From an uncultured Acidobacteriota bacterium (lineage in GTDB: Bacteria > Acidobacteriota > Vicinamibacteria > Vicinamibacterales > JAKQTR01), in contig CAWEYM010000004.1 in NCBI GenBank assembly GCA_963813325.1, positions 386,463 through 450,462 of the forward strand: a DNA stretch of 64,000 nt, written 5' to 3'. The notes below the pieces were generated by a model. The model was not told the DNA's origin. It ran no database searches and saw only the letters and a program-made list of their open reading frames with translations. A program made the translations under genes and the position numbers. Positions 1 to 64,000 of this stretch are shown here, piece after piece (positions within the stretch are counted from its first letter, which is position 1; every line of letters begins with the position of its first letter).

Positions 1-681
1 AAGGCGCACGTGGACGGGTCAGGAGACAAGACCAAGATCCGGATCATCTCCGCGCTGCCGCCGAACGAGGCGAGCGAGATTTGCACGACTTGCCACGACC
101 GGAAGACCCACGCCCTGTGGTCGGGCAGCCAGCACGACACGCGCAACGTGGGCTGCACGACCTGCCACAGCATTCACGCGCCGAAGAGCGCCGACGCCAA
201 TCTCAAGGCGAAGAACGAGTTCGAGCTGTGCGGCACCTGCCATCGGGCGATTGTCAACAAGCAGAACCGCTTCAACCACATGCCGGTGCGCGACGCCAAG
301 ATGTCGTGCACCTCGTGCCACAACGTCCACGGCAGCTCGAACCAGAAGCTGTTGAAGGCCGGCACGACGGTGGACGAGAGCTGCACGAGCTGCCACACCG
401 AGAAGCGTGGCCCGTATCTCTGGGAGCACGCCCCGGTGGCTGACAGCTGCGTCACCTGCCACGATCCGCACGGGTCGAACAACGACCGGATGCTCGTGGC
501 CAAGCAGCCGTTCCTCTGCCAGCGCTGCCACGTCACGTCGCGCCATCCTCCAACGGTGTACGAGGGCTACCTGCTGAAGAACTCGACGAACGCCAACAAG
601 ATCTTCGGGCGTTCCTGCGTGGCGTGCCACCAGATGGTGCACGGCTCGAACTCCCCCAACGGCAAGGCCTTCCTGCGCTAA
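1..681 (+). CDS. Periplasmic decahaem-type c-cytochrome (MtrA/DmsE/MtoA family), 5' end cut by the window edge
   Basis: Frame 1 is open to base 1 (aag gcg cac gtg...), so the GTG at 10 is not the true start. There are 8 CXXCH haem motifs in the visible ~226 codons (CTTCH x2, CGTCH, CTSCH x2, CVTCH, CQRCH, CVACH). The tight haem spacing is typical of MtrA-like decahaems. The signal peptide and 2 more haems are expected upstream. An MtrB/PioB-like gene follows 15 nt later. Confidence 0.85.
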   Translation, partial: KAHVDGSGDKTKIRIISALPPNEASEICTTCHDRKTHALWSGSQHDTRNVGCTTCHSIHAPKSADANLKAKNEFELCGTCHRAIVNKQNRFNHMPVRDAKMSCTSCHNVHGSSNQKLLKAGTTVDESCTSCHTEKRGPYLWEHAPVADSCVTCHDPHGSNNDRMLVAKQPFLCQRCHVTSRHPPTVYEGYLLKNSTNANKIFGRSCVACHQMVHGSNSPNGKAFLR

Positions 682-696
682 CTGAGGAGGATCGCG

Positions 697-2970
697 ATGC
701 GCAACAGACTGATGAGTGTGACTGCGGCGCTTTTGCTCGCCTCCGCCGGTACGGTGATGGCGCAGCAGGAGCCGCCGTCGGGCGGCGCGACCGCGTCGTT
801 GACGGGGTCGGTGGACATCGGGTTCCGCGCCACGTCGACGACGGGCGACGAGGCCCGGTACGAGCGGTACCGCGACCTGCGGAACGGCGCGTATACGAAT
901 ATCGTGTTCGGCAAGGAGACCTCCAGCTACCTGTTCGACGTCGAGGCGCAGAACGTGGGCTACCGCGATCAGCGCTACGCGGGGCAGTACCGGAACAGCA
1001 AGTTCAACTTCTCGTTCCTGTGGGACTCGATCCCGCTGAACTACTCGTACATCTCGTCGACGCCGTGGGTGGAGGCGCAGAAGGGCGTGTGGACGCTCGA
1101 CACCGCCGCCCGGACGGCCGTCCAGAACAAGCAGCCGGGCGTCGTCGGCATCCCGGCCAACGCGGCGCAGGCGGGCCAGGCGTCGATCTACCGCGCCCTG
1201 GCGAAGCCCTTCGATCTCCAGCAGCGCCGCGACACGGCGGGGTTCAACCTGACCTACGAGGCGACGCCGGACATCGGCATCGACGTGGCGTTCAGCACGA
1301 CGCACAAGTCCGGCTACCAGCCGTTCGGCATGTCGTTCGCGTTCAACAACGCCAACGAGCTGCCGCTGCCGCTGGACAACCGGACCAACGACTTCTCGGT
1401 GGCCGTCGAGTGGGCGCGGCCGCAGGGGATGTTCCGCGCGTCGCTCGACCGCTCGATGTTCTCGAACCAGTACAACCAGATCGAGTGGGACAATCCGCTG
1501 CGGGTGACCGACTTCAACAACGGGCTGGCGCCGCCGCTCGGTCCGTACGACCCGAGCGGGTACAGCAACGGCAACGGTCCCGCCACCGGGCGGATCTCGT
1601 CGTTCCCCGACAGCACCATGACGGTCGTCAGCTTCATGGGGCTCTACAAGATGCCGCGGCGCACCACCGTGAACGGCACGGTGCAGGTGATCGACCAGAA
1701 CCAGAACGACACGCTGATTCCCTGGACGACCAACTCGGTGATCAACCAGCCGCTGGTGTGGGCGGCCTTCCCGGAGCTCGCACAGCTCGAGCGGACGACG
1801 GCGGAAGCCAAGGTCCGGGCGGTCAACGCGCTGATCAACTTCTCGTCGCGGCCGACAGGGATGCTCGGGTTCAACGCCAAGTACCGTCACAACACGCACG
1901 CCAACGTCTCGCGGCCGTTCAACGCGACGGAGTACGTGCGGTTCGACGCGGTGCCGGAGGAAACCGGCAGCGAGACCGAGGGGCACGACATCGTGCGCGA
2001 CACGCTGGACGCGACGGTGTCGCTCAATGTCATCCCGCAGGCGACCCTGCGGGTGGGCTACGGCCTGGACAACTTCAACCGCTCAGGCCGGGCCTACAAC
2101 GACATGCGGGACAACGCGTTCCGCGTGACGCTCGACTCGATGGGCCATGCCTTCTTCTCGGCGCGGGTCGGCTACGAGCTGGTGAAGCGGACCGGGTACG
2201 GGTTCTCCGAGATGGCCATCGAGGATGGCGGCGCCCAGCCGGGCCTGCGCTTCTACGATGAGGCCAACCGCGACCGGAACCGCCTCAACGCGCTCGTGAC
2301 GCTGACCCCGCTGGCGACGATCGACGTGACCGGGTCGGTGGCCTACGGCAAGGACACCTACGGCGGGCCGGGGCTCGAGTTCGGCCTGCTCGACAACAAG
2401 AACACCTCGTACAACATCGGCGTCAACTTCACGCCGATGGATACCGTGGTGCTCGGCGCGAACTACGGGCGCGACTCGTACAACGCGTTCCAGAAGTCGC
2501 GCAACGCGAACCCGCCGCCGGACCCGTCGTGGACCGATCCCAGCCGCGACTGGACGCTGACCAACGACGAGAAGGTCAACAACTTCGACCTCTACCTCGA
2601 CCTGATCCAGGTCATCAAGAAGGCGGACATCCGCTTCGCCTACGACTACAGCGATTCGGACAACTCGTTCCTGCACGGCGGGCCGCGCATCCCGGCGCTG
2701 GCCGCGATCGGCCAGTTCGAGGCGCTGCCCGACGTCACGAACAAGTGGCAGCGGCTCACCGTGGACGTGAAGTACATGGTGACGGCCAAGATCGGCGCGG
2801 CCCTGGGCGTCTGGTACGAGAAGCTCGATATCACCGATTACGCGACCATCGACCTGCCGGGACAGCCCGGCGTGCCGCGGGTCGACTATCTGGGCGAGAT
2901 CTCGACCGGCTACGGCAACCGGCCGTACAAGGGCACCACGGGGGTCTTCCGCCTGATCTACCTGTTCTAG
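697..2970 (+). CDS. MtrB/PioB/MtoB-family outer-membrane beta-barrel partner of the decahaem cytochrome
   Basis: 757 aa. GAGGAGG RBS at 684-690, 6 nt before the ATG. Sec signal peptide (MRNRLMSVTAALLLASAGTVMA/QQ). Asn/Tyr/Asp/Gly-rich alternating beta-strand composition. C-terminal ...FRLIYLF aromatic terminus typical of OM barrels. Size and position immediately after a decahaem cytochrome fit the family. Confidence 0.75.
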   Translation: MRNRLMSVTAALLLASAGTVMAQQEPPSGGATASLTGSVDIGFRATSTTGDEARYERYRDLRNGAYTNIVFGKETSSYLFDVEAQNVGYRDQRYAGQYRNSKFNFSFLWDSIPLNYSYISSTPWVEAQKGVWTLDTAARTAVQNKQPGVVGIPANAAQAGQASIYRALAKPFDLQQRRDTAGFNLTYEATPDIGIDVAFSTTHKSGYQPFGMSFAFNNANELPLPLDNRTNDFSVAVEWARPQGMFRASLDRSMFSNQYNQIEWDNPLRVTDFNNGLAPPLGPYDPSGYSNGNGPATGRISSFPDSTMTVVSFMGLYKMPRRTTVNGTVQVIDQNQNDTLIPWTTNSVINQPLVWAAFPELAQLERTTAEAKVRAVNALINFSSRPTGMLGFNAKYRHNTHANVSRPFNATEYVRFDAVPEETGSETEGHDIVRDTLDATVSLNVIPQATLRVGYGLDNFNRSGRAYNDMRDNAFRVTLDSMGHAFFSARVGYELVKRTGYGFSEMAIEDGGAQPGLRFYDEANRDRNRLNALVTLTPLATIDVTGSVAYGKDTYGGPGLEFGLLDNKNTSYNIGVNFTPMDTVVLGANYGRDSYNAFQKSRNANPPPDPSWTDPSRDWTLTNDEKVNNFDLYLDLIQVIKKADIRFAYDYSDSDNSFLHGGPRIPALAAIGQFEALPDVTNKWQRLTVDVKYMVTAKIGAALGVWYEKLDITDYATIDLPGQPGVPRVDYLGEISTGYGNRPYKGTTGVFRLIYLF

Positions 2971-3006
2971 GTCTCTAGGTCGACTCGTTCCTCCTGAGTG
3001 TCGTTG

Positions 3007-3045
3007 GACCCGGTCGCCCGCAGGGGCGGCCGGGTCGTTTTTTTT
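3007..3045 (+). terminator. Rho-independent terminator after the porin gene
   Basis: 13-bp GC-rich stem (GACCCGGTCGCCC / GGGCGGCCGGGTC, one G-T pair) with a 4-nt loop, followed by G and a run of 8 T (3038-3045). This is the only long T-run in the window. Confidence 0.8.
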
Positions 3046-3069
3046 GCGGCGATCTGGTAACATTGCTGC

Positions 3070-3414
3070 ATGTTGAGAATGAGTCTCATCTTGATCGGCA
3101 CGGCGTTCGTGGCTCTCACGGTGGCGGCGGCGCAGGCCCCCGACCCCAAACTCGTGGCCAAGGGGCAGGCCCTGGTCGTCGAACACAAGTGCGCGATGTG
3201 CCACACCGTCGCCGGCAAGGGCGGCAAGCTGTCCGCGTCCCTCGACGGCGTCTCCGCCCGACGCGACGCGGCCGGTCTGAAACGCGCCCTGGAAGACCCC
3301 CTGGCCGAGTTCCCCCAGGCCAAGATCAAGATGCCGAAGGTGCTCTGGAAGCCCGGCGACGTCGACGCGGTGGTCGCGTTCCTCCAGAGCCTCAAGGCCT
3401 CGCCCGCCAAGTAG
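3070..3414 (+). CDS. Monohaem class I c-type cytochrome, secreted
   Basis: 114 aa. Signal peptide MLRMSLILIGTAFVALTVAAAQA. Single CAMCH haem motif. Distal Met candidate in KIKMPKV. Small-cytochrome size. Confidence 0.8.
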   Translation: MLRMSLILIGTAFVALTVAAAQAPDPKLVAKGQALVVEHKCAMCHTVAGKGGKLSASLDGVSARRDAAGLKRALEDPLAEFPQAKIKMPKVLWKPGDVDAVVAFLQSLKASPAK

Positions 3415-3468
3415 AGTCGTCCCGCGCGGTGGCTGCTGGATTCCGGGGCCGCCGCGGAGGTGTCGTGC

Positions 3469-5256
3469 ATGTCGTGCCCGCAGTCGGTCGGCCATGAGCC
3501 GCCGCCGCAGCCGCTCCTGAAGGTGCGGGCGCGGCCCCTGCGCCTGGCCCTGGTCGGCAACCCCAACGTCGGCAAGAGCGTCCTGTTTGGCCGACTGACC
3601 GGCCAATACGCCATGGTGTCCAACTACCCGGGCACGACCGTCGCGGTGACCCGCGGCCGGGCACCCCTGGGGCCGGAGGTGTGCGATCTCATCGACACGC
3701 CCGGCGTCAATGCGCTCGAGGGCACGCTGAGCGAGGACGAAGCCGTCTCCCGCCGGATCCTCCTGGACGGTGAGGCCGACGTCGTGGTGCAGGTCGCCGA
3801 CGCGCGGAACCTGCGGCGCGGCCTGATGCTGACGTCGCAACTGGCGGCCTTCCAGAAGCCCATGATCCTCGTCCTGAACATGATCGACGAGGCGCGGGCG
3901 CACGGCATCTCGATCGACACCGCGGGTCTCGCGGCGCGCCTGGGCGTGCCGGTGGTCGAGACGGTCGCGACCGAGGGGCGGGGAATGGCCGATCTCAAGG
4001 ATGCCATCCAGCACGCCGCCTGCCCGTCTCTGGCCATCGACCCGTCCCGGGATCACGCGCGGCTGGCCCATGACCTCTCGACGCGGTTCCGTACGCACGA
4101 GGCGCGGTCTGTCGCCCGGGTGCAGGAGCGCATCGGCCGGCTCATCCGCGAGCCGATTACGGGCCTGCCCATCCTGGCCGTCGTGCTCTACCTGATGTAC
4201 CTGATCGTCGGCGTGTTCGGGGCGCAGACGCTGGTCGGCATCATCGAAGGCGGGTTCAACCGCGGGATCAACCCGGTCGCCATTGCGGCCTTCGACCGCT
4301 TCGTGCCGGTGCCCCTCGTCCGGGATTTCTTCGTCGGGCCCTACGGTCTGATCACCATGGGCCTGACCTACGCGATTGCCATCGTCCTGCCGGTCGTGGC
4401 GACGTTCTTCTTCGTCTTCGGGTTTCTCGAAGACTCGGGCTACATCCCGCGGCTCGCGATCTTCAGCGATCGGATCTTCCGGGCCATGGGTCTCAACGGC
4501 AAGGCCGTGCTGCCCATGGTGCTGGGGCTCGGCTGCGACACGATGGCCACGATGACGACGCGGATCCTGGGCACGAAGAAGGAGCGGCTCATCGCGATCC
4601 TGCTGCTGGCGCTCGGCGTGCCGTGCTCGGCCCAGCTCGCGACCATTCTCGGCATCCTCGGCGGGATCTCCTACGCGGCCCTGCTGACCCTGTTTGGCGT
4701 GGTGCTCGGGCAGATGTTCCTGGTGGGGTTCCTCGCGGCGCGCATCCTCCCAGGCGAGCGGTCGGACTTCATCCTCGAGATGCCGCCCGTGCGCCTGCCC
4801 CAGTTCCGCAACCTGTTGCGGAAGACGGTGCTGCGCATCCGGTGGTACCTTGGTGAGGCCGTGCCGCTCTTCCTGATCGGCACGGTCCTGCTGTTCGCGC
4901 TGGATCGGGTCGGCGCCCTGGTGTGGCTCGCGGAGGCAGGCAAGCCCGTGGTGTCCGGGCTCCTGGGCCTGCCGCCCCGGACGGCCGAGGTGTTCGTCAT
5001 GGGCTTCCTGCGCCGGGACTACGGTGCGGCAGGCCTGTTTGCGCTCGCCCACGCGGGGCAGTTGAGCGGCGTGCAGGCCGTCGTCGCCCTCACGGTCATG
5101 ACCCTGTTCGTCCCGTGCGTCGCCAACTTCCTGGTCATGGTGCGGGAGCAGGGACTGCGCGTCGGCCTCGCGATCCTGGCGTTCGTCACCGTCACGGCGC
5201 TGGCCACGGGGACGGCGCTGAATGCCGCGCTGGGGGCGTTGCATGTCACGTTTTGA
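3469..5256 (+). CDS. feoB: Ferrous iron transporter FeoB
   Basis: N-terminal G-domain motifs: G1 GNPNVGKS, DTPG, and G4 NMID. A polytopic membrane domain with gate-like motifs follows. ATG 3469 has a GGAGG 8 nt upstream. The GTG at 3460 given by the track sits too close to the RBS. Confidence 0.9.
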   Translation: MSCPQSVGHEPPPQPLLKVRARPLRLALVGNPNVGKSVLFGRLTGQYAMVSNYPGTTVAVTRGRAPLGPEVCDLIDTPGVNALEGTLSEDEAVSRRILLDGEADVVVQVADARNLRRGLMLTSQLAAFQKPMILVLNMIDEARAHGISIDTAGLAARLGVPVVETVATEGRGMADLKDAIQHAACPSLAIDPSRDHARLAHDLSTRFRTHEARSVARVQERIGRLIREPITGLPILAVVLYLMYLIVGVFGAQTLVGIIEGGFNRGINPVAIAAFDRFVPVPLVRDFFVGPYGLITMGLTYAIAIVLPVVATFFFVFGFLEDSGYIPRLAIFSDRIFRAMGLNGKAVLPMVLGLGCDTMATMTTRILGTKKERLIAILLLALGVPCSAQLATILGILGGISYAALLTLFGVVLGQMFLVGFLAARILPGERSDFILEMPPVRLPQFRNLLRKTVLRIRWYLGEAVPLFLIGTVLLFALDRVGALVWLAEAGKPVVSGLLGLPPRTAEVFVMGFLRRDYGAAGLFALAHAGQLSGVQAVVALTVMTLFVPCVANFLVMVREQGLRVGLAILAFVTVTALATGTALNAALGALHVTF

Positions 5257-5482
5257 CACCACCTGCCGGCTGTCCGCACTGGCCGCCGGTGCCCGCGGGC
5301 GGGTCGTGCGGGTCGCGCGGGACAACGCCCCGCGGGCCGAACGCCTGGCGGCGCTGGGGGTGACCCCGGGCGCGTCGGTGACCGTGCTCCAGACGTTCCC
5401 CGGCGTGGTCTTCCTCTGCGATCAGACCGAGCTGGCCGTCGAGCCCGCGGTCGCCTCGTCGATCATGATCGACATCAGCTGA
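5243..5482 (+). CDS. feoA: FeoA-family protein (SH3-like Fe2+ transport accessory)
   Basis: LSALAAGARGRVVRV...LAALGVTPGASVTVLQTFPGVVFLCDQTELAVEPAVASSIMI matches the FeoA domain pattern. The start is either ATG 5243 or ATG 5222. Both overlap the feoB 3' end (stop at 5254-5256). Confidence 0.8.
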   Translation: MSRFDTTCRLSALAAGARGRVVRVARDNAPRAERLAALGVTPGASVTVLQTFPGVVFLCDQTELAVEPAVASSIMIDIS

Positions 5483-5743
5483 GCCCGGCGCTCTTCGGGG
5501 CTCGCTCGAGTTGAGCACGCGCCGGGCATGTCGCGCGCGGGCTGCAGCCCGCGTGCCCGGAGCGAACACCCATCCCACGTGAGCCCCTGGCCGACTCCCT
5601 GGCCGTCCACGGGCGCCAGCGCACCGGCGCGGACCCACCCACCCCGGCTTCCGGCACGCCAATTGCCAGCAAAGATAGTTGAACCTCCAATCTTGACGGA
5701 ATTCCGGAGGGAGAAGGCTCCCGACCAGAGGAGTAACAGGGTC

Positions 5744-6310
5744 ATGCGGTTACTCGACGTGCTCATTGATGAGCATCGCGGGTTCAGTGAGATGCTGGAC
5801 GTCCTCGACGCGATCGCGGCGCGCCTCGGCGGGCGGGGAGAAGTCCCTGACGGCATGGCGGCCGATGTCCTGGATTTCTTCGAGAATTTCGCGGATCGCC
5901 ACCACGGCAAGGAAGAGGACGTGCTCTTCCCGATGCTGGCGCAGCACGGCCTGGGGCCGGACCAGACGGTCGTGGCTGCACTTCTGGCGCAGCACGAGGC
6001 TGGCCGGGCGTACTCGAAAAAGATGCGGGCGGACCTGGGGCGCCTGCGCGCCGGGAACCGGGCCGCCCGGGCCGACCTGGCCATGCACGCCAGGGGCTAT
6101 ACGGAGCTGATCCGGGAGCACATCCGCATCGAGGACGATTATTTTTACAAGCTGGCCGACTCCCTCCTGTCGAGTTCGGAGCAGGTGGCCGTCGTCCAGG
6201 TGTTCCGCGGCCCCCACGACCTCTTGCCGTCCGAGAGCCGGCAGCGATATCTTGAGATGATTCCCCGCTACCGGGGCGTCGTGGCACAGTGGGAGCGGCC
6301 GAGCCTATGA
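5744..6310 (+). CDS. Hemerythrin (HHE cation-binding) domain protein
   Basis: MRLLDVLIDEHRGF..., DRHHGKEEDVLFPML and EHIRIEDDYF are His/Glu motifs of the hemerythrin-like four-helix bundle. ATG 5744 is preceded by GAGGAG. The upstream part of the 5528 ORF is Pro/Arg-rich non-protein-like sequence. Confidence 0.8.
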   Translation: MRLLDVLIDEHRGFSEMLDVLDAIAARLGGRGEVPDGMAADVLDFFENFADRHHGKEEDVLFPMLAQHGLGPDQTVVAALLAQHEAGRAYSKKMRADLGRLRAGNRAARADLAMHARGYTELIREHIRIEDDYFYKLADSLLSSSEQVAVVQVFRGPHDLLPSESRQRYLEMIPRYRGVVAQWERPSL

Positions 6311-6756
6311 GTGAAGATCGCGTCCAGCAGGTCAGCCTGTCCCTGATTCGGGACTACGAGTTCAAGGTGTCTTTCGATACCATCCCCGCGGCCGACGCGC
6401 TGCAGGTCGACGAGCCGCCGCCGCTCGGGGGCGGCAATGGCCCGAATGCCTCGGCGCTGCTGTCGGCGGCGGTGGGAAACTGCCTGGCTGCCAGCCTGGC
6501 GTTCTGCCTGAAGAAGTCGCGGGTCGATCTCGAGGCGTTGGACGTGCGCGTGAGTACGCAGATCGTGCGCAACGAGAACGGGCGATTCCGCATCGGCGGC
6601 ATCAAGGTTCACCTGCGCCCGGGCCTCAGCGCCGTGGACCCGGCGCGCTTCGCGCGTTGCCGGGACCTGTTCGAGGACTTCTGCATCGTGACGGCCAGCG
6701 TCAAGCAGGGCATTCCCGTCGAGGTGAGCGTGGAGGAGCCGGCGGCGAGGACCTGA
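6307..6756 (+). CDS. OsmC/Ohr-family peroxiredoxin-like protein
   Basis: PPPLGGGNGPNASALLSAAVGNCLAASLAFCLKK... carries the two conserved Cys contexts of OsmC. ATG 6307 overlaps the hemerythrin stop (ATGA). Confidence 0.85.
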   Translation: MSEDRVQQVSLSLIRDYEFKVSFDTIPAADALQVDEPPPLGGGNGPNASALLSAAVGNCLAASLAFCLKKSRVDLEALDVRVSTQIVRNENGRFRIGGIKVHLRPGLSAVDPARFARCRDLFEDFCIVTASVKQGIPVEVSVEEPAART

Positions 6757-6991
6757 TAGCGGGCGTCTGTCGATCTGCGGGGCGGCCGCCTCCAGGGCGA
6801 ACCGTCCCGCAGACCTACTCAGTCTGAGAAGGGGAGTCGTCGGGCTCCCGGGTCGGCGGCTTCTGACGTCGGGACCCGACGTCGCAGGCGCCGCGCATTC
6901 AGGTCTGGACCCCCAGGCGCGGCAACACCCAGACGTTCAGCACCAGCCAGACGACGAACAACACCACGAAGCCAACGATGTCCATGGTGAC

Positions 6992-7411
6992 TCAGGCGAT
7001 CCCGGCGCTGGCCTCGAGGCTGCGCAGGGCGCGGCGCAGACGCTCGTCGGCCTCGCGGGCCACGTCCTTCATGGCCGGGTCGCCGCCCACCATGCCGAGC
7101 GCCGTCACCGGGGCCATGGCGGAGACCACGCTCCTGCCCGGCTCGGTCTCGTAGACCACCACGTTGCAGGGCAGCAGCAGGCCGATCTCCAGCTCGTTCT
7201 CGAACGCTCTGTACGCGAGCGGCGGATTGCAGGCGCCGAGAATGACGTACTTGCGGAAGTCCTTGTTGAGCTTCTCCTTCATCGTCTGCTTGACGTCGAT
7301 CGTCGAGAGGATGCCGAAGCCTTCCTTCTTCAATTCGTCCGTCGCCCGCTCGACGGCCGTCTCGTAGGGCAGCGCGAGCTCGACACCCATCCCGTACCTG
7401 GTTTCCTTCAT
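6992..7411 (-). CDS. DUF302 domain protein
   Basis: 139 aa. LPYETAVERATDELKKEGFGILSTIDVKQTMKEKL...YVILGACNPPLAY is the characteristic DUF302 signature. GGAGG RBS upstream. Confidence 0.85.
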   Translation of the reverse strand: MKETRYGMGVELALPYETAVERATDELKKEGFGILSTIDVKQTMKEKLNKDFRKYVILGACNPPLAYRAFENELEIGLLLPCNVVVYETEPGRSVVSAMAPVTALGMVGGDPAMKDVAREADERLRRALRSLEASAGIA

Positions 7412-7645
7412 GGAGCCTCCAATTGGAATCTCGGTTGCCTGACGCCGCCGCAGCCCCCGATGAGGAACCCGCAGCCACGCAGCCCTAGTTTACCCTTGCC
7501 TGTCAAATCCCCGCCATGGTCGTGCCGGCGAGAACAGCCGGGCCGCCGGCACCCACGGGCCCGGCGCGCGCATCGGACACTGGTAGGGATTCAGGCCGAC
7601 GGCGGTGGTTACAGGCCGAATCGTGGCAGTGCTTCAGCGAGGCCG

Positions 7646-8293
7646 ATGGCATACAATCGACGTGTGACCAAACGCGCAGATCAGAATCCTTCCACTAGCG
7701 GGACGGCGGCGCCTGTGCGCGAGCCGGATTACGCAACGCTTCTCCGGGCGGCGCAGGCGGGGAACCGGCAGGCGATGGAACGGTTGCTCATGCGGGCTCA
7801 GGAGGTGGCGTACCGGTTCAGTCTGCTCGTGTGCGGCCATGCGGACGACGCGGAGGACGCCATGCAGGAGGCACTCCTCAAGACGTACCGCTACGCGACG
7901 CAAATCAAGGAACCCGAGGCGTTCCGCACGTGGCTCTACCGCACCGTGAAGAACGCGTGCCTAATCAGCCGCCGCCGTCGCGTGCACGAGCCCGAGCGGG
8001 TCCTGTCGCTCGACGAGGTGGTGGTGGGCGACGATGGCGGGTCACAGACGATGGACGTGGTGGATCCGGGCAAGCGTCCGGACCAGGTGATGGCCAATAC
8101 GAGGTTGCGCCGGTCGCTGCAGCGGGCGCTGGGTGTGCTCACCCCGGAGTCCCGGTTGATCGTGTTTCTGCGCGAGGTCGAGGGGCTGTCCACGCGTGAA
8201 GTCGCCAACGTCGTCGGCATCAGCGAGGCGAACGTCAAGACGCGCCTGCACCGTGCGCGGCTCGTGCTGCGCCAGCACCTGGAGACGGTATGA
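7646..8293 (+). CDS. ECF-type RNA polymerase sigma factor (SigR-like)
   Basis: Region 2 (DAEDAMQEALLKTYRY...FRTWLYRTVKNACL) and region 4 HTH (LTPESRLIVFLREVEGLSTREVANVVGISEANVKTRLHRAR). ATG 7646 was chosen. The in-frame upstream extension to 7460 is low-complexity. Confidence 0.85.
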   Translation: MAYNRRVTKRADQNPSTSGTAAPVREPDYATLLRAAQAGNRQAMERLLMRAQEVAYRFSLLVCGHADDAEDAMQEALLKTYRYATQIKEPEAFRTWLYRTVKNACLISRRRRVHEPERVLSLDEVVVGDDGGSQTMDVVDPGKRPDQVMANTRLRRSLQRALGVLTPESRLIVFLREVEGLSTREVANVVGISEANVKTRLHRARLVLRQHLETV

Positions 8294-8562
8294 AAGCCCC
8301 GGCCCATGATCGCTGCCGCGCGCTGCTCGGCCAGCTGTCCCGGTTCGTCGATGGCGACCTGGATGGGGTGGAGCGCCGCACGATGGTGATGCACCTGAAG
8401 CAGTGTCCCTGTTGCGAGGAGCTCGCCGAGAGCCTGCAGCGGACCGTCGAGGCGTGCCACCAGGCGGGTCGGAGCCGGCTGCCGGCCGACGTGCGCCGCC
8501 GTGCGCGGGCGCGCATCGCCGCCATGCTGGCCGCCGAGACCGACCCGCACGGCCGCTCGTAG
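8290..8562 (+). CDS. Small cytoplasmic zinc-binding anti-sigma factor (ZAS, RsrA-like)
   Basis: 90 aa, no TM segment. H35-x3-C39-x2-C42 (HLKQCPCC) plus C9. ATG overlaps the sigma gene stop (ATGA). Confidence 0.8.
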   Translation: MKAPAHDRCRALLGQLSRFVDGDLDGVERRTMVMHLKQCPCCEELAESLQRTVEACHQAGRSRLPADVRRRARARIAAMLAAETDPHGRS

Positions 8563-8711
8563 CGCGCGCCGCTGAACCTCTCCGGTTTTCCCCCGTTGGA
8601 CCCGCCCGGCCGTCGAGTGCTCTCGGCGCCCTCCGCCTGACCGGGGCGGCCGCGCGGGGCACGGGCCGCCGGGACCGGCTCCCGGCGCCCTCACCCCGCG
8701 TCGACGCATCG

Positions 8712-9707
8712 TCAGGCTATCTGGTAGGTCTGCAGCACCCGCATGTAATTGGCGCGCTCGAAGGCGGCGGCGTTGGGGCTCCGCTCGAGGCTCATGCTGG
8801 CGTGCGCCTGCGCGAGGGATTCGTACTCGTGCTCCTCGAGCCACTGGCGCATGCCGTCCACGATCGTCTTGATGTGCTCGGGACCGTTCCTGAGGAGGCT
8901 GGACACGACCTGGACGCCGCTGGCGCCAGCCATCACGGCCTTCAGGGCGTCGCCCGACGTGTGGACGCCTCCCGACACGGCGAGCGAAGCCTTGACGCGT
9001 CCCGACAGGATCGCGAGCCACCGAAGCCTCAGCAGCAGGTCCGCCGAGGTCGAGAGGGCGAGGCTCGGCACCACCGAGAGATCCTGCAGATCGATGTCCG
9101 GCTGGTAGAAGCGGTTGAAGGCCACGATGCCATCGACGCCGAGTGCATCCAGCTGCGCGGCGAGATGCGACACCGACGAGTAGAACGGCGAGAGCTTGAC
9201 CGCGACGGGAATCGAGACGGATTCCTTGACCGTGCGCGCGATGTCGACCACGCGGCGCTCGACGGCGGATCCGGCTTCGCGCTGGTCGGCGGCCACGTGG
9301 TAGATGTTCAGCTCGAGGCCGTTGGCGCCCGCCTGCTCGAGCAGCCGCGCGTACTCCAGCCACCCCTCCGCGGTCGTGCCGTTCAGCGAGGCGATGACCG
9401 GGACCGTGACGGCCTGCTTGACGAGCCGCAACTGCTCCAGGTACTGGTGCGGGCCGGTGCGGAACTCGTCGGCCTGGGGGAAATACGACAGCGCCTCCGC
9501 GCTGCCGTTGTCGAGCAGTTCCATGTGGTAGACCATGCCCAGCTGCTCGCGGGTGATCTGCTCCTCGAACAGGGAGTGCATGACGATCGCGGCGGCCCCG
9601 GCGTCTTCGAGCCGCTTGACGAGATCGAGGTGGTCGACCATGGGCGAGGCGCCCGGCATCACGGGGTGGGGGAGCTTCAGTCCAAGGTAGGTCGTCGAAA
9701 GATCCAT
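8712..9707 (-). CDS. Dihydroorotate dehydrogenase-like TIM-barrel flavoprotein (not a true PyrD)
   Basis: 331 aa with DHOD class-1 fold motifs (GLKLPHPVM, VPVIASLNG, IPVAVKLSP, SGGVHTSGDALK). The active-site N-L-S-C-P-N position reads N-I-Y-H-V-A. It lies directly downstream of nifJ. Confidence 0.85.
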   Translation of the reverse strand: MDLSTTYLGLKLPHPVMPGASPMVDHLDLVKRLEDAGAAAIVMHSLFEEQITREQLGMVYHMELLDNGSAEALSYFPQADEFRTGPHQYLEQLRLVKQAVTVPVIASLNGTTAEGWLEYARLLEQAGANGLELNIYHVAADQREAGSAVERRVVDIARTVKESVSIPVAVKLSPFYSSVSHLAAQLDALGVDGIVAFNRFYQPDIDLQDLSVVPSLALSTSADLLLRLRWLAILSGRVKASLAVSGGVHTSGDALKAVMAGASGVQVVSSLLRNGPEHIKTIVDGMRQWLEEHEYESLAQAHASMSLERSPNAAAFERANYMRVLQTYQIA

Positions 9708-9800
9708 GATTCGCTCTCCGTGTCCCGGGACAATCGTCCCGGGGTCCAGTCTCCAGGAAGGCCCGCGGGGCCACCGGCCCCGCGGGCGAATCGGCGGCTC

Positions 9801-12800
9801 CTACTTCGCGGCCGGCGGGAAGGCCAGCTTCGACAGCTGTTCGTAGACGCTGAACCGTGTCGTGGTTTCGCGCTGCGCACGCTCGGCGAGCATCTTGAAC
9901 CGCTGCGGGTCGAGCTGTTCGACGACGCGGAACCGCGGCTCGTTGTTCGTGAACTTGCTCAGGTCGATCTTGGGCGCGGGCGAGTCCATCACGAGCGGGC
10001 TCTCGCCGTGGTTGATGCGGCGCGGGTCGAAGCGGAACAATGGCCAGTACCCGGAGTCCACGGCCAGCTTCTGCTGGTCGAGGCCGAAGGCGAGGTCGTA
10101 GCCGTGGGCGATGCAGTGGCTGTAGGCGATGATGATTGACGGGCCCGGGAACGACTCGGCCTCGAGGAACGCCTTCACGGTCTGCACGTCCTTGGCGCCG
10201 AAGGCCACATGGGCGACGTAGGTGTTGCCGTAGGCCATGGCCATCATGGCGAGGTCCTTCTTGAAGTTGGACTTGCCGGCCATCGCGAATTTCGCCGACG
10301 CGCCGAGCGGCGTCGCCTTCGACTGCTGCCCCCCGGTGTTGGAGTAGACCTCGGTGTCGAGGACGAGGATGTTGACGTCGCGGCCCATCGCCATGACGTG
10401 GTCGAGGCCGCCGTACCCGATGTCGTACGCCCAGCCGTCGCCTCCGACGATCCAGACGCTCTTGCGCACCAGGTAGTCGGCGACGCGCGCCAGCCAGCCC
10501 GCTTCGGGGGTCGCCAGGGCCGCCAGCTTCTGCCGCAACGCGACGACGCGCTCCCGCTGTTCGCCGATGCCCTGCTCGCTTGACTGATCGGCCTCGAGGA
10601 GGCCGTCGACCAGCGTGCCGCCGAGGTCCGAGGCCAGCGTGCGCACCAGCTCCCGGGCGTGCTCGGCCTGCTTGTCGATCGCCAGCCGGTAGCCGAACCC
10701 GAACTCGGCGTTGTCCTCGAAGAGGGAGTTGGACCAGGCCGGCCCGCGACCGTCGCGGTTCACGGCATACGGCGTGGTCGGCAGGTTGCCGCCGTAGATG
10801 GACGAGCAGCCGGTGGCGTTGGCGATGAGCGCCCGGTCGCCGAACAGCTGCGTGACGAGCTTGACGTACGGGGTCTCGCCGCAGCCGGCGCAGGCGCCCG
10901 AGTACTCGAAGAGCGGCTGGAAGAACTGCGCGCCCTTGACGTCCGCCTTCACCCTGCTGCGGTCCACCTCGGGCAGGTCCAGGAAGAACGCGTAATTGGC
11001 CCGCTCGGCCTCGCGCAGCGGCCGCTGCGGATGCATGTCGAGCGACTTGTGCTTCGGATTGGCCTTGTCCTTCGCCGGGCAGACCACCGAGCACAGCGTG
11101 CAGCCGGTGCAGTCCTCCGCCGCGACCTGGATCGTGTACTTGAGGCCCTTGAACTCGCCGCCCTTGAAGTCCATCGACTTGAACGTGGGCGGGGCACCTT
11201 CCAGGAGCGCCGGCTCGTACACCTTCGCGCGGATCGCGGCGTGCGGACAGACCATCGCGCACTTGTTGCACTGGATGCAGATGGCAGCGTCCCACACCGG
11301 GATGTCCTGCGCGATGTTCCGCTTCTCCCACTGCGCCGTCGCGGAGGGCCACGTCCCGTCGACCGGGAAGGCGCTGACCGGCAGCAGGTCGCCCTTGTTG
11401 GCCAGCATCACCGCGGTCACGCGCTTGACGAAGTCGGGGGCCGCGTCCGCGACGATGGGCGGCATCAGGCGCGTGGCAGTCACCCGCTCCGGCACGGCGA
11501 CCTGGTGCAGGTTGGCCAGCGTCTGGTCGACCGCGGCGAAGTTCTTTCTGACCACCTCGGGGCCGCGCTTGCCGTACGTCTTCTCGATGGCCTTCTTGAT
11601 CTGCGTGATCGCCTCGTCACGGGGCAGCACGCCCGAAATCGCGAAGAAGCACGTCTGCATGATCGTGTTGATGCGGTTGCCCATGCCCGTGTCGCGCGCG
11701 ACGCTGTAGGCGTCGATGACGTAGAACACGAGCTTTCGATCGATGATGACCTGCTGCGCCTCGCGCGGCAGTTCGTCCCAGACCTGGTCGCCCGGGAACG
11801 GGCTGTTGAGCAGGAACACGGCTCCCGGCGCCGCGTAGTCCAGGACGTCGTACTTGTCCATGAACTCGTACTGGTGGCACGCGACGAAGTTCGCCCGCCT
11901 GACCAGGTACGACGAGCGGATCTGCCGCGGGCCGAACCGCAGGTGCGAGATGGTGATCGCGCCCGCCTTCTTCGAGTCGTACACGAAGTAGCCCTGGGCG
12001 AAGTTGTCCGTCTCCTCGCCGATGATCTTGATGGAGTTCTTGTTCGCCCCGACCGTGCCGTCCGAGCCGAGCCCGAAGAACACGCACCGCCTGACGTCGT
12101 CCGGCTCGATGTCGAGATCCAGGTCGTGCGCCAGCGACAGGTGCGTCACGTCGTCCACGATGCCGACGGTGAAGTGATTCCTCGGCCGCGGCAGCGCGAG
12201 GTTGTCGTACACCCCCTTCACCATCGCGGGCGTGAACTCCTTCGACGAGAGCCCGTAGCGACCGCCGACGATGACCGGGTCCTGAGCCATCGGCGCCGTG
12301 CCCGCCGACCGGGCCTCGCGCAGCGCCGTGACCACGTCGAGGTACAGCGGCTCGCCCAGCGCCCCGGGTTCCTTGGTGCGATCCAGGACGCCGATGGACG
12401 TGACGGTGGCCGGCAGGACGCCGACGAAATGCGCGATCGAGAACGGCCGGTACAGGCGGACCTTGACCAGCCCGACCTTCTCGCCCCGGGCGACCATCCA
12501 CTCGACCGCCTCGTGCGCGACCTCGGCGCCCGAGCCCATCATCACGATGACGCGCTCGGCCTGCGGGTGGCCGACATAATCGAAGAGGTGATACGGGCGG
12601 GCCGCCAGCCGGCCGAACTGCTCCATGACGTCCTGCACAACCGCCGGGCACGCGTCGTAGTAACCGTTGCAGGCCTCCCGGGCCTGGAAGAACGCGTCCG
12701 GGTTCTGCGCCGTGCCGCGGAGCACCGGCCGATCAGGGGAGAGCGCCCGCCGCCGATGATCGGCGATCAGGGTGTCGGGCAGCATCGCCCGCAGGTCCTC

Positions 12801-13364
12801 GTCCACCAGCTGCTCGATCTTGGCCACCTCGTGCGAGGTCCGGAAGCCGTCGAAGAAGTGGAGAAACGGCACGCGGCTCCGCAGCGTCGCAGCCTGCCCG
12901 ATCAGCGCGAAGTCGTGGGCCTCCTGGGGCGATCCCGACGCGAGCATCGCGAACCCCGTCTGGCGGCACGCCATCACGTCGGAGTGATCGCCGAAGATCG
13001 ACAGCGCGTGCGACGCGACCGTGCGGGCCGAGACGTGCATGCAGCAGGACGTCAACTCGCCCGCGATCTTGAACATGTTCGGGATCATCAGCAGGAGGCC
13101 CTGCGACGCCGTGAAGGTCGTCGTCAGCGCGCCCGCCTGGAGCGAGCCGTGCACCGCGCCGGATGCGCCGCCCTCGGATTGCATCTCCACGACCAGCGGG
13201 ACGGTGCCCCAGACGTTCTTGTGGCCCTTGGCGGACCACTCATCCGCCCATTCGCCCATGTTGGACGACGGGGTGATCGGGTAGATGGCGATGACCTCGT
13301 TCGTGCGGTGCGCGACGGAGGCAACGGCTTCGTTGCCATCGATGGTGATGTACGGCCGTGTCAT
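9801..13364 (-). CDS. nifJ: Pyruvate:ferredoxin (flavodoxin) oxidoreductase, single-polypeptide type
   Basis: About 1,187 aa. Begins MTRPYITIDGNEAVASVAHRTNEVIAIYPITPSS. Ferredoxin-like CIQCNKCAMVCPHAAIR and CTGCTLCSVVCP. ThDP domain GGDGWAYDIGYGGLDH. ATG 13364 is preferred over 13409. Confidence 0.95.
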   Translation of the reverse strand: MTRPYITIDGNEAVASVAHRTNEVIAIYPITPSSNMGEWADEWSAKGHKNVWGTVPLVVEMQSEGGASGAVHGSLQAGALTTTFTASQGLLLMIPNMFKIAGELTSCCMHVSARTVASHALSIFGDHSDVMACRQTGFAMLASGSPQEAHDFALIGQAATLRSRVPFLHFFDGFRTSHEVAKIEQLVDEDLRAMLPDTLIADHRRRALSPDRPVLRGTAQNPDAFFQAREACNGYYDACPAVVQDVMEQFGRLAARPYHLFDYVGHPQAERVIVMMGSGAEVAHEAVEWMVARGEKVGLVKVRLYRPFSIAHFVGVLPATVTSIGVLDRTKEPGALGEPLYLDVVTALREARSAGTAPMAQDPVIVGGRYGLSSKEFTPAMVKGVYDNLALPRPRNHFTVGIVDDVTHLSLAHDLDLDIEPDDVRRCVFFGLGSDGTVGANKNSIKIIGEETDNFAQGYFVYDSKKAGAITISHLRFGPRQIRSSYLVRRANFVACHQYEFMDKYDVLDYAAPGAVFLLNSPFPGDQVWDELPREAQQVIIDRKLVFYVIDAYSVARDTGMGNRINTIMQTCFFAISGVLPRDEAITQIKKAIEKTYGKRGPEVVRKNFAAVDQTLANLHQVAVPERVTATRLMPPIVADAAPDFVKRVTAVMLANKGDLLPVSAFPVDGTWPSATAQWEKRNIAQDIPVWDAAICIQCNKCAMVCPHAAIRAKVYEPALLEGAPPTFKSMDFKGGEFKGLKYTIQVAAEDCTGCTLCSVVCPAKDKANPKHKSLDMHPQRPLREAERANYAFFLDLPEVDRSRVKADVKGAQFFQPLFEYSGACAGCGETPYVKLVTQLFGDRALIANATGCSSIYGGNLPTTPYAVNRDGRGPAWSNSLFEDNAEFGFGYRLAIDKQAEHARELVRTLASDLGGTLVDGLLEADQSSEQGIGEQRERVVALRQKLAALATPEAGWLARVADYLVRKSVWIVGGDGWAYDIGYGGLDHVMAMGRDVNILVLDTEVYSNTGGQQSKATPLGASAKFAMAGKSNFKKDLAMMAMAYGNTYVAHVAFGAKDVQTVKAFLEAESFPGPSIIIAYSHCIAHGYDLAFGLDQQKLAVDSGYWPLFRFDPRRINHGESPLVMDSPAPKIDLSKFTNNEPRFRVVEQLDPQRFKMLAERAQRETTTRFSVYEQLSKLAFPPAAK

Positions 13365-13465
13365 ATCGTTGGAATCTCCGAAAGGTGACCGGTGCGGTCC
13401 ATGGAACACGGGGACGCGAGCAGGACGCGCGGCCCCCAGAATCTCACAGCAACCTCTGTGCCCTT

Positions 13466-13494
13466 TGTAACATCTTTATCTATAAAGAGTTACA
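13466..13494. promoter_or_regulatory. AT-rich near-perfect palindrome (candidate operator/promoter) upstream of nifJ
   Basis: TGTAACATCTTTATCTATAAAGAGTTACA. The outer arms TGTAAC/GTTACA and the inner arms TCTTTAT/ATAAAGA are reverse complements, with one bulged A and a 2-nt centre. It is an AT island in GC-rich DNA, about 100 nt upstream of the nifJ ATG. It contains TATAAA/TATAGA -10-like hexamers on both strands. Confidence 0.4.
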
Positions 13495-13757
13495 GGATAG
13501 GTCCGGCCGGGGGGCGAGGGGGTGCCGGAATGTCGGCATGGCATGAACTCATGCCCGCCGGTGGCGGAGCGCGAACCGCGTCGAGACGAACGCCGGAGAT
13601 GTCCGCAGGGGACTGGCGGGGGACTGCCCGACGGGTCGAGGGCGACCTCGCGGGTGCCTTGCGGCTCACCGACAACCTGAGAACGTACCATCACCGGGGC
13701 GATTTGTGAAGGGGCATGCCGCCGAGGATTCGGAAACGGGCGCCGAGCGTCTGTAGA

Positions 13758-14527
13758 ATGGTTGATATGGGGACCGTGACGCCTTCAATCGTCGCCTCAC
13801 GTCGAGCCCGGACGGGCCGCTGGACAGCCGGGCCGCGCGTCTGGCTCGGCGGCGTCATCGTCGCGGTGGCCATGGGCGCGTGCGGCGCGCAGGAGCCGCG
13901 GGCGCCGGACCCCGCCCGGCCGGCGGGGGCCGAGGCCGCACCGGCAGGCGCCGTCGCCCCGGCGCCGGCAGCGGCGCGGGTCGTGGTGCTCGGCGACAGC
14001 CTCACCGCCGGTCTCGGCCTGACCCTGGACGAGGCGTACCCGGCGCTCCTGCAGGCCCGCCTGCGCGCGGGCGGCTATCCCGTGACCGTGGTGAACGCTG
14101 GGGTATCGGGGGATACCTCGGCCGGCGGGCTGCGGCGGCTGGACTGGGCGCTCGACGGCGGGGCCGCCGTGCTGGTCGTGGCGCTGGGCGGGAATGACGC
14201 CCTGCGCGGCCTGCCGACCGAGGAGCTGAAGCAGAACCTGGCCGCCATCATCGAGCGCGCGCAGCAGCGTGGCGTGGCGGTGCTGCTGGCCGGGATGGAG
14301 GCGCCGCCCAATCTCGGCCAGGCCTACACGTCGGCCTTTCGCAAGGTGTACCGCGATCTGGCGGCCACGTACCGAGTAGCCTTCCTGCCGTTCCTCCTCC
14401 AGGATGTCGCCGGCGTTCAGGCGCTGAACCAGCCGGATGGGATCCACCCGAACGCGGACGGCGCCCGCCGGGTCGCGGATCATCTTCTGCCCTTGATCGA
14501 AACCATGCTCCGGCAGCGAGTCACGAC

Positions 14528-14531
<4 letters not shown>
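13758..14531 (+). CDS. SGNH/GDSL arylesterase-thioesterase (TesA-like), lipoprotein-type signal
   Basis: Block I VVVLGDSLTAG, block III GGNDALRG, block V DGIHPNADG. N-terminal hydrophobic segment ending AMGAC (lipobox-like). The start is uncertain (13758 or 13767). Confidence 0.85.
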
Positions 14532-15256
<725 letters not shown>

Positions 15257-15258
15257 GC

Positions 15259-17796
15259 ATGGTCTTCGTTCTGCGCATGGCGGTCCGGGAATTACGCGCC
15301 TCGTGGCGCAGGCTGCTGTTCTTCTTCCTGTGCCTGTCCCTGGGGGTCGGATCGATCGTCACCTTGCGGTCCGTCATCCAGATTGTGCGGGAAACGCTGA
15401 CCAGCGAATCGCGGGCGATGCTGGGCGCGGACGTGACGCTGTCGACCAACCGCGCGTGGACGCCCGACACGCTGGCGCGCATCGATGCCGCGCTCGCCGG
15501 CGCGCCCGTGGAGAGCCGCCTCGAGGAGGTGGAAACGCTCAGCATGGTGCGGCCCGTGGACGTGACCCGGGCCGTGGCCCGGATGGTCGAAGTACGCGGC
15601 GTGCAGGACGGCTTTCCGCTCTACGGCAAGGTCGAACTCCAGGGAGGGCAGCCGTACTCCCACGACCTGCTCAGGGGCCACGGCGCGCTGGCGAAGACGG
15701 AGTTGCTGGCGCAACTCGGCGTCGGCGTCGGCGACGCGGTGCTGATCGGGGACACCCGCTTCACGATCCGTGGTGTCCTGACCCGCGAACCCGGGCGGCG
15801 GGCGGGTGCGTTCAGCTTCGGGTCGCGCGTCCTGGTGGACCTCAAGGACCTGCGCGAAACAGGGCTGCTTGGCTTCGGCAGCCGGGCCAGCTACCGGATC
15901 CTGCTGCGGATGCCCGACGTGGCGGCGGACCGGCTCGCCGCTGTCCTCGGCAGCGCGCTCAAGGGCCGGTTCGTCTCGGTGCGCTCGTTCCGATCGTCGC
16001 AGGATCACCTTGGCGAGGAGATGGCGCGGACCGAGAACTACCTGAGCCTGATCGGCCTGGTCATCGTCATCCTGGGCGGCGTCGGCGTGTGGAGCGTCGT
16101 GCGCGTGTTCGTGAGCCAGAAGATCCGATCGGTGGCGGTGCTGAAGTGCCTCGGCGCCACCACCCGCCAGATCCTGTCGATCTACGTGCTCCAGGTGCTG
16201 GTGATGGGCGCGGCTGGCAGCCTGCTGGGCCTGGCGCTGGCGGCCGCCACCGTGCGGGCGCTCCAGCCGGTCGTGGGACAGCTGACCGGGGTGGTCGCGA
16301 GTTACGCGCTGACGACGCCCGCGATGGCGCAGGGCCTGGGCATCGGCCTGCTGGTGTCGCTGCTGTTCGCGCTCGTGCCGCTGCTCGATGTGCGGCACGT
16401 GCGGCCGTCGCTCCTCCTGCGGGCATCGGCCGGGGCACGGCCCCGGTTCGACTGGGTCCGCATCGGGACCATCGTGGCGGTCGGGGGGGTGCTGGTCGTC
16501 GTGGCGAGCTGGCAGGCGGCCTCCTGGCGCATCGGACTGATTCTGAGCGTGGGTCTCGCCGTCGCCGCGTTCGTGCTCAACGGGGCGGGGTGGCTGCTCG
16601 TCCGGGCGATCGCGCCGCTGCAGCGGTCCCGGTCCTTCGCGCTGCGACAAGCCGCGCGCCGGGTCACGCGCCCGGGCAATCAGACGCGGGCGGTGCTGCT
16701 GGCCATCGGGCTCGGCACCTTCTTCATCGTCGGGGTGCGGTCGCTCGAGACCAGCCTGCTGGCGGATTTCGAACTGGAGCTCCGGCCCGACACGCCCGAC
16801 ATGTTCCTGATCGACATCCAGCCGGACCAGGTCGCCGGCCTGCGCGGGTTCCTCGAGGCGCGCGACGGCCAGCGCGGCGCCGACGCCCTGCTCATCCCCG
16901 TCCTGCGTGCGCGGGTGACGGGCGTCAAGGGGCGTGACGTGAACCTCGACAGCTACGAGGACGTGCGCGGGCGCCACGAGCTGGGGCGCGAGTTCGTGAT
17001 CACCTATCGGTCGCAGCTGGCACGCAACGAGCGGGTGGTCGAGGGCACCTGGTGGCCGCCGGGACCGGCCCCGGAGCCCGAGGTGTCGGTCGAGCAGGGC
17101 CTGCGCGACCGGGCCGGCCTGCGGATCGGCGATACCGTGCGGTTCGACGTCCTCGGAAAGGTCATTGCGGCCAGGATCACGAGCGTGCGCAGCGTGGACT
17201 GGACCGACGCGCGGGCGGGGGGCTTCATGTTCGTCTTCCGCCCCGGGACCCTGGAGGGCGCGCCGCAGACGTTCATCGCGCCGGTGCGGGGGCCGGCGGA
17301 CCCGGCCGCGCGGGCGAGACTGCAGCGGGACCTGACGGACCGGTTTTCGAACGTGTCGATCATCGATGTGCGAGAGATCCTGGCGACCGTCCGCCGGGTG
17401 CTGTCGAGCGTGACACTGGCCGTGTCGATTGTCGGGGGCCTCGTGCTCTTCAGCGGCATGCTGATCCTGGTCGGCTCGATCTCGATGACCAAGTACCAGC
17501 GCGTCTACGAAGCGGCGGTACTGAAGACGCTTGGCGCCACGACGCGCGTGGTCGGTGCGATGCTGCTGCTGGAGTACGGCCTGCTCGGGCTGGTCGCCGG
17601 CGCCGTCGGTTCGGCCGGGGCCCTGGGCCTGTCGTGGGCGGTGAGCCGGTACGGGCTGCGGATGCCGTGGCATCCGGCCCCGGTCGAGCACCTCGTGGCG
17701 ATCGCGGTGTGCGCGGTGGTGGCGTCGGCGGTCGGCCTGATCGCGAGCCTCGATGTGCTGCGCCGGAAACCCCTGGCCACGCTCCGCGCCGAGTGA
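15259..17796 (+). CDS. FtsX-family ABC permease with duplicated 4-TM modules (YbbP-like)
   Basis: About 845 aa. Two FtsX-like TM bundles, each preceded by a large periplasmic domain. The start is ATG 15259 or TTG 15253, the latter overlapping the ATPase stop. Confidence 0.85.
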   Translation: MVFVLRMAVRELRASWRRLLFFFLCLSLGVGSIVTLRSVIQIVRETLTSESRAMLGADVTLSTNRAWTPDTLARIDAALAGAPVESRLEEVETLSMVRPVDVTRAVARMVEVRGVQDGFPLYGKVELQGGQPYSHDLLRGHGALAKTELLAQLGVGVGDAVLIGDTRFTIRGVLTREPGRRAGAFSFGSRVLVDLKDLRETGLLGFGSRASYRILLRMPDVAADRLAAVLGSALKGRFVSVRSFRSSQDHLGEEMARTENYLSLIGLVIVILGGVGVWSVVRVFVSQKIRSVAVLKCLGATTRQILSIYVLQVLVMGAAGSLLGLALAAATVRALQPVVGQLTGVVASYALTTPAMAQGLGIGLLVSLLFALVPLLDVRHVRPSLLLRASAGARPRFDWVRIGTIVAVGGVLVVVASWQAASWRIGLILSVGLAVAAFVLNGAGWLLVRAIAPLQRSRSFALRQAARRVTRPGNQTRAVLLAIGLGTFFIVGVRSLETSLLADFELELRPDTPDMFLIDIQPDQVAGLRGFLEARDGQRGADALLIPVLRARVTGVKGRDVNLDSYEDVRGRHELGREFVITYRSQLARNERVVEGTWWPPGPAPEPEVSVEQGLRDRAGLRIGDTVRFDVLGKVIAARITSVRSVDWTDARAGGFMFVFRPGTLEGAPQTFIAPVRGPADPAARARLQRDLTDRFSNVSIIDVREILATVRRVLSSVTLAVSIVGGLVLFSGMLILVGSISMTKYQRVYEAAVLKTLGATTRVVGAMLLLEYGLLGLVAGAVGSAGALGLSWAVSRYGLRMPWHPAPVEHLVAIAVCAVVASAVGLIASLDVLRRKPLATLRAE

Positions 17797-17872
17797 CTCG
17801 GGGAGGGACGCCGGCGTCACGCCCGCATCGCGCTGATGCGCCGGACACCCGGGCGGGGACGGGTCTTCCGCA

Positions 17873-17881
17873 TGATATAAT
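17873..17881 (+). promoter_or_regulatory. Extended -10 promoter candidate (TGaTATAAT) for the dksA-like gene
   Basis: A perfect TATAAT at 17876-17881 is preceded by TG at the -15/-14 positions. It lies 41 nt upstream of ATG 17922 with a GGGAGAAGG RBS in between. No recognisable -35. Confidence 0.4.
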
Positions 17882-17921
17882 CGGCTGTTGACGCACCAAC
17901 GGTGCTGGACGGGAGAAGGGC

Positions 17922-18257
17922 ATGCCTGATACGAGCTACCGCGAGTCGCTGCTCCACAAGCGGGCGGAGATCCTGGCAGAGGGCGGGATCCGGCCCCTGC
18001 AGGCCTCGATGGAGAACAATTCCCGGCAGGGGGATCTCGCCGACCAGGCCAGTGGCAACAACGAGGTCCACATCCAGCTCAAGCTGAAGCAGACCGACGC
18101 GAAGATCCTTCAGGCCATCGAAGAAGCGCTCCAGCGCATCGAGAAGGGTACCTACGGCGTCTGCCGCGACTGCGGCGAGCCCATCTCGCCGGCACGCCTG
18201 AGCGCCATCCCGTGGACCCGGGTCTGCATCACCTGCAAGGAAAAGCAGAACTCGTGA
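17922..18257 (+). CDS. dksA: DksA/TraR-family RNA polymerase-binding zinc-finger protein
   Basis: 111 aa. C-x2-C-x17-C-x2-C zinc finger (CRDC...CITC). Coiled-coil tip motif D38-L-A-D41-Q-A43 (DxxDxA). Confidence 0.8.
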   Translation: MPDTSYRESLLHKRAEILAEGGIRPLQASMENNSRQGDLADQASGNNEVHIQLKLKQTDAKILQAIEEALQRIEKGTYGVCRDCGEPISPARLSAIPWTRVCITCKEKQNS

Positions 18258-18745
18258 AACCAGCGGACCTTCTCGCCCTGCTCCAGGAGTTCTACGGCGC
18301 AAAGCTGGCCCTCTACCGCCGGCACGAAGACGGGGCGCGTCTGGTGTCGGGCTACGAGACGAACAACACCTACCAGTACATGCTGGCCCGCGAGGACGCG
18401 CACCTCGCCTGGTTGCGCGCCGCGATCACGGACCTGGGCGCTGCGCCGGTCGACGCGGTCACTGTTCCCCCGGTTCCGGCCGGTGGGAAGGGCGAGGCCG
18501 CCGCGCACGCCGTCGTCGAGGATGACCTCCGGCTGATGCGCGCGTTCGTGGAGGTGTGGCGACCCCGGCTGCCGGGCGTGACCCACGCGCGGCACCGGAA
18601 GATGCTGGACCTGGTCTTTGGCGAAGTCCTCGAGCACCAGCGGTTCTTCGAGCAGGCGGTCGCCGGGCGCGGCGACCTGCTCGGCCGGCGCGACGAGGGC
18701 GCCGGCACGGGCGGCGGCGTTCTGCCCGCGCGCTGGGTCGGCTAG
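18254..18745 (+). CDS. Hypothetical helical protein, translationally coupled to the dksA-like gene
   Basis: GTG 18254 overlaps the dksA stop (GTGA). 163 aa, predicted helical with His/Glu-rich segments (AREDAHLAWL, GEVLEHQRFFEQ). No family recognised. Confidence 0.55.
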   Translation: MKPADLLALLQEFYGAKLALYRRHEDGARLVSGYETNNTYQYMLAREDAHLAWLRAAITDLGAAPVDAVTVPPVPAGGKGEAAAHAVVEDDLRLMRAFVEVWRPRLPGVTHARHRKMLDLVFGEVLEHQRFFEQAVAGRGDLLGRRDEGAGTGGGVLPARWVG

Positions 18746-18772
18746 GCTGCTGGCGCGGCCGCGAGGACCCCG

Positions 18773-19240
18773 ATGACGCGCGTCGCGATCGCGCTCGGCA
18801 GCAATCTTGGCGATCGCCGGACCCACCTGGATCTCGCCGAGTCCCGCCTCCGTCGACATCTCCACGACCCCTCATTCTCGACCGTTCACGAAACAGACGC
18901 CGTCGGCGTCGACCCGCAGCCCCCGTTCCTGAACGCCGCGGCCGTGGGCGGCTGGCATGGCGCCGCGCGCGCACTGCTCGAAATCCTGCTGGCGCTGGAG
19001 CGCGAGGCCGGGCGGGAGCGCCCGTACCCGGGCGCGGCGCGCACGCTGGACCTGGACCTCATCCTGTTCGGGGATCGGGTGATCGCGGAGCCCGGGCTCG
19101 AGGTGCCGCACCCGCGCTTTCGCGAGCGCGGCTTCGTCCTCGCGCCGCTGGCGGAGATCGGGGCCGGGCTCGTCGATCCGGTCAGCGGACGATCGGTGGG
19201 GGACCTGCTGGCGCGCTGGCAGGCACGATCCGGACGGTGA
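18773..19240 (+). CDS. folK: 2-amino-4-hydroxy-6-hydroxymethyldihydropteridine diphosphokinase
   Basis: AIALGSNLGD, FLNAAAVG, RTLDLDLILFGD, VPHPRFRERGFVLAPLAEI are canonical HPPK motifs. Confidence 0.9.
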   Translation: MTRVAIALGSNLGDRRTHLDLAESRLRRHLHDPSFSTVHETDAVGVDPQPPFLNAAAVGGWHGAARALLEILLALEREAGRERPYPGAARTLDLDLILFGDRVIAEPGLEVPHPRFRERGFVLAPLAEIGAGLVDPVSGRSVGDLLARWQARSGR

Positions 19241-20216
19241 CGACGCCCGGGTCGATGTCGCGGGGGGGCTCCAGCGTCTTGCCCTTGCGCGGGCCCTCGG
19301 TGCCCGGCCGCCTCAAGCGAATCTCGCCGTCGAAGGACTCCAGGTCCATCTGCGCGCTCCCCGTCCCGATGTTCAGCCGGTAGCGCCGGTCCTTCTTGAT
19401 CTCCGCCGGCTGAGCGGCCAGGTTGGACGAGAACTGGCCGTCGAACGTGCGGACCTGGACGACGAGGTTCGCGCCGTCGGGCACGCTCACCTGGATGTCG
19501 CCGTCGTGGGTGACGAGCGAGTAGCGGCCGCCGTCCCGGATGGGTCCGGACAGTGTGATGTCGCCGCCGACGGTGCTCGCCTCGATGTTCCCCGCATCGA
19601 CGCGGTCCAGTGTGATGTCGCCGTCGACCGTCTCGGCGGAGATGTCCCCGGCGACGTTGCGCAGGGTGATGGCCTCTTCCACCGCGTTGGCCTCGACGCG
19701 ACCGCGCGCGTCGTCGACCGTGATCGCGCCCTCGATCGATTTCAGGACCAGCCGGTCGGCCCCACCGCGCACCATCACGTCGCCGCGGACGTTGGTGGCG
19801 GTGATCGGCGCGGAGGTGCCCTCGACGGTGATGTCCGTGAAGGTGCCGGACACTTTGACTTCCATCCAGGCCGGCACCGTGATCTGGTAGTCGACCGCCC
19901 GCGGCACACGCTGCTGGACGGTCCGCACGGTGACGACCTTGTCGAGGGTCTTCACGTCGAGCGTGCCGCGCGAGGTGGGCGACGCCTCGACGGCGACCTC
20001 GTCGCGGGTCCAGGCCTTGATGGTCACCTCGCCCGCGTAGTCGTCGATTTCCAGCCGCATGCCGCGCTGCACCGCGACCGTCTGCGCGTTCGCCTCTCTG
20101 GCCGGCCGCGCAGCTGTCGCCGCCTGGGGCGGGGCGGGCGGCGGCGCCTGGGGCGGGGCAGGGGCGGGCGCCTGGGCCAGCGAGAGCAGGAGCAGAGTTC
20201 CAGCGGTCCCAATCAT
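19182..20216 (-). CDS. DUF4097-type beta-strand-repeat (putative adhesin-fold) secreted protein
   Basis: Signal peptide followed by a (P/A/Q)-rich linker. Repeated G-D-I/V-x-V/L strands (GDISAETVDGDITLDRVDAGNIEASTVGGDITLSG...DGDIQVSV). It is the last gene of the sigma/anti-sigma operon. Confidence 0.75.
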   Translation of the reverse strand: MIGTAGTLLLLSLAQAPAPAPPQAPPPAPPQAATAARPAREANAQTVAVQRGMRLEIDDYAGEVTIKAWTRDEVAVEASPTSRGTLDVKTLDKVVTVRTVQQRVPRAVDYQITVPAWMEVKVSGTFTDITVEGTSAPITATNVRGDVMVRGGADRLVLKSIEGAITVDDARGRVEANAVEEAITLRNVAGDISAETVDGDITLDRVDAGNIEASTVGGDITLSGPIRDGGRYSLVTHDGDIQVSVPDGANLVVQVRTFDGQFSSNLAAQPAEIKKDRRYRLNIGTGSAQMDLESFDGEIRLRRPGTEGPRKGKTLEPPRDIDPGVVTVRIVPASAPAGPPPIVR

Positions 20217-20230
20217 GACGGTCTTCCTTT

Positions 20231-20917
20231 CTACGTGCCCTGCATCGTGATGTCGGCGGCCTTGCGCAGCAGGTCGAGCTTCTTCCGCCGTGCCGCCGCG
20301 AGGTAGGTGCTGAGGTCGGCGCTGGCGGGATCACGGGCCAGGGCTCCACGCGCCTCGTCGATTGCCCGATCGATGGAGGCCAGGCTGCGCTCCAGCACCT
20401 CGCGGGTCCGCGGCTCCAGGCGGTCCCGCCCGCGTTCCAGGACCAACGTCAGATCGGCCACCGCGGCGTCGTACTTGGGATCGGCGAAGCTGACCGGCTG
20501 GGGTGACACCACGAAGGCATTGGCCTCGAGCGCTTCCGGCGCGGCTCCCGGCGCCGGAGAGCGGGCCAGCGAGCCCACCAGCGCCGACACGACGGCCAGC
20601 AGCACCGTGGCCGCCGCCAGCTGCGGCACCGGGAGCGACAGGCGGCGGCCGAACCACCGGCGCCAGCCGCCGCCGGATTCCGTCTCCGCGACCGGCTGCC
20701 GGGTCTCGAGGCGCGCCGCGATGCCCGGCCACAGGTCGACTGCGGGAGGCCGATCATCGAGGCTGGCCGCGCGCTGCACGATGGCCCGCAGCCCGTCCGC
20801 CGCGGCGGCGCAGTCGGCGCACGTAGCCACGTGCGCGTCGATCGCGAGCCGCGTCGGCTCGTCGAGATCGCCGTCCACGTATTCCGACAACCGTTCGGTC
20901 CAGGGATCCGCAGTCAT
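20231..20917 (-). CDS. Membrane-spanning anti-sigma factor with zf-HC2 (HxxxCxxC) domain
   Basis: MTADPWTERLSEYVDGDLD...HVATCADC. One TM helix (LAAATVLLAVVSALVGSLA) and a periplasmic C-terminal domain. It starts 11 nt after the sigma gene stop. Confidence 0.75.
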   Translation of the reverse strand: MTADPWTERLSEYVDGDLDEPTRLAIDAHVATCADCAAAADGLRAIVQRAASLDDRPPAVDLWPGIAARLETRQPVAETESGGGWRRWFGRRLSLPVPQLAAATVLLAVVSALVGSLARSPAPGAAPEALEANAFVVSPQPVSFADPKYDAAVADLTLVLERGRDRLEPRTREVLERSLASIDRAIDEARGALARDPASADLSTYLAAARRKKLDLLRKAADITMQGT

Positions 20918-20928
20918 GTCCGGTGCCC

Positions 20929-21420
20929 TCACAGCGCCAGGTAGCGGCGCAACGCCATCCGCGCCCGATGCAGCTGTCCCTTCGACGTGCCGGCCGTGAT
21001 GCCCAGCAGCGTCCCGATCTCGCGGTGCTTGTAGCCCTCCACGTCGTGGAGCACGAAAACCTGGCGGGCCCCGTCCGGCAGCCGACCGATCGCGGCGTCC
21101 ATGTCCATCGTCACGTCCGGCCGTCTCGGGCGGGACGCCACGCGTTCGGCGTCCAGTTCGCCGTCCACCATGTGCCGCCGGCGGGCGGTCAGGCGTCCCC
21201 GGCGCTCGAGGATCAGGTTGACGGCCAGGCGGTAGAGCCACGTCCCGAACGCCGACTCGCCCCGGAAGGTGCCGAGCTTCTCCCAGGTCCGGACGAACAC
21301 GTCCTGCGCCAGGTCGTCCGCCTCGTCTCCGCCGGCCATGCGCCGGGCCAGCCCGTGGATGCGCGGGACGTGACGGCGGTAGAGGCGCTCGAAGGCGTGG
21401 ATGTCCCCCTCTGCGGCCAA
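20929..21420 (-). CDS. ECF-type RNA polymerase sigma factor
   Basis: Region 2 (DEADDLAQDVFVRTWEKLGTFRGESAFGTWLYRLAVN) and region 4 (ARQVFVLHDVEGYKHREIGTLLGITAGTSKGQLHRAR). The first canonical start is TTG 21420. The N-terminus is uncertain because the frame stays open further upstream without an ATG, GTG or TTG. Confidence 0.85.
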   Translation of the reverse strand: MAAEGDIHAFERLYRRHVPRIHGLARRMAGGDEADDLAQDVFVRTWEKLGTFRGESAFGTWLYRLAVNLILERRGRLTARRRHMVDGELDAERVASRPRRPDVTMDMDAAIGRLPDGARQVFVLHDVEGYKHREIGTLLGITAGTSKGQLHRARMALRRYLAL

Positions 21421-21594
21421 TCGCCAGTCGCGCCGGTCGAGATCGACGAGTGTCGCCTGCGGTTCAGCGGCGGGAATCGGGTCCCCCTTCGCTCCGGGCC
21501 GGCAAGGCCTCAGTCCCCGTCTTCAATTCGTTGGATGGGTCCGCCCGGCGAAAGGTTGGCAGGCCCGCGCTATGATACGCGGGGAGGTGGTGTC

Positions 21595-22446
21595 GTGCGA
21601 ATCGCGCTGGTGCAGCAGGCTGCGGGCCCGGACCCCGCGGCCAACCTCGAACGGGGATTGGCGGCGGCCCGCGCGGCCGCGGAGGGCGGGGCGAAGCTCG
21701 TGGCCTTCCCGGAGCTCGCCTTCACCACGTTCTTTCCGTGCTGTCGGCCCGGCGGGCCCGCGCCCCTGACCCGCGCCGAGCCCGTCCCGGGACCGACGAC
21801 GGAGGCGTTCTCGGCCGTGGCCGCGGAACTCGGGATCGTCGTCGTGCTCAACCTGTACGAGCGTGAGGACGACCGCGCCTACGACAGTTCCCCGGTCATC
21901 GACGCCGACGGCCGCCTGCTGGGTACGACGCGAATGCTGCACGTCGCGCAGATGCCCGGGTTCTGGGAACAGGACTACTACACGCCCGGCGATCACGGCC
22001 TGCCGGTGTACGAGACGGCGGCCGGCCTGGTCGGCGTGGCCATCTGCTATGACCGGCACTACCCGGAGGTCATGAGGAGCCTCGGCCTGCAGCGAGCCGA
22101 CCTGGTCGTGGTCCCGCAGGCGGGGTCGGTGGGGGAGTGGCCGGACGGATTGTACGAAGCCGAGTTGCGGGTGGCCGCATTCCAGAACGGGTATTTCACG
22201 GCCCTGGCGAATCGCGTCGGCCGGGAGCCCGACACCGAGTTCGCGGGCGAGTCGTTCGTGTGCGATCCGACGGGCCGGGTGGTGGCCAGGGCCGGCGCCG
22301 GGACCGATGAGATCCTGTACGCCGACTTGGATTACGCCCTCCTCGAGCGGTCGCCCGCCCGCCGGCTGTTCTACCGCGACCGTCGGCCCGGCCTTGTGCC
22401 CGACCTGCTGGGGATCGGTCGCGAGGGCCTGAGGCACGGCGACTGA
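21595..22446 (+). CDS. Carbon-nitrogen hydrolase (nitrilase superfamily) homologue lacking the catalytic Lys
   Basis: GTG 21595 with GGAGG 7 nt upstream. Glu motif VAFPELAF (E40). Cys motif VGVAICYDRHYPE (C151). The R-K-x-H-L motif reads T-R-M114-L-H-V. Confidence 0.8.
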   Translation: MRIALVQQAAGPDPAANLERGLAAARAAAEGGAKLVAFPELAFTTFFPCCRPGGPAPLTRAEPVPGPTTEAFSAVAAELGIVVVLNLYEREDDRAYDSSPVIDADGRLLGTTRMLHVAQMPGFWEQDYYTPGDHGLPVYETAAGLVGVAICYDRHYPEVMRSLGLQRADLVVVPQAGSVGEWPDGLYEAELRVAAFQNGYFTALANRVGREPDTEFAGESFVCDPTGRVVARAGAGTDEILYADLDYALLERSPARRLFYRDRRPGLVPDLLGIGREGLRHGD

Positions 22447-22461
22447 CACGGGACGATCGAC

Positions 22462-22734
22462 ATGGCACGCGGCTGGGAGAGCAAGTCGGTGGAATCGCAG
22501 CAGGAGGAGGCGACCCGCGGTGCGGCCGCCGGGCGGCCATCCGCACCATTGACTCCGGCCGCGAGGGCGGCGCAGCAGGAGCGGCGGACGCTCGAACTGG
22601 CCCGGGCCCGCACGCGCGCCGATCTCGAGACCGCGACGCGGCCAGCACAGCGGCACATGCTGCTGCAGGCGCTGGCCGCGATCGACGCGCGGCTGGCTGG
22701 GCTCGCCGGGAACGGGGCCGCTCCCGGCGGGTGA
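22462..22734 (+). CDS. Small hypothetical protein
   Basis: 90-aa ORF (MARGWESKSVESQQEEA...) 15 nt after the hydrolase gene. It has a charged, helical character. There is no recognisable RBS and no family was recognised. Confidence 0.45.
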   Translation: MARGWESKSVESQQEEATRGAAAGRPSAPLTPAARAAQQERRTLELARARTRADLETATRPAQRHMLLQALAAIDARLAGLAGNGAAPGG

Positions 22735-22752
22735 GGCGGACGGCCCTCGGCG

Positions 22753-23247
22753 CTATCCCTTCTTGAACACGGTCTTCCGGGTGTTCTCGCCGCGCGGCGA
22801 CTTCGTGGTGGTCTGCACCAGCATGGTCCCGTCGGCCTCGATGCTCCGGACTTCCTTCATCTCCATGGTCATCTCGCCCATCGGCGTGGTCATCGTCTGC
22901 GTGCCTTCGGTGACCAGCGTGCTGCCCTCGAAGTGGCTCTTGGTCTTGGCCTGGCCGCCGCGGGCGCCTGCATTGACGCTCTCGGTGCCGTCGAGCTTGT
23001 AGACGGCCTTCGAGGTGTTCGCGCCGCGCGTCGTCTCGATCGTGAGATCGGCGGCGGTCTGGGTGATGGTCAGCGTGGCCGGGGTGGCCGGCCCGCCGCC
23101 GCCGCCCGGGCCGCGCATCGGATCACTCTTCTCCAGGTCCTGGACCCACTTGCCTGAGAAGTCCGGCTTGGCCTGGGCCACGGCGATGCCGGGCACCGCC
23201 AGGGCGGCGGCCACCACGAGCGCGAGAATCGCGAACCTGCTCTTCAT
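22753..23247 (-). CDS. Small secreted beta-rich (lipocalin-like) protein, last gene of the efflux operon
   Basis: ATG 23247 with AGGAGA RBS. Signal peptide MKSRFAILALVVAAALAVPGIAVA/QA. Thr/Gly-rich beta pattern (FSGKWVQDLEKSD...TLTITQTAADLTIETT...). The longer 459-aa ORF in the track is a spurious extension. Confidence 0.6.
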   Translation of the reverse strand: MKSRFAILALVVAAALAVPGIAVAQAKPDFSGKWVQDLEKSDPMRGPGGGGGPATPATLTITQTAADLTIETTRGANTSKAVYKLDGTESVNAGARGGQAKTKSHFEGSTLVTEGTQTMTTPMGEMTMEMKEVRSIEADGTMLVQTTTKSPRGENTRKTVFKKG

Positions 23248-23312
23248 GTGTCTCTCCTGCTGTGTCCCGCGTGTCCTCCCGGGCACCGCACGTGCGGGAG
23301 CGAGGCGCGGTG

Positions 23313-24536
23313 CTATTCGAACCTGAGAGCGTCGATCGGATCCAGGCGCGCGGCCTTGCGCGCCGGGTAGAAGCCGAAGAACACGCCCGTGCCGGCGGCG
23401 ACGCCGAATGCCAGCAGGACGGCGTTCTCGGAGATCGTCGTCGGCCACCCCAGGAATCGCGTCAGGCTCGACGAGATGCCGTAGCCCAGCGCGATGCCTA
23501 TCAACCCTCCGACGAGGCTCAGCACGATGGCCTCGACGAGAAACTGAAGGAGCACGTCCGTGCTGCGGGCGCCGATGGCCAGGCGCAGGCCGATCTCGCG
23601 CGTCCGCTCGGTGACGGACACGAGCATGATGTTCATGATGCCGATGCCGCCGACCACGAGGGAGACGCCCGCGATGCCCGCCAGCAGCGAGCCCATAGTC
23701 TTGGTCGCTTCCGTCCGCATGGCCGCCATTTCCTCGAGCGTGCGAACCATGAAGTCGTCGGGGTCGCCCGGCATGATCTTGTGCCGGGTGCGGAGCAGGG
23801 TGCTGATCGCCTCGGAGACCTTGCTGACGTCGTTGGCGGACACCGCCGACACTGTGATGTTGTTGAGGTACGTGATCCCCATCAGCTTCTTCTGGCAGGT
23901 CGTGTAGGGAATCATGATGCTGTCGTCCTGGTCGTCGCCCCCGGTCGATTGGCCCTTGCTGGCCATCACCCCGATGACCTTGAACGGCTGGTTCTTGATC
24001 CGGATGATCTGGCCCGTCGGGTCCTCGTCCTCCCCGTACAGCTGGGTGGCGACCGTCCAGCCGAGGACCGCGACCTTGGCCGACGTCGTCACGTCCTGGG
24101 CTGTGAAGAAGCTGCCGTACTGCTGCGGCCACGACCGGATCAGCGGCAGGTCCACGTCGACACCCTGAATCCGCGTCGACCAGTTCTGGTTGCCGGCGAT
24201 CACCTGGCCCCGCGTCGACACGCCCGCCGACAGGTACTGCACGCCCGCGATCTGATCCCGGATGGCCACGGCATCCTCGACGGTCAGCGTGCTGGCCGCC
24301 CCGGACCCCATCCGGACGCCCCCGGCCATGAAGTTGCCCGCCATGACCGTGATCAGGTTCGTGCCGGCGGCCTTGATCTGGCTCTCGATCGACGACTGGG
24401 CGCCCGTGCCGAGGGCGACCATGGCGATTACCGCCGCCACGCCGATGATCATGCCGAGCATGGTCAGCGCGGTCCGCAGCTTGTTCCGCCCGAGCGCCTT
24501 GAAGGCGACACGGAACGTCATCAGGATTCTCATCAT
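23313..24536 (-). CDS. MacB-type ABC permease (FtsX family, separate polypeptide)
   Basis: 407 aa. Begins FRVAFKALGRNKLRTALTMLGMIIGVAAVIAMVALG. A large periplasmic domain between TM1 and TM2. C-terminal FtsX bundle. Confidence 0.9.
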   Translation of the reverse strand: MMRILMTFRVAFKALGRNKLRTALTMLGMIIGVAAVIAMVALGTGAQSSIESQIKAAGTNLITVMAGNFMAGGVRMGSGAASTLTVEDAVAIRDQIAGVQYLSAGVSTRGQVIAGNQNWSTRIQGVDVDLPLIRSWPQQYGSFFTAQDVTTSAKVAVLGWTVATQLYGEDEDPTGQIIRIKNQPFKVIGVMASKGQSTGGDDQDDSIMIPYTTCQKKLMGITYLNNITVSAVSANDVSKVSEAISTLLRTRHKIMPGDPDDFMVRTLEEMAAMRTEATKTMGSLLAGIAGVSLVVGGIGIMNIMLVSVTERTREIGLRLAIGARSTDVLLQFLVEAIVLSLVGGLIGIALGYGISSSLTRFLGWPTTISENAVLLAFGVAAGTGVFFGFYPARKAARLDPIDALRFE

Positions 24537-24545
24537 GGCGGTGCC

Positions 24546-25325
24546 TCAGCTCGTCGCGGCCTGCGCAGACTCCTGCGAACCATTGATCTCGGGTGGCGGG
24601 AGCGCCGCGAGCTCCGCGGCGGCGGACCGGCGCGACCGGTTCGGCTGATCCGAGATGATGCGCCCGTCACGGAATCCGATTGTCCTCGACCCGTACTGGG
24701 CGATGTCCAGTTCGTGCGTGATGAGGATCACCGTGATCCCGCGCTCCTGGTTCAAGCGCTGGAAGACGTCCATGACCTCGATGCTCGTGCGCGTGTCGAG
24801 GTTTCCGGTCGGTTCGTCGGCCAGCAGGATGGACGGCTGGTTGATGAGCGCCCGCGCGATGGCGACGCGCTGCTGTTGTCCGCCGGACAGCTGGTTCGGG
24901 TGATGGTGGGCCCGATCCAGGATCCCGACGATCTCCAGCGCCGCCCGCGCACGCTTGCGCCGGTCGCTCCCGCGGATGTGATCCCGGCTGTAGAGGAGCG
25001 GCAACTCCACGTTCTCGATGGCGCTCGTCCGCGAGAGCAGGTTGAAGCCCTGGAACACGAACCCAATCTGGTGGTTCCGGACATCGGCCAGCTGGTCGCG
25101 CGACAGGCGGGCCACGTCCCGGCCCTCTAGGAGGTACTGGCCCGTCGTCGGACGGTCCAGGCACCCGAGGATGTGCATGAAGGTCGACTTGCCGGAGCCG
25201 GACGGGCCCGTGACCGACACGAACTCGCCGGCCTCGATATCGACGCTCACGCCCCGCAGCGCGTGGACCTTGACCTCGCCGAGTTCGTAGGTCTTCGCCA
25301 GGTTTCGAACAGCGATCACCGGCAT
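24546..25325 (-). CDS. MacB-type ABC ATP-binding protein
   Basis: Walker A GPSGSGKST, signature LSGGQQQRVAIARAL, Walker B ILLADEPTGNLD. ATG 25325 (MPVIAVRNLAKTYELGEV) is preferred over 25355. Confidence 0.9.
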   Translation of the reverse strand: MPVIAVRNLAKTYELGEVKVHALRGVSVDIEAGEFVSVTGPSGSGKSTFMHILGCLDRPTTGQYLLEGRDVARLSRDQLADVRNHQIGFVFQGFNLLSRTSAIENVELPLLYSRDHIRGSDRRKRARAALEIVGILDRAHHHPNQLSGGQQQRVAIARALINQPSILLADEPTGNLDTRTSIEVMDVFQRLNQERGITVILITHELDIAQYGSRTIGFRDGRIISDQPNRSRRSAAAELAALPPPEINGSQESAQAATS

Positions 25326-25329
25326 GGTG

Positions 25330-27060
25330 TCAGTGCCCTCCCGGACGCCCGCCACCGGGCATCCCGGGCCGGCCCGGCATCAGCGGCGAGCGTGTCGGCC
25401 CGCCGGCGGCCGCCTGGGCCGGCGTGAGCACCTGTGTCACCAGCTCGACCCCGGGCTGGACCTCGCCGCTCAGCAGCTCGGTGTAGGTGCCGTCACTGAT
25501 CCCGAGGCGGAGGCGCACCATCTTGAGCTGGCCGCCCACCCACAGCCACGCGCGTCCGGAGGACTCCGTGACGGGCAGGGGGCCGAACAACGAGTCGATG
25601 GTCTGGCTGGCCGCGGCCGTCAGCGGGCGCGAAGACGCCGTGGCCGCCCGCCCGCCGGCCGCGGGCGCGCCCCCGCTGCCGGGTGCGCCCGGGCGCCCGC
25701 CGGCGCCGGGATTCGCCGGGTCGATGCCGCGCTCCCGCATCCGTTGGACGAACTGCTCCCGCTCCTCGGGTGACATGTTCTGCATGCGTTCCTGGAAACG
25801 CTGGCGGCGCTCCTCGGCGCTCAGGTTCGCACCGCTGCCCGGGCCACCCGGACCGCCCTGGCCCGCGCGCGCCGTCTGGCCCGCGGTCGTGGCGGGGGCA
25901 GGCGTCCCCGCCGCCTGTCCGCCCCGCGGCCGGGCCGCCGCGGCGGCCGCCGGCGCGCCCGCTGGCGTGTTGGCGGTGGCACCACCGGCGGTCGTCCCCG
26001 CACCGCCCGGGCCCCCGGCGGCGGCGCCGGGCCGCTGCGCGCCCAGGCCGCCGGTTCCGCGTTGAAGGTCGGGCGGCACCGGCAGGTTGAGCGCCGCGAA
26101 GACGTCCGCGGTCGGGCGGAAGCGCAAGGCGGCGTTCGGAATGCGCAGCACGTTCTCGCGCCGGGCCACTTCGATCGTCACGTTCGCGGTCATGCCGGGT
26201 TTCAGCTTCAGCTGCGGGTTCGGGACGTCGATGACCGTCGCGTAGGTCACGACGTTCTGGACCGTGACGGGCTGCAGCCGCACCTGCGACACGGTGCCGA
26301 TGAACTCGTCGGTGGGATACGCATCGACGCGGAACCGCACGTGCTGGCCGGGGCGGATGCGCCCCACGTCCGACTCGTCGACGCTGGCGTTGACCTGCAT
26401 CTTGGTCAGGTCGGCCGCGATGATGAAGATCGTCGGCGCCTGCATGCTGGCGGCCACGGTCTGGCCCACGTCGACGTTGCGCGAGATGACGATCCCGTCG
26501 ATCGGGGCCTGGATGATCGTGTGCTGGAGGTTCACCTGGTTCTGGTTCAGCGACGCCTGGGCCTGCACGACCTGGGCCTGCGCCGACTTGATCTGCGCGT
26601 CCGCGGCGCGGACCGCCACCTCGGCCGCTTCCAGGTCCTGGGTCGCGACCAGCTTGCGGGCCGACAGCTCCTGCGTCCGCTTGAGCTTCGTGCGCGCGTC
26701 GTCGAGCGACACCTTGAGGCGATCCATGTCGGCCTCGGACCGCGCGAGGTTGGCGCGGGCCTGCTCGATCTGGGTCTGGAAGAGCGACGGGTCGAGCTCG
26801 GCCACCACCTGGCCCTTGTGCACGATGGAATTGAAGTCCGCGTGCAGCGCCTTGATGATGCCCGAGACCTGGGTGCCGACCTGGACGGTGTTGACGGCCT
26901 GCAGCGTGCCGCTGGCGCCGACCGCCTCGATGATCTCGCCCCGGGTGACGGGGAGCGTCGAGACCTTCGCCTCGGCGTCGCCGCCCCGGTACTTGTAGTA
27001 GGCTCCGACCGAGCCTGCGACCGCTGCGAGAACGATGAGGGTGATGATGAGCTTCTTCAT
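25330..27060 (-). CDS. MacA/HlyD-type periplasmic adaptor with a ~165-aa low-complexity insertion
   Basis: N-terminal TM anchor, lipoyl/hairpin coiled coil (QIEQARANLARSEADMDRLK...) and beta-barrel domain. A Gly/Pro/Ala-rich insert (aa ~325-490) is followed by the membrane-proximal strands RAWLWVGGQLKMVRLRLGISDGTYTEL. Confidence 0.85.
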   Translation of the reverse strand: MKKLIITLIVLAAVAGSVGAYYKYRGGDAEAKVSTLPVTRGEIIEAVGASGTLQAVNTVQVGTQVSGIIKALHADFNSIVHKGQVVAELDPSLFQTQIEQARANLARSEADMDRLKVSLDDARTKLKRTQELSARKLVATQDLEAAEVAVRAADAQIKSAQAQVVQAQASLNQNQVNLQHTIIQAPIDGIVISRNVDVGQTVAASMQAPTIFIIAADLTKMQVNASVDESDVGRIRPGQHVRFRVDAYPTDEFIGTVSQVRLQPVTVQNVVTYATVIDVPNPQLKLKPGMTANVTIEVARRENVLRIPNAALRFRPTADVFAALNLPVPPDLQRGTGGLGAQRPGAAAGGPGGAGTTAGGATANTPAGAPAAAAAARPRGGQAAGTPAPATTAGQTARAGQGGPGGPGSGANLSAEERRQRFQERMQNMSPEEREQFVQRMRERGIDPANPGAGGRPGAPGSGGAPAAGGRAATASSRPLTAAASQTIDSLFGPLPVTESSGRAWLWVGGQLKMVRLRLGISDGTYTELLSGEVQPGVELVTQVLTPAQAAAGGPTRSPLMPGRPGMPGGGRPGGH

Positions 27061-27117
27061 GGCGACTCTTGGTCTTGGGGGCGGCGTCGCCGCCGCCCCG
27101 GCACCGGACTCCGCGAC

Positions 27118-30100
27118 CTAGTTGGACTCGGGCGGCTGCTCGTGGTGCATACCACGACGAAGGCCGGACCAGCCTTCCTCGAACAGCGTGTAGACCGTGG
27201 GGACGAACACCAGCGTGATGAGCGTTGATGTGGCAAGCCCGCCGATCACGACGCGGGCGAGGGGCGCCTGGAGCTCGGCGCCCTCGCCGAGGCTCAGCGC
27301 CATCGGCACGAGGCCGAGGATCGTGGTGGCGGTGGTCATGAGGATCGGGCGCAGCCTCGTCCGTCCTGCGAGTTCCACCGCCTGGCGCAGCGGCATGCCG
27401 TCGCGGCGGCGGAGGATGTTCGTGAAGTCCACCAGCAGGATGGCGTTGCTGACGACGATGCCCGCCAGCATGATCGTCCCGATGTAGGCCTGCATGCTGA
27501 ACGGCGTCCCGGTCAGGAGCAGGATGCTCACCACGCCGATGGCGGCCAGGGGCACCGAGAACATGATGATGAACGGGTCGCGCAGGGACTCGTACTGCGA
27601 CGCCATGACGGCGTAGGTCAGGATCAGCGCGAGGATCAGCATCATCTGCAGCTGGTTGAAGGCTTTCGCCTGTTCCTCGACCTCGCTGCCGAAGCCCACG
27701 CTGAAGTCGCGCGGCACGCTGAGCTGGGGGATCTGGCGCTGCACGGCCTGGACCGCCTCGCTCAGCGTCGTCTCGATTTCAGCGTTGACCCGCGTGATGC
27801 GTTCCTGGTTCTTCCGCTCGATCTGAACCGGGCCGGCCTGGGGGTTTACACTCATCAGGCTCTTGGCCTGGAGGACCTGGCCTTGCGCGCTGTTCAGGAG
27901 GACCGAATCGACGTCGCTCACGCGCTCGCGGTCCTCCTGGCGAAGGCGCACGACGATCGGATACTCGAACCCGCGCTCGCGGAAGTACGCGGCGGTCGTG
28001 CCGGCCACGTTCGTCCTGAGCGTGTCGGCCACGTCGCTCACCCGCAGCCCGAGGAGCGCGGCCTTCGGGCGATCGACATGGACGGCCAGTTCCGGCCGGC
28101 CCTCCTCGCGCCCGATGCGGGCGCCGGCGATGCCGGGCGTGCGATCCATCAGCGCCTTGGCCCCCGTCGAGAGCCGCCGCGAGTCGGCCAGATCGTGCCC
28201 GCGGATCTCGAGGGCCAGGCGGGAGTCGCCGCCGCCCATGAGCCGGTTCATCTGGAAGTTGCCGCCCGAGGCCCGGGCGCGCGCGACCACCCCTGGAATC
28301 CCGGAGATCCGCCGGCGCAGGTCCTGGGCGATCTGGTCGCTGGACCGCGTGCGCTCGGCCCTCGGGACGAGGCGAATCTGGAGGCTCCCGCGGTGGCTCG
28401 ATCCCCCGCCGAACCCGCCGCCGCCGCCGCCGTTGGTGATGACGATGTCCGATTCCGGGACCGCCTCCTTGATCAGCTGTTCGAGCCGCAGCAGGACCGC
28501 CTCGGTCCGCTCGATGCGGGTGCCGACGGGCAACTCGATGTCCACGGACACTTCGCCTTCGTCAGCCTGCGGCATCAGCTCGAAGCCGACGAAGGGCAGC
28601 AGCGCAAGGGCCAGCACGAACAGGCCCGCGCCGAAGGCGAGCACCGAGGGGCGATGGGCGAGGGCCTTGTGAAGGACCCTCCGGTACCACTCGTCGACCC
28701 AGTCCAGCGCCCGCTCGCTCATCGTGAACAGGCGCCCGCTCAGCCCGCGGCGCTGGTCGGCCGGCGCGGGCAGCCGGAGCATCTTCGAGCAGAGCACCGG
28801 CACGATGGTGACGGCGACGAAGAGCGACATCCCCAGCGAGAAGATGACGACGAACGAGAGCTGCTTGAACATGACGGACGAGACGCCCGACAGGAACAGC
28901 AGCGGCACGAACACGCCCATGTGCGTCAGGATGGACGCGAGGATGGCCGACCAGACCTCCTCGCTGCCGTCCACGGCCGCCGTCAGGCGGTCCTTTCCCT
29001 TCTCCATGTGACGGAACGTGTTCTCGAGGACGACGATGGAGGCGTCGACGATCATGCCGATGCCGAGCGCCAGGCCGCCGAAGGTCATCGTGTTGAGCGT
29101 GAAGCCCGCGAAGTACAGCAGGACGAACGTGCCGATGACCGAGATCGGGATCGAAACGGTGATGATCAGCGTCGAGCGGACGTCGCGCAGAAACAGGAAG
29201 ATGATCAGCACGACCAGGAAGGACCCGACCAGGGCCGCCTCGCGGACGCTCCCGATCGCGCGCTCGATGAACTTCGCGCTGTCGTCCAGGATCGACAGCT
29301 TCACGCCGGGCACCTCGCGGTTGATCCGCTCGACCTCGGCGCGCACCCCCTCGGCGATCGCCACCGTGTTCCCGCCCGACTGCTTCGTGACGCGCATGCG
29401 GATCGCGGGCTTCTGGTTGATCCGGGTGAACGACCGCAGATCCTCCGTCGCGTCCCGCACGTCGGCGATGTCCCGGAGGTAGACGGGCACGTTCCCGGTG
29501 GTCAGCACGACGAGGTCCCGCATCTGATCCAGGTTCTCGAACTGGCCCTGGCTTCGGAGCAGGTAGGTCGTGTCGCCCTCGTCAATCTCGCCGAGCGGGG
29601 TGTTCTGGTTCTCCAACCGGAGCAGGTTCACCACGCGGTCGACCGACAGGTCCAGCGACGCGATCTTCTCCTTCGACAGGTCGATGTGGATCTCCCGGCG
29701 CAGGCCGCCGTCCACGCTGACCGAGGCCACGCCCGGCACGCGCTCGAGCCGCGGCGACAGCTGGTTCTGAGCGATCTCCCGCAGCGCGACCCGGTCATAG
29801 TTGCCTTCCACGCCGATGCCGATGATGGGCTGGCTGTTCGAGTCGAACTTGAAGATGGTCGGGGCGTCCGCCTCCTCCGGCAGGCGGCCCCGGATGCGGT
29901 CGACGCGGCTCCGCACGTCGTCGGCGGCCTCACTGAGGTCGGTGCCCCAGGCGAAGTTCAGCCGGACGGTCGAGTTGCCTTCCGATGACGTCGAATTCAG
30001 AAGCTGGAGCCCGGCGACAGCGCTCACCGCCTGCTCGAGCGGTCGCGTCACCAGTTCTTCCATCTCCAGCGGGCCCACACCCGGGTAGCCGACCCGCACC

Positions 30101-30237
30101 GTGATGCTCGGGTAGCTCACGTCGGGCATCAGGTCGACCGGCAGCTTGCTGACCGAGATCACGCCCAGCAGGACGATGACCCCGGCGATCATGAACATCG
30201 TGATGGGGCGCTGAATCGCGAAACGGGGGATACTCAT
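27118..30237 (-). CDS. RND efflux permease (AcrB/HAE1-like)
   Basis: 1,039 aa. Begins MSIPRFAIQRPITMFMIAGVIVLLG. 12-TM architecture with two large periplasmic loops. Typical RND motifs throughout. Confidence 0.95.
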   Translation of the reverse strand: MSIPRFAIQRPITMFMIAGVIVLLGVISVSKLPVDLMPDVSYPSITVRVGYPGVGPLEMEELVTRPLEQAVSAVAGLQLLNSTSSEGNSTVRLNFAWGTDLSEAADDVRSRVDRIRGRLPEEADAPTIFKFDSNSQPIIGIGVEGNYDRVALREIAQNQLSPRLERVPGVASVSVDGGLRREIHIDLSKEKIASLDLSVDRVVNLLRLENQNTPLGEIDEGDTTYLLRSQGQFENLDQMRDLVVLTTGNVPVYLRDIADVRDATEDLRSFTRINQKPAIRMRVTKQSGGNTVAIAEGVRAEVERINREVPGVKLSILDDSAKFIERAIGSVREAALVGSFLVVLIIFLFLRDVRSTLIITVSIPISVIGTFVLLYFAGFTLNTMTFGGLALGIGMIVDASIVVLENTFRHMEKGKDRLTAAVDGSEEVWSAILASILTHMGVFVPLLFLSGVSSVMFKQLSFVVIFSLGMSLFVAVTIVPVLCSKMLRLPAPADQRRGLSGRLFTMSERALDWVDEWYRRVLHKALAHRPSVLAFGAGLFVLALALLPFVGFELMPQADEGEVSVDIELPVGTRIERTEAVLLRLEQLIKEAVPESDIVITNGGGGGGFGGGSSHRGSLQIRLVPRAERTRSSDQIAQDLRRRISGIPGVVARARASGGNFQMNRLMGGGDSRLALEIRGHDLADSRRLSTGAKALMDRTPGIAGARIGREEGRPELAVHVDRPKAALLGLRVSDVADTLRTNVAGTTAAYFRERGFEYPIVVRLRQEDRERVSDVDSVLLNSAQGQVLQAKSLMSVNPQAGPVQIERKNQERITRVNAEIETTLSEAVQAVQRQIPQLSVPRDFSVGFGSEVEEQAKAFNQLQMMLILALILTYAVMASQYESLRDPFIIMFSVPLAAIGVVSILLLTGTPFSMQAYIGTIMLAGIVVSNAILLVDFTNILRRRDGMPLRQAVELAGRTRLRPILMTTATTILGLVPMALSLGEGAELQAPLARVVIGGLATSTLITLVFVPTVYTLFEEGWSGLRRGMHHEQPPESN

Positions 30238-30302
30238 GCGCTCGGCTCCGTCCGTAGTGGGTCCTGTCCTGTCCTGACTCTGCGCGTCGGTCGCCTATGC
30301 CG

Positions 30303-31625
30303 TCAGGTCCCCTGGCGCGTCGGGCCCGGTCCGGCCGGCGGCTGTCCGCCCGGCCGCCGCTGGCCGGGGCCACCAGTGCCACCGGGGCGGCCGCTCCCCG
30401 GCCTGCCTGCGCCGCCCGGGCCGCCCGGCACAGCCCCGGGGAGCAGGATGGCATCGCCGTCGCGCAACGAGCCCGCGCCCGTCGTCACCACGTGGTCGCC
30501 GTCGTTGACGCCGCTGAGGATTTCCACCACGTTCGCATTCTGGAGGCCGGTCGTGACCAGGCGGAACCTGGCCGTCTTCTCGGCCGCCACGAACACGCCG
30601 CGCTTGCCTTCAATATCCACCAGCGCGTTGCGAGGCACCACCAGCGCGTTGGGCCGCTCCTCGACCGTGAACTCCACCCGGGCGTACATCCCGGGCTTCA
30701 GCCGGTTCCCGGGGTTCGGGATCTCGACTTCCATCTGGGCGGTTCGCGTCGACGGATCCAGCACCGGCGCCACGCGGGCCACGCGGCCGGCGAAGGTCTC
30801 GCCCGGGTACGCGTCCACCCCGACTTCGGCAGCCATGCCGACCTGCACGCGGCGGAGGTCCTTCTCGACCAGGTTCGCCACGAGCCGCACGAAGTGAATG
30901 TCGACCACCGACACCACCGGGGCGCTGGGGCCGACGAACGCCCCGGGATCCAGGGTCCGGCGGCCGACGAACCCGTTCACCGGCGACAGGATCCGCGAGT
31001 TCGCCAGGTTGATCTGCAGCTCGTCCAGGCGCGCCTTGGCCTGGGCGAACTGCGCCTTGGCCAGGTCCACCTGGGCGACGGCGGCGTCGTACCGGGCCTG
31101 CGCGTCGTCGAGGGTCTGGCGCGAAATCAGGTTGCGATCCGCCAGGTTGCGCGAACGCTCCAGGTTGGTGTCCGCCGACTTCAGGTCGGTCTCGCGCTGC
31201 CGGACGGTCGCGCGCGATACCTCGTAGGAGGCCTCGGCCTGGCGCACCTGTTCCCGAAGTTCCCGGTCTTCGACCTGGGCGATCAGCTGCCCCCTCGACA
31301 CGGGATCGCCGAGCCGCACGTTCACCGTCTCGAGGCGGCCGCTGACCTTGGGCACCACGTCGACCGTCATCGCCCCGATGAGATTGCCGACCACCGTGAT
31401 CTTCTCGGTGACCATGGCGCGGGACGTGGGCGCCAGTTCGACGGTCATCGTCGTCCGGCCGAAAGCGCCGCCCCCCGGCCCGCCGCCGGGGCGACCGCCC
31501 TGCCCGGCAGCGCCCGGCGCCCCGCCGCCCTGCGCGCTGTTGGACGAGGAGCCGCATGCCGCCGCCGACACCCCGACCGCCACGGCCAGCAACGTACCAC
31601 TCACGATATGGACGCTCTTGTGCAT
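30303..31625 (-). CDS. RND periplasmic adaptor (membrane fusion protein), lipoprotein
   Basis: Lipobox VSAAAC. Barrel-sandwich/hairpin motifs (RLGDPVSRGQLIAQVEDRELREQVRQAEA...). Gly/Pro-rich N- and C-terminal tails. Confidence 0.9.
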   Translation of the reverse strand: MHKSVHIVSGTLLAVAVGVSAAACGSSSNSAQGGGAPGAAGQGGRPGGGPGGGAFGRTTMTVELAPTSRAMVTEKITVVGNLIGAMTVDVVPKVSGRLETVNVRLGDPVSRGQLIAQVEDRELREQVRQAEASYEVSRATVRQRETDLKSADTNLERSRNLADRNLISRQTLDDAQARYDAAVAQVDLAKAQFAQAKARLDELQINLANSRILSPVNGFVGRRTLDPGAFVGPSAPVVSVVDIHFVRLVANLVEKDLRRVQVGMAAEVGVDAYPGETFAGRVARVAPVLDPSTRTAQMEVEIPNPGNRLKPGMYARVEFTVEERPNALVVPRNALVDIEGKRGVFVAAEKTARFRLVTTGLQNANVVEILSGVNDGDHVVTTGAGSLRDGDAILLPGAVPGGPGGAGRPGSGRPGGTGGPGQRRPGGQPPAGPGPTRQGT

Positions 31626-31670
31626 ACGAGTATCAATCCTGCTGACGTCGAAAAACCAGTCCCGGCCGGC

Positions 31671-33425
31671 TCAGCCGCCCGTCCGTGTGCTGCTCGAGGA
31701 GGTCGCCGTGGTCGTGCCGCCGCCGCCGCTGGACACGGTGGTGATGCTCGTGCGCGTCGACGTCGTCAGCTGGAGTCGTTCGAGGTCCACGAGCGCCTTG
31801 CGGTAGTCCAGCGAGGCGCGCAGTTCCGTGATCTGCGCGTCGAGCAAGTCGCGCTGTGCCTGCACCACGAAGAAATTCGTGGACATCCCGACTTCGAACT
31901 TGCTTTGCTCGGCCTCGAGCTTCTTCTCGGCGAGCTGTCGCGCCGCCGACGCGGCGTCGAGCCGGCGTTCCGTGCTCTCGACATTGAGGGCCGCGTTGGT
32001 GATGTCGGTGGCGACCTGCAGCTCCAGGGAGCGAATCTGGGCCTGCGCCTGGATGTACTGGACCTTGGCGCGGGCGTATGAGGTGTCGGCGGCGCTCTTG
32101 CCCAATGGGTACGAGAAGTTCAGCTGGACGACCCAGTTCGGATAGTCCACCCGGCCCACGCCCCTCAGCGCATCGACCCAGCCTCCCGGAATCGTACTGA
32201 GGATGGCGCCACCGAGGCCGGGCGCGCGTTCGAGTTGCGTGCCGCCGAGGCCGCGCAGGCCGTACGTCGCCACGAGGTCCGTCTGGGGCACCAGCTGGTT
32301 CTTGAGGTACCGGATGCTGATGTCGTTGCTCTCGAGCTGCCGCCGCGCCTGGAGCAGGTCGATGCGCTGCGAGAGGGCGTTCCGGAGCGCGCCCACCAGA
32401 TCGACGGGCCTGCGTTCGATCGTCGGCAGGTCGGTCGGGTCGATCTGCGCGTTCCAGAGAGGATCGGCGGTGCTGCCGACCACGAGCCGCTTGAGCGCCA
32501 GCTCGGCGGTGCGCCACGTTGCCTCCGCGACGGCCACGTTCTGCCGCCGCGTGGCGGCCTCCGCCTCGGCCGACACCACGTCGAGCGGGGCCAGCGTCCC
32601 GATTTCAACCCGGACCTTGTTGTCCTCGACCAGCTTCTCGGCCAGCGCGAGGGAGTTGCGCGCCGCCTGCAGCGCCCGAATGGCGTGCCACAGATCCCAG
32701 TACGCGTTCCGGGTATTGGCCTCGGTGTTGATCAGGACCGAGCGAAGCTGCAGGTCCGCGATGTCCTTGCTGATCTTCGTCGTCAGCAGTTGCTGGCGCG
32801 TCGAGTCGATCTTGAAGTTCCGCCAGAGCGGCTGGGTGTAGGTGAGCGAGATCGCCGTCTGGTACTGCGGGTTCAACGTCGCGAACTGGCTGGTCGTGTC
32901 CGTGCGGCCGTTGGTCAGCGACGCGGCCCAGCTGCCGCCGAACCAGGGTACGTTCTTCGTCATCCCGGCGTTCCAGTTGGTGCCCAGGTTCTTGGTCTTC
33001 TGGCCGCCGGTCAACTGGCTCGTCGGCAGGGGGCTGTTCGACGTCTCGCTGAACAGCGCCGTCAGCGTCGGCACGTAGCTGGCCTGGACCTGGTCGAACG
33101 CCAGTTGCTGGAGCTCCGGGTTCAGGCGCTCCACGGCCAGGTCGAGGTTGTTGGCAATCGCCCGCCTCACGGACTCGTCGGCCGTGAGCGACAGCACGGG
33201 GCGGTCCTGCCCTGGTAGCGTGGCCTGCGGCGCCTTGGCGTCGGGCAGTGACGCCTGCCCGGCCTGGAACTGCGCCAGGGCCTGCTTCACCAGTTCCGCT
33301 TCCCGGGTCGGGTCGGTGCCGCGCGCAGGCGGCGTACTCCCTGACGGGCTCTGGGCCCGTGGAGAGGCCCCGGCCACCGTCGAGACGATCATGAGTGCGA
33401 CAAGCGTCCTGCTAAGCCTGCTCAC
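31671..33425 (-). CDS. TolC-family outer-membrane channel
   Basis: 584 aa with a signal peptide. Two repeats of the OEP coiled-coil/beta pattern (AIANNLDLAVERLNPE..., ALSQRIDLLQARRQLE...). Confidence 0.85.
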   Translation of the reverse strand: MSRLSRTLVALMIVSTVAGASPRAQSPSGSTPPARGTDPTREAELVKQALAQFQAGQASLPDAKAPQATLPGQDRPVLSLTADESVRRAIANNLDLAVERLNPELQQLAFDQVQASYVPTLTALFSETSNSPLPTSQLTGGQKTKNLGTNWNAGMTKNVPWFGGSWAASLTNGRTDTTSQFATLNPQYQTAISLTYTQPLWRNFKIDSTRQQLLTTKISKDIADLQLRSVLINTEANTRNAYWDLWHAIRALQAARNSLALAEKLVEDNKVRVEIGTLAPLDVVSAEAEAATRRQNVAVAEATWRTAELALKRLVVGSTADPLWNAQIDPTDLPTIERRPVDLVGALRNALSQRIDLLQARRQLESNDISIRYLKNQLVPQTDLVATYGLRGLGGTQLERAPGLGGAILSTIPGGWVDALRGVGRVDYPNWVVQLNFSYPLGKSAADTSYARAKVQYIQAQAQIRSLELQVATDITNAALNVESTERRLDAASAARQLAEKKLEAEQSKFEVGMSTNFFVVQAQRDLLDAQITELRASLDYRKALVDLERLQLTTSTRTSITTVSSGGGGTTTATSSSSTRTGG

Positions 33426-33473
33426 AAGTACCCTCCAGCGGGTCCCGCTCGCCCGTCCAGGGCGGTGGAAGCC

Positions 33474-33902
33474 CTACCGCCCGCGTCCGTCACGGCGGCT
33501 GCGTTCCCGTTGCTCGTGGAGTGCCTTCATTTTGATGCGCTGATCCGGCGTGAGGATCCGGTGCATCCGGAAGAACATCAGGGTCCTGGTCTTGCCGAGT
33601 TCCGCCCGGGCCGCCTCGGCCCGCTCGACGTCCTTCATCACGTCCGCCTCGGACGTGGTCCCGTCGGCGATCAGGTCAGACACCCGCTTCTCGAGGCGGT
33701 CCAGGTCCTCTTTGCCGGCTGACAGTTTCGGCAGCAGGGCTTGGAACACCTCCTCGATTTGCGCGGACTGCTCGTCGGTCAGTCCAAGCTCGGTCTTGTA
33801 CTTGTCCGACTGCCACCACTTGAATGGCTGGTCCTGGCCGCTGGCGGCCGGCCCCGCCAGCAGCATGACGACGAGAACGCCCGCCACGCCGATTCTTGAC
33901 AT
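33474..33902 (-). CDS. Spy/CpxP-family periplasmic protein (LTxxQ motifs)
   Basis: Signal peptide, then LGLTDEQSAQIEEVF and ILTPDQRIKMKALHEQR (LTxxQ repeats). It is the first gene of the efflux operon. Start chosen at ATG 33902. Confidence 0.75.
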   Translation of the reverse strand: MSRIGVAGVLVVMLLAGPAASGQDQPFKWWQSDKYKTELGLTDEQSAQIEEVFQALLPKLSAGKEDLDRLEKRVSDLIADGTTSEADVMKDVERAEAARAELGKTRTLMFFRMHRILTPDQRIKMKALHEQRERSRRDGRGR

Positions 33903-34075
33903 GACATATCCCAACACTTCGGCCTCCAGGTCCAATTACGACTCGGGGCGCGACCTGTTTACTGGGATCATCGCCAGATGCACGTAAAATGGGCCTCGCG
34001 GGGGCTCCCACACCCGATCCTGGCGACGGGCACCGCGCGCATCGCGGCCTGCCGCCGCGGAAGAGGCGGGACCGA

Positions 34076-35266
34076 TCAGGCGCCCGCCAGCGGGTTGGCC
34101 AGCGCATCGAGGCGGGCGAGAACCGCTCCCACGAGATTGTCGGGCGTCGAGGCGCCCGCGGTCAGGCCGATGGTGACGGGTCGGTCCCGCGGGAGCCAGG
34201 CGGCATCGACCCGCTCGGCCCTCGTGCCGACGGAGCGGTGTCGGATCTGATCGGCCGACACCAGGTCCTCCACGTGCTCGACATGAAACGTCGGGAGGCT
34301 GGCGGCGCAGATTCGCGCCAGATTGCCCGTGTTGCTGCTGTTGTAGCCGCCGATCACGATCATGAGGTCCAGGGCCTGTTCCCGCAGCAGGGCTACCACC
34401 GCGTCCTGGCGATCCTGGGTCGCACTGCAGATCGTGTCGAAGGCGCGGTAGCGATCGGGCAGCGCCGCCTCGCCGTACCGGTGGACCATCGCCGCGCGGA
34501 TCATCCCGCCGATCTCGACCGACTCGCTCATGAGCATCGTCGTCTGGTTCGCGAGGCCAATCCTCTGCAGGTCGCGATCGGGGTCAAAGCCCGGCGAGGC
34601 GGCCTCGCCGAACCGGGCGAGAAACTGAGCCGGGTCGCCGCCCTGGCGGATGTAGTCGCACACGATTCCGGCCTCGTCCCGATTGAGTACGACCAGCCAG
34701 CGGCCATTCGGATAGCGGAGCGCCTGCGAGGCGGTGGCCCGGGTCTCTTCGTGATGGACCTTGCCGTGGATCAGCGACGTGAAGCCGTCCTGGGCGTACC
34801 GGACCACGTTCTTCCACACGTTCAGCACCGATCCGCAGGTGGTGTCCACCAGGGTGCAGCCCTGGCGGTCGAGCTGCTCCAGGATGCCCGTGGTCACGCC
34901 GAACGCCGGCAGGATGACGACGTCCGAGGCGCCGAGGGCCTCGATCCGCTCGCCCGGAGCGTCGAGGAACCGGATGCCGGCGGCCCGCAGTTTGTCGTTG
35001 ACGTGGGGGTTGTGGATGATCTCGCCGGTCAGGTACACCTGCTGGTCGGGGAACCGGCGGCGCGCCTGGTAGGCATAGTCCACGGCCCGGTCCACGCCGT
35101 AGCAGAACCCGAACTCGCGGGCGAGGTGCACGGTCAGCCGCCCGGCGCGGTAGGTGAAGTCGGACGCCTTGAGCCTCGCGACCACATCGCTGTGATAGTC
35201 GGTCGTGAGGTCACCCGCGACGGCGCCCTTGAGATTCAGGCCCTTTCGGTAGATGAGCGCAGGCAT
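34076..35266 (-). CDS. ispH: 4-hydroxy-3-methylbut-2-enyl diphosphate reductase (long form)
   Basis: LAREFGFCYGVDRAV, GEIIHNPHV, VDTTCGSVLNVW and ICSATQDRQ provide the three cluster Cys contexts of IspH/LytB. It has the N-terminal extension seen in ~400-aa forms. Confidence 0.9.
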   Translation of the reverse strand: MPALIYRKGLNLKGAVAGDLTTDYHSDVVARLKASDFTYRAGRLTVHLAREFGFCYGVDRAVDYAYQARRRFPDQQVYLTGEIIHNPHVNDKLRAAGIRFLDAPGERIEALGASDVVILPAFGVTTGILEQLDRQGCTLVDTTCGSVLNVWKNVVRYAQDGFTSLIHGKVHHEETRATASQALRYPNGRWLVVLNRDEAGIVCDYIRQGGDPAQFLARFGEAASPGFDPDRDLQRIGLANQTTMLMSESVEIGGMIRAAMVHRYGEAALPDRYRAFDTICSATQDRQDAVVALLREQALDLMIVIGGYNSSNTGNLARICAASLPTFHVEHVEDLVSADQIRHRSVGTRAERVDAAWLPRDRPVTIGLTAGASTPDNLVGAVLARLDALANPLAGA

Positions 35267-35516
35267 CCCCGTCCCTTTGGCACGCGACGCAAGCCCGTGC
35301 GGGTCCGACAGTCCCGTGCGATTCTTCGAGGTCCCCGGCTCTCATTGTAGCCCATGGCGCCGCCCTGACCGGTATCGACCGGGCTCGCGGCGCCCCGTGG
35401 ACGGGTGGGGTGAGGCCAGCGCACGCACGGGCCCGGTGCCCGACGCGGACCTTCGCCCGGGTCGGCGGGGACGGGCGGGTTGACGAGGACGCAGCGCGGC
35501 CCGCGGGCAGACGTCG

Positions 35517-35720
35517 TCAGGACTTCCGCGTGGCCACCTTCAGCAAGCTGTAGGCGGGACAGTAGCCCACGACCCCCGTCAGCAGCGGCAGGAACCCGAA
35601 CCACTTCAGGAACGTGCCCAGGCCTCCGGCCACGGCGCCGCCCCAGCCCAGGTACAGCAGCACCACGCCGACGACGACCCGCGCAATCCGATCCCACGAT
35701 GCCTCGTTGACGAACGCCAT
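35517..35720 (-). CDS. DUF2892 (YgaP-like) small membrane protein
   Basis: 67 aa. DRIARVVVGVVLLYLGW...LPLLTGVVGYCPAYSLL is the characteristic two-helix motif. Confidence 0.75.
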   Translation of the reverse strand: MAFVNEASWDRIARVVVGVVLLYLGWGGAVAGGLGTFLKWFGFLPLLTGVVGYCPAYSLLKVATRKS

Positions 35721-35790
35721 GGCTTCTGCTCCTTGTGTGAGGGACTCTGTCCCAGTGATGCACGAAGGGCGCTGCCGGTTACCTGGGGGC

Positions 35791-36357
35791 TCAGTGGATT
35801 CCGGAACTGACCTGGAGCGCGGCGGGATCGACGCCGAGCTTCCGGATGGCGGATTCCCACATCTCGGCGGGGGGCGTGTCGAACACGATGTCGAGGGTGA
35901 CCTCGCTGATGAGCCAGGCGGACTCCGTGAGTTCGTGGTCGAGCTGCCTCGGGCCCCAGCCGGCGTATCCCATCAGCAGGCGGGCCTTCTCGACCGACGG
36001 CCCCTCGATCATCTTCCTGAGCAACTCGGCGGACGCGGAGATGAACACGCCCAGGCTCACCTCGAACGCGTCCTCCTCGAGCGGGTCCTCGGGCAGGACG
36101 ATCACGCCGCGCTGCGGCTCGACCGGGCCGCCGACCCAGACTTCGAGTCCACTGTCTCCGGACGCCGGCGGCGTGAACTCGACCACCTGGGCGGCCCGGC
36201 GCCCCGTCGGCCGGTTGAGCACGAGCCCCCACGCCCCGTCCTCGCTGTGCTCGCACAGCAGCACGACAGTCCGCGCGAAATTGGGATCGGTCAGCTGCGG
36301 CATCGACAACAGCAGCGCCGGGGCGAGCTTGGGTGGCTCGGGCGGGCGGTCAGTCAT
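35791..36357 (-). CDS. YqgE/AlgH-family protein
   Basis: LLLSMPQLTDPNFARTVVLLCEHSEDGAWGLVLNRP and GYAGWGPRQLDHEL are family hallmarks. Confidence 0.85.
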   Translation of the reverse strand: MTDRPPEPPKLAPALLLSMPQLTDPNFARTVVLLCEHSEDGAWGLVLNRPTGRRAAQVVEFTPPASGDSGLEVWVGGPVEPQRGVIVLPEDPLEEDAFEVSLGVFISASAELLRKMIEGPSVEKARLLMGYAGWGPRQLDHELTESAWLISEVTLDIVFDTPPAEMWESAIRKLGVDPAALQVSSGIH

Positions 36358-36583
36358 GCATCCCATCATACGGCGCCGGGTGCGCGGTCGCCAAGGGGCC
36401 GGGGCACGGCGGGCGGGCGGACATGCGAAGGGCGCGGCGGCGGCGGCTGCCGCGGCCCCGCCCCGGTCCAGCCTCGCGTCGACCCCGGTGGCTCAGCCGT
36501 GACGGGCGCGGTCGCCGCGAGCGCGCGGGCTGAAGCCGCCCGCGACATTCCCGGCAGGTCCTCGACTCATCTGAGCGCCGGGC

Positions 36584-38020
36584 TCAGATGTCGGTCGGCG
36601 AGAAGCCGTCGGCCGATGGATGGCGGAGGTACGTGTCGATGGCGCGCGCGGCCCGGCGCCCGGCGCCCATCGCCGAGATCACCGTCGCGCCGCCCGTCAC
36701 GATGTCGCCGCCCGCGAACACGCCCGGCTTCTGCGTGGCGCCGGTGTCGTTGTCGGCGACGATGTTCCCCCACTTGTTCACCGGCAGGTCGGGGGTCGTG
36801 TTGCGGATCAGCGGGTTGGCGCCTTGCCCGACCGCGAACACCACGGTGTCCACGTCGATGTCGAACTCGGAACCCTTGAGCGGCACGGGGCTGCGGCGGC
36901 CCGAGGCATCCGGCTCGCCGAGTTCCATGCGGATGCACCGCATCGCGCGCACCCGGGCGCGATCGTCCGCGAGGATCGCGGTCGGCGCCGCCAGCAGGGT
37001 GATCTGCACGCCCTCTTCTTCGGCGTGCTCGACCTCCTCCGCGCGCGCGGGCATCTCCTTGCGCGTCCGGCGGTAGACGAGGTACGCGTTGTCGGCGCCG
37101 AGCCGGAGCGCGGTCCGGACCGCGTCCATCGCGGTGTTGCCGCCGCCGATGACGGCCACGTTCTTGCCCTGGAAGGTCGGCGTGTCCGATTCGGGGAACC
37201 GGTACGCCTTCATCAGGTTCGACCGCGTGAGGTACTCGTTGGCCGAGAACACGCCGATGAGGTTGATCCCGGGGATCTTCGGGAAGTGGGGCAGGCCCGC
37301 GCCGGTGCCGATGAACACCGCTTCGAACCCGAGCTCGGTGAACAGCTCATCGACCGTGAACGTCTGGCCGATGACGTGGTTCACCTTGATCTCGACGCCC
37401 AGGCGCTTGAGCCCGTCGATCTCGCGCTCGACGATGCTCTTCGGCAGACGGAACTCGGGGATGCCGTACACGAGCACGCCGCCGGCCTTGTGGAGCGCCT
37501 CGAAGATCGTGACGCCGTGGCCCATCTTCGCGAGGTCGGCCGCCACGGTGAGGCCCGAGGGTCCCGAGCCGACCACCGCCACCTTGTGTCCCGTCGGGGC
37601 GGGGACCGGGCTGGCGGCGTCCGCGAACTTGAGCAGCGTCCCGTAGTCGGCCACGAACCGCTCGAGCCGTCCGATCGCCACCGGCTCGTTCTTGACGCCC
37701 AGCGTGCACTTCTGCTCGCACTGCTCTTCCTGCGGGCACACGCGGCCGCAGATGGCCGGCAGCACGTTCTTGTCCATCAGCGTGTGGTAGGCGCCCTCGA
37801 AATCCCGGTCCGCCACCTGCGTGATGAACTTCGGGATGTCGATCTCGACGGGGCAGCCCGCGATGCACGGGTTGTTCTTGCACTGGATACAGCGCTGGGC
37901 CTCGAGCACCGCCAGGTCCACCGGGTACCCGAGGGCCACTTCCTCGAAGGAGTGCGCGCGCTCGTGGGCGTCGCGCAGCGGCATCGGGATCTTCGTCTTC
38001 TGGGTGATTTTCTTCGCCAT
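36584..38020 (-). CDS. nfnB: NADH-dependent reduced-ferredoxin:NADP+ oxidoreductase large subunit (GltD/SudA-like)
   Basis: 478 aa. N-terminal Cys clusters (QRCIQCKNNPCIAGCP, ICGRVCPQEEQCEQKC). Two Rossmann motifs (VAVVGSGPSGL, VAVIGGGNTAMD). Paired with a PyrK-like subunit. Confidence 0.85.
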   Translation of the reverse strand: MAKKITQKTKIPMPLRDAHERAHSFEEVALGYPVDLAVLEAQRCIQCKNNPCIAGCPVEIDIPKFITQVADRDFEGAYHTLMDKNVLPAICGRVCPQEEQCEQKCTLGVKNEPVAIGRLERFVADYGTLLKFADAASPVPAPTGHKVAVVGSGPSGLTVAADLAKMGHGVTIFEALHKAGGVLVYGIPEFRLPKSIVEREIDGLKRLGVEIKVNHVIGQTFTVDELFTELGFEAVFIGTGAGLPHFPKIPGINLIGVFSANEYLTRSNLMKAYRFPESDTPTFQGKNVAVIGGGNTAMDAVRTALRLGADNAYLVYRRTRKEMPARAEEVEHAEEEGVQITLLAAPTAILADDRARVRAMRCIRMELGEPDASGRRSPVPLKGSEFDIDVDTVVFAVGQGANPLIRNTTPDLPVNKWGNIVADNDTGATQKPGVFAGGDIVTGGATVISAMGAGRRAARAIDTYLRHPSADGFSPTDI

Positions 38021-38051
38021 ATCCGTTCAGGCTCGCAGTCGCTCGGAATCG

Positions 38052-38903
38052 TCAGGACGACACGGCGTGGCACGCGATCCGCCGTTCCTGGTAGCGCGTC
38101 AGGGCCTCGGCCTCCTGCTCGCGGTAGGCGCGGAGCCGCGCGGCCAGTTCCTCGAAATCCACCTGGTGGCCATCGAACTCGGGCCCGTCGACGCACACGA
38201 ACTTCTGCTCGCCGCCGACCGACACGCGGCAGCCGCCGCACATTCCGGTGCCGTCCACCATGACCGGGTTCAGGCTCACCGTCGTCGGCAGCCCGAGGGC
38301 GCGCGTGACATCGCAGACCGCGCGCATCATGGGCAGCGGGCCGACCGCGACGACCTCGTCGAACGTGTGGCCCGCGGCCAGCAGGTTCTTGAGCGCGTCG
38401 GTGACCAGGCCGTGATCGCCGTACGACCCGTCGTCGGTGGTGACCACGACGTGATCCGCGACCGCCCGGAGCTCGGCCTCGAGGATGATGAGGTCCCTGG
38501 TGCGGGCGCCGATGATCGCCGTCACGCGTCCCTGGAGGGCCTTCACGCCGCACGCGATCGGGTAGACCACCGCGGTGCCGATGCCGCCGCCGATGCAGCA
38601 GACCGAGCGGCCCGGGTGAATCTCGGTCGGCTTGCCGAGCGGACCGGCAACATCGAGGATGCTGTCGCCGACGTTCAGGCTGTTGAGTTGCTTCGTGCTC
38701 TTGCCGACGCCCTGCACCACGAGCGCGATCGCGCCGCGTTGCTTGTCGACGTCCGCGATTGTCAACGGAATGCGTTCGCCCTCGTCGTGGATGCGGATGA
38801 TGACGAACTGTCCGGGCTTGCGCTTGCGCGCGATGTGGGCGCCCTCGACCCAGAAACGCACCACGTCGGGGGCGAGAACCTCTTTGTCTAGAATCCGATG
38901 CAC
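38052..38903 (-). CDS. nfnA: Nfn small subunit (PyrK/SudB-like FAD/[2Fe-2S] protein)
   Basis: GTG 38903 with GGAGAGG RBS. FAD-binding RIPLTIAD. NAD-binding CIGGGIGTAVVYP. C-terminal GTGMCGGCRV...FVCVDGPEF cluster motif. Confidence 0.8.
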   Translation of the reverse strand: MHRILDKEVLAPDVVRFWVEGAHIARKRKPGQFVIIRIHDEGERIPLTIADVDKQRGAIALVVQGVGKSTKQLNSLNVGDSILDVAGPLGKPTEIHPGRSVCCIGGGIGTAVVYPIACGVKALQGRVTAIIGARTRDLIILEAELRAVADHVVVTTDDGSYGDHGLVTDALKNLLAAGHTFDEVVAVGPLPMMRAVCDVTRALGLPTTVSLNPVMVDGTGMCGGCRVSVGGEQKFVCVDGPEFDGHQVDFEELAARLRAYREQEAEALTRYQERRIACHAVSS

Positions 38904-39187
38904 GACATTCCTCTCCGGTTTTGGGGAGAACCGCCGATGGGTGCCGAGAACCTGGCAGTCCGGCTGGATCAGACCCAACTCCAGCAAAGCTGATACCAGT
39001 GTAACCGACCGGGCCGAGTCCGGGAAACCCGCACGGTTCTGGTCGGATGTTCCAAGCCGCAGCCGGCAGCGCGCGCGCGTGGCCGCCCGCGGCCTGGCGC
39101 TCCGGGGCCTCTCGCCCCCCCGACCACGCTGCGTGACGGGATTCCGTCACGCCGTCTGCGCTAACATGCGCCTCCGGACTCGTCCTG

Positions 39188-39940
39188 ATGGCGAACTCGA
39201 CTGCATTTCCCGGACTGGCCACCGTCGTGGCGTGGGCGCGCTCCCTCGCCGCGTATGTCTTCCTGGGTGTCTACCTGGCGGTCGTCGGCCCGCCCGCGCT
39301 GCTGCTGACGGCCTTGACCGGTCGCGCGACCCACATCTTCACCCTCGGCATCTTCGGCGCCCGGACCGCCCGGCGGATCCTAGGCGTGCACTACACGATT
39401 GAAGGCGCCGAGCACGTCCGCGGCGATCGGCCCACGGTGTACTGCATCAACCACCAGAGCAACGTCGACGTGCTGGCCTTCGAGATCCTGTACCCGCTCT
39501 GCCCGAACCTCCGCGTCATGTACAAGGCCGAGATGGGCAGGGTGCCCATCCTGGGGCGAGCCATGAGGGCGGCCGGGTTCGTGCCCGTCGAGCGGCAGCA
39601 CCGCGAGCGCGCGATCGGCGCGGTCGACGCGGCCGCGGCCCGGCTGATGGCGGGGGACTCCTTCCTCCTGGCCCCGGAGGGGACCCGGAGCCAGACCGGG
39701 AATCTCCTGCCGTTCAAGAAAGGCGGGTTCGTGATGGCGATCAAAGCGCAGGTGCCCGTGGTGCCGATCGCGCTCGTCGGTACCCGGGATGCCATGCCCA
39801 AGGGGCGCGCGCTCGTGAGGCCCACTCAGGTGACGGTGCGGATCGGCGCGCCCATCGACACCCGCGGCCTCACCTTCGAGGACCGGGACGCCCTCGCGAC
39901 ACGCGTGCGCGACGTGCTCGGCCGCCTGTTGACGATGTGA
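39188..39940 (+). CDS. plsC: 1-acyl-sn-glycerol-3-phosphate acyltransferase
   Basis: N-terminal TM helix. HX4D motif (NHQSNVDV), FVPVER, LAPEGTRS and VPVVPIAL blocks. Confidence 0.85.
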   Translation: MANSTAFPGLATVVAWARSLAAYVFLGVYLAVVGPPALLLTALTGRATHIFTLGIFGARTARRILGVHYTIEGAEHVRGDRPTVYCINHQSNVDVLAFEILYPLCPNLRVMYKAEMGRVPILGRAMRAAGFVPVERQHRERAIGAVDAAAARLMAGDSFLLAPEGTRSQTGNLLPFKKGGFVMAIKAQVPVVPIALVGTRDAMPKGRALVRPTQVTVRIGAPIDTRGLTFEDRDALATRVRDVLGRLLTM

Positions 39941-39946
39941 CCCGAT

Positions 39947-40300
39947 CTAGCGGTTGCCGAAGTTGTCGGGCGGTTCGCCATCCACGACGTCGGGCCCGCC
40001 CGCGGCTTCGTCGGGGAGCTTCCCGTCGGGCAGGAACACGAGCGACTGGTGCGTCGGGACTTCGAACCGCCGGCGGCAGGTGCCGCACACGATCACGTCG
40101 TCGGTGCGGATCATGTAGCTGCGCAGCTTGGGGAACATCGCGCGATCGCGGTCGTCGGCGCCGGGCGGGATCCGGTCCTTCTTGATGCGCCTGATCCACC
40201 GGACCTGGTACTCGTTGCGCCGCTTGCAGTGCGGGCACGTGTAGGACGCCGGCTTGGTTTCGGGTTTCTCGTGGTAGAAGTCCCGCTCGTTCAGCCCCAT
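39947..40300 (-). CDS. Hypothetical zinc-ribbon protein
   Basis: 117 aa. CPHC...x49...CGTC pairs. Unusually Lys/Arg/Asp-rich compared with neighbouring genes. No family recognised. Confidence 0.55.
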   Translation of the reverse strand: MGLNERDFYHEKPETKPASYTCPHCKRRNEYQVRWIRRIKKDRIPPGADDRDRAMFPKLRSYMIRTDDVIVCGTCRRRFEVPTHQSLVFLPDGKLPDEAAGGPDVVDGEPPDNFGNR

Positions 40301-40407
40301 GCCGCTATGATAGCGCAGTCTGGCGCGGCGCCGGTCCGGTCCGCGGCGTCACCGGGGCGATCCGCGGAGGGGGCGACCCCGCGCCGCACCGGTTTCCGGG
40401 AGGCACG

Positions 40408-41319
40408 ATGCTGCGAATCGGGATCGATCTCGGTGGCACCAAGATCGAGGCGGTGGCGATGGACGAGGGGGGGCGGGTCCTGGCCCGCCGGCGGGTGCCG
40501 ACGCCCCGCGACGACTACGACGGCACGCTGAACACCGTGGCGGGACTGGTGGACTCGCTCGAACGCGAGGCCGGGGGGCCCGCGCGCGTGGGGGTGGGGA
40601 TGCCCGGCGCGGTGTCGCCCGTGACGGGGCTGGTCAAGAACGCGAACTCCGTCTGGCTCAACGGGCGGGCGCTCGAGGAGGATCTCGGGCGGCGTCTCGA
40701 ACGCCCGCTCCGGCTGGCGAACGACGCGAACTGCTTCGCCTTGTCGGAAGCGACCGACGGGGCTGCCGCCGGCGCCGGAGTGGTGTTCGGCGTGATTCTC
40801 GGGACGGGCGCCGGGGGCGGGCTGGTGGTGCGGGGCCGCGTGTGGACCGGGCCCAACGCCGTGGCGGGGGAGTGGGGCCACAACCCGCTGCCGTGGCCGC
40901 GCGACACGGAACTGCCAGGCCCGCCGTGCTACTGCGGCCACCGCGGGTGCATCGAGACGTGGGTCTCGGGACCGGCGCTGGAGCGAGACCACGCCGAGCA
41001 GGCGGGCGAGCGCCTGGCTCCGGCGGAGATCGTCGCGCTGGCGGAAGTCCTGGAGCCGCGCGCCTCGGCGAGCCTTGAACGCTACGAGGAGCGGCTGGCG
41101 CGGGCCCTGGCGAGCGTGATCAACATCGTCGATCCCGACGTGATTGTCCTGGGCGGCGGCCTGTCGAACGTCACCCGGCTCTATGCCAACGTCCCCGAGC
41201 GCTGGTCGCGCTGGGTGTTCTCGGATTCTGTCGACACGCGGCTGGTGCCGCCGCGGCACGGCGACGCGAGCGGCGTGCGCGGGGCGGCCTGGTTGTGGCG
41301 GCCCGGAGACGCCTGCTGA
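40408..41319 (+). CDS. ROK-family sugar kinase (NagK/Mak-like)
   Basis: IGIDLGGTKIE ATP motif, ANDANCFALSE, and ROK zinc motif CYCGHRGCIETWVSG. GGGAGG RBS. Confidence 0.85.
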   Translation: MLRIGIDLGGTKIEAVAMDEGGRVLARRRVPTPRDDYDGTLNTVAGLVDSLEREAGGPARVGVGMPGAVSPVTGLVKNANSVWLNGRALEEDLGRRLERPLRLANDANCFALSEATDGAAAGAGVVFGVILGTGAGGGLVVRGRVWTGPNAVAGEWGHNPLPWPRDTELPGPPCYCGHRGCIETWVSGPALERDHAEQAGERLAPAEIVALAEVLEPRASASLERYEERLARALASVINIVDPDVIVLGGGLSNVTRLYANVPERWSRWVFSDSVDTRLVPPRHGDASGVRGAAWLWRPGDAC

Positions 41320-41461
41320 GCCCGCCGCACATCGGCCACGGCCCATCGGCCCGGAATCTGTTATGCTCACCAATTGTGTCGGCCGGCCCCGAGCGGCAAG
41401 GGGCCGCCTCATCCCGCCCCGTGGGGGCGCGGCGTCCATTTCACTCATCTGAAGGCACGTA

Positions 41462-43249
41462 ATGAACAGTGATCTCATCATCGGTATGGCCGGCTCGGGC
41501 GGCGACGGGATCGTGTCCGCGGGCGAATCCCTGCTGACGGCGGCGGCGCTCGAGGGCTACCACGGGGTCATGACCAAGAGCTTCGGCCCGCAGATTCGTG
41601 GCGGCGAGTCGAGCTTCCGGTTGCGGATCTCGACGGGCAAGGTGCTGAGTTCGGGCGGGGCGCTCGACATCGCGGTGGCGCTGAACTGGGAGGACTACCT
41701 GAAGTTCGGCGGCGAGCTCGGCGTGGGGGGCCACACGACGGTCATCTACGACAGCAACACCGGCGTGGCGCCCGACAAGATCCCGCTCGTGGGCGTGACG
41801 CCCGCCGAGGTCCTGGCCGTGCCCATCGAGCAGATTGCCAGGGATGCGGGCGGGACCGACCGCGCGAAGAACACGGTCGTGCTCGGCCTGATGGCCGGCT
41901 GGATCGGCATCGGCCGTGAGCACATGGTCGCCGGCATCCGCAAGCGCCTCTCGAAGAAGGGCGAGGAGGTGGTCGGCCAGGCCGTGAAGGCGTTCGAAGC
42001 GGGCATCGCGTATGCCGAGGCGCATCCCCTCAAGGTGTCCCGCACCATGGTGGGCCAGGAGGGCACGCGCACGGCGAAGTTCATCGTGGATGGCAACGAC
42101 CTGTGCGCGGCGGCGGCGATCGTGGCGGGGTGCGACTTCTTCGGAGGCTACCCGATCACGCCGTCGTCGGAGATCATGCACTTCCTCGCCCGGGAAATCT
42201 GGAAGTACGGCGGCACCCTGATGCAGGCGGAGGACGAGATCGCCGGAATCGGCGCGGTCGTCGGCGCGTCGTTCGCGGGCAAGAAGGCCATGACCGCGAC
42301 CTCCGGCCCGGGCATGTCGCTCAAGACCGAGATGCTCGGCCTGGCGACCATCGCCGAGCTGCCGCTGGTGTGCGTCAACGTCCAGCGCGGCGGCCCGTCC
42401 ACCGGCATCCCGACCAAGGGCGAACAGTCGGACCTCTTCCAGGCCGCGTTCTCGGCGCACGGCGACGTGGTGCGCCCCGTGCTCGCGCCGATCAGCGCCG
42501 AGGACACCTTCCCGGTGACCGTGGAGGCGTTCAACATCGCGGAGACCTACCAGACCCCGGTGATCATCCTCTCCGACCAGGAGATCGCGCAGCGCAAGGA
42601 GACGATGGATCCGATCGATCCGACCGGCATCCCGATCGTCGAGCGCCGGCGCCCGACCGAGAAGGAACTGGAGCACTACGTCAGGTTCCGGTTCACCGAG
42701 TCGGGCATCAGCCCGATCAGCCAGCCCGGCATGAAGGGCGGCAACTACCTGGCGTCGGGGATCGAGCACAACGAGGTGGGCGCGCCGACGGCGAACGGCG
42801 AGGTGCACGCGAGGATGAACGAGAAGCGGATCAAGAAGTTCCTGCCGCTCAAGATGCGCCGCGACCTCTTCATCCAGGAGGGCAGTCCCGATGCGCCCGT
42901 GGGGCTGATCAGCTGGGGCAGCATGGCCGGCGTGGCGCTCGAGGCGCTGCACATGGCGCAGCAGCAGGGCATCAAGGTGAAGCTGCTGGTGCCGCGGCTG
43001 CTGTTCCCGGTGTCCGAGGAGACGTACCAGGAGTTCTTCGCGTCGATTCAGCGCGGCCTGGTCGTGGAGCAGAACCACCTGAGCCAGCTCTACCGGCTGA
43101 TCCGGATGTACGTGGACGTCCCGCGCGGCGTCGAAACGCTGGCCAAGAGCGGGTCGAACCCGATCACCCCGGCCGAAGTGGTCGACCGGCTGCGGCACCT
43201 GATGCTGGCGCTCCAGCGCGAGAAGGGCCGCGAGCCGATGCTCGGCTGA
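41462..43249 (+). CDS. korA: 2-oxoacid:ferredoxin oxidoreductase alpha subunit (fused gamma-alpha, KorA/OorA type)
   Basis: 595 aa. N-terminal gamma-like domain (GSGGDGIVSAGESLL...FGPQIRGGES). The alpha domain follows (GNDLCAAAAIVAGCDFFGGYPITPSSEI, TSGPGMSL). Confidence 0.9.
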   Translation: MNSDLIIGMAGSGGDGIVSAGESLLTAAALEGYHGVMTKSFGPQIRGGESSFRLRISTGKVLSSGGALDIAVALNWEDYLKFGGELGVGGHTTVIYDSNTGVAPDKIPLVGVTPAEVLAVPIEQIARDAGGTDRAKNTVVLGLMAGWIGIGREHMVAGIRKRLSKKGEEVVGQAVKAFEAGIAYAEAHPLKVSRTMVGQEGTRTAKFIVDGNDLCAAAAIVAGCDFFGGYPITPSSEIMHFLAREIWKYGGTLMQAEDEIAGIGAVVGASFAGKKAMTATSGPGMSLKTEMLGLATIAELPLVCVNVQRGGPSTGIPTKGEQSDLFQAAFSAHGDVVRPVLAPISAEDTFPVTVEAFNIAETYQTPVIILSDQEIAQRKETMDPIDPTGIPIVERRRPTEKELEHYVRFRFTESGISPISQPGMKGGNYLASGIEHNEVGAPTANGEVHARMNEKRIKKFLPLKMRRDLFIQEGSPDAPVGLISWGSMAGVALEALHMAQQQGIKVKLLVPRLLFPVSEETYQEFFASIQRGLVVEQNHLSQLYRLIRMYVDVPRGVETLAKSGSNPITPAEVVDRLRHLMLALQREKGREPMLG

Positions 43250-43290
43250 GGGGTTTCCGTCTGAGCGGTGAGAGAGAGGATTCGGATCTC

Positions 43291-44184
43291 ATGAGCACTG
43301 TGACCACTCGACCCATGGAAGAATTCGTGGCGAAGGACTACAAGAGCGATCTCAAGCCCATCTGGTGCCCGGGCTGCGGGGACTTCGGCGTCGTGCAAGC
43401 CATCTACCGCGCGCTCGCGGGCGTCGGCCGGCCGCCCCACGAGATCGCGTTCATCTCCGGGATCGGCTGCTCCAGCCGCATTCCCGGCTACACGACGGCC
43501 TACGGCTTCAACACCGTGCACGGCCGCGCGCTGCCCATCGCGCAGGGCATCAAGCTCGCCAACCCGGACCTGCTCGTGCTCGCGGCGGGCGGCGACGGGG
43601 ACGGGTTCTCGATCGGCGGCGGCCACGTGGCGCATGCCATCCGCCGCAACATCGACATCACCTACATCGTGATGGACAACCAGATCTATGGGCTGACCAA
43701 GGGACAGTTGTCGCCGACGTCGGCCCGGGGCCGGGCGACGGTCTCGTCGGCCCACGGGTCGCTGGAGTCGCCGGTCAACCCGCTGCTCTACGTGCTGGCG
43801 TACGGCGCGGGTTTCGTCGCGCAGGGCACGCCGGCCGACATGGCGGGCCTGGCGGCCGTGATCGAAGAGGGGATTCGGTTCCCGGGCTTCGCCTTCATCA
43901 ACGTGCAGTCGCCGTGCGTGACCTACGGGCTGGCCGAGCAGCAGCTCAAGGCGCAGAAGTCCACGATGCAGCCGCTCGCCGCGCAGGGCCACGACGCGTC
44001 GAATCGCCTGGCGGCGATGGGCCTGGCCCAGGAGTACGGCACGAAGCTCTATACCGGCGTGTTCTACCGCGATCCCGATCCGGGCCCCACGTTCGAGGCC
44101 GCGGCGAAGCAGCGCCACCAGGCGCTGGCCGATCCCGCGCGCACCCGGGCGAAGGTGCTCGACGCGTTCCGCGTGAAGGGCTGA
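43291..44184 (+). CDS. korB: 2-oxoacid:ferredoxin oxidoreductase beta subunit (ThDP-binding)
   Basis: WCPGCGDFG, ISGIGCSSR and GGDGDGFSIGGGH..MDNQIYGLTKGQ motifs. ATG 43291 lies inside the longer track ORF. Confidence 0.9.
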   Translation: MSTVTTRPMEEFVAKDYKSDLKPIWCPGCGDFGVVQAIYRALAGVGRPPHEIAFISGIGCSSRIPGYTTAYGFNTVHGRALPIAQGIKLANPDLLVLAAGGDGDGFSIGGGHVAHAIRRNIDITYIVMDNQIYGLTKGQLSPTSARGRATVSSAHGSLESPVNPLLYVLAYGAGFVAQGTPADMAGLAAVIEEGIRFPGFAFINVQSPCVTYGLAEQQLKAQKSTMQPLAAQGHDASNRLAAMGLAQEYGTKLYTGVFYRDPDPGPTFEAAAKQRHQALADPARTRAKVLDAFRVKG

Positions 44185-44218
44185 GGCCCGGCCGCGATCC
44201 GCGGCTGACAACTGCCAA

Positions 44219-44254
44219 CGGGAGCCGGTCGTCCGGCTCCCGTTTCCCTTGTTT
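44219..44254 (+). terminator. Hairpin terminator between convergent korB and a membrane-protein gene
   Basis: Perfect 10-bp stem CGGGAGCCGG / CCGGCTCCCG with a TCGT loop, followed by TTTCCCTTGTTT (an interrupted T tract). Confidence 0.6.
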
Positions 44255-44688
44255 CAGTCCATCATGACCCGCCGGTAGACCAGCGAGTAGTGCCGGACAC
44301 GGCGCGGCGCGTGGGCGCTCACGGACGCGATCGCGACGACCACCAGCAGGATCGGCACCCGACAGGCCCAGGCGAAGGGGATCACGCAGAGCAGGGCGAG
44401 CTTCACGTAGACCGCCAGCGCGCACACCTGGTGCGCCCAGTGCGCGCTCGGGTAGACCTCGATCGCGATGAGCATCGCGCCCGTGCCAATGGCGACCCAG
44501 AGCAAGGGCCACAGTGTGCCGGCAGCGATGCCGAAGACGTGGCCGCCCAGCAGGATACCCGTGGCCCCGATGTGCACGGTGCGCGCCGCGATGTTCCACC
44601 AGCGCGAGTACGGAAGACGCCGGCGGGGTTCCGGGAACAGCAGGGCGGAGAGGCCCCGCGGTCCGGGCATGGACGGTGCATCGCTCAT
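44254..44688 (-). CDS. Hypothetical polytopic membrane protein
   Basis: 144 aa with about 4 hydrophobic helices. AAGGAG RBS. A perfect TATAAT on the minus strand at 44747-44742. No family recognised. Confidence 0.55.
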   Translation of the reverse strand: MSDAPSMPGPRGLSALLFPEPRRRLPYSRWWNIAARTVHIGATGILLGGHVFGIAAGTLWPLLWVAIGTGAMLIAIEVYPSAHWAHQVCALAVYVKLALLCVIPFAWACRVPILLVVVAIASVSAHAPRRVRHYSLVYRRVMMD

Positions 44689-44970
44689 CGGGCTCCTTGC
44701 GGCCTGCCGGGCCCCGGCGCAGGCGCGGCCGGAGGGCCCTGATTATAGCTGGTGGCGGCGTCGACAGGGCGTCCTGGGCGGCGACGCGGCGGGTGGGTCT
44801 CGCCGGGCGATGCTGCTGGAGTGAGCGCGACCGGGAACCCTGAGTGCGGCCCGTGGGACTCGGGGCCGCACGCCGCAAGCCTTCGGGCGCCCCTACGCTA
44901 CAATGACGGATCCGGCCGACCCGGGACCCGGCAGGACCGGCCCACTCCGGCGCCCCCGCGAGGGTCACTC

Positions 44971-50618
<5,648 letters not shown>

Positions 50619-50622
<4 letters not shown>

Positions 50623-51443
50623 TCGCGCGGCGCATGAGCAAGGCGGTGATCCTGGCCCGCGGCCTCGGCACCCGGATGCGGCGCCCGGACGCGGAGGCCG
50701 CGCTCGGGGCGGAGCAGGCGCGCGTGGCGGACGTCGGGCTGAAGGCGATGATCCCGATCGGCCGGCCGTTCCTGGACTACGTGCTGAGCGCGCTGGCCGA
50801 CGCCGGCGTGACCGAGATCGGCCTGGTCATCGGGCCGGAGCACGCCCTGGTCCGCGACTACTACACGCGCACGTCCCCGCCGGGGCGCGTGCGCGTCGCG
50901 TTCGCGATCCAGGAGAAGCCGCTCGGGACGGCCGATGCCGTCGTCGCGGCGGCCGGATTCGTCGAGGGGGACGACTTCCTGGTGATCAACTCCGACAACT
51001 ATTACCCGCTCGAGGCGTACCGCGCGCTGGCGGCGCTCGACGGACCCGGCCTCGTCGCCTTCGATCGCGAGGCCCTCGTGCGCGAGAGCAACGTGCCGGA
51101 GGAACGCGTGCGCCAGTTCGCGCTGGTCCGGATCGCCCCGGACGGCAGCCTGGACGACATCATCGAGAAGCCCGACGCCGCGACGATCGCGGCGCTCGGC
51201 GCCGCCGCCCCCGTCAGCATGAACTGCTGGCGGTTCGACGCGCGCGTGCTCGAGGCCTGCCGCCGCGTGACGCCGTCGCCCCGCGGCGAACTCGAGCTGC
51301 CGGACGCCGTCCGGCTGGCGCGCGACCACATGGGCGTCTCGTTCCACGTCATCCCGATGGCCGCCGGCGTGCTGGACCTGTCCAGCCGCGGCGACGTGGC
51401 CGGCGTCGCGGGCTTCCTGTCGGGTATCCGGGTCCACCCGTGA
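50619..51443 (+). CDS. Sugar-1-phosphate nucleotidyltransferase (NTP-transferase domain)
   Basis: KAVILARGLGTRMR (GxGTR pyrophosphorylase loop), IGRPFLDYVLSAL, LVINSDNYY. ATG overlaps the carboxylase stop (ATGA). Confidence 0.8.
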
Positions 51444-52801
51444 CCCGTTCCATCTCCGCTGTGCTGGTCGGGCGCGGGATGCAGCCCGATCGCGCCGATG
51501 ACAAGGCCGCCCTGCTCGATCGCGCGACCGTGGCGATCGGCGGCGGCGCCACGGCGGCGTTCTTCGTCCCGGGTCGCGTGGAACTGCTCGGCAAGCACAC
51601 CGACTACGCCGGTGGCCGCAGCCTGCTGTGCGCGGTCGAGCAGGGATTCTGCGTCGCGGCGCGCCGGCGGGCCGATGCAATCGTGCGCATCCTCGCGGTC
51701 GATCGCCGCGAGATCGTGTCGTGCGCCTGGGAAGCCGCCGCCGATCAACGCGCCGACGACTGGGCCAACTACGCGCTGACCGTCGTCCGACGCCTCGCGC
51801 GCAACTTCCCGGATGCCCGCTGCGGTGCGGACATCGCATTCGTGAGCGATATCCCGGCTGCGGCGGGCCTGTCGAGCTCGAGCGCGCTGATGATCGCGGT
51901 CTTCCTGGCGCTGGCGGAGGTGAACGGCCTGGCCTCGCGGGCGGCCTATCGCCGCGAGATCCAGCGGCCCGAGGATCTTGCCGGGTACGTGGCCGCGATT
52001 GAGAACGGGCGGCGCTTCGGGGGCCTCGAGGGCGATCGCGGTGTCGGCACGTCTGGCGGCAGCGAAGATCACACGGCGATCCTCTGCTGCCGGGCGGGCG
52101 CGGCCAGCCAGTACGCGTTTGCGCCGGTGCGCCGGGAGCGCGTGGTGAGGTTCCCGGCCGCTCATCGGCTGGTCATCGCGGACAGCGGCGTTGCCGCGGA
52201 GAAGACCGGCGCGGCCCGCGTGGCGTACAACCGCGCGTCGCTGGCCGTGGAGGCGATCCTGGAGGTCTGGCACGCCGCCACAGGCCAGCGGCCATCGTCA
52301 CTCGACGCGGCGGCGTCGGCGGACCCGGGCCGTCCGGATCGTTTGCGGGCCGTCCTCAGGGACGCGGCCGTGCCCGGTTTCACGCCGCAGGCGCTGCTGG
52401 ATCGCTTCGAGCAGTTCTGGCAGGAGAGCACCGAGTTCGTGCCGGCCGCCGGCAACGCGCTGGACGCGGGGGACCTTCGCCGGTTTGGCGCGATCGTGGA
52501 CAGGTCCCAGGAGGCGGCGGAGCGTCAGCTGGGCAACCAGGTCGCGGAGACCATCGCGTTGCAGCGCCTGGCGCGGGAGGAAGGGGCCCTCGCCGCGTCG
52601 GCCTTCGGCGCCGGCTTCGGCGGCAGCGTCTGGGCCCTCGTGCCGGAGTCCGACGTCGATCGATTCGGCGCCGCGTGGGGGCAGCGCTATCGACAGGCGT
52701 ATCCCGTCGCCGGGGCGCACGCGCGGCTCATCACGTCCCACCCTGGTCCGCCGGCGACCCCCCTGCTCGGCGAGTCCGATCTGCTGACCGGGCCGATCTG
52801 A
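51440..52801 (+). CDS. Galactokinase-family GHMP sugar kinase
   Basis: GRVELLGKHTDYAGG (GalK signature), IPAAAGLSSSSAL (GHMP motif II), FGAGFGGSVWAL (motif III). GTG 51440 overlaps the upstream stop (GTGA). An alternative start is ATG ~51480. Confidence 0.8.
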   Translation: MTRSISAVLVGRGMQPDRADDKAALLDRATVAIGGGATAAFFVPGRVELLGKHTDYAGGRSLLCAVEQGFCVAARRRADAIVRILAVDRREIVSCAWEAAADQRADDWANYALTVVRRLARNFPDARCGADIAFVSDIPAAAGLSSSSALMIAVFLALAEVNGLASRAAYRREIQRPEDLAGYVAAIENGRRFGGLEGDRGVGTSGGSEDHTAILCCRAGAASQYAFAPVRRERVVRFPAAHRLVIADSGVAAEKTGAARVAYNRASLAVEAILEVWHAATGQRPSSLDAAASADPGRPDRLRAVLRDAAVPGFTPQALLDRFEQFWQESTEFVPAAGNALDAGDLRRFGAIVDRSQEAAERQLGNQVAETIALQRLAREEGALAASAFGAGFGGSVWALVPESDVDRFGAAWGQRYRQAYPVAGAHARLITSHPGPPATPLLGESDLLTGPI

Positions 52802-52821
52802 AGACGCACGTCGCGCCGCGG

Positions 52822-53298
52822 TCACTTTCCGCTGCTGTCTCCGCCCTGTTCGTCCAGCACGCGGTCCATCGCGCGGCGGACCATGGCCTCGACCTCGTCG
52901 AAGGTGACACGGTAGGCGTCGAGATCCGCGCCGAAGGGATCGGCGATCGACTGCTGGTCCCGCCCTCGTGTCGCAAAGGCCGAGAGGAGTTGCGCGTCCG
53001 CGCTCCCGCCGATCGCGCGGACCTGCGCCAGGTGCCGGCTCGTCATGGTCAGCACCAGGTCGGCGCCGTCGATCACCTGGCGCGTCGCCTGCGTCGATCG
53101 GTGATGGTCGAGGCTCAGGCCATGCTCGCGCGCGACCTGGCGCGCCAGCTCCGTTGCCGGCAATCCGTCCTCGGTGGCGGTGCCCGCGCTGGAGATCGCC
53201 ATCCCGTCCACGCCGCGCTCCGCCAGCACGCGGTCGGCGATGACTTCGGCCATCGCGCTCCGGCAGATGTTCCCGGTGCACACGAACACGATGTGCAT
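52822..53298 (-). CDS. Low-molecular-weight phosphotyrosine protein phosphatase
   Basis: MHIVFVCTGNICRSAMAE (CX5R(S) P-loop) and the IADPFG general-acid Asp. ATG 53298 shares one nucleotide with the upstream stop (TGATG). Confidence 0.9.
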   Translation of the reverse strand: MHIVFVCTGNICRSAMAEVIADRVLAERGVDGMAISSAGTATEDGLPATELARQVAREHGLSLDHHRSTQATRQVIDGADLVLTMTSRHLAQVRAIGGSADAQLLSAFATRGRDQQSIADPFGADLDAYRVTFDEVEAMVRRAMDRVLDEQGGDSSGK

Positions 53299-55958
53299 CA
53301 CCGGGGGTGCCCCGCGTCGTGCCGGGCCTTGAGCGATCGGTAGTCGGTCTTGCCGGTGCCGAGCAGCGGGATCGCGTCCACCTCGACCACCTGCCGGACG
53401 TTGTGGAGCGGGCTCAGGCCGGCTTCCCGCAGCCACGCGTTGACCTGGCCGCGATCGGCAGGCTGCCGCGTGAACAGGACGATGTCGGGGCTGTCGGGAT
53501 TGCCCATCGCCTCGACCGCGATCACGGGGCCGTCGTCGGCCTCCTGGAAATGCTGCTGGAGCACCGATTCGATCGCGGGCAGCGAGATCATCTCACCGCC
53601 GAGCTTGACGAACCGTTTCAGCCTGCCCTTGAAGAACAGCACGCCGTCGGGATTCGCCATCACGAGATCCCCGGTGCGATACCACGCCCGTCCCTCGAAG
53701 TCGATGAACGGCGGATCCCCCGCGTGGTGCAGATAGCCGGGGAAGATGCTGGGGCCGCGCACGAGCAGCATGCCTGTGCCGCCGGGCGGCACGCGCGCGC
53801 CGGTATCGAGGTCGACGATCGCGCCCTCGAGGCTCGGCAGCAGGTGGCCGATGCTGCCGGGCACCGGGGCGTCCACGTCGTTGAGCGACACGACCGGCGA
53901 GCATTCCGTGATGCCGTATCCCTCCATCACGACGGCCGACGGGCACCGCGTCCGCAACGCCTCGTAGAGCTGGTCCGGGCACTTCTCGGCGCCGGTGACC
54001 GCCAGGCGCAACGACGCCAGCTGGCGGTCCTCCGCGACGCGCAGGATGCCCGACAGGAACGTCGGCGTGGAGATGACGACCGAGACGGTGTAGGCCTCCA
54101 TGAGGCGGGCGAGCACCGCCGCTTCCGTGGGATTCGCGTGGTACACGGTGCGCAGCCCGACCGAGCACGGCAGCACGACGGTGGCCAGCAGCCCGAACGA
54201 ATGGAACGGCGGCAGGAACCCCAGCAGGACGTCGCCGTCGACGACGCGTCCCAGCTGGAGCACGTCGCGGACGTTGGTCAGGATGTTGGTGTGCGTCAGG
54301 GGTACGGCCTTCGGCAGGCTTTCCGAGCCGCTCGTGAAGAGCACGACGGCGTTCTCGCGGGGGGTGGCGCGTTCGAGCTCCCGCCAGCTCAGGCGGCTGC
54401 GAACCACCGCGCGCAGCTTCTGGAACACACCGATGCGGGGCAGGACGTCCTCCACCTTCACAAACCGGTCCCCGAGCCCGGCGAGATCGACGCCCATCGT
54501 CTCCAGGCGTTTCACCAGCGCGTCGGCGGTGACGATGTGGCGCACGCCGAGCTGGTCGAGGGCCTGCTGGAGATTCCGCGTGCCCGTCGTCCAGTTGACC
54601 ATCACGGGTGTCTTGCCGGCGAAGAGCGCAGCGAGGTACAGCACGCCCGCGCCGGCCGACGCCGGCAGCATGATGCCGAGGTGCTCCCCGTCCAGCGCCT
54701 CGAGGATGGGCTTGAGCAGGAAGATCGCCGTGACGATGTCCCGGTTGGTCCGGACACCGCCCGCCTGGTCCGCCAGCAGGGGCCGGCCCGGTGCGCTCGC
54801 CGCCTGCGCCAGGAACGCCGCGGTAATCGTCGCGGCCGGCGGCAGGGTGAGCAGCGCCGTGCGGCCGTTCCGATCGAACCACGCCGAGGGCACCGGCTTC
54901 AGGTCGGCCTCGAGCGCCGAGACCCCGTGGCCCGCAGCGGCGAGCACCACGTCGCCGACCGTCCGGAGGCTTTCCGGCGTGCCGACCGAGAAGCCGAACT
55001 CCTGCTCGATCCAGGCCACCAGTTCCGCCGAGGCGAGGCTGTCGAGCCCCAGGTCGCGCGCGAGCTGCTGATCGAGCGAGATGTCCGACTGGCCGGTCTG
55101 TTCGCGCAGGTGATCGATCACCAGTCCGCGGGTGGCGTCGGTGACGGAGGACGGATCGGCGCCGGACGCGCGATAGACCGGATCGGGCCGGGTGCGCGGG
55201 CCGCCGCGTTCCCAGACGCCGTAAGGCACGTACGTGTTGGGCGCGACCTGGTCGTTGTAGAACGCCTCGAGGTAGCGGTTGATCGCCGTCCGGGGCGCTG
55301 TCCGGGGGAAATCGGCCGGTTCGACGAACTCGATCGTCACGCGGCGGCGGGGCATGAAGAACACGCCGTTGAGGAGGAGGTACTTCACGGCGCGCAGCAG
55401 CGTCGCGCCCGGGTCGGGCATGCGGCCGGAGAACCCGAGGCTGAAGCTCGAGCCCCAGAGCCCGTTGTGGCGCACCAGCACGATCCTGGCGCCCGGCACA
55501 CCCTTGACCATCGTCTCCGCGCCGCTGGCGCTCCCCAGGTCCTCCCGGGCCTGTCGCTTCAGGCGGCCGGCCGGATAGAGGAGGATGTTCTCGCCCCGGG
55601 CGAGCCCGTCAATCGTGTCGGCCAGCGCCGCGCGCATCCCGTCAGCGACGGCGGCGCCCTGGCGTTCCATGTTCGGGAGAATCCGGGTGCCGAACAACAG
55701 CGCGATGCGGCCGAGGATCGTCCGCCCGATCTGGTATTCGTCGGCGAGCGCCCTCGGCCGGAACCCGGGGTAGAGGAGCAGCGTGAGGATGACCGGGTCC
55801 ACGAGCGCCGCGTGGTTCGGCAGGAACAGGATGCCGCGCTGGCCGCGTCGCCGGACCTCGTCGAGGCCGCGCACGTCCAGGCGATAGCGAAGCGCCAGCA
55901 AGGGGCGCCCCACCGCGGCGAGGCAGCGCGCGAATACCGCGGCGAACGGGGCTGGCAT
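53298..55958 (-). CDS. Tri-domain acyltransferase - acyl carrier domain - acyl-AMP ligase (Aas-like with built-in ACP)
   Basis: 886 aa. PlsC-type HX4D (NHAALVD, H49/D54). Carrier motif DLGLDSLAS (Ser307). Adenylation motifs FTSGSESLPKAV, YGITECS, YRTGDLV, GRLKRFVKLGGEMISLPAIE, GTGKTDYRSLK. Confidence 0.85.
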   Translation of the reverse strand: MPAPFAAVFARCLAAVGRPLLALRYRLDVRGLDEVRRRGQRGILFLPNHAALVDPVILTLLLYPGFRPRALADEYQIGRTILGRIALLFGTRILPNMERQGAAVADGMRAALADTIDGLARGENILLYPAGRLKRQAREDLGSASGAETMVKGVPGARIVLVRHNGLWGSSFSLGFSGRMPDPGATLLRAVKYLLLNGVFFMPRRRVTIEFVEPADFPRTAPRTAINRYLEAFYNDQVAPNTYVPYGVWERGGPRTRPDPVYRASGADPSSVTDATRGLVIDHLREQTGQSDISLDQQLARDLGLDSLASAELVAWIEQEFGFSVGTPESLRTVGDVVLAAAGHGVSALEADLKPVPSAWFDRNGRTALLTLPPAATITAAFLAQAASAPGRPLLADQAGGVRTNRDIVTAIFLLKPILEALDGEHLGIMLPASAGAGVLYLAALFAGKTPVMVNWTTGTRNLQQALDQLGVRHIVTADALVKRLETMGVDLAGLGDRFVKVEDVLPRIGVFQKLRAVVRSRLSWRELERATPRENAVVLFTSGSESLPKAVPLTHTNILTNVRDVLQLGRVVDGDVLLGFLPPFHSFGLLATVVLPCSVGLRTVYHANPTEAAVLARLMEAYTVSVVISTPTFLSGILRVAEDRQLASLRLAVTGAEKCPDQLYEALRTRCPSAVVMEGYGITECSPVVSLNDVDAPVPGSIGHLLPSLEGAIVDLDTGARVPPGGTGMLLVRGPSIFPGYLHHAGDPPFIDFEGRAWYRTGDLVMANPDGVLFFKGRLKRFVKLGGEMISLPAIESVLQQHFQEADDGPVIAVEAMGNPDSPDIVLFTRQPADRGQVNAWLREAGLSPLHNVRQVVEVDAIPLLGTGKTDYRSLKARHDAGHPR

Positions 55959-56137
55959 GGAGCCTCCAGGTACGTGAAACCCAGGGACACGGGCGGACCC
56001 TGTGAGGTCAACCTACCGCGCTCCGGGCTGCGGGCGCAAGGCCGCGCCTCCACCCGCAGGCGCGCGGCGGGCCGGGAAATCCATGTATGATCGCCAGTCG
56101 GCGCTTGCCCGGACACGGCGGTGCGCCAGGGGACGCC

Positions 56138-57067
56138 ATGGCCGACCTGGTCATTCACACGGAGGGGTTGACGCGCGCGTTCGGCGCGGTGCGCGCCGTG
56201 GACGGCCTGGACCTCGACGTGCCGCCCGGGATCGTCTTCGGGTTCCTCGGGCCCAACGGCGCCGGCAAGACGACCGCAATCAGGCTGCTGCTCGGGTTGC
56301 TGGAGCCGACCGAGGGGCGGGCCCGCGTGCTGGGGTTCGATACGAGGAACGAGGCGGACCACATTCGCGCCAGAGCCGGGGCGCTGATGGAACATCCGGG
56401 TCTGTACGAACGCCTCAGCGCGGAGGACAATCTCGAGTTCTACGGGCGGGTCTGGGGCATCCCCCCGCGCGACCGGCAGGCGCGCATCAGGGAACTGCTC
56501 GAGCCGCTGGAACTCTGGGACCGGCGCACCGAACCGGTCGGGCGCTGGAGCCGCGGCATGAAGCAGAAGCTGGCCGTGGCGCGGGCGCTCTTCCATCGGC
56601 CGGCCCTGCTGTTCCTGGACGAGCCGACCGCCGGCCTCGACCCGGTGGCCGCGGCCGCGCTGCGGGACGACCTGGCCCGGCTCGTCGGGCGCGCCGGGGT
56701 CACGGTGTTCCTGACGACCCACAACCTGAACGAGGCGGAAAAGCTCTGCCAGCGGGTCGCCGTGATCAAGCAGGGGCGGCTGCGGGCCGTCGGGCACCCC
56801 GACGAACTGCGGGCCCGCAGCGCGACGCGCGCGGACATCTCGGGGCGCGGGTTCTCGGACCCCGCCCTGGCGCTGGTGCGGGCCCGGCCCGAGGTGACGG
56901 CGGCCGAGATGCGCAACGGCCACCTGCTGCTGTCGTTACGAGAGGACGCGGCGACCGCCCCGATCGTGACACTCCTGGTCCAGCTCGGCGTCGAGGTGGA
57001 GGAGGTCCGAAAGGACAAGGGCAGCCTCGAGGACGTGTTCCTCACCCTCATGGAGGAGGACCGGTGA
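56138..57067 (+). CDS. ABC transporter ATP-binding protein (ABC-2/DrrA-like)
   Basis: Walker A GPNGAGKTT, signature WSRGMKQKLAVARAL, Walker B LLFLDEPTAGLD. Start chosen at ATG 56138 (MADLVIHTEGLTRAFG). Confidence 0.9.
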   Translation: MADLVIHTEGLTRAFGAVRAVDGLDLDVPPGIVFGFLGPNGAGKTTAIRLLLGLLEPTEGRARVLGFDTRNEADHIRARAGALMEHPGLYERLSAEDNLEFYGRVWGIPPRDRQARIRELLEPLELWDRRTEPVGRWSRGMKQKLAVARALFHRPALLFLDEPTAGLDPVAAAALRDDLARLVGRAGVTVFLTTHNLNEAEKLCQRVAVIKQGRLRAVGHPDELRARSATRADISGRGFSDPALALVRARPEVTAAEMRNGHLLLSLREDAATAPIVTLLVQLGVEVEEVRKDKGSLEDVFLTLMEEDR

Positions 57068-57801
57068 TCCGCGACATCCGCACCGTCGCGTGGAAGGAAC
57101 TGAGGGAGCTCGTCTGGCTCGGCGGCACGCTGCGCGGCGGGCGCCTGAGCCTGTTCGTGCTGCTGTTCATGTTCGGCGTGTTCCTGCCGTACCAGTCCGG
57201 GCGGGCATGGGTCGAGTCGCCGTCCACGCTCTTCTACTGGGCGTGGATCCCGCTCATGCTGGTCGGCGGCGCCGTCGCCGATTCGTTCGCCGGCGAGCGC
57301 GAGCGCCACACGCTCGAAACCCTGCTGGCCAGCCGGCTGCCGGACCGGGCGATCCTCCTCGGCAAGGTCCTCGCCGCGGTCGGCTACGGCTGGTCGCTGG
57401 TGATGGCGATGCTCGTGCTCGGGCTGGTGACGGTGAACCTCACGGCGGGGCGGGGACAGCCACTGCTGTACTCGTGGTACATTGGCATCGGATCGCCCGT
57501 GATGGCGTTGCTCGGGGCGGGGCTGGCCGCGGGCGCCGGAATCTTCGTGTCCCTGCGCGCGCCGACGGTGCGCCAGGCGGCGCAGACGCTCAACGTGGCC
57601 ATCCTCCTGCTGATGTTCGTGCCCATCCTCGGGATCCAGGCGCTGCCGGACACCTGGAAGATCGCGCTCATCAAGGGAACCGCGCGCGTCGGCGTCGGCG
57701 GCGTGATTGCCGGAGCAGCCGCGCTCCTGGCGGCCGTGGACGCGGCGCTGCTGGCGGCCGCGATGGCGCGCTTTCGGCGGTCGCGCCTCATACTGGATTG
57801 A
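57064..57801 (+). CDS. ABC-2-type membrane permease
   Basis: GTG 57064 overlaps the ATPase stop (GTGA). 245 aa with about 6 hydrophobic helices. Begins IRDIRTVAWKELRELV. Confidence 0.7.
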   Translation: MIRDIRTVAWKELRELVWLGGTLRGGRLSLFVLLFMFGVFLPYQSGRAWVESPSTLFYWAWIPLMLVGGAVADSFAGERERHTLETLLASRLPDRAILLGKVLAAVGYGWSLVMAMLVLGLVTVNLTAGRGQPLLYSWYIGIGSPVMALLGAGLAAGAGIFVSLRAPTVRQAAQTLNVAILLLMFVPILGIQALPDTWKIALIKGTARVGVGGVIAGAAALLAAVDAALLAAAMARFRRSRLILD

Positions 57802-57860
57802 TGACCGCGCCGGAGGGCCGACCGCGCCAGGCCTGGCGGTGGCGGCGAGGGAGACGAGCC

Positions 57861-58520
57861 ATGAGCGACGAGCGGATCTTCGAGGCGATCAAGGCCGGGG
57901 ACGCCGGCGCCATCAGGGAGATCCTCGGGCACGACCCGCAGCTGGCGGCGGCGCGCAACGCGCAGGGCGTCTCGGCCATCCTCCTGGCCCGTTACTACGG
58001 CCGGACCGAGATCGCCGAGCTGCTCGAGAACAGCGGTGTCGACCTGGACGTGTTCGAGGCGGCCGCGGCCGGCCGTGTCGAGCGCGTGCGGGAGGCGGTC
58101 GAGGCCGACGCGAGCCTGGCCAATGCGTTCGCGCCCGACGGGTTCACGCCGCTCGGTCTGGCGGCGTTCTTCGGACAGGAGGCGGTCGTCGCGTGCCTGC
58201 TCGACCACGGGGCGGAGGTCAACGCGGTGTCCCGCAATGCGACCGGCTACACGGCGCTCACAGCAGCGGTCGCCCGAGGCCACGTCGTCCTGGTGGCGCA
58301 ACTCCTCGCCTGCGGGGCCGATGCGAGCCATCGTTACGGCCCGGGTCACACTCCGCTCCATACCGCCGCGGCCAGTGGCCATCGCGAGGTGGCGCGGATG
58401 CTCATCGAGTACGGTGCCGATCCCGGGGCGAAAACAGACGAGGGACGGACGGCGGGGGAACTGGCGGCCGAGAAGGGCCACGCCGAGCTCGCGACCTGGC
58501 TGACCTCGCGCGAGCCGTAA
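57861..58520 (+). CDS. Ankyrin-repeat protein
   Basis: Repeats such as GFTPLGLAAFFGQEAVVACLLDHGAEVNA and GHTPLHTAAASGHREVARMLIEYGADPGA. No signal peptide. Confidence 0.85.
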   Translation: MSDERIFEAIKAGDAGAIREILGHDPQLAAARNAQGVSAILLARYYGRTEIAELLENSGVDLDVFEAAAAGRVERVREAVEADASLANAFAPDGFTPLGLAAFFGQEAVVACLLDHGAEVNAVSRNATGYTALTAAVARGHVVLVAQLLACGADASHRYGPGHTPLHTAAASGHREVARMLIEYGADPGAKTDEGRTAGELAAEKGHAELATWLTSREP

Positions 58521-58600
58521 GCGGCGTCGGCACATTGCGGGCTGGAGTGGCGCACCAGTATCGGGGGGACGCGGGAGCGTCAGGCACGAAGGGGACGGAC

Positions 58601-59359
58601 ATGGCGAGTATGCGAATGCGTGTGCGGGCGGCGTGGTTGGCGTGCGGGATGGTCGGGGCGATCGGGTTGCTGGTCGCGCCGGTGCGGGCGGATGGTGGCC
58701 AGGCGGCCGGGGCGGCCCAGTCGCAGAAGGCCGAGCCAGCCAAACCCGTGACCCTGGACGATCTGGCCGGCAGCTACGAGGGCATGGCCACCGGCGATGA
58801 GGACCTGCCGATCAACGTCGTCCTCCGCGTGGAGGGCGGCAAGCTCGTGGGCACGATCACGACCCCGACCGACGTCCTCCAGGTCCTGGGCGCCACGCTG
58901 GCCGAGGACAAGATCACGCTGGCGATCGATCTCAGCGGGATGGCTGGCTCACTGGCGGGGCGCTACGAGGCGGGCACGTTCATCGGGGCATGGGAAGTCG
59001 CCGGCCAGGCCGGCAACTTCGCGATCAAGAAGACGGGACCCGCGCCGGCCTCGTCGGCCGGCGACCCGATCTCTGGCGAGTGGGTCGGTGAAGCGATCGT
59101 CCAGGGCGGCGGCATGCCGTTCACGCTCGTGCTGCGTCTGGCCGGCGAGAACGTGACGGGCGAGATCGGGTCGGCGCAGGGCAGTTCGCCGCTGGCCTCC
59201 GGCAGCTGGAAGAGCGGCACCCTTGCCATTACCTTCGCCTACATGTCGGGGGCGCCCGTCGCCATGGGCGCGACGCTGCAGGAAGGCAGGCTGGTCGGGG
59301 TGCTGGACTACAACACGGGCGAGACGCAGGGCACGTGGTCGGCCGTCCGCAAGCAGTGA
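58601..59359 (+). CDS. Secreted hypothetical protein with an internal two-fold beta-rich duplication
   Basis: Signal peptide (MRVRAAWLACGMVGAIGLLVAPVRA). Two similar ~95-aa halves (LAGSYEGMA...GAWEVAGQAGNFAIKK and ISGEWVGEA...GETQGTWSAVRK). Confidence 0.55.
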   Translation: MASMRMRVRAAWLACGMVGAIGLLVAPVRADGGQAAGAAQSQKAEPAKPVTLDDLAGSYEGMATGDEDLPINVVLRVEGGKLVGTITTPTDVLQVLGATLAEDKITLAIDLSGMAGSLAGRYEAGTFIGAWEVAGQAGNFAIKKTGPAPASSAGDPISGEWVGEAIVQGGGMPFTLVLRLAGENVTGEIGSAQGSSPLASGSWKSGTLAITFAYMSGAPVAMGATLQEGRLVGVLDYNTGETQGTWSAVRKQ

Positions 59360-59482
59360 TCCTGGCGGGCCCGCCAACCACTTGCCGGGCGGGCATTCGC
59401 TGGCTGGCGCCCGCACGCGGAACCTCGGTCGCGCGATCGCGCGCCACGATGCCGGGCGGCCCCGCAGCCGCCGGTGCAACGG

Positions 59483-60883
59483 CTACCCGAGGAACTCGCG
59501 GGCGAAGCGCGTGAACGCGTGCACGTCGGCGAAGTTGCTGGCGATGCCGACCGACACGCGCACCGCGCCGCTGCTGCGCCCGTCGATGCAGCGGCGGAAG
59601 TCATCGAAGGTCATGCGATCGGTGGACCGCGCGAAGCAGGTCGTGAGCTCGCCCGCCGACAGGCCCAGGGCCAGTTCCCCGGCCCCGGGGTTGCAGAAGC
59701 AGCCTGAGCGCAGCGAGATGCCGCTTGCGGCCGCGCGCTGCTCGATCACCTGGTGATCGATGAACTGGCCGGACGAGTCGAAGAAGTTCATGGTCATCGT
59801 GCCGCCGCGGCTTTCCGTCGACGCGGGGCCGTACAAGCTGATGAGCGGCTTGCCGTTCGCGTGGGTGAGGGCCAACAGCTGGCCAATCAGCCATCCTGTG
59901 AGGCTGCGCACCCGCTCGTGGATGAGGTCGATCCCGACCGATTCCAGGTGCTGCAGGCCGATGTCCACTGCGGGCAGCCCGGTGTAGTCGAGGGTCCCGT
60001 CCTCGAACGCCGCCGGCCCGTGGGCGAGGTAGTGCCGGTCGGCGCCCACCGAGGCGACCGTAATCGTGCCCCCGGCGAACCAGGGCCGACGGAGCTTGGC
60101 GAGCGCCGACGCGCGCGCGATCAGCGCGCCCGCGCCAGTCGGGTAGCCGAACATCTTGTAGAACGAGAGGGACACGTAGTCCGGATGCCACTGCCTCAGA
60201 TCCAGGCGGTTCGTCGGGACGAAGGCGGCCGCGTCGAGCAGCACGTCCCAGCCCTTGGCATGCGCCCGCGTGGTCCACTCGATCGGGTGCTGGACGCCGG
60301 AGAAGTTCGACTGCGCCGGGTAGGCGAAGAGGTTGTGATGCCCGGCCCCGGCGAGGTCGAGGTACTGGTCGATTGCGTTGTGGTCCGCCCGCATGTCGGG
60401 CGGCCGCACGGGCACGTACGTGGTCTCCGCGCCCCTGGCCCGGGCGAACTCACGGATGCCGTTGACGGAGTTGTGGTTGTCGAAGGTGAGCAGGAAGTGT
60501 CCGCCGGGCTCGAACGGGTAGGCCTCGCCGACCAGCTTCAACGCGTGCGTGGCGTTGGCCGTGAAGATGACGGTGTACTCGTCGGGCAAGGCATTGAAGA
60601 AGTCCAGGACGTGACGGCGGCACTGCTCGACCAGCTCGGTCGCCCGCATCGAGGCAGGGCTCAACGAGTGGGGATTGCCGAACACCGTCGTTGCGAGGAT
60701 CCCGGCGTGCCGCCTGACCTGTGACTCCGCATACACACCGCCGCCCGTGTAGTCGAGGTACACCTGGTTCGCGGTGTCGAGGCGCGAATACTCGCGCCGG
60801 CGCAGATCATCGAGGGCGGACGTGGACGCATAGGCGGGCCAGTCGTGCTGGAACGCGGCGAAGGCATCGGCGGATTCTGACAT
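59483..60883 (-). CDS. Class V aminotransferase-fold PLP enzyme resembling the NifS-like domain of molybdenum cofactor sulfurase
   Basis: YLDYTGGGVYAESQV, FGNPHS, YTVIFTANATHALKLVGEAYPF, SFYKMFGYPTG (PLP Lys context), SLRSGCFCNPGAGE (active-site Cys loop). GGAGG RBS before ATG 60883. Confidence 0.85.
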   Translation of the reverse strand: MSESADAFAAFQHDWPAYASTSALDDLRRREYSRLDTANQVYLDYTGGGVYAESQVRRHAGILATTVFGNPHSLSPASMRATELVEQCRRHVLDFFNALPDEYTVIFTANATHALKLVGEAYPFEPGGHFLLTFDNHNSVNGIREFARARGAETTYVPVRPPDMRADHNAIDQYLDLAGAGHHNLFAYPAQSNFSGVQHPIEWTTRAHAKGWDVLLDAAAFVPTNRLDLRQWHPDYVSLSFYKMFGYPTGAGALIARASALAKLRRPWFAGGTITVASVGADRHYLAHGPAAFEDGTLDYTGLPAVDIGLQHLESVGIDLIHERVRSLTGWLIGQLLALTHANGKPLISLYGPASTESRGGTMTMNFFDSSGQFIDHQVIEQRAAASGISLRSGCFCNPGAGELALGLSAGELTTCFARSTDRMTFDDFRRCIDGRSSGAVRVSVGIASNFADVHAFTRFAREFLG

Positions 60884-61015
60884 CGGTCGACCTCCGGGCC
60901 GCCCAGGCGGCGGCCGCTCACAGGATACAGGCCGCACGCGGGCCGGCGGAAGCGCCAATCGATGGCGCGCAGGTGCCTTGCGGCACCGCGCCGGGTGCGG
61001 CGACAGGACGGCGTG

Positions 61016-62122
61016 TCAGCGCGACATCGGCCGCAGCTGATCGTCGAGTTCCACGGTCGCGACCACGCCGAAGCCCGGCCGGCTGCCGATCGCGAAGCGG
61101 GCGTCCCGGATGAACACGCGGTAGCCTCCCGTCCGGAGCGCGCGCACTTCGTAGCTCGGGAACCGGAGCCAGCCGCGCACGCCCTGGACCCCCGGGGCCT
61201 CGAGCGCGGCCTGCACCACGCGATCCGGTTCTCCGCGGGGAAGCGACGCGGGTGGCCTCGTGGGGTCAGGCCCCGTCATCCAGTTGACCGGCACGAACAG
61301 GTAGCGATCGGGCGTGACGACGATCACCTGCCGCGCCACCGGGTTGACGGGCACGGGCATCGCCGCCACGGTGGTCATGGTCCAGCCACGTCGCGTCCCG
61401 AGCGTCCTGACCTGCCATTCCGCGACGCGCGATCCGCCGATCATCATCATGATGTAGGCGGCGGTCAGCGCCAGCGAGATCACGGCGAACCTCGGGGCCT
61501 CCCTCGCCCGGCGGGCGAGGCGTGCCGCGATGAGGGCGGCGACCCAGCCCATCCAGATGGCCCGCGCGGCCAGGGGCACGAGGGAATTCGTGAGCACGAC
61601 GAGGCTGGTGGCCGCACCCACGAGGCTCCAGGCAGCGACGCCCGATCGCGACCGGGTCCAGGCCAGCATGACGGCGCCGCCCGCGAGCAGCCACAGCCAC
61701 GGGTCCACGATGAAGACCGCGTCGCCGTAGAACCATCTGCGGCTGAACGGCATCAGGAGGCGCACCCCGTAGGTGTTGAGCCAGTCGAGGAACGGGTGCG
61801 TCAGCAGGCCGAGGTAGGCGAGCGCCAGCAGCCAGCCGGCCTTGACCGCGGGCAACTCGGGACGGCGCCGGCGTCGCCAGTAACGATCGTACAGGACCAC
61901 GAGACCGACGAGGGCGGCTGGCAGCACGGCCATCGCCAGGACGCCATGCGTCAGGCCGCGCCGCAAGCCGAAGGCCAGGTCGGCATCGACCGCGTAGCAG
62001 GCGCCGTCGACATCAGGGAGATTCGCGGCGACGAGCAGTGTCGCGGCGGCGAGTGGCGTGCGGTGCTTGAGTCCTGTTTCCCCGAGGCAGGCTCCCACCA
62101 GAGTGTGCGCGAGTGGTTCCAT
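61016..62122 (-). CDS. Membrane-bound metal-dependent hydrolase (YdjM/DUF457-like) with a C-terminal extra domain
   Basis: Begins MEPLAHTLVGACLGETGL. Contains LPDVDG and THGVLAM. Several TM helices. ATG 62122 lies within a longer spurious ORF. Confidence 0.7.
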   Translation of the reverse strand: MEPLAHTLVGACLGETGLKHRTPLAAATLLVAANLPDVDGACYAVDADLAFGLRRGLTHGVLAMAVLPAALVGLVVLYDRYWRRRRRPELPAVKAGWLLALAYLGLLTHPFLDWLNTYGVRLLMPFSRRWFYGDAVFIVDPWLWLLAGGAVMLAWTRSRSGVAAWSLVGAATSLVVLTNSLVPLAARAIWMGWVAALIAARLARRAREAPRFAVISLALTAAYIMMMIGGSRVAEWQVRTLGTRRGWTMTTVAAMPVPVNPVARQVIVVTPDRYLFVPVNWMTGPDPTRPPASLPRGEPDRVVQAALEAPGVQGVRGWLRFPSYEVRALRTGGYRVFIRDARFAIGSRPGFGVVATVELDDQLRPMSR

Positions 62123-62219
62123 GGATATCCGCTCATTGTAGCCCGAGCGGACCACGGGCCGCCTCGGCGCACACGAGGGTACCTGCGGACGCGGCCGCGC
62201 CGCGTGTGCCGCCCGTCGT

Positions 62220-63008
62220 CTATCTGAGCGGGACGCAGGGTTGCGCGCAGAGTCCTCCCGCCACGACCGGCGCCTGGCCGTCGGCCCGCGCGCAGATGCC
62301 CCCTGTCGAATCCGTGCAGAAGGCCCGCCGCCCGGTGCTGCCGGGAACCAGCGGGACGGCCGTGTAGGCGTAGGTGGCCGCGGCACGCGAATCTCCGGCG
62401 GGGCCGGGCGCAGCCGGCCCCGCGTGCAGCGTGAAGCGGTAGCCGTTGCGCTCGGCGCGACGCAAGGCCGCGTCGGAGAGCAGCGGTTCCCTGTGCGCAA
62501 TCGCGGGCGCGCAGGTGACCGGCGAGAACAGGCAGGCAATCGCCGGCGCGAACCCGCCGGCGCCGGCGGAGGCAAACGCCATCTGCGCCAGGACCAAAGC
62601 GCGCAGGTCCGCGACCGCGGCTGCTTCATTGGCGTCGACCTGTGCCTGCTGGAGGTCCTCCTCGAGGGACGCCCACGTCTTGTCGGGCGTGAACTCCGCG
62701 ACATTCCACGGGCTCGACGGCGACACGGGCACCCGCTCGCGCTTCTTGATCTCGGGCCGCGTGATCAGGGCGATGCCGGTGCGCAGTGTGACGCCCGCCG
62801 CCCACTGAACCTCCACGTACCAGGCGCGATCTTCGTAGCCGGGGACCGGCGCCATCTGGGTGATCTCGAAAGGCTCGCCGGGCCGCTGCTCGCGGAGCTC
62901 CGGCGCCCGGGCCAGCGCCTGGACGGCGGCTTCCCGCGTGAGCGCGAGCGGATCCGGCGCCTGGGCTGGCGCGATCAGCCAGGTCAGCAGCACGACCATG
63001 AGCACCAT
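62220..63008 (-). CDS. Secreted hypothetical protein with a pilin-like C-terminal region
   Basis: Signal peptide MVLMVVLLTWLIAPAQA. The C-terminal half contains ANEAAAVADLRALVLAQMAF..GYRFTL..YAYTAVP..GRRAFCTDSTGGIC. Confidence 0.5.
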   Translation of the reverse strand: MVLMVVLLTWLIAPAQAPDPLALTREAAVQALARAPELREQRPGEPFEITQMAPVPGYEDRAWYVEVQWAAGVTLRTGIALITRPEIKKRERVPVSPSSPWNVAEFTPDKTWASLEEDLQQAQVDANEAAAVADLRALVLAQMAFASAGAGGFAPAIACLFSPVTCAPAIAHREPLLSDAALRRAERNGYRFTLHAGPAAPGPAGDSRAAATYAYTAVPLVPGSTGRRAFCTDSTGGICARADGQAPVVAGGLCAQPCVPLR

Positions 63009-63114
63009 CGGCTTATGTCTCTCCCTCTGGCGAGTCTAGGATCGCCTCCGTGGCGAGTCAACCCGCGTGGTATATTCCACGCGGCGCCGCGCAGCCAGCG
63101 CGTCTGGAGGTCCC

Positions 63115-64000
63115 ATGGAGTATCGCCTGCTGGGCCGGACGGGTGTTCGGGTGTCACCGCTCTGCCTCGGAACGCTGAACTTCGGCAGCGGCACCAGCGA
63201 AGCCGACAGTATCCGGATCGTGCATGCCGCGCTCGACGCCGGCGTCAACGTCGTCGACACGTCGAACAACTACAACGAGGGCCGCTCCGAGGTCATCGTC
63301 GGCCGGGCGCTCGCGGGCCGGCGCGATCGCGTGGTGCTCGCGACCAAGGTGCATGGCAAGGTCGGCGACGGCCCCAACGACCTGGGCAACTCGCGGCTCC
63401 ACATCCTCAAGGCCTGCGACGACTCGCTCCGGCGGCTCGGCACGGACTACATCGACCTGTACCAGGTGCACAGGCCCAGCCCCGAGATTCCCGTCGATGA
63501 AACGCTGGGCGCGCTCACCGATCTCGTCCGCGCGGGCAAGGTCCGCTACATCGGGTGCTCCACGCACCCGGCCTGGATGGTGATGGAAGCGCTCGCCGTC
63601 AGCGAGCGGCTGGGGTTCGCGCGCTACGTCAGTGAGCAGCCGCCCTACAATCTCCTGGATCGGCGCATCGAGAACGAGCTCGTGCCGCTCGCCGAGCGCC
63701 ACCACCTCGCGATTCTCCCGTGGGCCCCCCTCGCGCAAGGCGTGCTCGCCGGCCGCTACCCGGCCGCCGGGACACTGCCAGCCGACTCGAGAGCCGTGCG
63801 GATGCCCGGGACGATCTACTCGGAGCGGGTGACCACCCGCGGCATCGAGGCGGGGCGGCGGTTCGCCGAGCTGGCGCGTGCACACGGCCGGACCCCCGGC
63901 CAGCTGGCGCTCCTCTGGTGCAAGGACCAGCCGGCCGTCACGTCGCCGATCGTTGGCCCGCGAACCCTCGAACACCTGGAGGCGCTGCTGCCCGTCCTCG
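63115..64000 (+). CDS. Aldo/keto reductase, 3' end beyond the window
   Basis: This ORF is absent from the supplied track because it is open at the right edge. [52 protein letters not shown] and GKVRYIGCS are canonical AKR motifs. GGAGG RBS. Confidence 0.9.

Follow-up and report, generated by a model that had tools for sequence, protein, structure and literature searches.

Work on porin–cytochrome conduits has centred on their respiratory role in a few model Proteobacteria. In Shewanella, the mtr cluster directly adjoins the genes of the Feo importer, which form a separate transcription unit, and this adjacency is conserved in Shewanella (PMC4222724; PMC8805035). The MtoA-MtoB-CymA(MtoC)-MtoD system of Sideroxydans lithotrophicus combines a decahaem cytochrome and a barrel, without a surface cytochrome, with a NapC/NirT-related membrane cytochrome and MtoD, a small monohaem class I cytochrome c whose haem ligation is bis-His (PMC4412085). 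The PioABC system of Rhodopseudomonas palustris is likewise built on an MtrA/MtrB-family pair without MtrC, and its periplasmic partner is a HiPIP (PioC) rather than a cytochrome c. PioA is lengthened considerably at its N-terminus. Acidobacteria have already been reported to encode PioA and PioB homologues (PMC10654088). Among inner-membrane cytochromes, ImcH, found with CbcL in Geobacter sulfurreducens, has three N-terminal transmembrane helices, a CX3CH after the third, 5-9 CX2CH motifs and a NapC/NirT-like segment; it has so far been found in Fe(III) reducers only, proteins of the CbcL/MtoC type are known from oxidisers and reducers alike, and a 2018 survey recorded no mtrAB or mtoAB beside imcH (PMC6295460).

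The window, that is, the whole stretch of 64,000 nucleotides analysed here, comes from a soil-type Acidobacterium of the class Vicinamibacteria (Acidobacteriota), and its relatives are all Vicinamibacteria metagenome-assembled genomes. The region consists of two adjoining, separately transcribed units, mtrA-mtrB and cytochrome c-feoB-feoA, with all window features on the + strand. A preliminary description had listed an edge-cut multihaem cytochrome with 8 CXXCH motifs, a 757-aa signal-peptide barrel protein 15 nt later, a strong terminator, a secreted CAMCH cytochrome, feoB after a further 54 nt and an overlapping feoA, and had linked extracellular iron redox chemistry to Fe(II) uptake; each feature lies where it was placed, and the interpretation is supported overall. 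Every called gene has a GC3 of 0.81-0.96 versus a GC2 of 0.45-0.59, as expected of real genes in a genome of 66-70% G+C, and HMM searches gave family matches well above chance for each gene of the region. The mtr-feo adjacency as such is already known from Shewanella, and the Vicinamibacteria locus differs from it in layout.

Frame 1 is open from the window edge through bases 1-681 (stop 679-681) and covers the 3' two-thirds of a gene for a periplasmic decahaem cytochrome c of the mtrA type, with 8 of 10 expected CXXCH motifs visible and ~100 N-terminal residues lying outside the window. This fragment (226 aa) matches the DmsE-family decahaem model TIGR03508 at 214.1 bits (curated cut-off 192.2) and, in a PDB sequence search, pairs with Shewanella baltica MtrA (6R2Q_A; E=7.5e-52). 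Its full-length orthologue in related locus L001 (83% identical to the window, 328 aa, 10 CXXCH) scores 254 bits against the same model, and mtrA orthologues in relatives hold 10 CXXCH within 300-340 aa, unlike the extended PioA. The mtrB start (ATG 697) lies 15 nt past the mtrA stop, behind a Shine-Dalgarno GAGGAG at 684-689, and opens a 757-aa reading frame (697-2970) with a signal-like N-terminus, MRNRLMSVTAALLLASAGTVMAQQ. Residues 73-755 of the product match Pfam PF11854 (MtrB_PioB) at 245.9 bits (gathering score 23), and the match to NCBIfam TIGR03509 (181 bits) falls under that model's stricter cut-off of 240. Close homologues are named MtrB/PioB family by NCBI, and the PDB sequence search also pairs the protein with MtrB. 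An AF2 model built from 82 sequences has 26 long strands (pLDDT 86.7, pTM 0.79), and its best Foldseek match is 6R2Q_B (E=3.1e-36; TM 0.75 by query, 0.87 by target), Shewanella MtrB being the sole close structural match; 22-strand TonB receptors follow at TM <0.5. The preliminary description had proposed a check against the DmsE/MtrA decahaem model and had let its conduit call depend on MtrB/PioB family membership with a barrel of >20 strands: even the truncated cytochrome passes the former, and the barrel is MtrB-like with 26 strands. By HMM, PDB matches and barrel model, mtrA-mtrB is a two-component porin–cytochrome conduit of the MtrAB type, in which the periplasmic decahaem cytochrome would be threaded into the 26-strand outer-membrane barrel as in Shewanella MtrAB.

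This conduit differs from Shewanella MtrCAB in that no MtrC/OmcA surface cytochrome is encoded nearby. No MtrC/OmcA-type decahaem lipoprotein gene lies downstream in the window, and gene calls on 80 related genome loci, taken with flanks of 10 kb, revealed no large lipoprotein cytochrome resembling MtrC; mtrB is immediately preceded by mtrA in ~77/80 related genome loci. The barrel is 16% identical to Shewanella MtrB across the structural alignment and contains 0 Cys, the N-terminal CXXC of Shewanella MtrB being absent. C42 of this motif in S. oneidensis MtrB is needed for Fe(III) reduction, according to Wee et al. 2014 as reported in PMC12175506, and the lack of CXXC counts against reading the window conduit as an Fe(III) reductase. 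The motif is defined within Gammaproteobacteria alone, which limits the weight of its absence in the barrel.

An intrinsic terminator follows mtrB (3007-3046), with a 13-bp stem (11 G-C, loop of 4; 3007-3036) and then T8, GTTTTTTTTG. No other strong terminator-like site lies within the first 9 kb, and hairpins 3' of mtrB also occur in related loci L001, L003, L004, L059 and L067. Beyond it lies the predicted promoter of the feo operon, an extended -10 element TGGTAACAT (TGnTAnnAT; 3055-3063) without a recognisable -35, to which a function is ascribed from its conservation in 21 sequences, 9-10 nt upstream of a palindrome. This operator-like palindrome, TTGAGAATGAGTCTCAT (3073-3089; invariant core TGAGA-N5-TCTCA at 3074-3088), occurs once in the window, where it overlaps codons 2-7 of the cytochrome c gene, and precisely once per locus in 20 related loci, either just upstream of feoB or at the cytochrome c start. 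Its stem is invariant, without covariation, and no Rfam family was found for the palindrome region. Placed at the predicted transcription start, it is, judging from sequence, probably the operator of a metal-responsive repressor. In Fur-repressed feo operons such as E. coli feoABC, the operator is palindromic and extends over the promoter or the transcription start, and the window palindrome similarly overlaps the feo transcription start/promoter region; the window differs from feoABC in its core TGAGA-N5-TCTCA, its extended -10 promoter, a presumably leaderless cytochrome c gene as first cistron and the lack of feoC. The palindrome arms resemble the 7-1-7 Fur box TGATAATnATTATCA, with which the palindrome consensus TGAGACTGAATCTCA agrees at 10/14 specified positions; no Fur gene lies within the window. 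The mtrAB promoter of relatives is different, of sigma-54 type, and both the sigma-70 extended -10 class and the sigma-54 class occur in the region between the mtrAB and feo units. The earlier caution that, given the terminator, neighbourhood is the only link was right and is reinforced: feoBA has a conserved promoter/operator of its own and mtrAB a sigma-54-type promoter in relatives. Because these promoters differ, co-regulation would be presumptive, which counts against a coupled reading.

The first gene of the feo operon, by position, encodes a secreted class I monohaem cytochrome c (3070-3414, 114 aa; PF00034, 43.1 bits, threshold 21.3) with a signal-like N-terminus, as read by eye, and a single CAMCH at residues 41-45. 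This gene sits between the feo promoter and feoB in the window and in metagenome contigs L086, L145 and L150, and is therefore a member of the feo operon rather than that of mtrAB. Its ATG lies exactly 7 nt past the -10 hexamer in all of these sequences, a spacing from which the cytochrome is probably translated from a leaderless mRNA. The sole histidines are His39 and the proximal His45, and the sole candidate distal ligand is Met88, with a conserved Met motif (KxMP/KPxMK) in the family alignment. Class I His/Met monohaem cytochromes usually have a high potential. Members of this family lie near mtrAB at 17 loci by clustering and ~30 by tblastn. Kinship with MtoD was rejected for the window cytochrome: a PDB sequence search gave no MtoD (4XXL) match at E<=1, and its ligands are His/Met, not bis-His. 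It further differs from the Mto arrangement in being transcribed with feoBA and not with the conduit; a Feo linkage has not been described for Mto and is not known for Pio.

The second gene, feoB (3469-5256), encodes an Fe(II) transporter with an N-terminal G domain; it scores 385.5 bits against TIGR00437 (equivalog cut-off 315.65) and contains PF02421, PF07670 (x2) and PF07664, corresponding to the G domain and to the membrane domains Gate and FeoB_C. Homologues share the start at ATG 3469 (MSCPQ...), which lies exactly 54 nt past the cytochrome c stop, the spacing given before; the ORF lister gives GTG 3460. The feoA gene (5222-5482, alternative ATG 5243; PF04023, 48.7 bits versus 23) overlaps the feoB stop at 5254-5256. 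The operon order is therefore cytochrome c, feoB, feoA, without feoC. Shewanella, by contrast, has the order feoA-feoB without the inserted cytochrome c gene and belongs to another phylum than Acidobacteriota, and from this difference in order and phylum the mtr-feo pairing probably arose more than once.

Conservation of the neighbourhood in related genomes, proposed as a check at the outset, extends well beyond this genome. Among the closest FeoB relatives in metagenomes, in a search begun from FeoB, mtrB is immediately upstream of feoB in 42/49 informative contigs (86%), and as all related sequences come from one class, such adjacency counts are not independent. The adjacency holds where MtrB is only 30-34% identical and FeoB still 66-76% identical. 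Counted from the conduit, feoB is carried by 11/66 mtrAB loci and missing from 55/66, which counts against a coupled reading. Among related loci, feoB is the commonest direct downstream neighbour of mtrB, and feoB-bearing loci fall in at least 5 separate places in the MtrB tree. At least 2 genomes hold two mtrAB loci, and locus L014 has two tandem mtrAB pairs with feoB after the second.

As the window begins inside mtrA, genes upstream of the conduit are described from relatives. In L001, L003, L004 and L059, and in ~25 loci in all, mtrA is directly preceded by an ImcH-like gene, whose product combines 3 transmembrane helices at the N-terminus with one CX3CH and 5 CX2CH. The L001 example (7325-8689 of that locus) has hydrophobic segments at ~14-41, 43-73 and 97-122, CGQVCH at 131 and five CX2CH; it matches PF03264 and NrfH, the ImcH assignment being one of architecture alone. 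In layout (3 transmembrane helices, CX3CH), the relatives' membrane cytochrome follows ImcH and not the CymA of Mto. Relatives also encode an 11-haem cytochrome beside an FdnI-like cytochrome b, equivalent to CbcL split into two genes. Both types resemble ImcH/CbcL of Geobacter sulfurreducens and differ in that they sit directly upstream of mtrAB. Overall, related clusters encode 10-, 11- and 5-haem cytochromes, and Rieske/cytochrome b genes adjoin mtrAB in L060 and lie close by in L011 and L067. A NiFe hydrogenase was read by eye inside related cluster L019.

The pairing of conduit and importer suggests a role for the conduit in producing or handling the iron that these bacteria import. We tentatively favour, at slightly less than even confidence, a scheme in which the conduit reduces Fe(III) outward and Feo imports the resulting Fe(II). 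Quinol-derived electrons would pass to MtrA, in close relatives via the ImcH-like and split CbcL-like inner-membrane cytochromes, and exit through MtrAB to extracellular Fe(III) (chelates, minerals or humic-bound), and the product Fe(II) would diffuse to the periplasm for import by FeoAB. The cytochrome c that the window's sub-lineage produces along with FeoAB may be an extra periplasmic electron carrier, which could either supply MtrA or hold periplasmic iron in the reduced state once the feo operon is on. The outward direction is favoured by the ImcH architecture upstream of mtrA, ImcH being known so far from Fe(III) reducers only, and the co-transcription of a redox protein gene with that of an Fe(II) importer, under a repressor-type operator, is easier to reconcile with reductive acquisition than with Fe(II) oxidation. 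A more far-reaching version is doubtful: that MtrAB beside feoBA is primarily an iron-acquisition and not a respiratory device, an outer-membrane ferric reductase solubilising Fe(III) for Feo, with, in the window's sub-lineage, the iron-regulated leaderless cytochrome c as a dedicated switch diverting respiratory electrons to the conduit when iron is scarce.

Mto/Pio-like Fe(II) oxidation, unlikely but the strongest competitor, would instead bring electrons from extracellular Fe(II) inward via MtrAB; monohaem cytochromes c would receive them and pass them to an oxidase or bc-type complex, with feoBA adjoining owing to a shared Fe(II)-rich, low-oxygen niche. A two-component conduit that lacks MtrC, like MtoAB and PioAB, the recurrent His/Met monohaem cytochrome family and the Rieske/cytochrome b genes near mtrAB are typical of Mto/Pio oxidisers and argue against outward flow, and the barrel without an N-terminal CXXC, the hemerythrin (a possible O2/iron sensor) and OsmC genes after feoA and the presence of CbcL/MtoC-type proteins in oxidisers as well as reducers (PMC6295460) also fit. 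However, many relatives have upstream of mtrA an ImcH-like gene, of a type known from Fe(III) reducers only, and the L019 hydrogenase suits electron export. Extracellular Fe(II) oxidation would moreover compete with Fe(II) import, a cytochrome under a repressor-type feo operator would be made at iron scarcity, with little Fe(II) to oxidise, and the window contains no carbon-fixation or oxidase genes.

It is less probable still that feoBA, with an AhbD/NirJ-like enzyme in many relatives, merely serves the iron/haem need of haem-rich machinery, the conduit not being the source of Fe(II) for Feo. An AhbD/NirJ-like radical SAM/SPASM gene lies directly 3' of feoA in ~30 metagenome loci and in L011, L019 and L067, the clusters are rich in haem, and the window co-transcribes a further haem protein with feoBA. 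Yet the AhbD-like protein matches TIGR04545 at 442 bits, under the curated cut-off of 500, the window's clade has hemerythrin/OsmC in place of the radical SAM gene, and cytochrome maturation (ccm) genes lie outside the module; this account also leaves unexplained why feo adjoins an outer-membrane conduit and not other cytochrome clusters. An equally improbable absence of functional coupling, with the adjacency as inherited synteny in one class and the Shewanella case as coincidence, would suit the terminator and separate promoters, the feoB-free majority of mtrAB loci and the non-independent counts, but it sits poorly with an adjacency that outlasts MtrB divergence to 30% identity and changed flanking genes, with genes that stay together while the intervening regulatory region is replaced (sigma-70 versus sigma-54 class), with feoB after the second tandem pair in L014 and with an independent parallel in Gammaproteobacteria.

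In Vicinamibacteria, then, a conduit is tied across deep divergence to the sole Fe(II) importer of its locus; these Acidobacteria are very common in soil and groundwater and mostly uncultured, and an independent parallel exists in Shewanella. Should the coupling of Fe(III) reduction to Feo import be functional, these bacteria would use extracellular electron transfer as a routine component of their iron nutrition, and metagenome mtrAB/mtoAB hits, now scored as iron respiration or oxidation, would need another reading. If iron acquisition is the main role, porin–cytochrome reductive iron uptake would be widespread in abundant soil and aquifer bacteria. The conserved promoter and palindrome, together with the grafted, probably leaderless cytochrome c gene, offer regulatory handles for a phylum in which hardly any promoters have been characterised.

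Two further genes follow feoA in the window. The first encodes a 188-aa hemerythrin HHE-domain protein (5744-6310; PF01814, 66.5 bits), a gene found after feoA in the window's clade, in L001-L004 and in ~15 metagenome loci. The second encodes an OsmC-family protein (6307-6756; PF02566, 49.6 bits); its ATG overlaps the hemerythrin stop (ATGA), and the gene is kept in L003 and L004.

Every feature that the preliminary description listed at the start of the window (a multihaem cytochrome, a barrel protein, a terminator, a CAMCH cytochrome, feoB and feoA) is present in the sequence, and codon-position G+C content supports all listed open reading frames (ORFs) as real genes (GC3 0.81-0.96; genome 66-70% G+C). 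The first two encode an MtrAB-type porin-cytochrome conduit, as had been proposed. The mtrA-type fragment (1-681, forward strand) is open in frame 1 from the window edge and encodes 226 residues with 8 CXXCH motifs. It scores 214 bits against a cut-off of 192 with the curated NCBIfam model for DmsE/MtrA-family decahaem cytochromes and aligns over 208 residues with MtrA of the solved Shewanella baltica Mtr complex (6R2Q_A, E=7.5e-52); a protein search with this fragment returned no match exceeding 84% identity. The barrel gene, on the same strand, begins at an ATG at 697 after a 15-nt spacer containing GAGGAG, ends at 2970 and encodes a 757-aa protein with a signal-like N-terminus. Nearly the whole of this protein matches the Pfam MtrB_PioB family (246 bits); it scores 181 bits with the stricter NCBIfam MtrB model, under its cut-off of 240, and its sequence match to MtrB of 6R2Q is weak (E=1e-8). 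An AlphaFold2 model built with 82 homologues (pLDDT 86.7, pTM 0.79) has 26 long strands, and a Foldseek search of the PDB with this model ranked 6R2Q_B far ahead of everything else (E=3e-36; target-normalised TM 0.87), the remaining matches all being 22-strand TonB-dependent receptors with TM <0.5. The database twin of the barrel protein (P0001) is a singleton in its protein collection. All taxonomically labelled homologues are from metagenome-assembled genomes (MAGs) of Vicinamibacterales/Vicinamibacteria, Acidobacteriota, and the gene families here already carry names given by NCBI in close homologues.

Conservation of the neighbourhood beyond this genome, on which the proposed link between conduit and importer depended, is borne out by counting from either end, and mtrA-mtrB-feoB-feoA is a conserved module. 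The count from feoB is the more telling test of linkage. Among the 80 closest FeoB relatives on JGI metagenome contigs (66-76% identity, one at 49%), 49 contigs were informative, with the FeoB N-terminus present and at least 600 nt upstream, and 42 of these (86%) encode an mtrB homologue immediately 5' of feoB, mostly with mtrA ahead. This adjacency persists where MtrB is 30-34% identical to that of the window while FeoB is ~70% identical. Counting from mtrB, we collected 80 loci in which a relative of MtrB (42-72% identity) is encoded, all of them in species-representative genomes, a set outside which the window's genome falls; mtrA lies directly 5' of mtrB in ~77 of the 80. Here feoB is next to mtrB on its downstream side more often than any other gene: feoB then feoA follow mtrB by 150-400 nt in 10 loci, and in an eleventh (L014, 8974-18188) they follow the second of two tandem mtrA-mtrB pairs. 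Linkage thus occurs in 11 of the 66 loci whose downstream sequence is long enough, at no fewer than five positions in the MtrB neighbour-joining tree. A pair of mtrAB loci is present in at least two genomes (L012/L022 in one MAG, L019/L024 in another), which limits the number of mtrAB loci able to adjoin feoB. In L001, the mtrB-feoB spacer (12300-12400) has extended homopolymer tracts of G and of C, a stretch of N and a second copy of the mtrB 3' end, probably an assembly artefact. Adjacency of mtr and feo genes is itself already known in Shewanella, where the mtr cluster adjoins feoA-feoB in "conserved genomic synteny" (PMC4222724). The order there is feoA-feoB, against feoB-feoA in the window, and the phyla differ, so the two pairings most likely arose independently. 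Homologues of PioA/PioB have been noted in Acidobacteria (PMC10654088); our literature search found nothing describing an mtrAB-feoBA module in this group.

The conduit and importer genes are separate transcription units. The forward-strand terminator at 3007-3036, a 13-bp hairpin with 11 G-C pairs followed by T8, is the only site within the first 9 kb that resembles a strong terminator, and hairpins also lie 3' of mtrB in relatives. Comparison of the mtrB-feoB interval in the window and 20 related loci revealed two shared forward-strand elements: an extended -10-like box, TGnTAnnAT (3055-3063; TGGTAACAT in the window), and, 9-10 nt downstream in fixed register, an invariant palindrome, TGAGA-N5-TCTCA (3074-3088), present in exactly one copy in each of the 20 loci and in the window. 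A generic sigma-70 promoter scan of 1-9000 gave no match; the feo promoter is proposed from its conservation across species. A second palindrome match at 41462, with 2 mismatches, coincides with a start codon in an unrelated gene; as its count is that expected by chance (11/100 shuffles), it was discounted. A riboswitch or structured RNA at the palindrome or feoB leader was considered and rejected: no Rfam family matched near the palindrome at E<=1, and RNAalifold gave no more than a 5-bp invariant stem with zero covariation. The palindrome is for these reasons better read as a putative DNA operator that a protein would bind where transcription starts. Its arms agree at 10 of 14 positions with the Fur 7-1-7 box, which is a lead rather than a test. 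In loci that have no cytochrome gene in the spacer, the palindrome lies 42-178 nt (mostly ~70) upstream of the feoB ATG. Several feoB leaders (L081, L082, L084, L089, L090) have a second short hairpin 3-20 nt after the palindrome, missed by the automatic consensus fold and variable in sequence (ATGGC-N3-5-GCCAT; ACGGCG...CGCCGT in L002; GGGGCG...CGCCCC in L087).

A second class of feoB upstream region (L006 3538-3763, L011 10336-10562, L067 12376-12589, and L008 and L019) replaces both the extended -10 box and TGAGA-N5-TCTCA with a sigma-54-type GG-N10-GC promoter (that of L067, for instance, reads GGCACCCTCTTTGC) and either a single GGGAAnTTCCC palindrome or two of them. Upstream of mtrA, relatives have a sigma-54-type promoter, GGCAT-N5-TTGCA (GG-N10-GC spacing), ~75 nt before the start codon, as seen in L001 (8689-9000), L002, L003, L084, L085, L087, L091 and L148; two conserved palindromes, CTGAA-N6-TTCAG and ATCCAAT-N2-ATTGGAT, precede it. 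NtrC-type response regulators are frequent neighbours (28/80 loci). Because the promoter types differ, common regulation of mtrAB and feoBA is not evident from these sequences.

Between the proposed promoter and feoB, the window carries a forward-strand gene (3070-3414) for a 114-aa class I monohaem cytochrome c (PF00034) with one CAMCH motif. In the window and three metagenome loci (L086, L145 and L150), whose copies are 60-68% identical to each other, the distance from the -10 hexamer to the start of this gene is in every case 7 nt and codons 2-6 coincide with the palindrome, which suggests that the cytochrome c mRNA is leaderless and that the gene is probably the first cistron of the feo operon; 20-54 nt with no terminator separate it from feoB. 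It is not a fixed part of the spacer, being absent there from 11/11 genome loci with feoB; as L086, L145 and L150 do have it, it is a sub-lineage insertion shared beyond the window, and L107 has a more distant relative. The same family recurs near mtrAB, in 17 loci by clustering and ~30 by tblastn, sometimes in tandem; copies directly follow mtrB in L029 and L060, and that of L022 is 68% identical to the window's. Given this recurrence, the gene appears to encode an Mtr-associated cytochrome that the feo operon has recruited. Kinship with the Sideroxydans cytochrome MtoD, which the preliminary description mentioned, does not hold: there is no match to 4XXL at E<=1, and His39 and the proximal His45 are the only histidines of the protein, leaving Met88 in KIKMPKV, a Met kept across the family, as the sole candidate distal ligand. 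The haem would therefore be His/Met rather than bis-His ligated like that of MtoD (+155 mV; PMC4412085).

The likeliest role for the module, put forward tentatively, is outward electron flow: electrons passing through MtrAB would reduce extracellular Fe(III), and Feo would import the Fe(II) made by the conduit. The genes 5' of mtrA in relatives bear on this direction; the window itself starts within mtrA. In the closest relatives (L001, L003 and L004) and in L059, an 11-haem cytochrome with a C-terminal helix and an FdnI-like cytochrome b, together apparently amounting to a split CbcL, are followed directly before mtrA by a 454-aa protein in which three N-terminal transmembrane helices are combined with a CX3CH and five CX2CH motifs, the architecture described for ImcH. 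ImcH has been reported only from Fe(III) reducers, and a 2018 survey had no mtrAB next to imcH (PMC6295460). In L019 (2837-7032), genes recognized by eye as a NiFe hydrogenase small subunit (Tat signal), large subunit (PVTRIEGH) and maturation protease lie between a multihaem cytochrome and an ImcH-like gene, upstream of mtrAB. We favour the outward direction because this ImcH-like quinol oxidase adjoins mtrA in relatives, because a redox protein is predicted to share a transcript, under a repressor-type operator, with an Fe(II) importer, and because Fe(III)-respiring Shewanella has the same mtr-feo pairing. MtrA similarity does not discriminate between the directions, since the resemblance of the fragment to Shewanella MtrA is roughly that published for MtoA.

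An unlikely alternative, though one with several points in its favour, is an Mto/Pio-like conduit in an Fe(II) oxidiser. Gene calls across the 80 mtrB-centred loci include no MtrC/OmcA-like large surface cytochrome, so the system is two-component, as in MtoAB/PioAB; the barrel has no Shewanella CXXC motif; His/Met class I cytochromes resemble those of Mto/Pio oxidisers; and some loci encode Rieske and cytochrome b proteins. In L060 (10001-15686), mtrA-mtrB precede same-strand genes for a monohaem cytochrome c, a Rieske protein, a b/b6-type cytochrome b and a 9-haem cytochrome, an order in which conduit and bc-type complex are linked. L011 and L067 likewise have cytochrome b and Rieske genes close to the module.

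It is improbable that feoBA and an AhbD-like gene serve simply to provide iron and haem for haem-hungry machinery. The gene after feoA encodes a hemerythrin-domain protein in the window's group or an AhbD/NirJ-like radical SAM/SPASM protein, the latter in L011 (12587-13750), L019 (14521-15819), L067 (14539-15780) and ~30 metagenome loci (for example, L095, L101 and L104-L106). The AhbD/NirJ-like protein reaches 442 bits with the haem b synthase model (TIGR04545), below its cut-off of 500, and its position points to iron import paired with haem synthesis beside a cytochrome cluster. Neutral synteny of mtrAB and feoBA is likewise improbable.

Three things are new here: how widely and how deeply mtrAB and feoBA are linked in Vicinamibacteria; the conservation of the feo promoter and palindrome; and a cytochrome c gene, predicted to be leaderless, grafted between that promoter and feoB. 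The module offers a clear, testable hypothesis, that of a porin-cytochrome conduit serving iron nutrition.

The importer genes are on the forward strand, with feoB starting 54 nt after the cytochrome c gene at ATG 3469, a start common to homologues (MSCPQ...), and feoA overlapping the feoB 3' end; FeoB scores 385 bits against an equivalog cut-off of 316 and FeoA is above the Pfam threshold. FeoB proteins of this clade (window 3469-3550 and homologues) share an N-terminal extension, conserved and ~25 residues long, that precedes the G1 motif and begins MSC(P/A/H)Q with Cys3 invariant; E. coli FeoB is not known to have such an extension. Hemerythrin HHE-domain and OsmC-family genes (5744-6756, overlapping as ATGA at 6307-6310) are a conserved feature downstream of feoA in the clade of the window (L001-L004, L081-L092); conservation extends to an opposite-strand DUF302 gene (6992-7411). 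Beyond these lies an ECF sigma factor and zf-HC2 anti-sigma pair (7460-8562). On the reverse strand, 8712-13409 encodes a 1202-aa pyruvate:ferredoxin oxidoreductase and a dihydroorotate-dehydrogenase-like protein, with synteny in L002 and partly in L060, a hint of anaerobic or microaerobic capacity.

Follow-up and report, generated by a model that had tools for sequence, protein, structure and literature searches.

Lysophospholipids in Escherichia coli are flipped by LplT and re-acylated by Aas by way of an acyl-ACP formed from holo-ACP, and in other bacteria lplT and aas occur as an operon or as a fusion (PMC11416262). The window, the whole 64-kb stretch of DNA analysed here, encodes an 886-residue protein in which an acyl carrier domain appears to lie between two Aas-like domains, and a phosphatase gene and a carboxylase/sugar operon adjoin its gene. 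This arrangement raises the question of whether the protein is a re-acylation enzyme with a carrier of its own, and of whether its neighbours take part in its function.

Domain architecture of the 886-residue protein

The gene and the features of its product are as follows, the residue limits of the domains being approximate.

53298..55958, minus strand: gene for the three-domain protein, 886 aa, stop codon 53298-53300 (ORF map, Pfam, full-length homologues, AlphaFold2)
55209..55958, minus strand: PlsC/GPAT-fold acyltransferase domain, residues ~1-250 (Pfam, Foldseek)
55797..55814, minus strand: HX4D catalytic motif, H49-D54 in NHAALVD (sequence and alignments)
55563..55577, minus strand: motif III variant YPAGR, residues 128-132 (alignment with FPEGR of E. 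coli Aas)
54924..55151, minus strand: acyl carrier (PP-binding) domain, residues ~270-345 (Pfam PF00550, AlphaFold2, Foldseek)
55038..55040, minus strand: codon of Ser307, predicted 4'-phosphopantetheine attachment site in DLGLDSL (alignments, model)
53301..54836, minus strand: Aas-type adenylate-forming (acyl-ACP synthetase) domain, residues ~375-886 (PF00501, NCBIfam, alignment with E. coli Aas)

A sequence-only reading had described this ORF as a combination of a PlsC-type acyltransferase, a carrier attachment site and an adenylate-forming ligase. The protein contains every motif that it quoted (NHAALVD at residue 48, DLGLDSL at 302, FTSGSESLPK at 541-550, YRTGD at 760-764 and GKTDYR at 869-874), and the combination itself is confirmed by Pfam and by structure. 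The domain order, for which HMM search and structure prediction had been suggested as a check, is Acyltransferase, PP-binding, AMP-binding in Pfam. The AlphaFold2 model of the protein has a pLDDT of 85 and a pTM of 0.79.

The N-terminal domain opens with a hydrophobic helix (residues 3-24) and matches Pfam PF01553 (Acyltransferase) over residues 27-137 at 19.3 bits, short of the gathering score of 23. This sub-threshold match is backed by structure, as Foldseek paired the N-terminal model with human GPAT1 (8e4y) and Thermotoga PlsC (5kym) at prob 1.00 and E ~2e-4, with further matches to PatA and LpxM. Both H49 and D54 are invariant in the two family alignments, A1 and A2, and the HX4D motif is conserved in 137 of 141 family representatives. 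Motif III is PAG in the window protein and PEG in E. coli Aas; P-E-G is canonical at this position in PlsC as well as in Aas, whereas the family-wide form is P[A/S/G]G, with no PEG among 147 representatives or at 82 loci. This departure could reflect a different acceptor and counts against a lysophospholipid substrate.

The carrier domain matches PF00550 over residues 280-326 at 34.1 bits, which exceeds the gathering score of 20.8. In the AlphaFold2 model its helices span residues 274-288, 307-321 and 334-341, and Foldseek superimposed it on E. coli AcpP chains with a TM of ~0.8, an rmsd of 1.7-2.0 Å and 27-29% identity. Ser307 stands at the start of helix II in this model and is invariant in A1 and A2. 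The carrier serine belongs to a D-L-G-[LMF]-D-S-L motif conserved across the family; 135 of 137 representatives and 75 of 83 loci have this serine. The exceptions among the loci all fall in a single Holophagaceae/Geothrix clade, in which 8 loci retain the carrier domain but have the serine substituted by Ala, Val or Gly; in that clade at least, then, the function of the carrier can be dispensed with or has been replaced. Together, the AcpP-like fold, the position of Ser307 and its family-wide conservation support the predicted phosphopantetheine attachment site and the helical ACP fold. No phosphopantetheinyl transferase gene was found in the 64-kb window, an absence that carries no information, since such a gene could sit anywhere in the genome.

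The C-terminal domain matches PF00501 (AMP-binding) over residues 423-743 (203 bits, E=7.7e-60) and aligns with E. coli Aas at 28% identity across 514 residues (368-881; E=7e-60). Its top NCBIfam models are all Aas-type (PRK08633, 404 bits; PRK06334, 363 bits; PRK06814, 333 bits; and PRK08043), with every Aas model scoring far under its cut-off. Foldseek matches of this domain are adenylate-forming enzymes, including the AasS-ACP (acyl-ACP synthetase) structures 8i8d and 8hsy. With an adenylation domain nearest to Aas-type models and an AcpP-like carrier, the protein merits its earlier description as an Aas-like enzyme into which an acyl carrier domain is integrated.

Comparison with known systems

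E. coli Aas resembles the window protein in carrying a PlsC-type acyltransferase followed by an acyl-ACP synthetase on a single chain. The transferase domains of the two align weakly, over residues 13-173, and are barely alignable at E=0.005. Nothing in E. coli Aas, which uses free holo-ACP (PMC11416262), corresponds to window-protein residues ~174-367, whereas the window protein has a carrier of ~80 residues, with linkers, inserted at residues ~250-370. The curated models PRK08633 and PRK06814 ('acyl-[ACP]--phospholipid O-acyltransferase') represent MFS-acyltransferase-synthetase fusions of ~1140 aa. They are the best-scoring curated models, they match the upstream MFS of relatives too, and their overall layout is that of the family's fused relatives. 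They differ in that their ~1140 positions cannot accommodate a carrier domain, and the scores lie far under their equivalog cut-offs of 1221 and 1349. An ACP-containing fusion of 1286 aa (L062) matches PRK08633 in two separate stretches, and its carrier (Pfam PP-binding, 685-735) lies outside the best of them, 776-1282 against model positions 613-1139.

The known precedent for joining an acyl-activating domain, an in-cis carrier and an AGPAT/PlsC-type acyltransferase in a single bacterial chain is ElbD of Myxococcus xanthus, a protein of ether-lipid biosynthesis for which ACS and ACP activities have been demonstrated in vitro (PMC9131029, PMC9426513). By its description, ElbD is set apart by the NRPS-like order reductase, acyl-CoA synthetase, thiolation domain, acyltransferase (PMC9426513), whereas the window protein has acyltransferase, carrier and synthetase and lacks a reductase. 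Pfam was run on the seven of greatest length or with the most offset matches among the 150 representatives that scored best with the N-terminal profile: all seven are MFS fusions, and no reductase domain was detected. The stand-alone enzymes Vibrio AasS and Chlamydia AasC (PRK06334) likewise work by adenylate formation with the ACP thiol as acceptor. Enzymes of the AasS/AasC type are soluble and single-domain and release acyl-ACP into the general pool; in the window protein, by contrast, one chain holds the carrier together with the acyltransferase that consumes its acyl group, an arrangement implying channelling rather than release.

Family distribution and genomic neighbours

Full-length homologues with 42-72% identity were found in at least 593 species genomes from at least 10 phyla, and the N-terminal profile matched 520 clusters at E<=1e-30, the clusters and representatives for this profile being defined at the 50% identity level. 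Neighbourhoods were compared across 82 related loci, including nine Vicinamibacterales-type loci. De novo neighbour clustering revealed a sole neighbour that recurs across phyla, an MFS gene of ~420 aa located directly upstream on the same strand. By tblastn it is directly upstream or fused in 43 of the 82 loci, an arrangement that mirrors the lplT-aas operon and fusions (PMC11416262). Gene order differs, however, with MFS preceding the enzyme in the three-domain family and aas preceding lplT in E. coli. The upstream MFS of relatives matches the LplT model PRK11195 and the MFS portion of PRK08633 and is LplT-like in most loci, with an Atg22-like MFS replacing it in five. Fused relatives of ~1280-1380 aa combine MFS_1, Acyltransferase and AMP-binding; L062, P0248, P0127 and P0125 also have a PP-binding match, which is absent at E<=1e-3 from several other fused homologues. 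E. coli has lplT beside aas, whereas no LplT-like MFS gene was detected in the 64-kb window (tblastn, E<=1e-5) or adjacent to the gene among Vicinamibacterales or Holophagaceae loci.

The immediate surroundings of the gene in the window comprise the following features.

55959..56086, no strand: divergent intergenic region, 128 bp, separating the three-domain gene from an ABC-2 transporter operon (ORF map)
52822..53298, minus strand: LMW phosphotyrosine phosphatase family gene, 158 aa (PF01451 LMWPc, E=1.4e-28)
53260..53280, minus strand: CX5R P-loop of the phosphatase, C7-R13, CTGNICR (sequence)

The divergent ABC-2 operon (56087-57801, plus strand; Pfam ABC_tran and ABC2_membrane matches) is kept only in close Vicinamibacterales relatives (L001-L005, L084, L085). 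The promoter of the three-domain gene presumably lies within the 128-bp region, in which a consensus promoter scan gave no match.

The three-domain gene overlaps the phosphatase gene in the TGATG reported previously (stop codon 53300-53298, ATG 53298-53296, one base in common), and the two are probably co-transcribed. The phosphatase carries CTGNICRS and a DP motif, and because C7 and C12 are its only cysteines it lacks the downstream cysteine pair that thioredoxin-coupled ArsC enzymes require. It resembles YwlE-like and Sua5-linked LMW-PTPs in its PF01451 match, CX5R(S) loop and DP motif, and its nearest homologues carry the annotation LMW protein arginine or tyrosine phosphatase. A Thr in the P-loop marks arginine phosphatases; the window phosphatase has Ile at that position of CTGNICRS. 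The genes of these homologues directly follow Sua5/TsaC, whereas the window gene follows a lipid enzyme. The nearest homologues are at most 53% identical, versus 72% for the three-domain enzyme, and those examined lie in a DnaB-RadA-IspD-Sua5-PTP-AroE housekeeping cluster, a setting that misfits the BY-kinase partnership previously cited as normal for LMW-PTPs. No LMW-PTP occurs within 10 kb of the gene in any of the 82 related loci, leaving a functional tie between enzyme and phosphatase unsupported. The slot is occupied in the three closest relatives by a gene, on the opposite strand, for an ArsP_2 permease and is empty in L002. The LMW-PTP gene is a lineage-specific insertion in a variable slot, outside the conserved system.

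Beyond the phosphatase gene, a GalK-like ORF on the plus strand ends at 52801 and the phosphatase stop codon starts at 52822, which gives the 20-nt gap to the convergent operon that had been noted. Stop/start overlaps and short convergent gaps are ordinary in compact bacterial genomes, and neither the TGATG nor the 20-nt gap carries statistical weight by itself. GalK-like and NTP-transferase genes are convergent to the gene in the same close relatives that keep the ABC-2 operon. The carboxylase is adjacent in just 4 of the 82 loci, all among the nine Vicinamibacterales-type loci and in no other lineage, and is missing beside the gene in the three closest relatives. The three-domain gene thus occurs independently of the single-chain carboxylase locus in relatives, which by the sequence-only reading's own standard speaks against the functional tie it had proposed. 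Its suggestion of an unusual or carboxylated acyl substrate also finds no support, the sole cross-phyla neighbour being an MFS that is mostly LplT-like. The convergent operon is local synteny with no part in the mechanism.

Proposed activity and alternative readings

On balance, the 886-residue protein is probably an Aas-type lipid re-acylation enzyme with a built-in carrier, for which lysophospholipid is the likeliest acceptor. The domain order, the AcpP-like fold, the conserved Ser307 and the Aas-type adenylation domain make a self-contained sequence of activation, tethering and transfer reasonable for an Aas-like enzyme; this part of the original proposal stands, and its extension to the product of the adjacent locus and a phosphatase partner does not. 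We infer that lysophospholipid re-acylation would proceed through the built-in carrier as follows. The C-terminal domain would adenylate a free long-chain fatty acid at the expense of ATP, and the in-cis carrier domain would take up the acyl group on the thiol of the phosphopantetheine borne by Ser307. The loaded carrier would then swing over to the N-terminal PlsC-fold domain, where, on the cytoplasmic side of the membrane, the HX4D dyad would transfer the acyl chain to a lyso-lipid, most likely a lysophospholipid. The acceptor may be supplied, in about half of the related loci, by the MFS transporter, mostly LplT-like, encoded directly upstream or fused; in the lineage of this genome, Vicinamibacterales-type Acidobacteriota, no such transporter is adjacent.

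An alternative that we regard as unlikely keeps this chemistry and specialises the acceptor, with a particular fatty acid installed on a lyso-aminolipid, a glycolipid or an acidobacterial membrane-spanning lipid precursor, perhaps together with the divergent ABC-2 transporter at least where LplT is absent. The non-canonical motif III of every family member is consistent with such a role, as are the absence of an LplT gene from the window and from all Vicinamibacterales and Holophagaceae loci, the ABC-2 operon conserved in L001-L005, L084 and L085, and the Atg22-like MFS of five loci. The ABC-2 adjacency, however, is limited to one close clade (62-72% identity), for which synteny alone suffices, and the partner that recurs across phyla is LplT-like. 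Moreover, the adenylation domain groups with Aas-type synthetases, and no headgroup or unusual fatty-acid genes recur outside the close Vicinamibacterales clade.

More doubtful still is the reading in which the carrier-like segment survives as a structural or docking relic while free holo-ACP is used in trans, as by E. coli Aas. Retention of the serine outside one clade of loci, the confident prediction of an AcpP-like fold with that serine starting helix II, and conservation across many phyla form the pattern expected of a modified, functional carrier, and they speak against this reading; for it are the eight Holophagaceae/Geothrix loci with a substituted serine, the modest PP-binding score (34 bits) and the fused homologues that lack a match. 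Very improbable, and already contradicted by the comparative data, is a role for the enzyme in handling the product of the single-chain carboxylase/sugar-activation operon with the coupled LMW-PTP as its partner in function or regulation. In the source genome the TGATG overlap is suggestive of co-translation, the gene pair ends close to the convergent operon, and GalK-like and NTP-transferase genes lie there in L001-L005, L084 and L085. Yet outside those loci the family is never found beside these genes, convergent genes are not co-transcribed, and the phosphatase and the carboxylase are replaced or missing in the closest relatives, the phosphatase homologues examined lying in a housekeeping cluster.

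The literature searched contains no enzymology on any three-domain family member, and the carrier-containing variant of Aas, real and widespread, is apparently undescribed. The ACP that E. coli Aas borrows from the cell is, throughout a large multi-phylum family, built in between the acyltransferase and the acyl-ACP synthetase.

Domain architecture of the three-domain protein

From sequence alone, the 886-residue ORF had been read as a fusion of an acyltransferase, a phosphopantetheine attachment site and an adenylate-forming ligase. Pfam recovers acyltransferase, PP-binding and AMP-binding domains in that order, and the order agrees with the folds obtained by AlphaFold2 and Foldseek.

The enzyme gene, its motif III and the downstream gene in the window
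53298-55958, minus strand: three-domain gene, ORF of 886 residues
55563-55577, minus strand: motif III variant YPAGR, aligned against FPEGR of E. coli Aas
ATG at 53298-53296, stop codon beginning at 52822, minus strand: LMW-PTP gene, ORF of 158 aa

At the N terminus, the Pfam Acyltransferase model matches residues 27-137 with 19.3 bits, under its gathering score of 23. A Foldseek search of the PDB with a separate model of residues 1-365, of lower confidence (pLDDT 69.5), matched residues ~1-250 to human GPAT1 (8e4y) and to Thermotoga PlsC (5kym), each with a probability of 1.00, with PatA, squash GPAT and LpxM ranking lower. The HX4D dyad reads NHAALVD in the window protein; H49 and D54 are invariant in alignments, and the motif is kept in 137 of the 141 representatives scored among the 150 best. 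The modelled fold and the dyad together point to a predicted PlsC/GPAT-fold acyltransferase, as is expected of an Aas-type enzyme. Motif III, on the other hand, is FPEGR in E. coli Aas and P[A/S/G]G in the three-domain family, being P-A-G, P-S-G or P-G-G in 144 of 147 representatives (150 best). The canonical P-E-G occurs in none of these 147 or of the related loci, the conserved glutamate never being present, and the glutamate-free motif may reflect an altered acceptor site.

The middle of the protein is matched by Pfam PP-binding (PF00550) at residues 280-326 with 34.1 bits, above the threshold of 20.8. In the full-length AlphaFold2 model, built on 36 homologues (pLDDT 85, pTM 0.79), this region forms helices at 274-288, 307-321 and 334-341, with Ser307 of the DLGLDSL motif, the predicted phosphopantetheine site, opening the second. 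Foldseek superposes the segment on E. coli AcpP chains with a TM score of ~0.8, an rmsd of 1.7-2.0 Å and 27-29% identity. Among the 150 best representatives, 137 span the motif and 135 of these retain the serine. Profile score, modelled helical bundle and attachment serine are all those of a PF00550 carrier, and we regard the segment as a predicted carrier domain. A separate acpP gene was sought in the flanks of the related loci with an E. coli AcpP query, which matched the in-cis carrier domains only; among the window ORFs scanned there was neither an AcpP gene nor a phosphopantetheinyl transferase, the latter result being uninformative.

The C-terminal part matches Pfam AMP-binding at residues 423-743 with 203 bits and contains core motifs A3, A7 and A10. 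Its four best NCBIfam models are all of the Aas type (PRK08633, PRK06334, PRK06814 and PRK08043), and the fold matches of the whole model are adenylate-forming enzymes, including a Vibrio acyl-ACP synthetase. By its profile matches and motifs, this is a putative adenylate-forming domain of the Aas/acyl-ACP synthetase type. The three-domain protein reaches no curated Aas equivalog cut-off, scoring 404 against 1221 for PRK08633, 333 against 1349 for PRK06814 and 235 against 886 for PRK08043.

Alignment with E. coli Aas (reference sequence from MG1655) gives 28% identity over residues 368-881 (E=7e-60) and a weak match only to the transferase domain, over residues 13-173. Nothing in E. coli Aas corresponds to residues ~174-367, and the carrier is thus an insertion relative to that enzyme. 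Similarly, in the fused relative encoded at locus L062 the carrier (685-735) lies outside the best PRK08633-matching stretch (776-1282). Aas as described has two domains and draws on free ACP in trans, whereas here a PP-binding domain is inserted between the enzymatic domains. The three-domain protein is homologous to, and probably works like, the Aas/LplT system of E. coli; it is a variant rather than a plain Aas member, because it has neither the trans-ACP layout nor the PEG motif and falls below every curated Aas cut-off.

One known protein, Myxococcus ElbD, also joins an activating domain to a carrier and an AGPAT-type acyltransferase within a single polypeptide; its domains run reductase, synthetase, carrier, acyltransferase (PMC9426513, PMC9131029). 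Compared with this published description, the three-domain protein has the order acyltransferase, carrier, synthetase and no reductase. Pfam likewise found no reductase domain in the seven longest or most offset-matching of the 150 best representatives, all seven of which are MFS fusions. An ElbD-type ether-lipid enzyme was rejected on the domain order and the missing reductase, and ElbD is kept as an analogy.

Distribution of the family and its transporter neighbour

The 120 best listed protein-database matches all have E=0, are nearly all ~880-906 aa long and share the same domains; the names among them are 'AMP-binding protein' or 'long-chain-fatty-acid--[acyl-carrier-protein] ligase', and most are unnamed. 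The closest relatives of the window protein, from Vicinamibacterales-type MAGs, are 71-72% identical to it. Searching one genome for each GTDB species gave at least 593 loci, the best 80 of which cover residues ~5-880 at 42-64% identity. These 80 come from Acidobacteriota (Vicinamibacterales, and Holophagae including the cultured Geothrix terrae), Desulfobacterota (including Desulfosediminicola, Desulfopila and the cable bacteria), Planctomycetota, Verrucomicrobiota, Kiritimatiellota, Lentisphaerota, Myxococcota, Dependentiae, Elusimicrobiota and Gammaproteobacteria. A profile of the acyltransferase and carrier domains retrieved 520 representatives of 50% identity clusters at E<=1e-30 among 1.84 billion. 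In the literature, of which coverage was incomplete, we found no description or test of an Aas that has its carrier in cis; PMC8460268 remarks, in a single sentence, on fusions of some FAAL-like domains to lysophospholipid acyltransferases. Aas-like enzymes with a built-in carrier do exist and are widespread, and they are apparently uncharacterised.

The carrier serine is present in 75 of 83 loci, and all eight exceptions belong to Holophagaceae/Geothrix. There it is replaced by Ala, Val or Gly (DAL, DVL, DGL, DAM), with the rest of the carrier domain kept.

Loci whose carrier domain has lost the attachment serine
L042, L046, L048, L055, L059 (Geothrix terrae), L066, L071, L072: motif at ~10900-10950 in the locus

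The same eight loci are also without an adjacent LplT gene. From its sequence, this serine-less domain looks like a clade-specific pseudo-carrier.

Gene neighbourhoods were compared by all-against-all clustering of the ORFs of 82 related loci, and adjacency was counted by tblastn. The sole neighbour that recurs across phyla is a membrane protein of ~420 aa, an MFS transporter with matches to LplT (PRK11195) and to the MFS portion of PRK08633. Its gene lies on the same strand immediately upstream of the three-domain gene, whose start codon it often overlaps. In five loci (L006, L009, L011, L023 and L045), from Desulfobacterales, unclassified Deltaproteobacteria, Desulfobacteraceae, Pirellulales and Sedimentisphaerales, this LplT-like slot is taken by an Atg22-like MFS protein (PF11700); a second family of transporters was recruited there. 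Counting both kinds, 43 of the 82 loci have an MFS gene next to or fused with the enzyme gene, while about eight of those without one have too little upstream DNA to judge. Family proteins of ~1280-1380 aa are fusions of MFS with Acyltransferase and AMP-binding domains; a PP-binding match was obtained in the fusions L062, P0248, P0127 and P0125, and none at E<=1e-3 in P0170, P0171, P0205 and P0224. No LplT-type MFS gene is found in the 64-kb window, nor adjacent to the enzyme gene in its Vicinamibacterales relatives.

In Gram-negative envelopes, lysophospholipids are repaired by the Aas/LplT system. The E. coli transporter LplT flips them inward for re-acylation by Aas, which itself makes the acyl-ACP for this step from holo-ACP (PMC11416262). 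The same work noted uncharacterised LplT-Aas fusions and did not mention an in-cis carrier. By analogy, the recurrent upstream or fused MFS gene appears to follow the lplT-aas logic of E. coli.

Phosphatase, carboxylase and other genes of the window

The sequence-only reading was accurate as to the layout of the locus. The TGA of the three-domain gene (53300-53298) shares its A, at 53298, with the ATG of the phosphatase gene (53298-53296) in the overlap TGATG, and 20 nt separate the phosphatase stop codon (52822) from the end (52801) of the convergent GalK-like gene. That gene is the last of a plus-strand run in which it follows a single-chain biotin carboxylase (~1,884 aa) and an NTP-transferase. 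The stop/start overlap and the short gap are ordinary traits of a compact genome. A promoter and terminator scan of 52600-56300 returned nothing and is uninformative for such an organism.

The two functional ties drawn from this layout, to the phosphatase and to the carboxylase, fell away. The downstream product is clearly assigned by sequence to the LMW-PTP family, with an LMWPc (PF01451) match over residues 3-141 (E=1.4e-28), a CTGNICRS P-loop at residues 7-14 and a DP motif (IADPFG) further on. As a partner of the lipid enzyme it finds no support, since tblastn at E<=1e-3 found no LMW-PTP match to the window phosphatase in any of the 82 loci, searched with 10 kb flanks where the contig allows. 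The best homologues of the phosphatase reach at most 53% identity, compared with 72% for the neighbouring enzyme, and those that are named are Gemmatimonadota proteins labelled LMW protein arginine or tyrosine phosphatases. The three homologues examined are accompanied by DnaB, (RadA), IspD, Sua5/TsaC, PTP, AroE, a phosphoribosyltransferase-family gene, Gap, Pgk and Tpi. This is a housekeeping run, in which the nearest homologues are linked to Sua5 and not to a BY-kinase; no BY-kinase or polysaccharide export (Wzb-type) gene was present among the window ORFs scanned. The Sua5-PTP run is conserved on the Gemmatimonadota-type contigs L086, L088, L089 and L090, and we take the pair to resemble the Bacillus ywlC-ywlE arrangement.

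Contents of the interval that separates the enzyme gene from the convergent GalK-like gene
Window, 52802-53297: LMW-PTP
L001, 12680-13546, strand opposite to the enzyme gene: ArsP_2 permease gene
L084, 10831-11700, strand opposite to the enzyme gene: ArsP_2 permease gene
L085, 4373-5242, strand opposite to the enzyme gene: ArsP_2 permease gene

In the further relative L002 this interval is empty, and the enzyme and GalK-like genes overlap; it is a variable slot. Because the closest relatives (L001, L084 and L085) carry an ArsP_2 gene there, an arsenate reductase was considered for the phosphatase. Thioredoxin-coupled ArsC needs a downstream cysteine pair besides the P-loop cysteine. The window protein has C7 and C12 only, and ArsC models score 3e-10 as against 1e-20 for PTP, and the thioredoxin-type reductase was rejected.

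The carboxylase and sugar genes are transcribed convergently relative to the enzyme gene.

The carboxylase gene of the window
44968-50622, plus strand: single-chain eukaryote-like biotin carboxylase of ~1,884 aa, with biotin carboxylase, BCCP, ACC_central segment and carboxyltransferase

The enzyme had been proposed to act on the product of this locus. Its gene occurs independently of the carboxylase in relatives, the very finding that the proposal had named as its refutation: among the related loci only L002-L005 have the carboxylase beside the enzyme gene, and it is missing from the corresponding position in L001, L084 and L085. Its place beside the sugar genes is a presence/absence polymorphism. 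L001-L005, L084 and L085, all Vicinamibacterales-type, have the GalK-like and NTP-transferase genes next to the enzyme gene, and this confinement of the sugar and carboxylase neighbours makes them a matter of local synteny. Links to the phosphatase or the carboxylase would have been more surprising than what was found, and both fail.

Other genes of the window
10-5256, plus strand: Mtr/Pio-like module of multihaem cytochrome, MtrB/PioB porin and mono-haem cytochrome c, then FeoB
9801-13409, minus strand: single-chain PFOR, 1,202 aa
13716-17796, plus strand: GDSL lipase/acylhydrolase, then ABC ATPase and large FtsX/MacB-type permease
20923-22446, plus strand: Lnt-like apolipoprotein N-acyltransferase, 507 aa (CN_hydrolase)
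39188-39940, plus strand: canonical PlsC (PF01553, 108 bits)
41462-43249, plus strand: POR alpha/gamma-type subunit

The Lnt-like gene, whose reaction yields lyso-PE in E. coli, and the canonical PlsC place ordinary lipid machinery nearby, though it is not linked to the three-domain gene. L001 is syntenic with the window in the PlsC/ROK/POR neighbourhood, and the GDSL lipase/ABC/permease run resembles the tesA / ybbA-ybbP neighbourhood of E. coli. In the Mtr/Pio-like module, the cytochrome has paired CXXCH motifs and is NrfB/MtrC-like, and the MtrB/PioB outer-membrane porin scores 246 bits; together with FeoB, the module suggests that this Acidobacteriota-type genome supports extracellular iron redox chemistry and iron uptake. 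The two pyruvate/2-oxoacid:ferredoxin oxidoreductase systems hint at an anaerobic or microaerobic metabolism.

A probable mechanism and its implications

The mechanism that we favour, with moderate confidence, is one in which a single chain loads, carries and transfers an acyl group to a lysophospholipid. The C-terminal domain would adenylate a free fatty acid and load it onto the phosphopantetheine arm of Ser307, the carrier would hand the acyl group to the HX4D site, and the group would be placed on a lysophospholipid at the membrane's inner face. The basis of this proposal is what the family displays: the domain order and folds, the conserved histidine and aspartate, serine and adenylation motifs, and the recurrent coupling to a mostly LplT-like MFS transporter. 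The acceptor is its main uncertainty, because the window and its lineage have no LplT gene and motif III is non-canonical; the other main uncertainty is the clade that has lost the carrier serine.

A wider reading, which we consider improbable, would combine a private in-cis acyl-carrier pool with a changed acceptor and a Holophagaceae pseudo-domain. The private pool would direct recycled or exogenous fatty acids into membrane-lipid repair only, and never into the AcpP synthesis pool, and the replacement of PEG by PAG would be the sign of a changed acceptor specificity. Where LplT is missing, as in the lineage of the window, the acyl group would go to another lipid specific to the lineage, and the enzyme would perhaps cooperate with the divergent ABC-2 transporter. 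If this were true, the serine-less Holophagaceae would be a natural experiment in which a carrier has turned into a pseudo-domain.

Loss of LplT or of Aas function is reported to abolish lysophospholipid acylation, and the system to shield E. coli from phospholipase attack (PMC11416262). A single self-contained chain suits structural studies of carrier movement between the adenylation site and the acyltransferase site that faces the membrane, and it is a possible tool for placing chosen fatty acids onto lysolipids with the cellular ACP untouched. The family covers many poorly studied phyla (among them Acidobacteriota, Planctomycetota, Desulfobacterota, Verrucomicrobiota and Myxococcota), and a proper name for it would improve the annotation of many genomes. 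In E. coli, Aas makes acyl-ACP from free holo-ACP and then uses it up itself (PMC11416262); a large family with the carrier in cis backs, in 'Rosetta stone' fashion, the idea of acyl-ACP being channelled rather than released.
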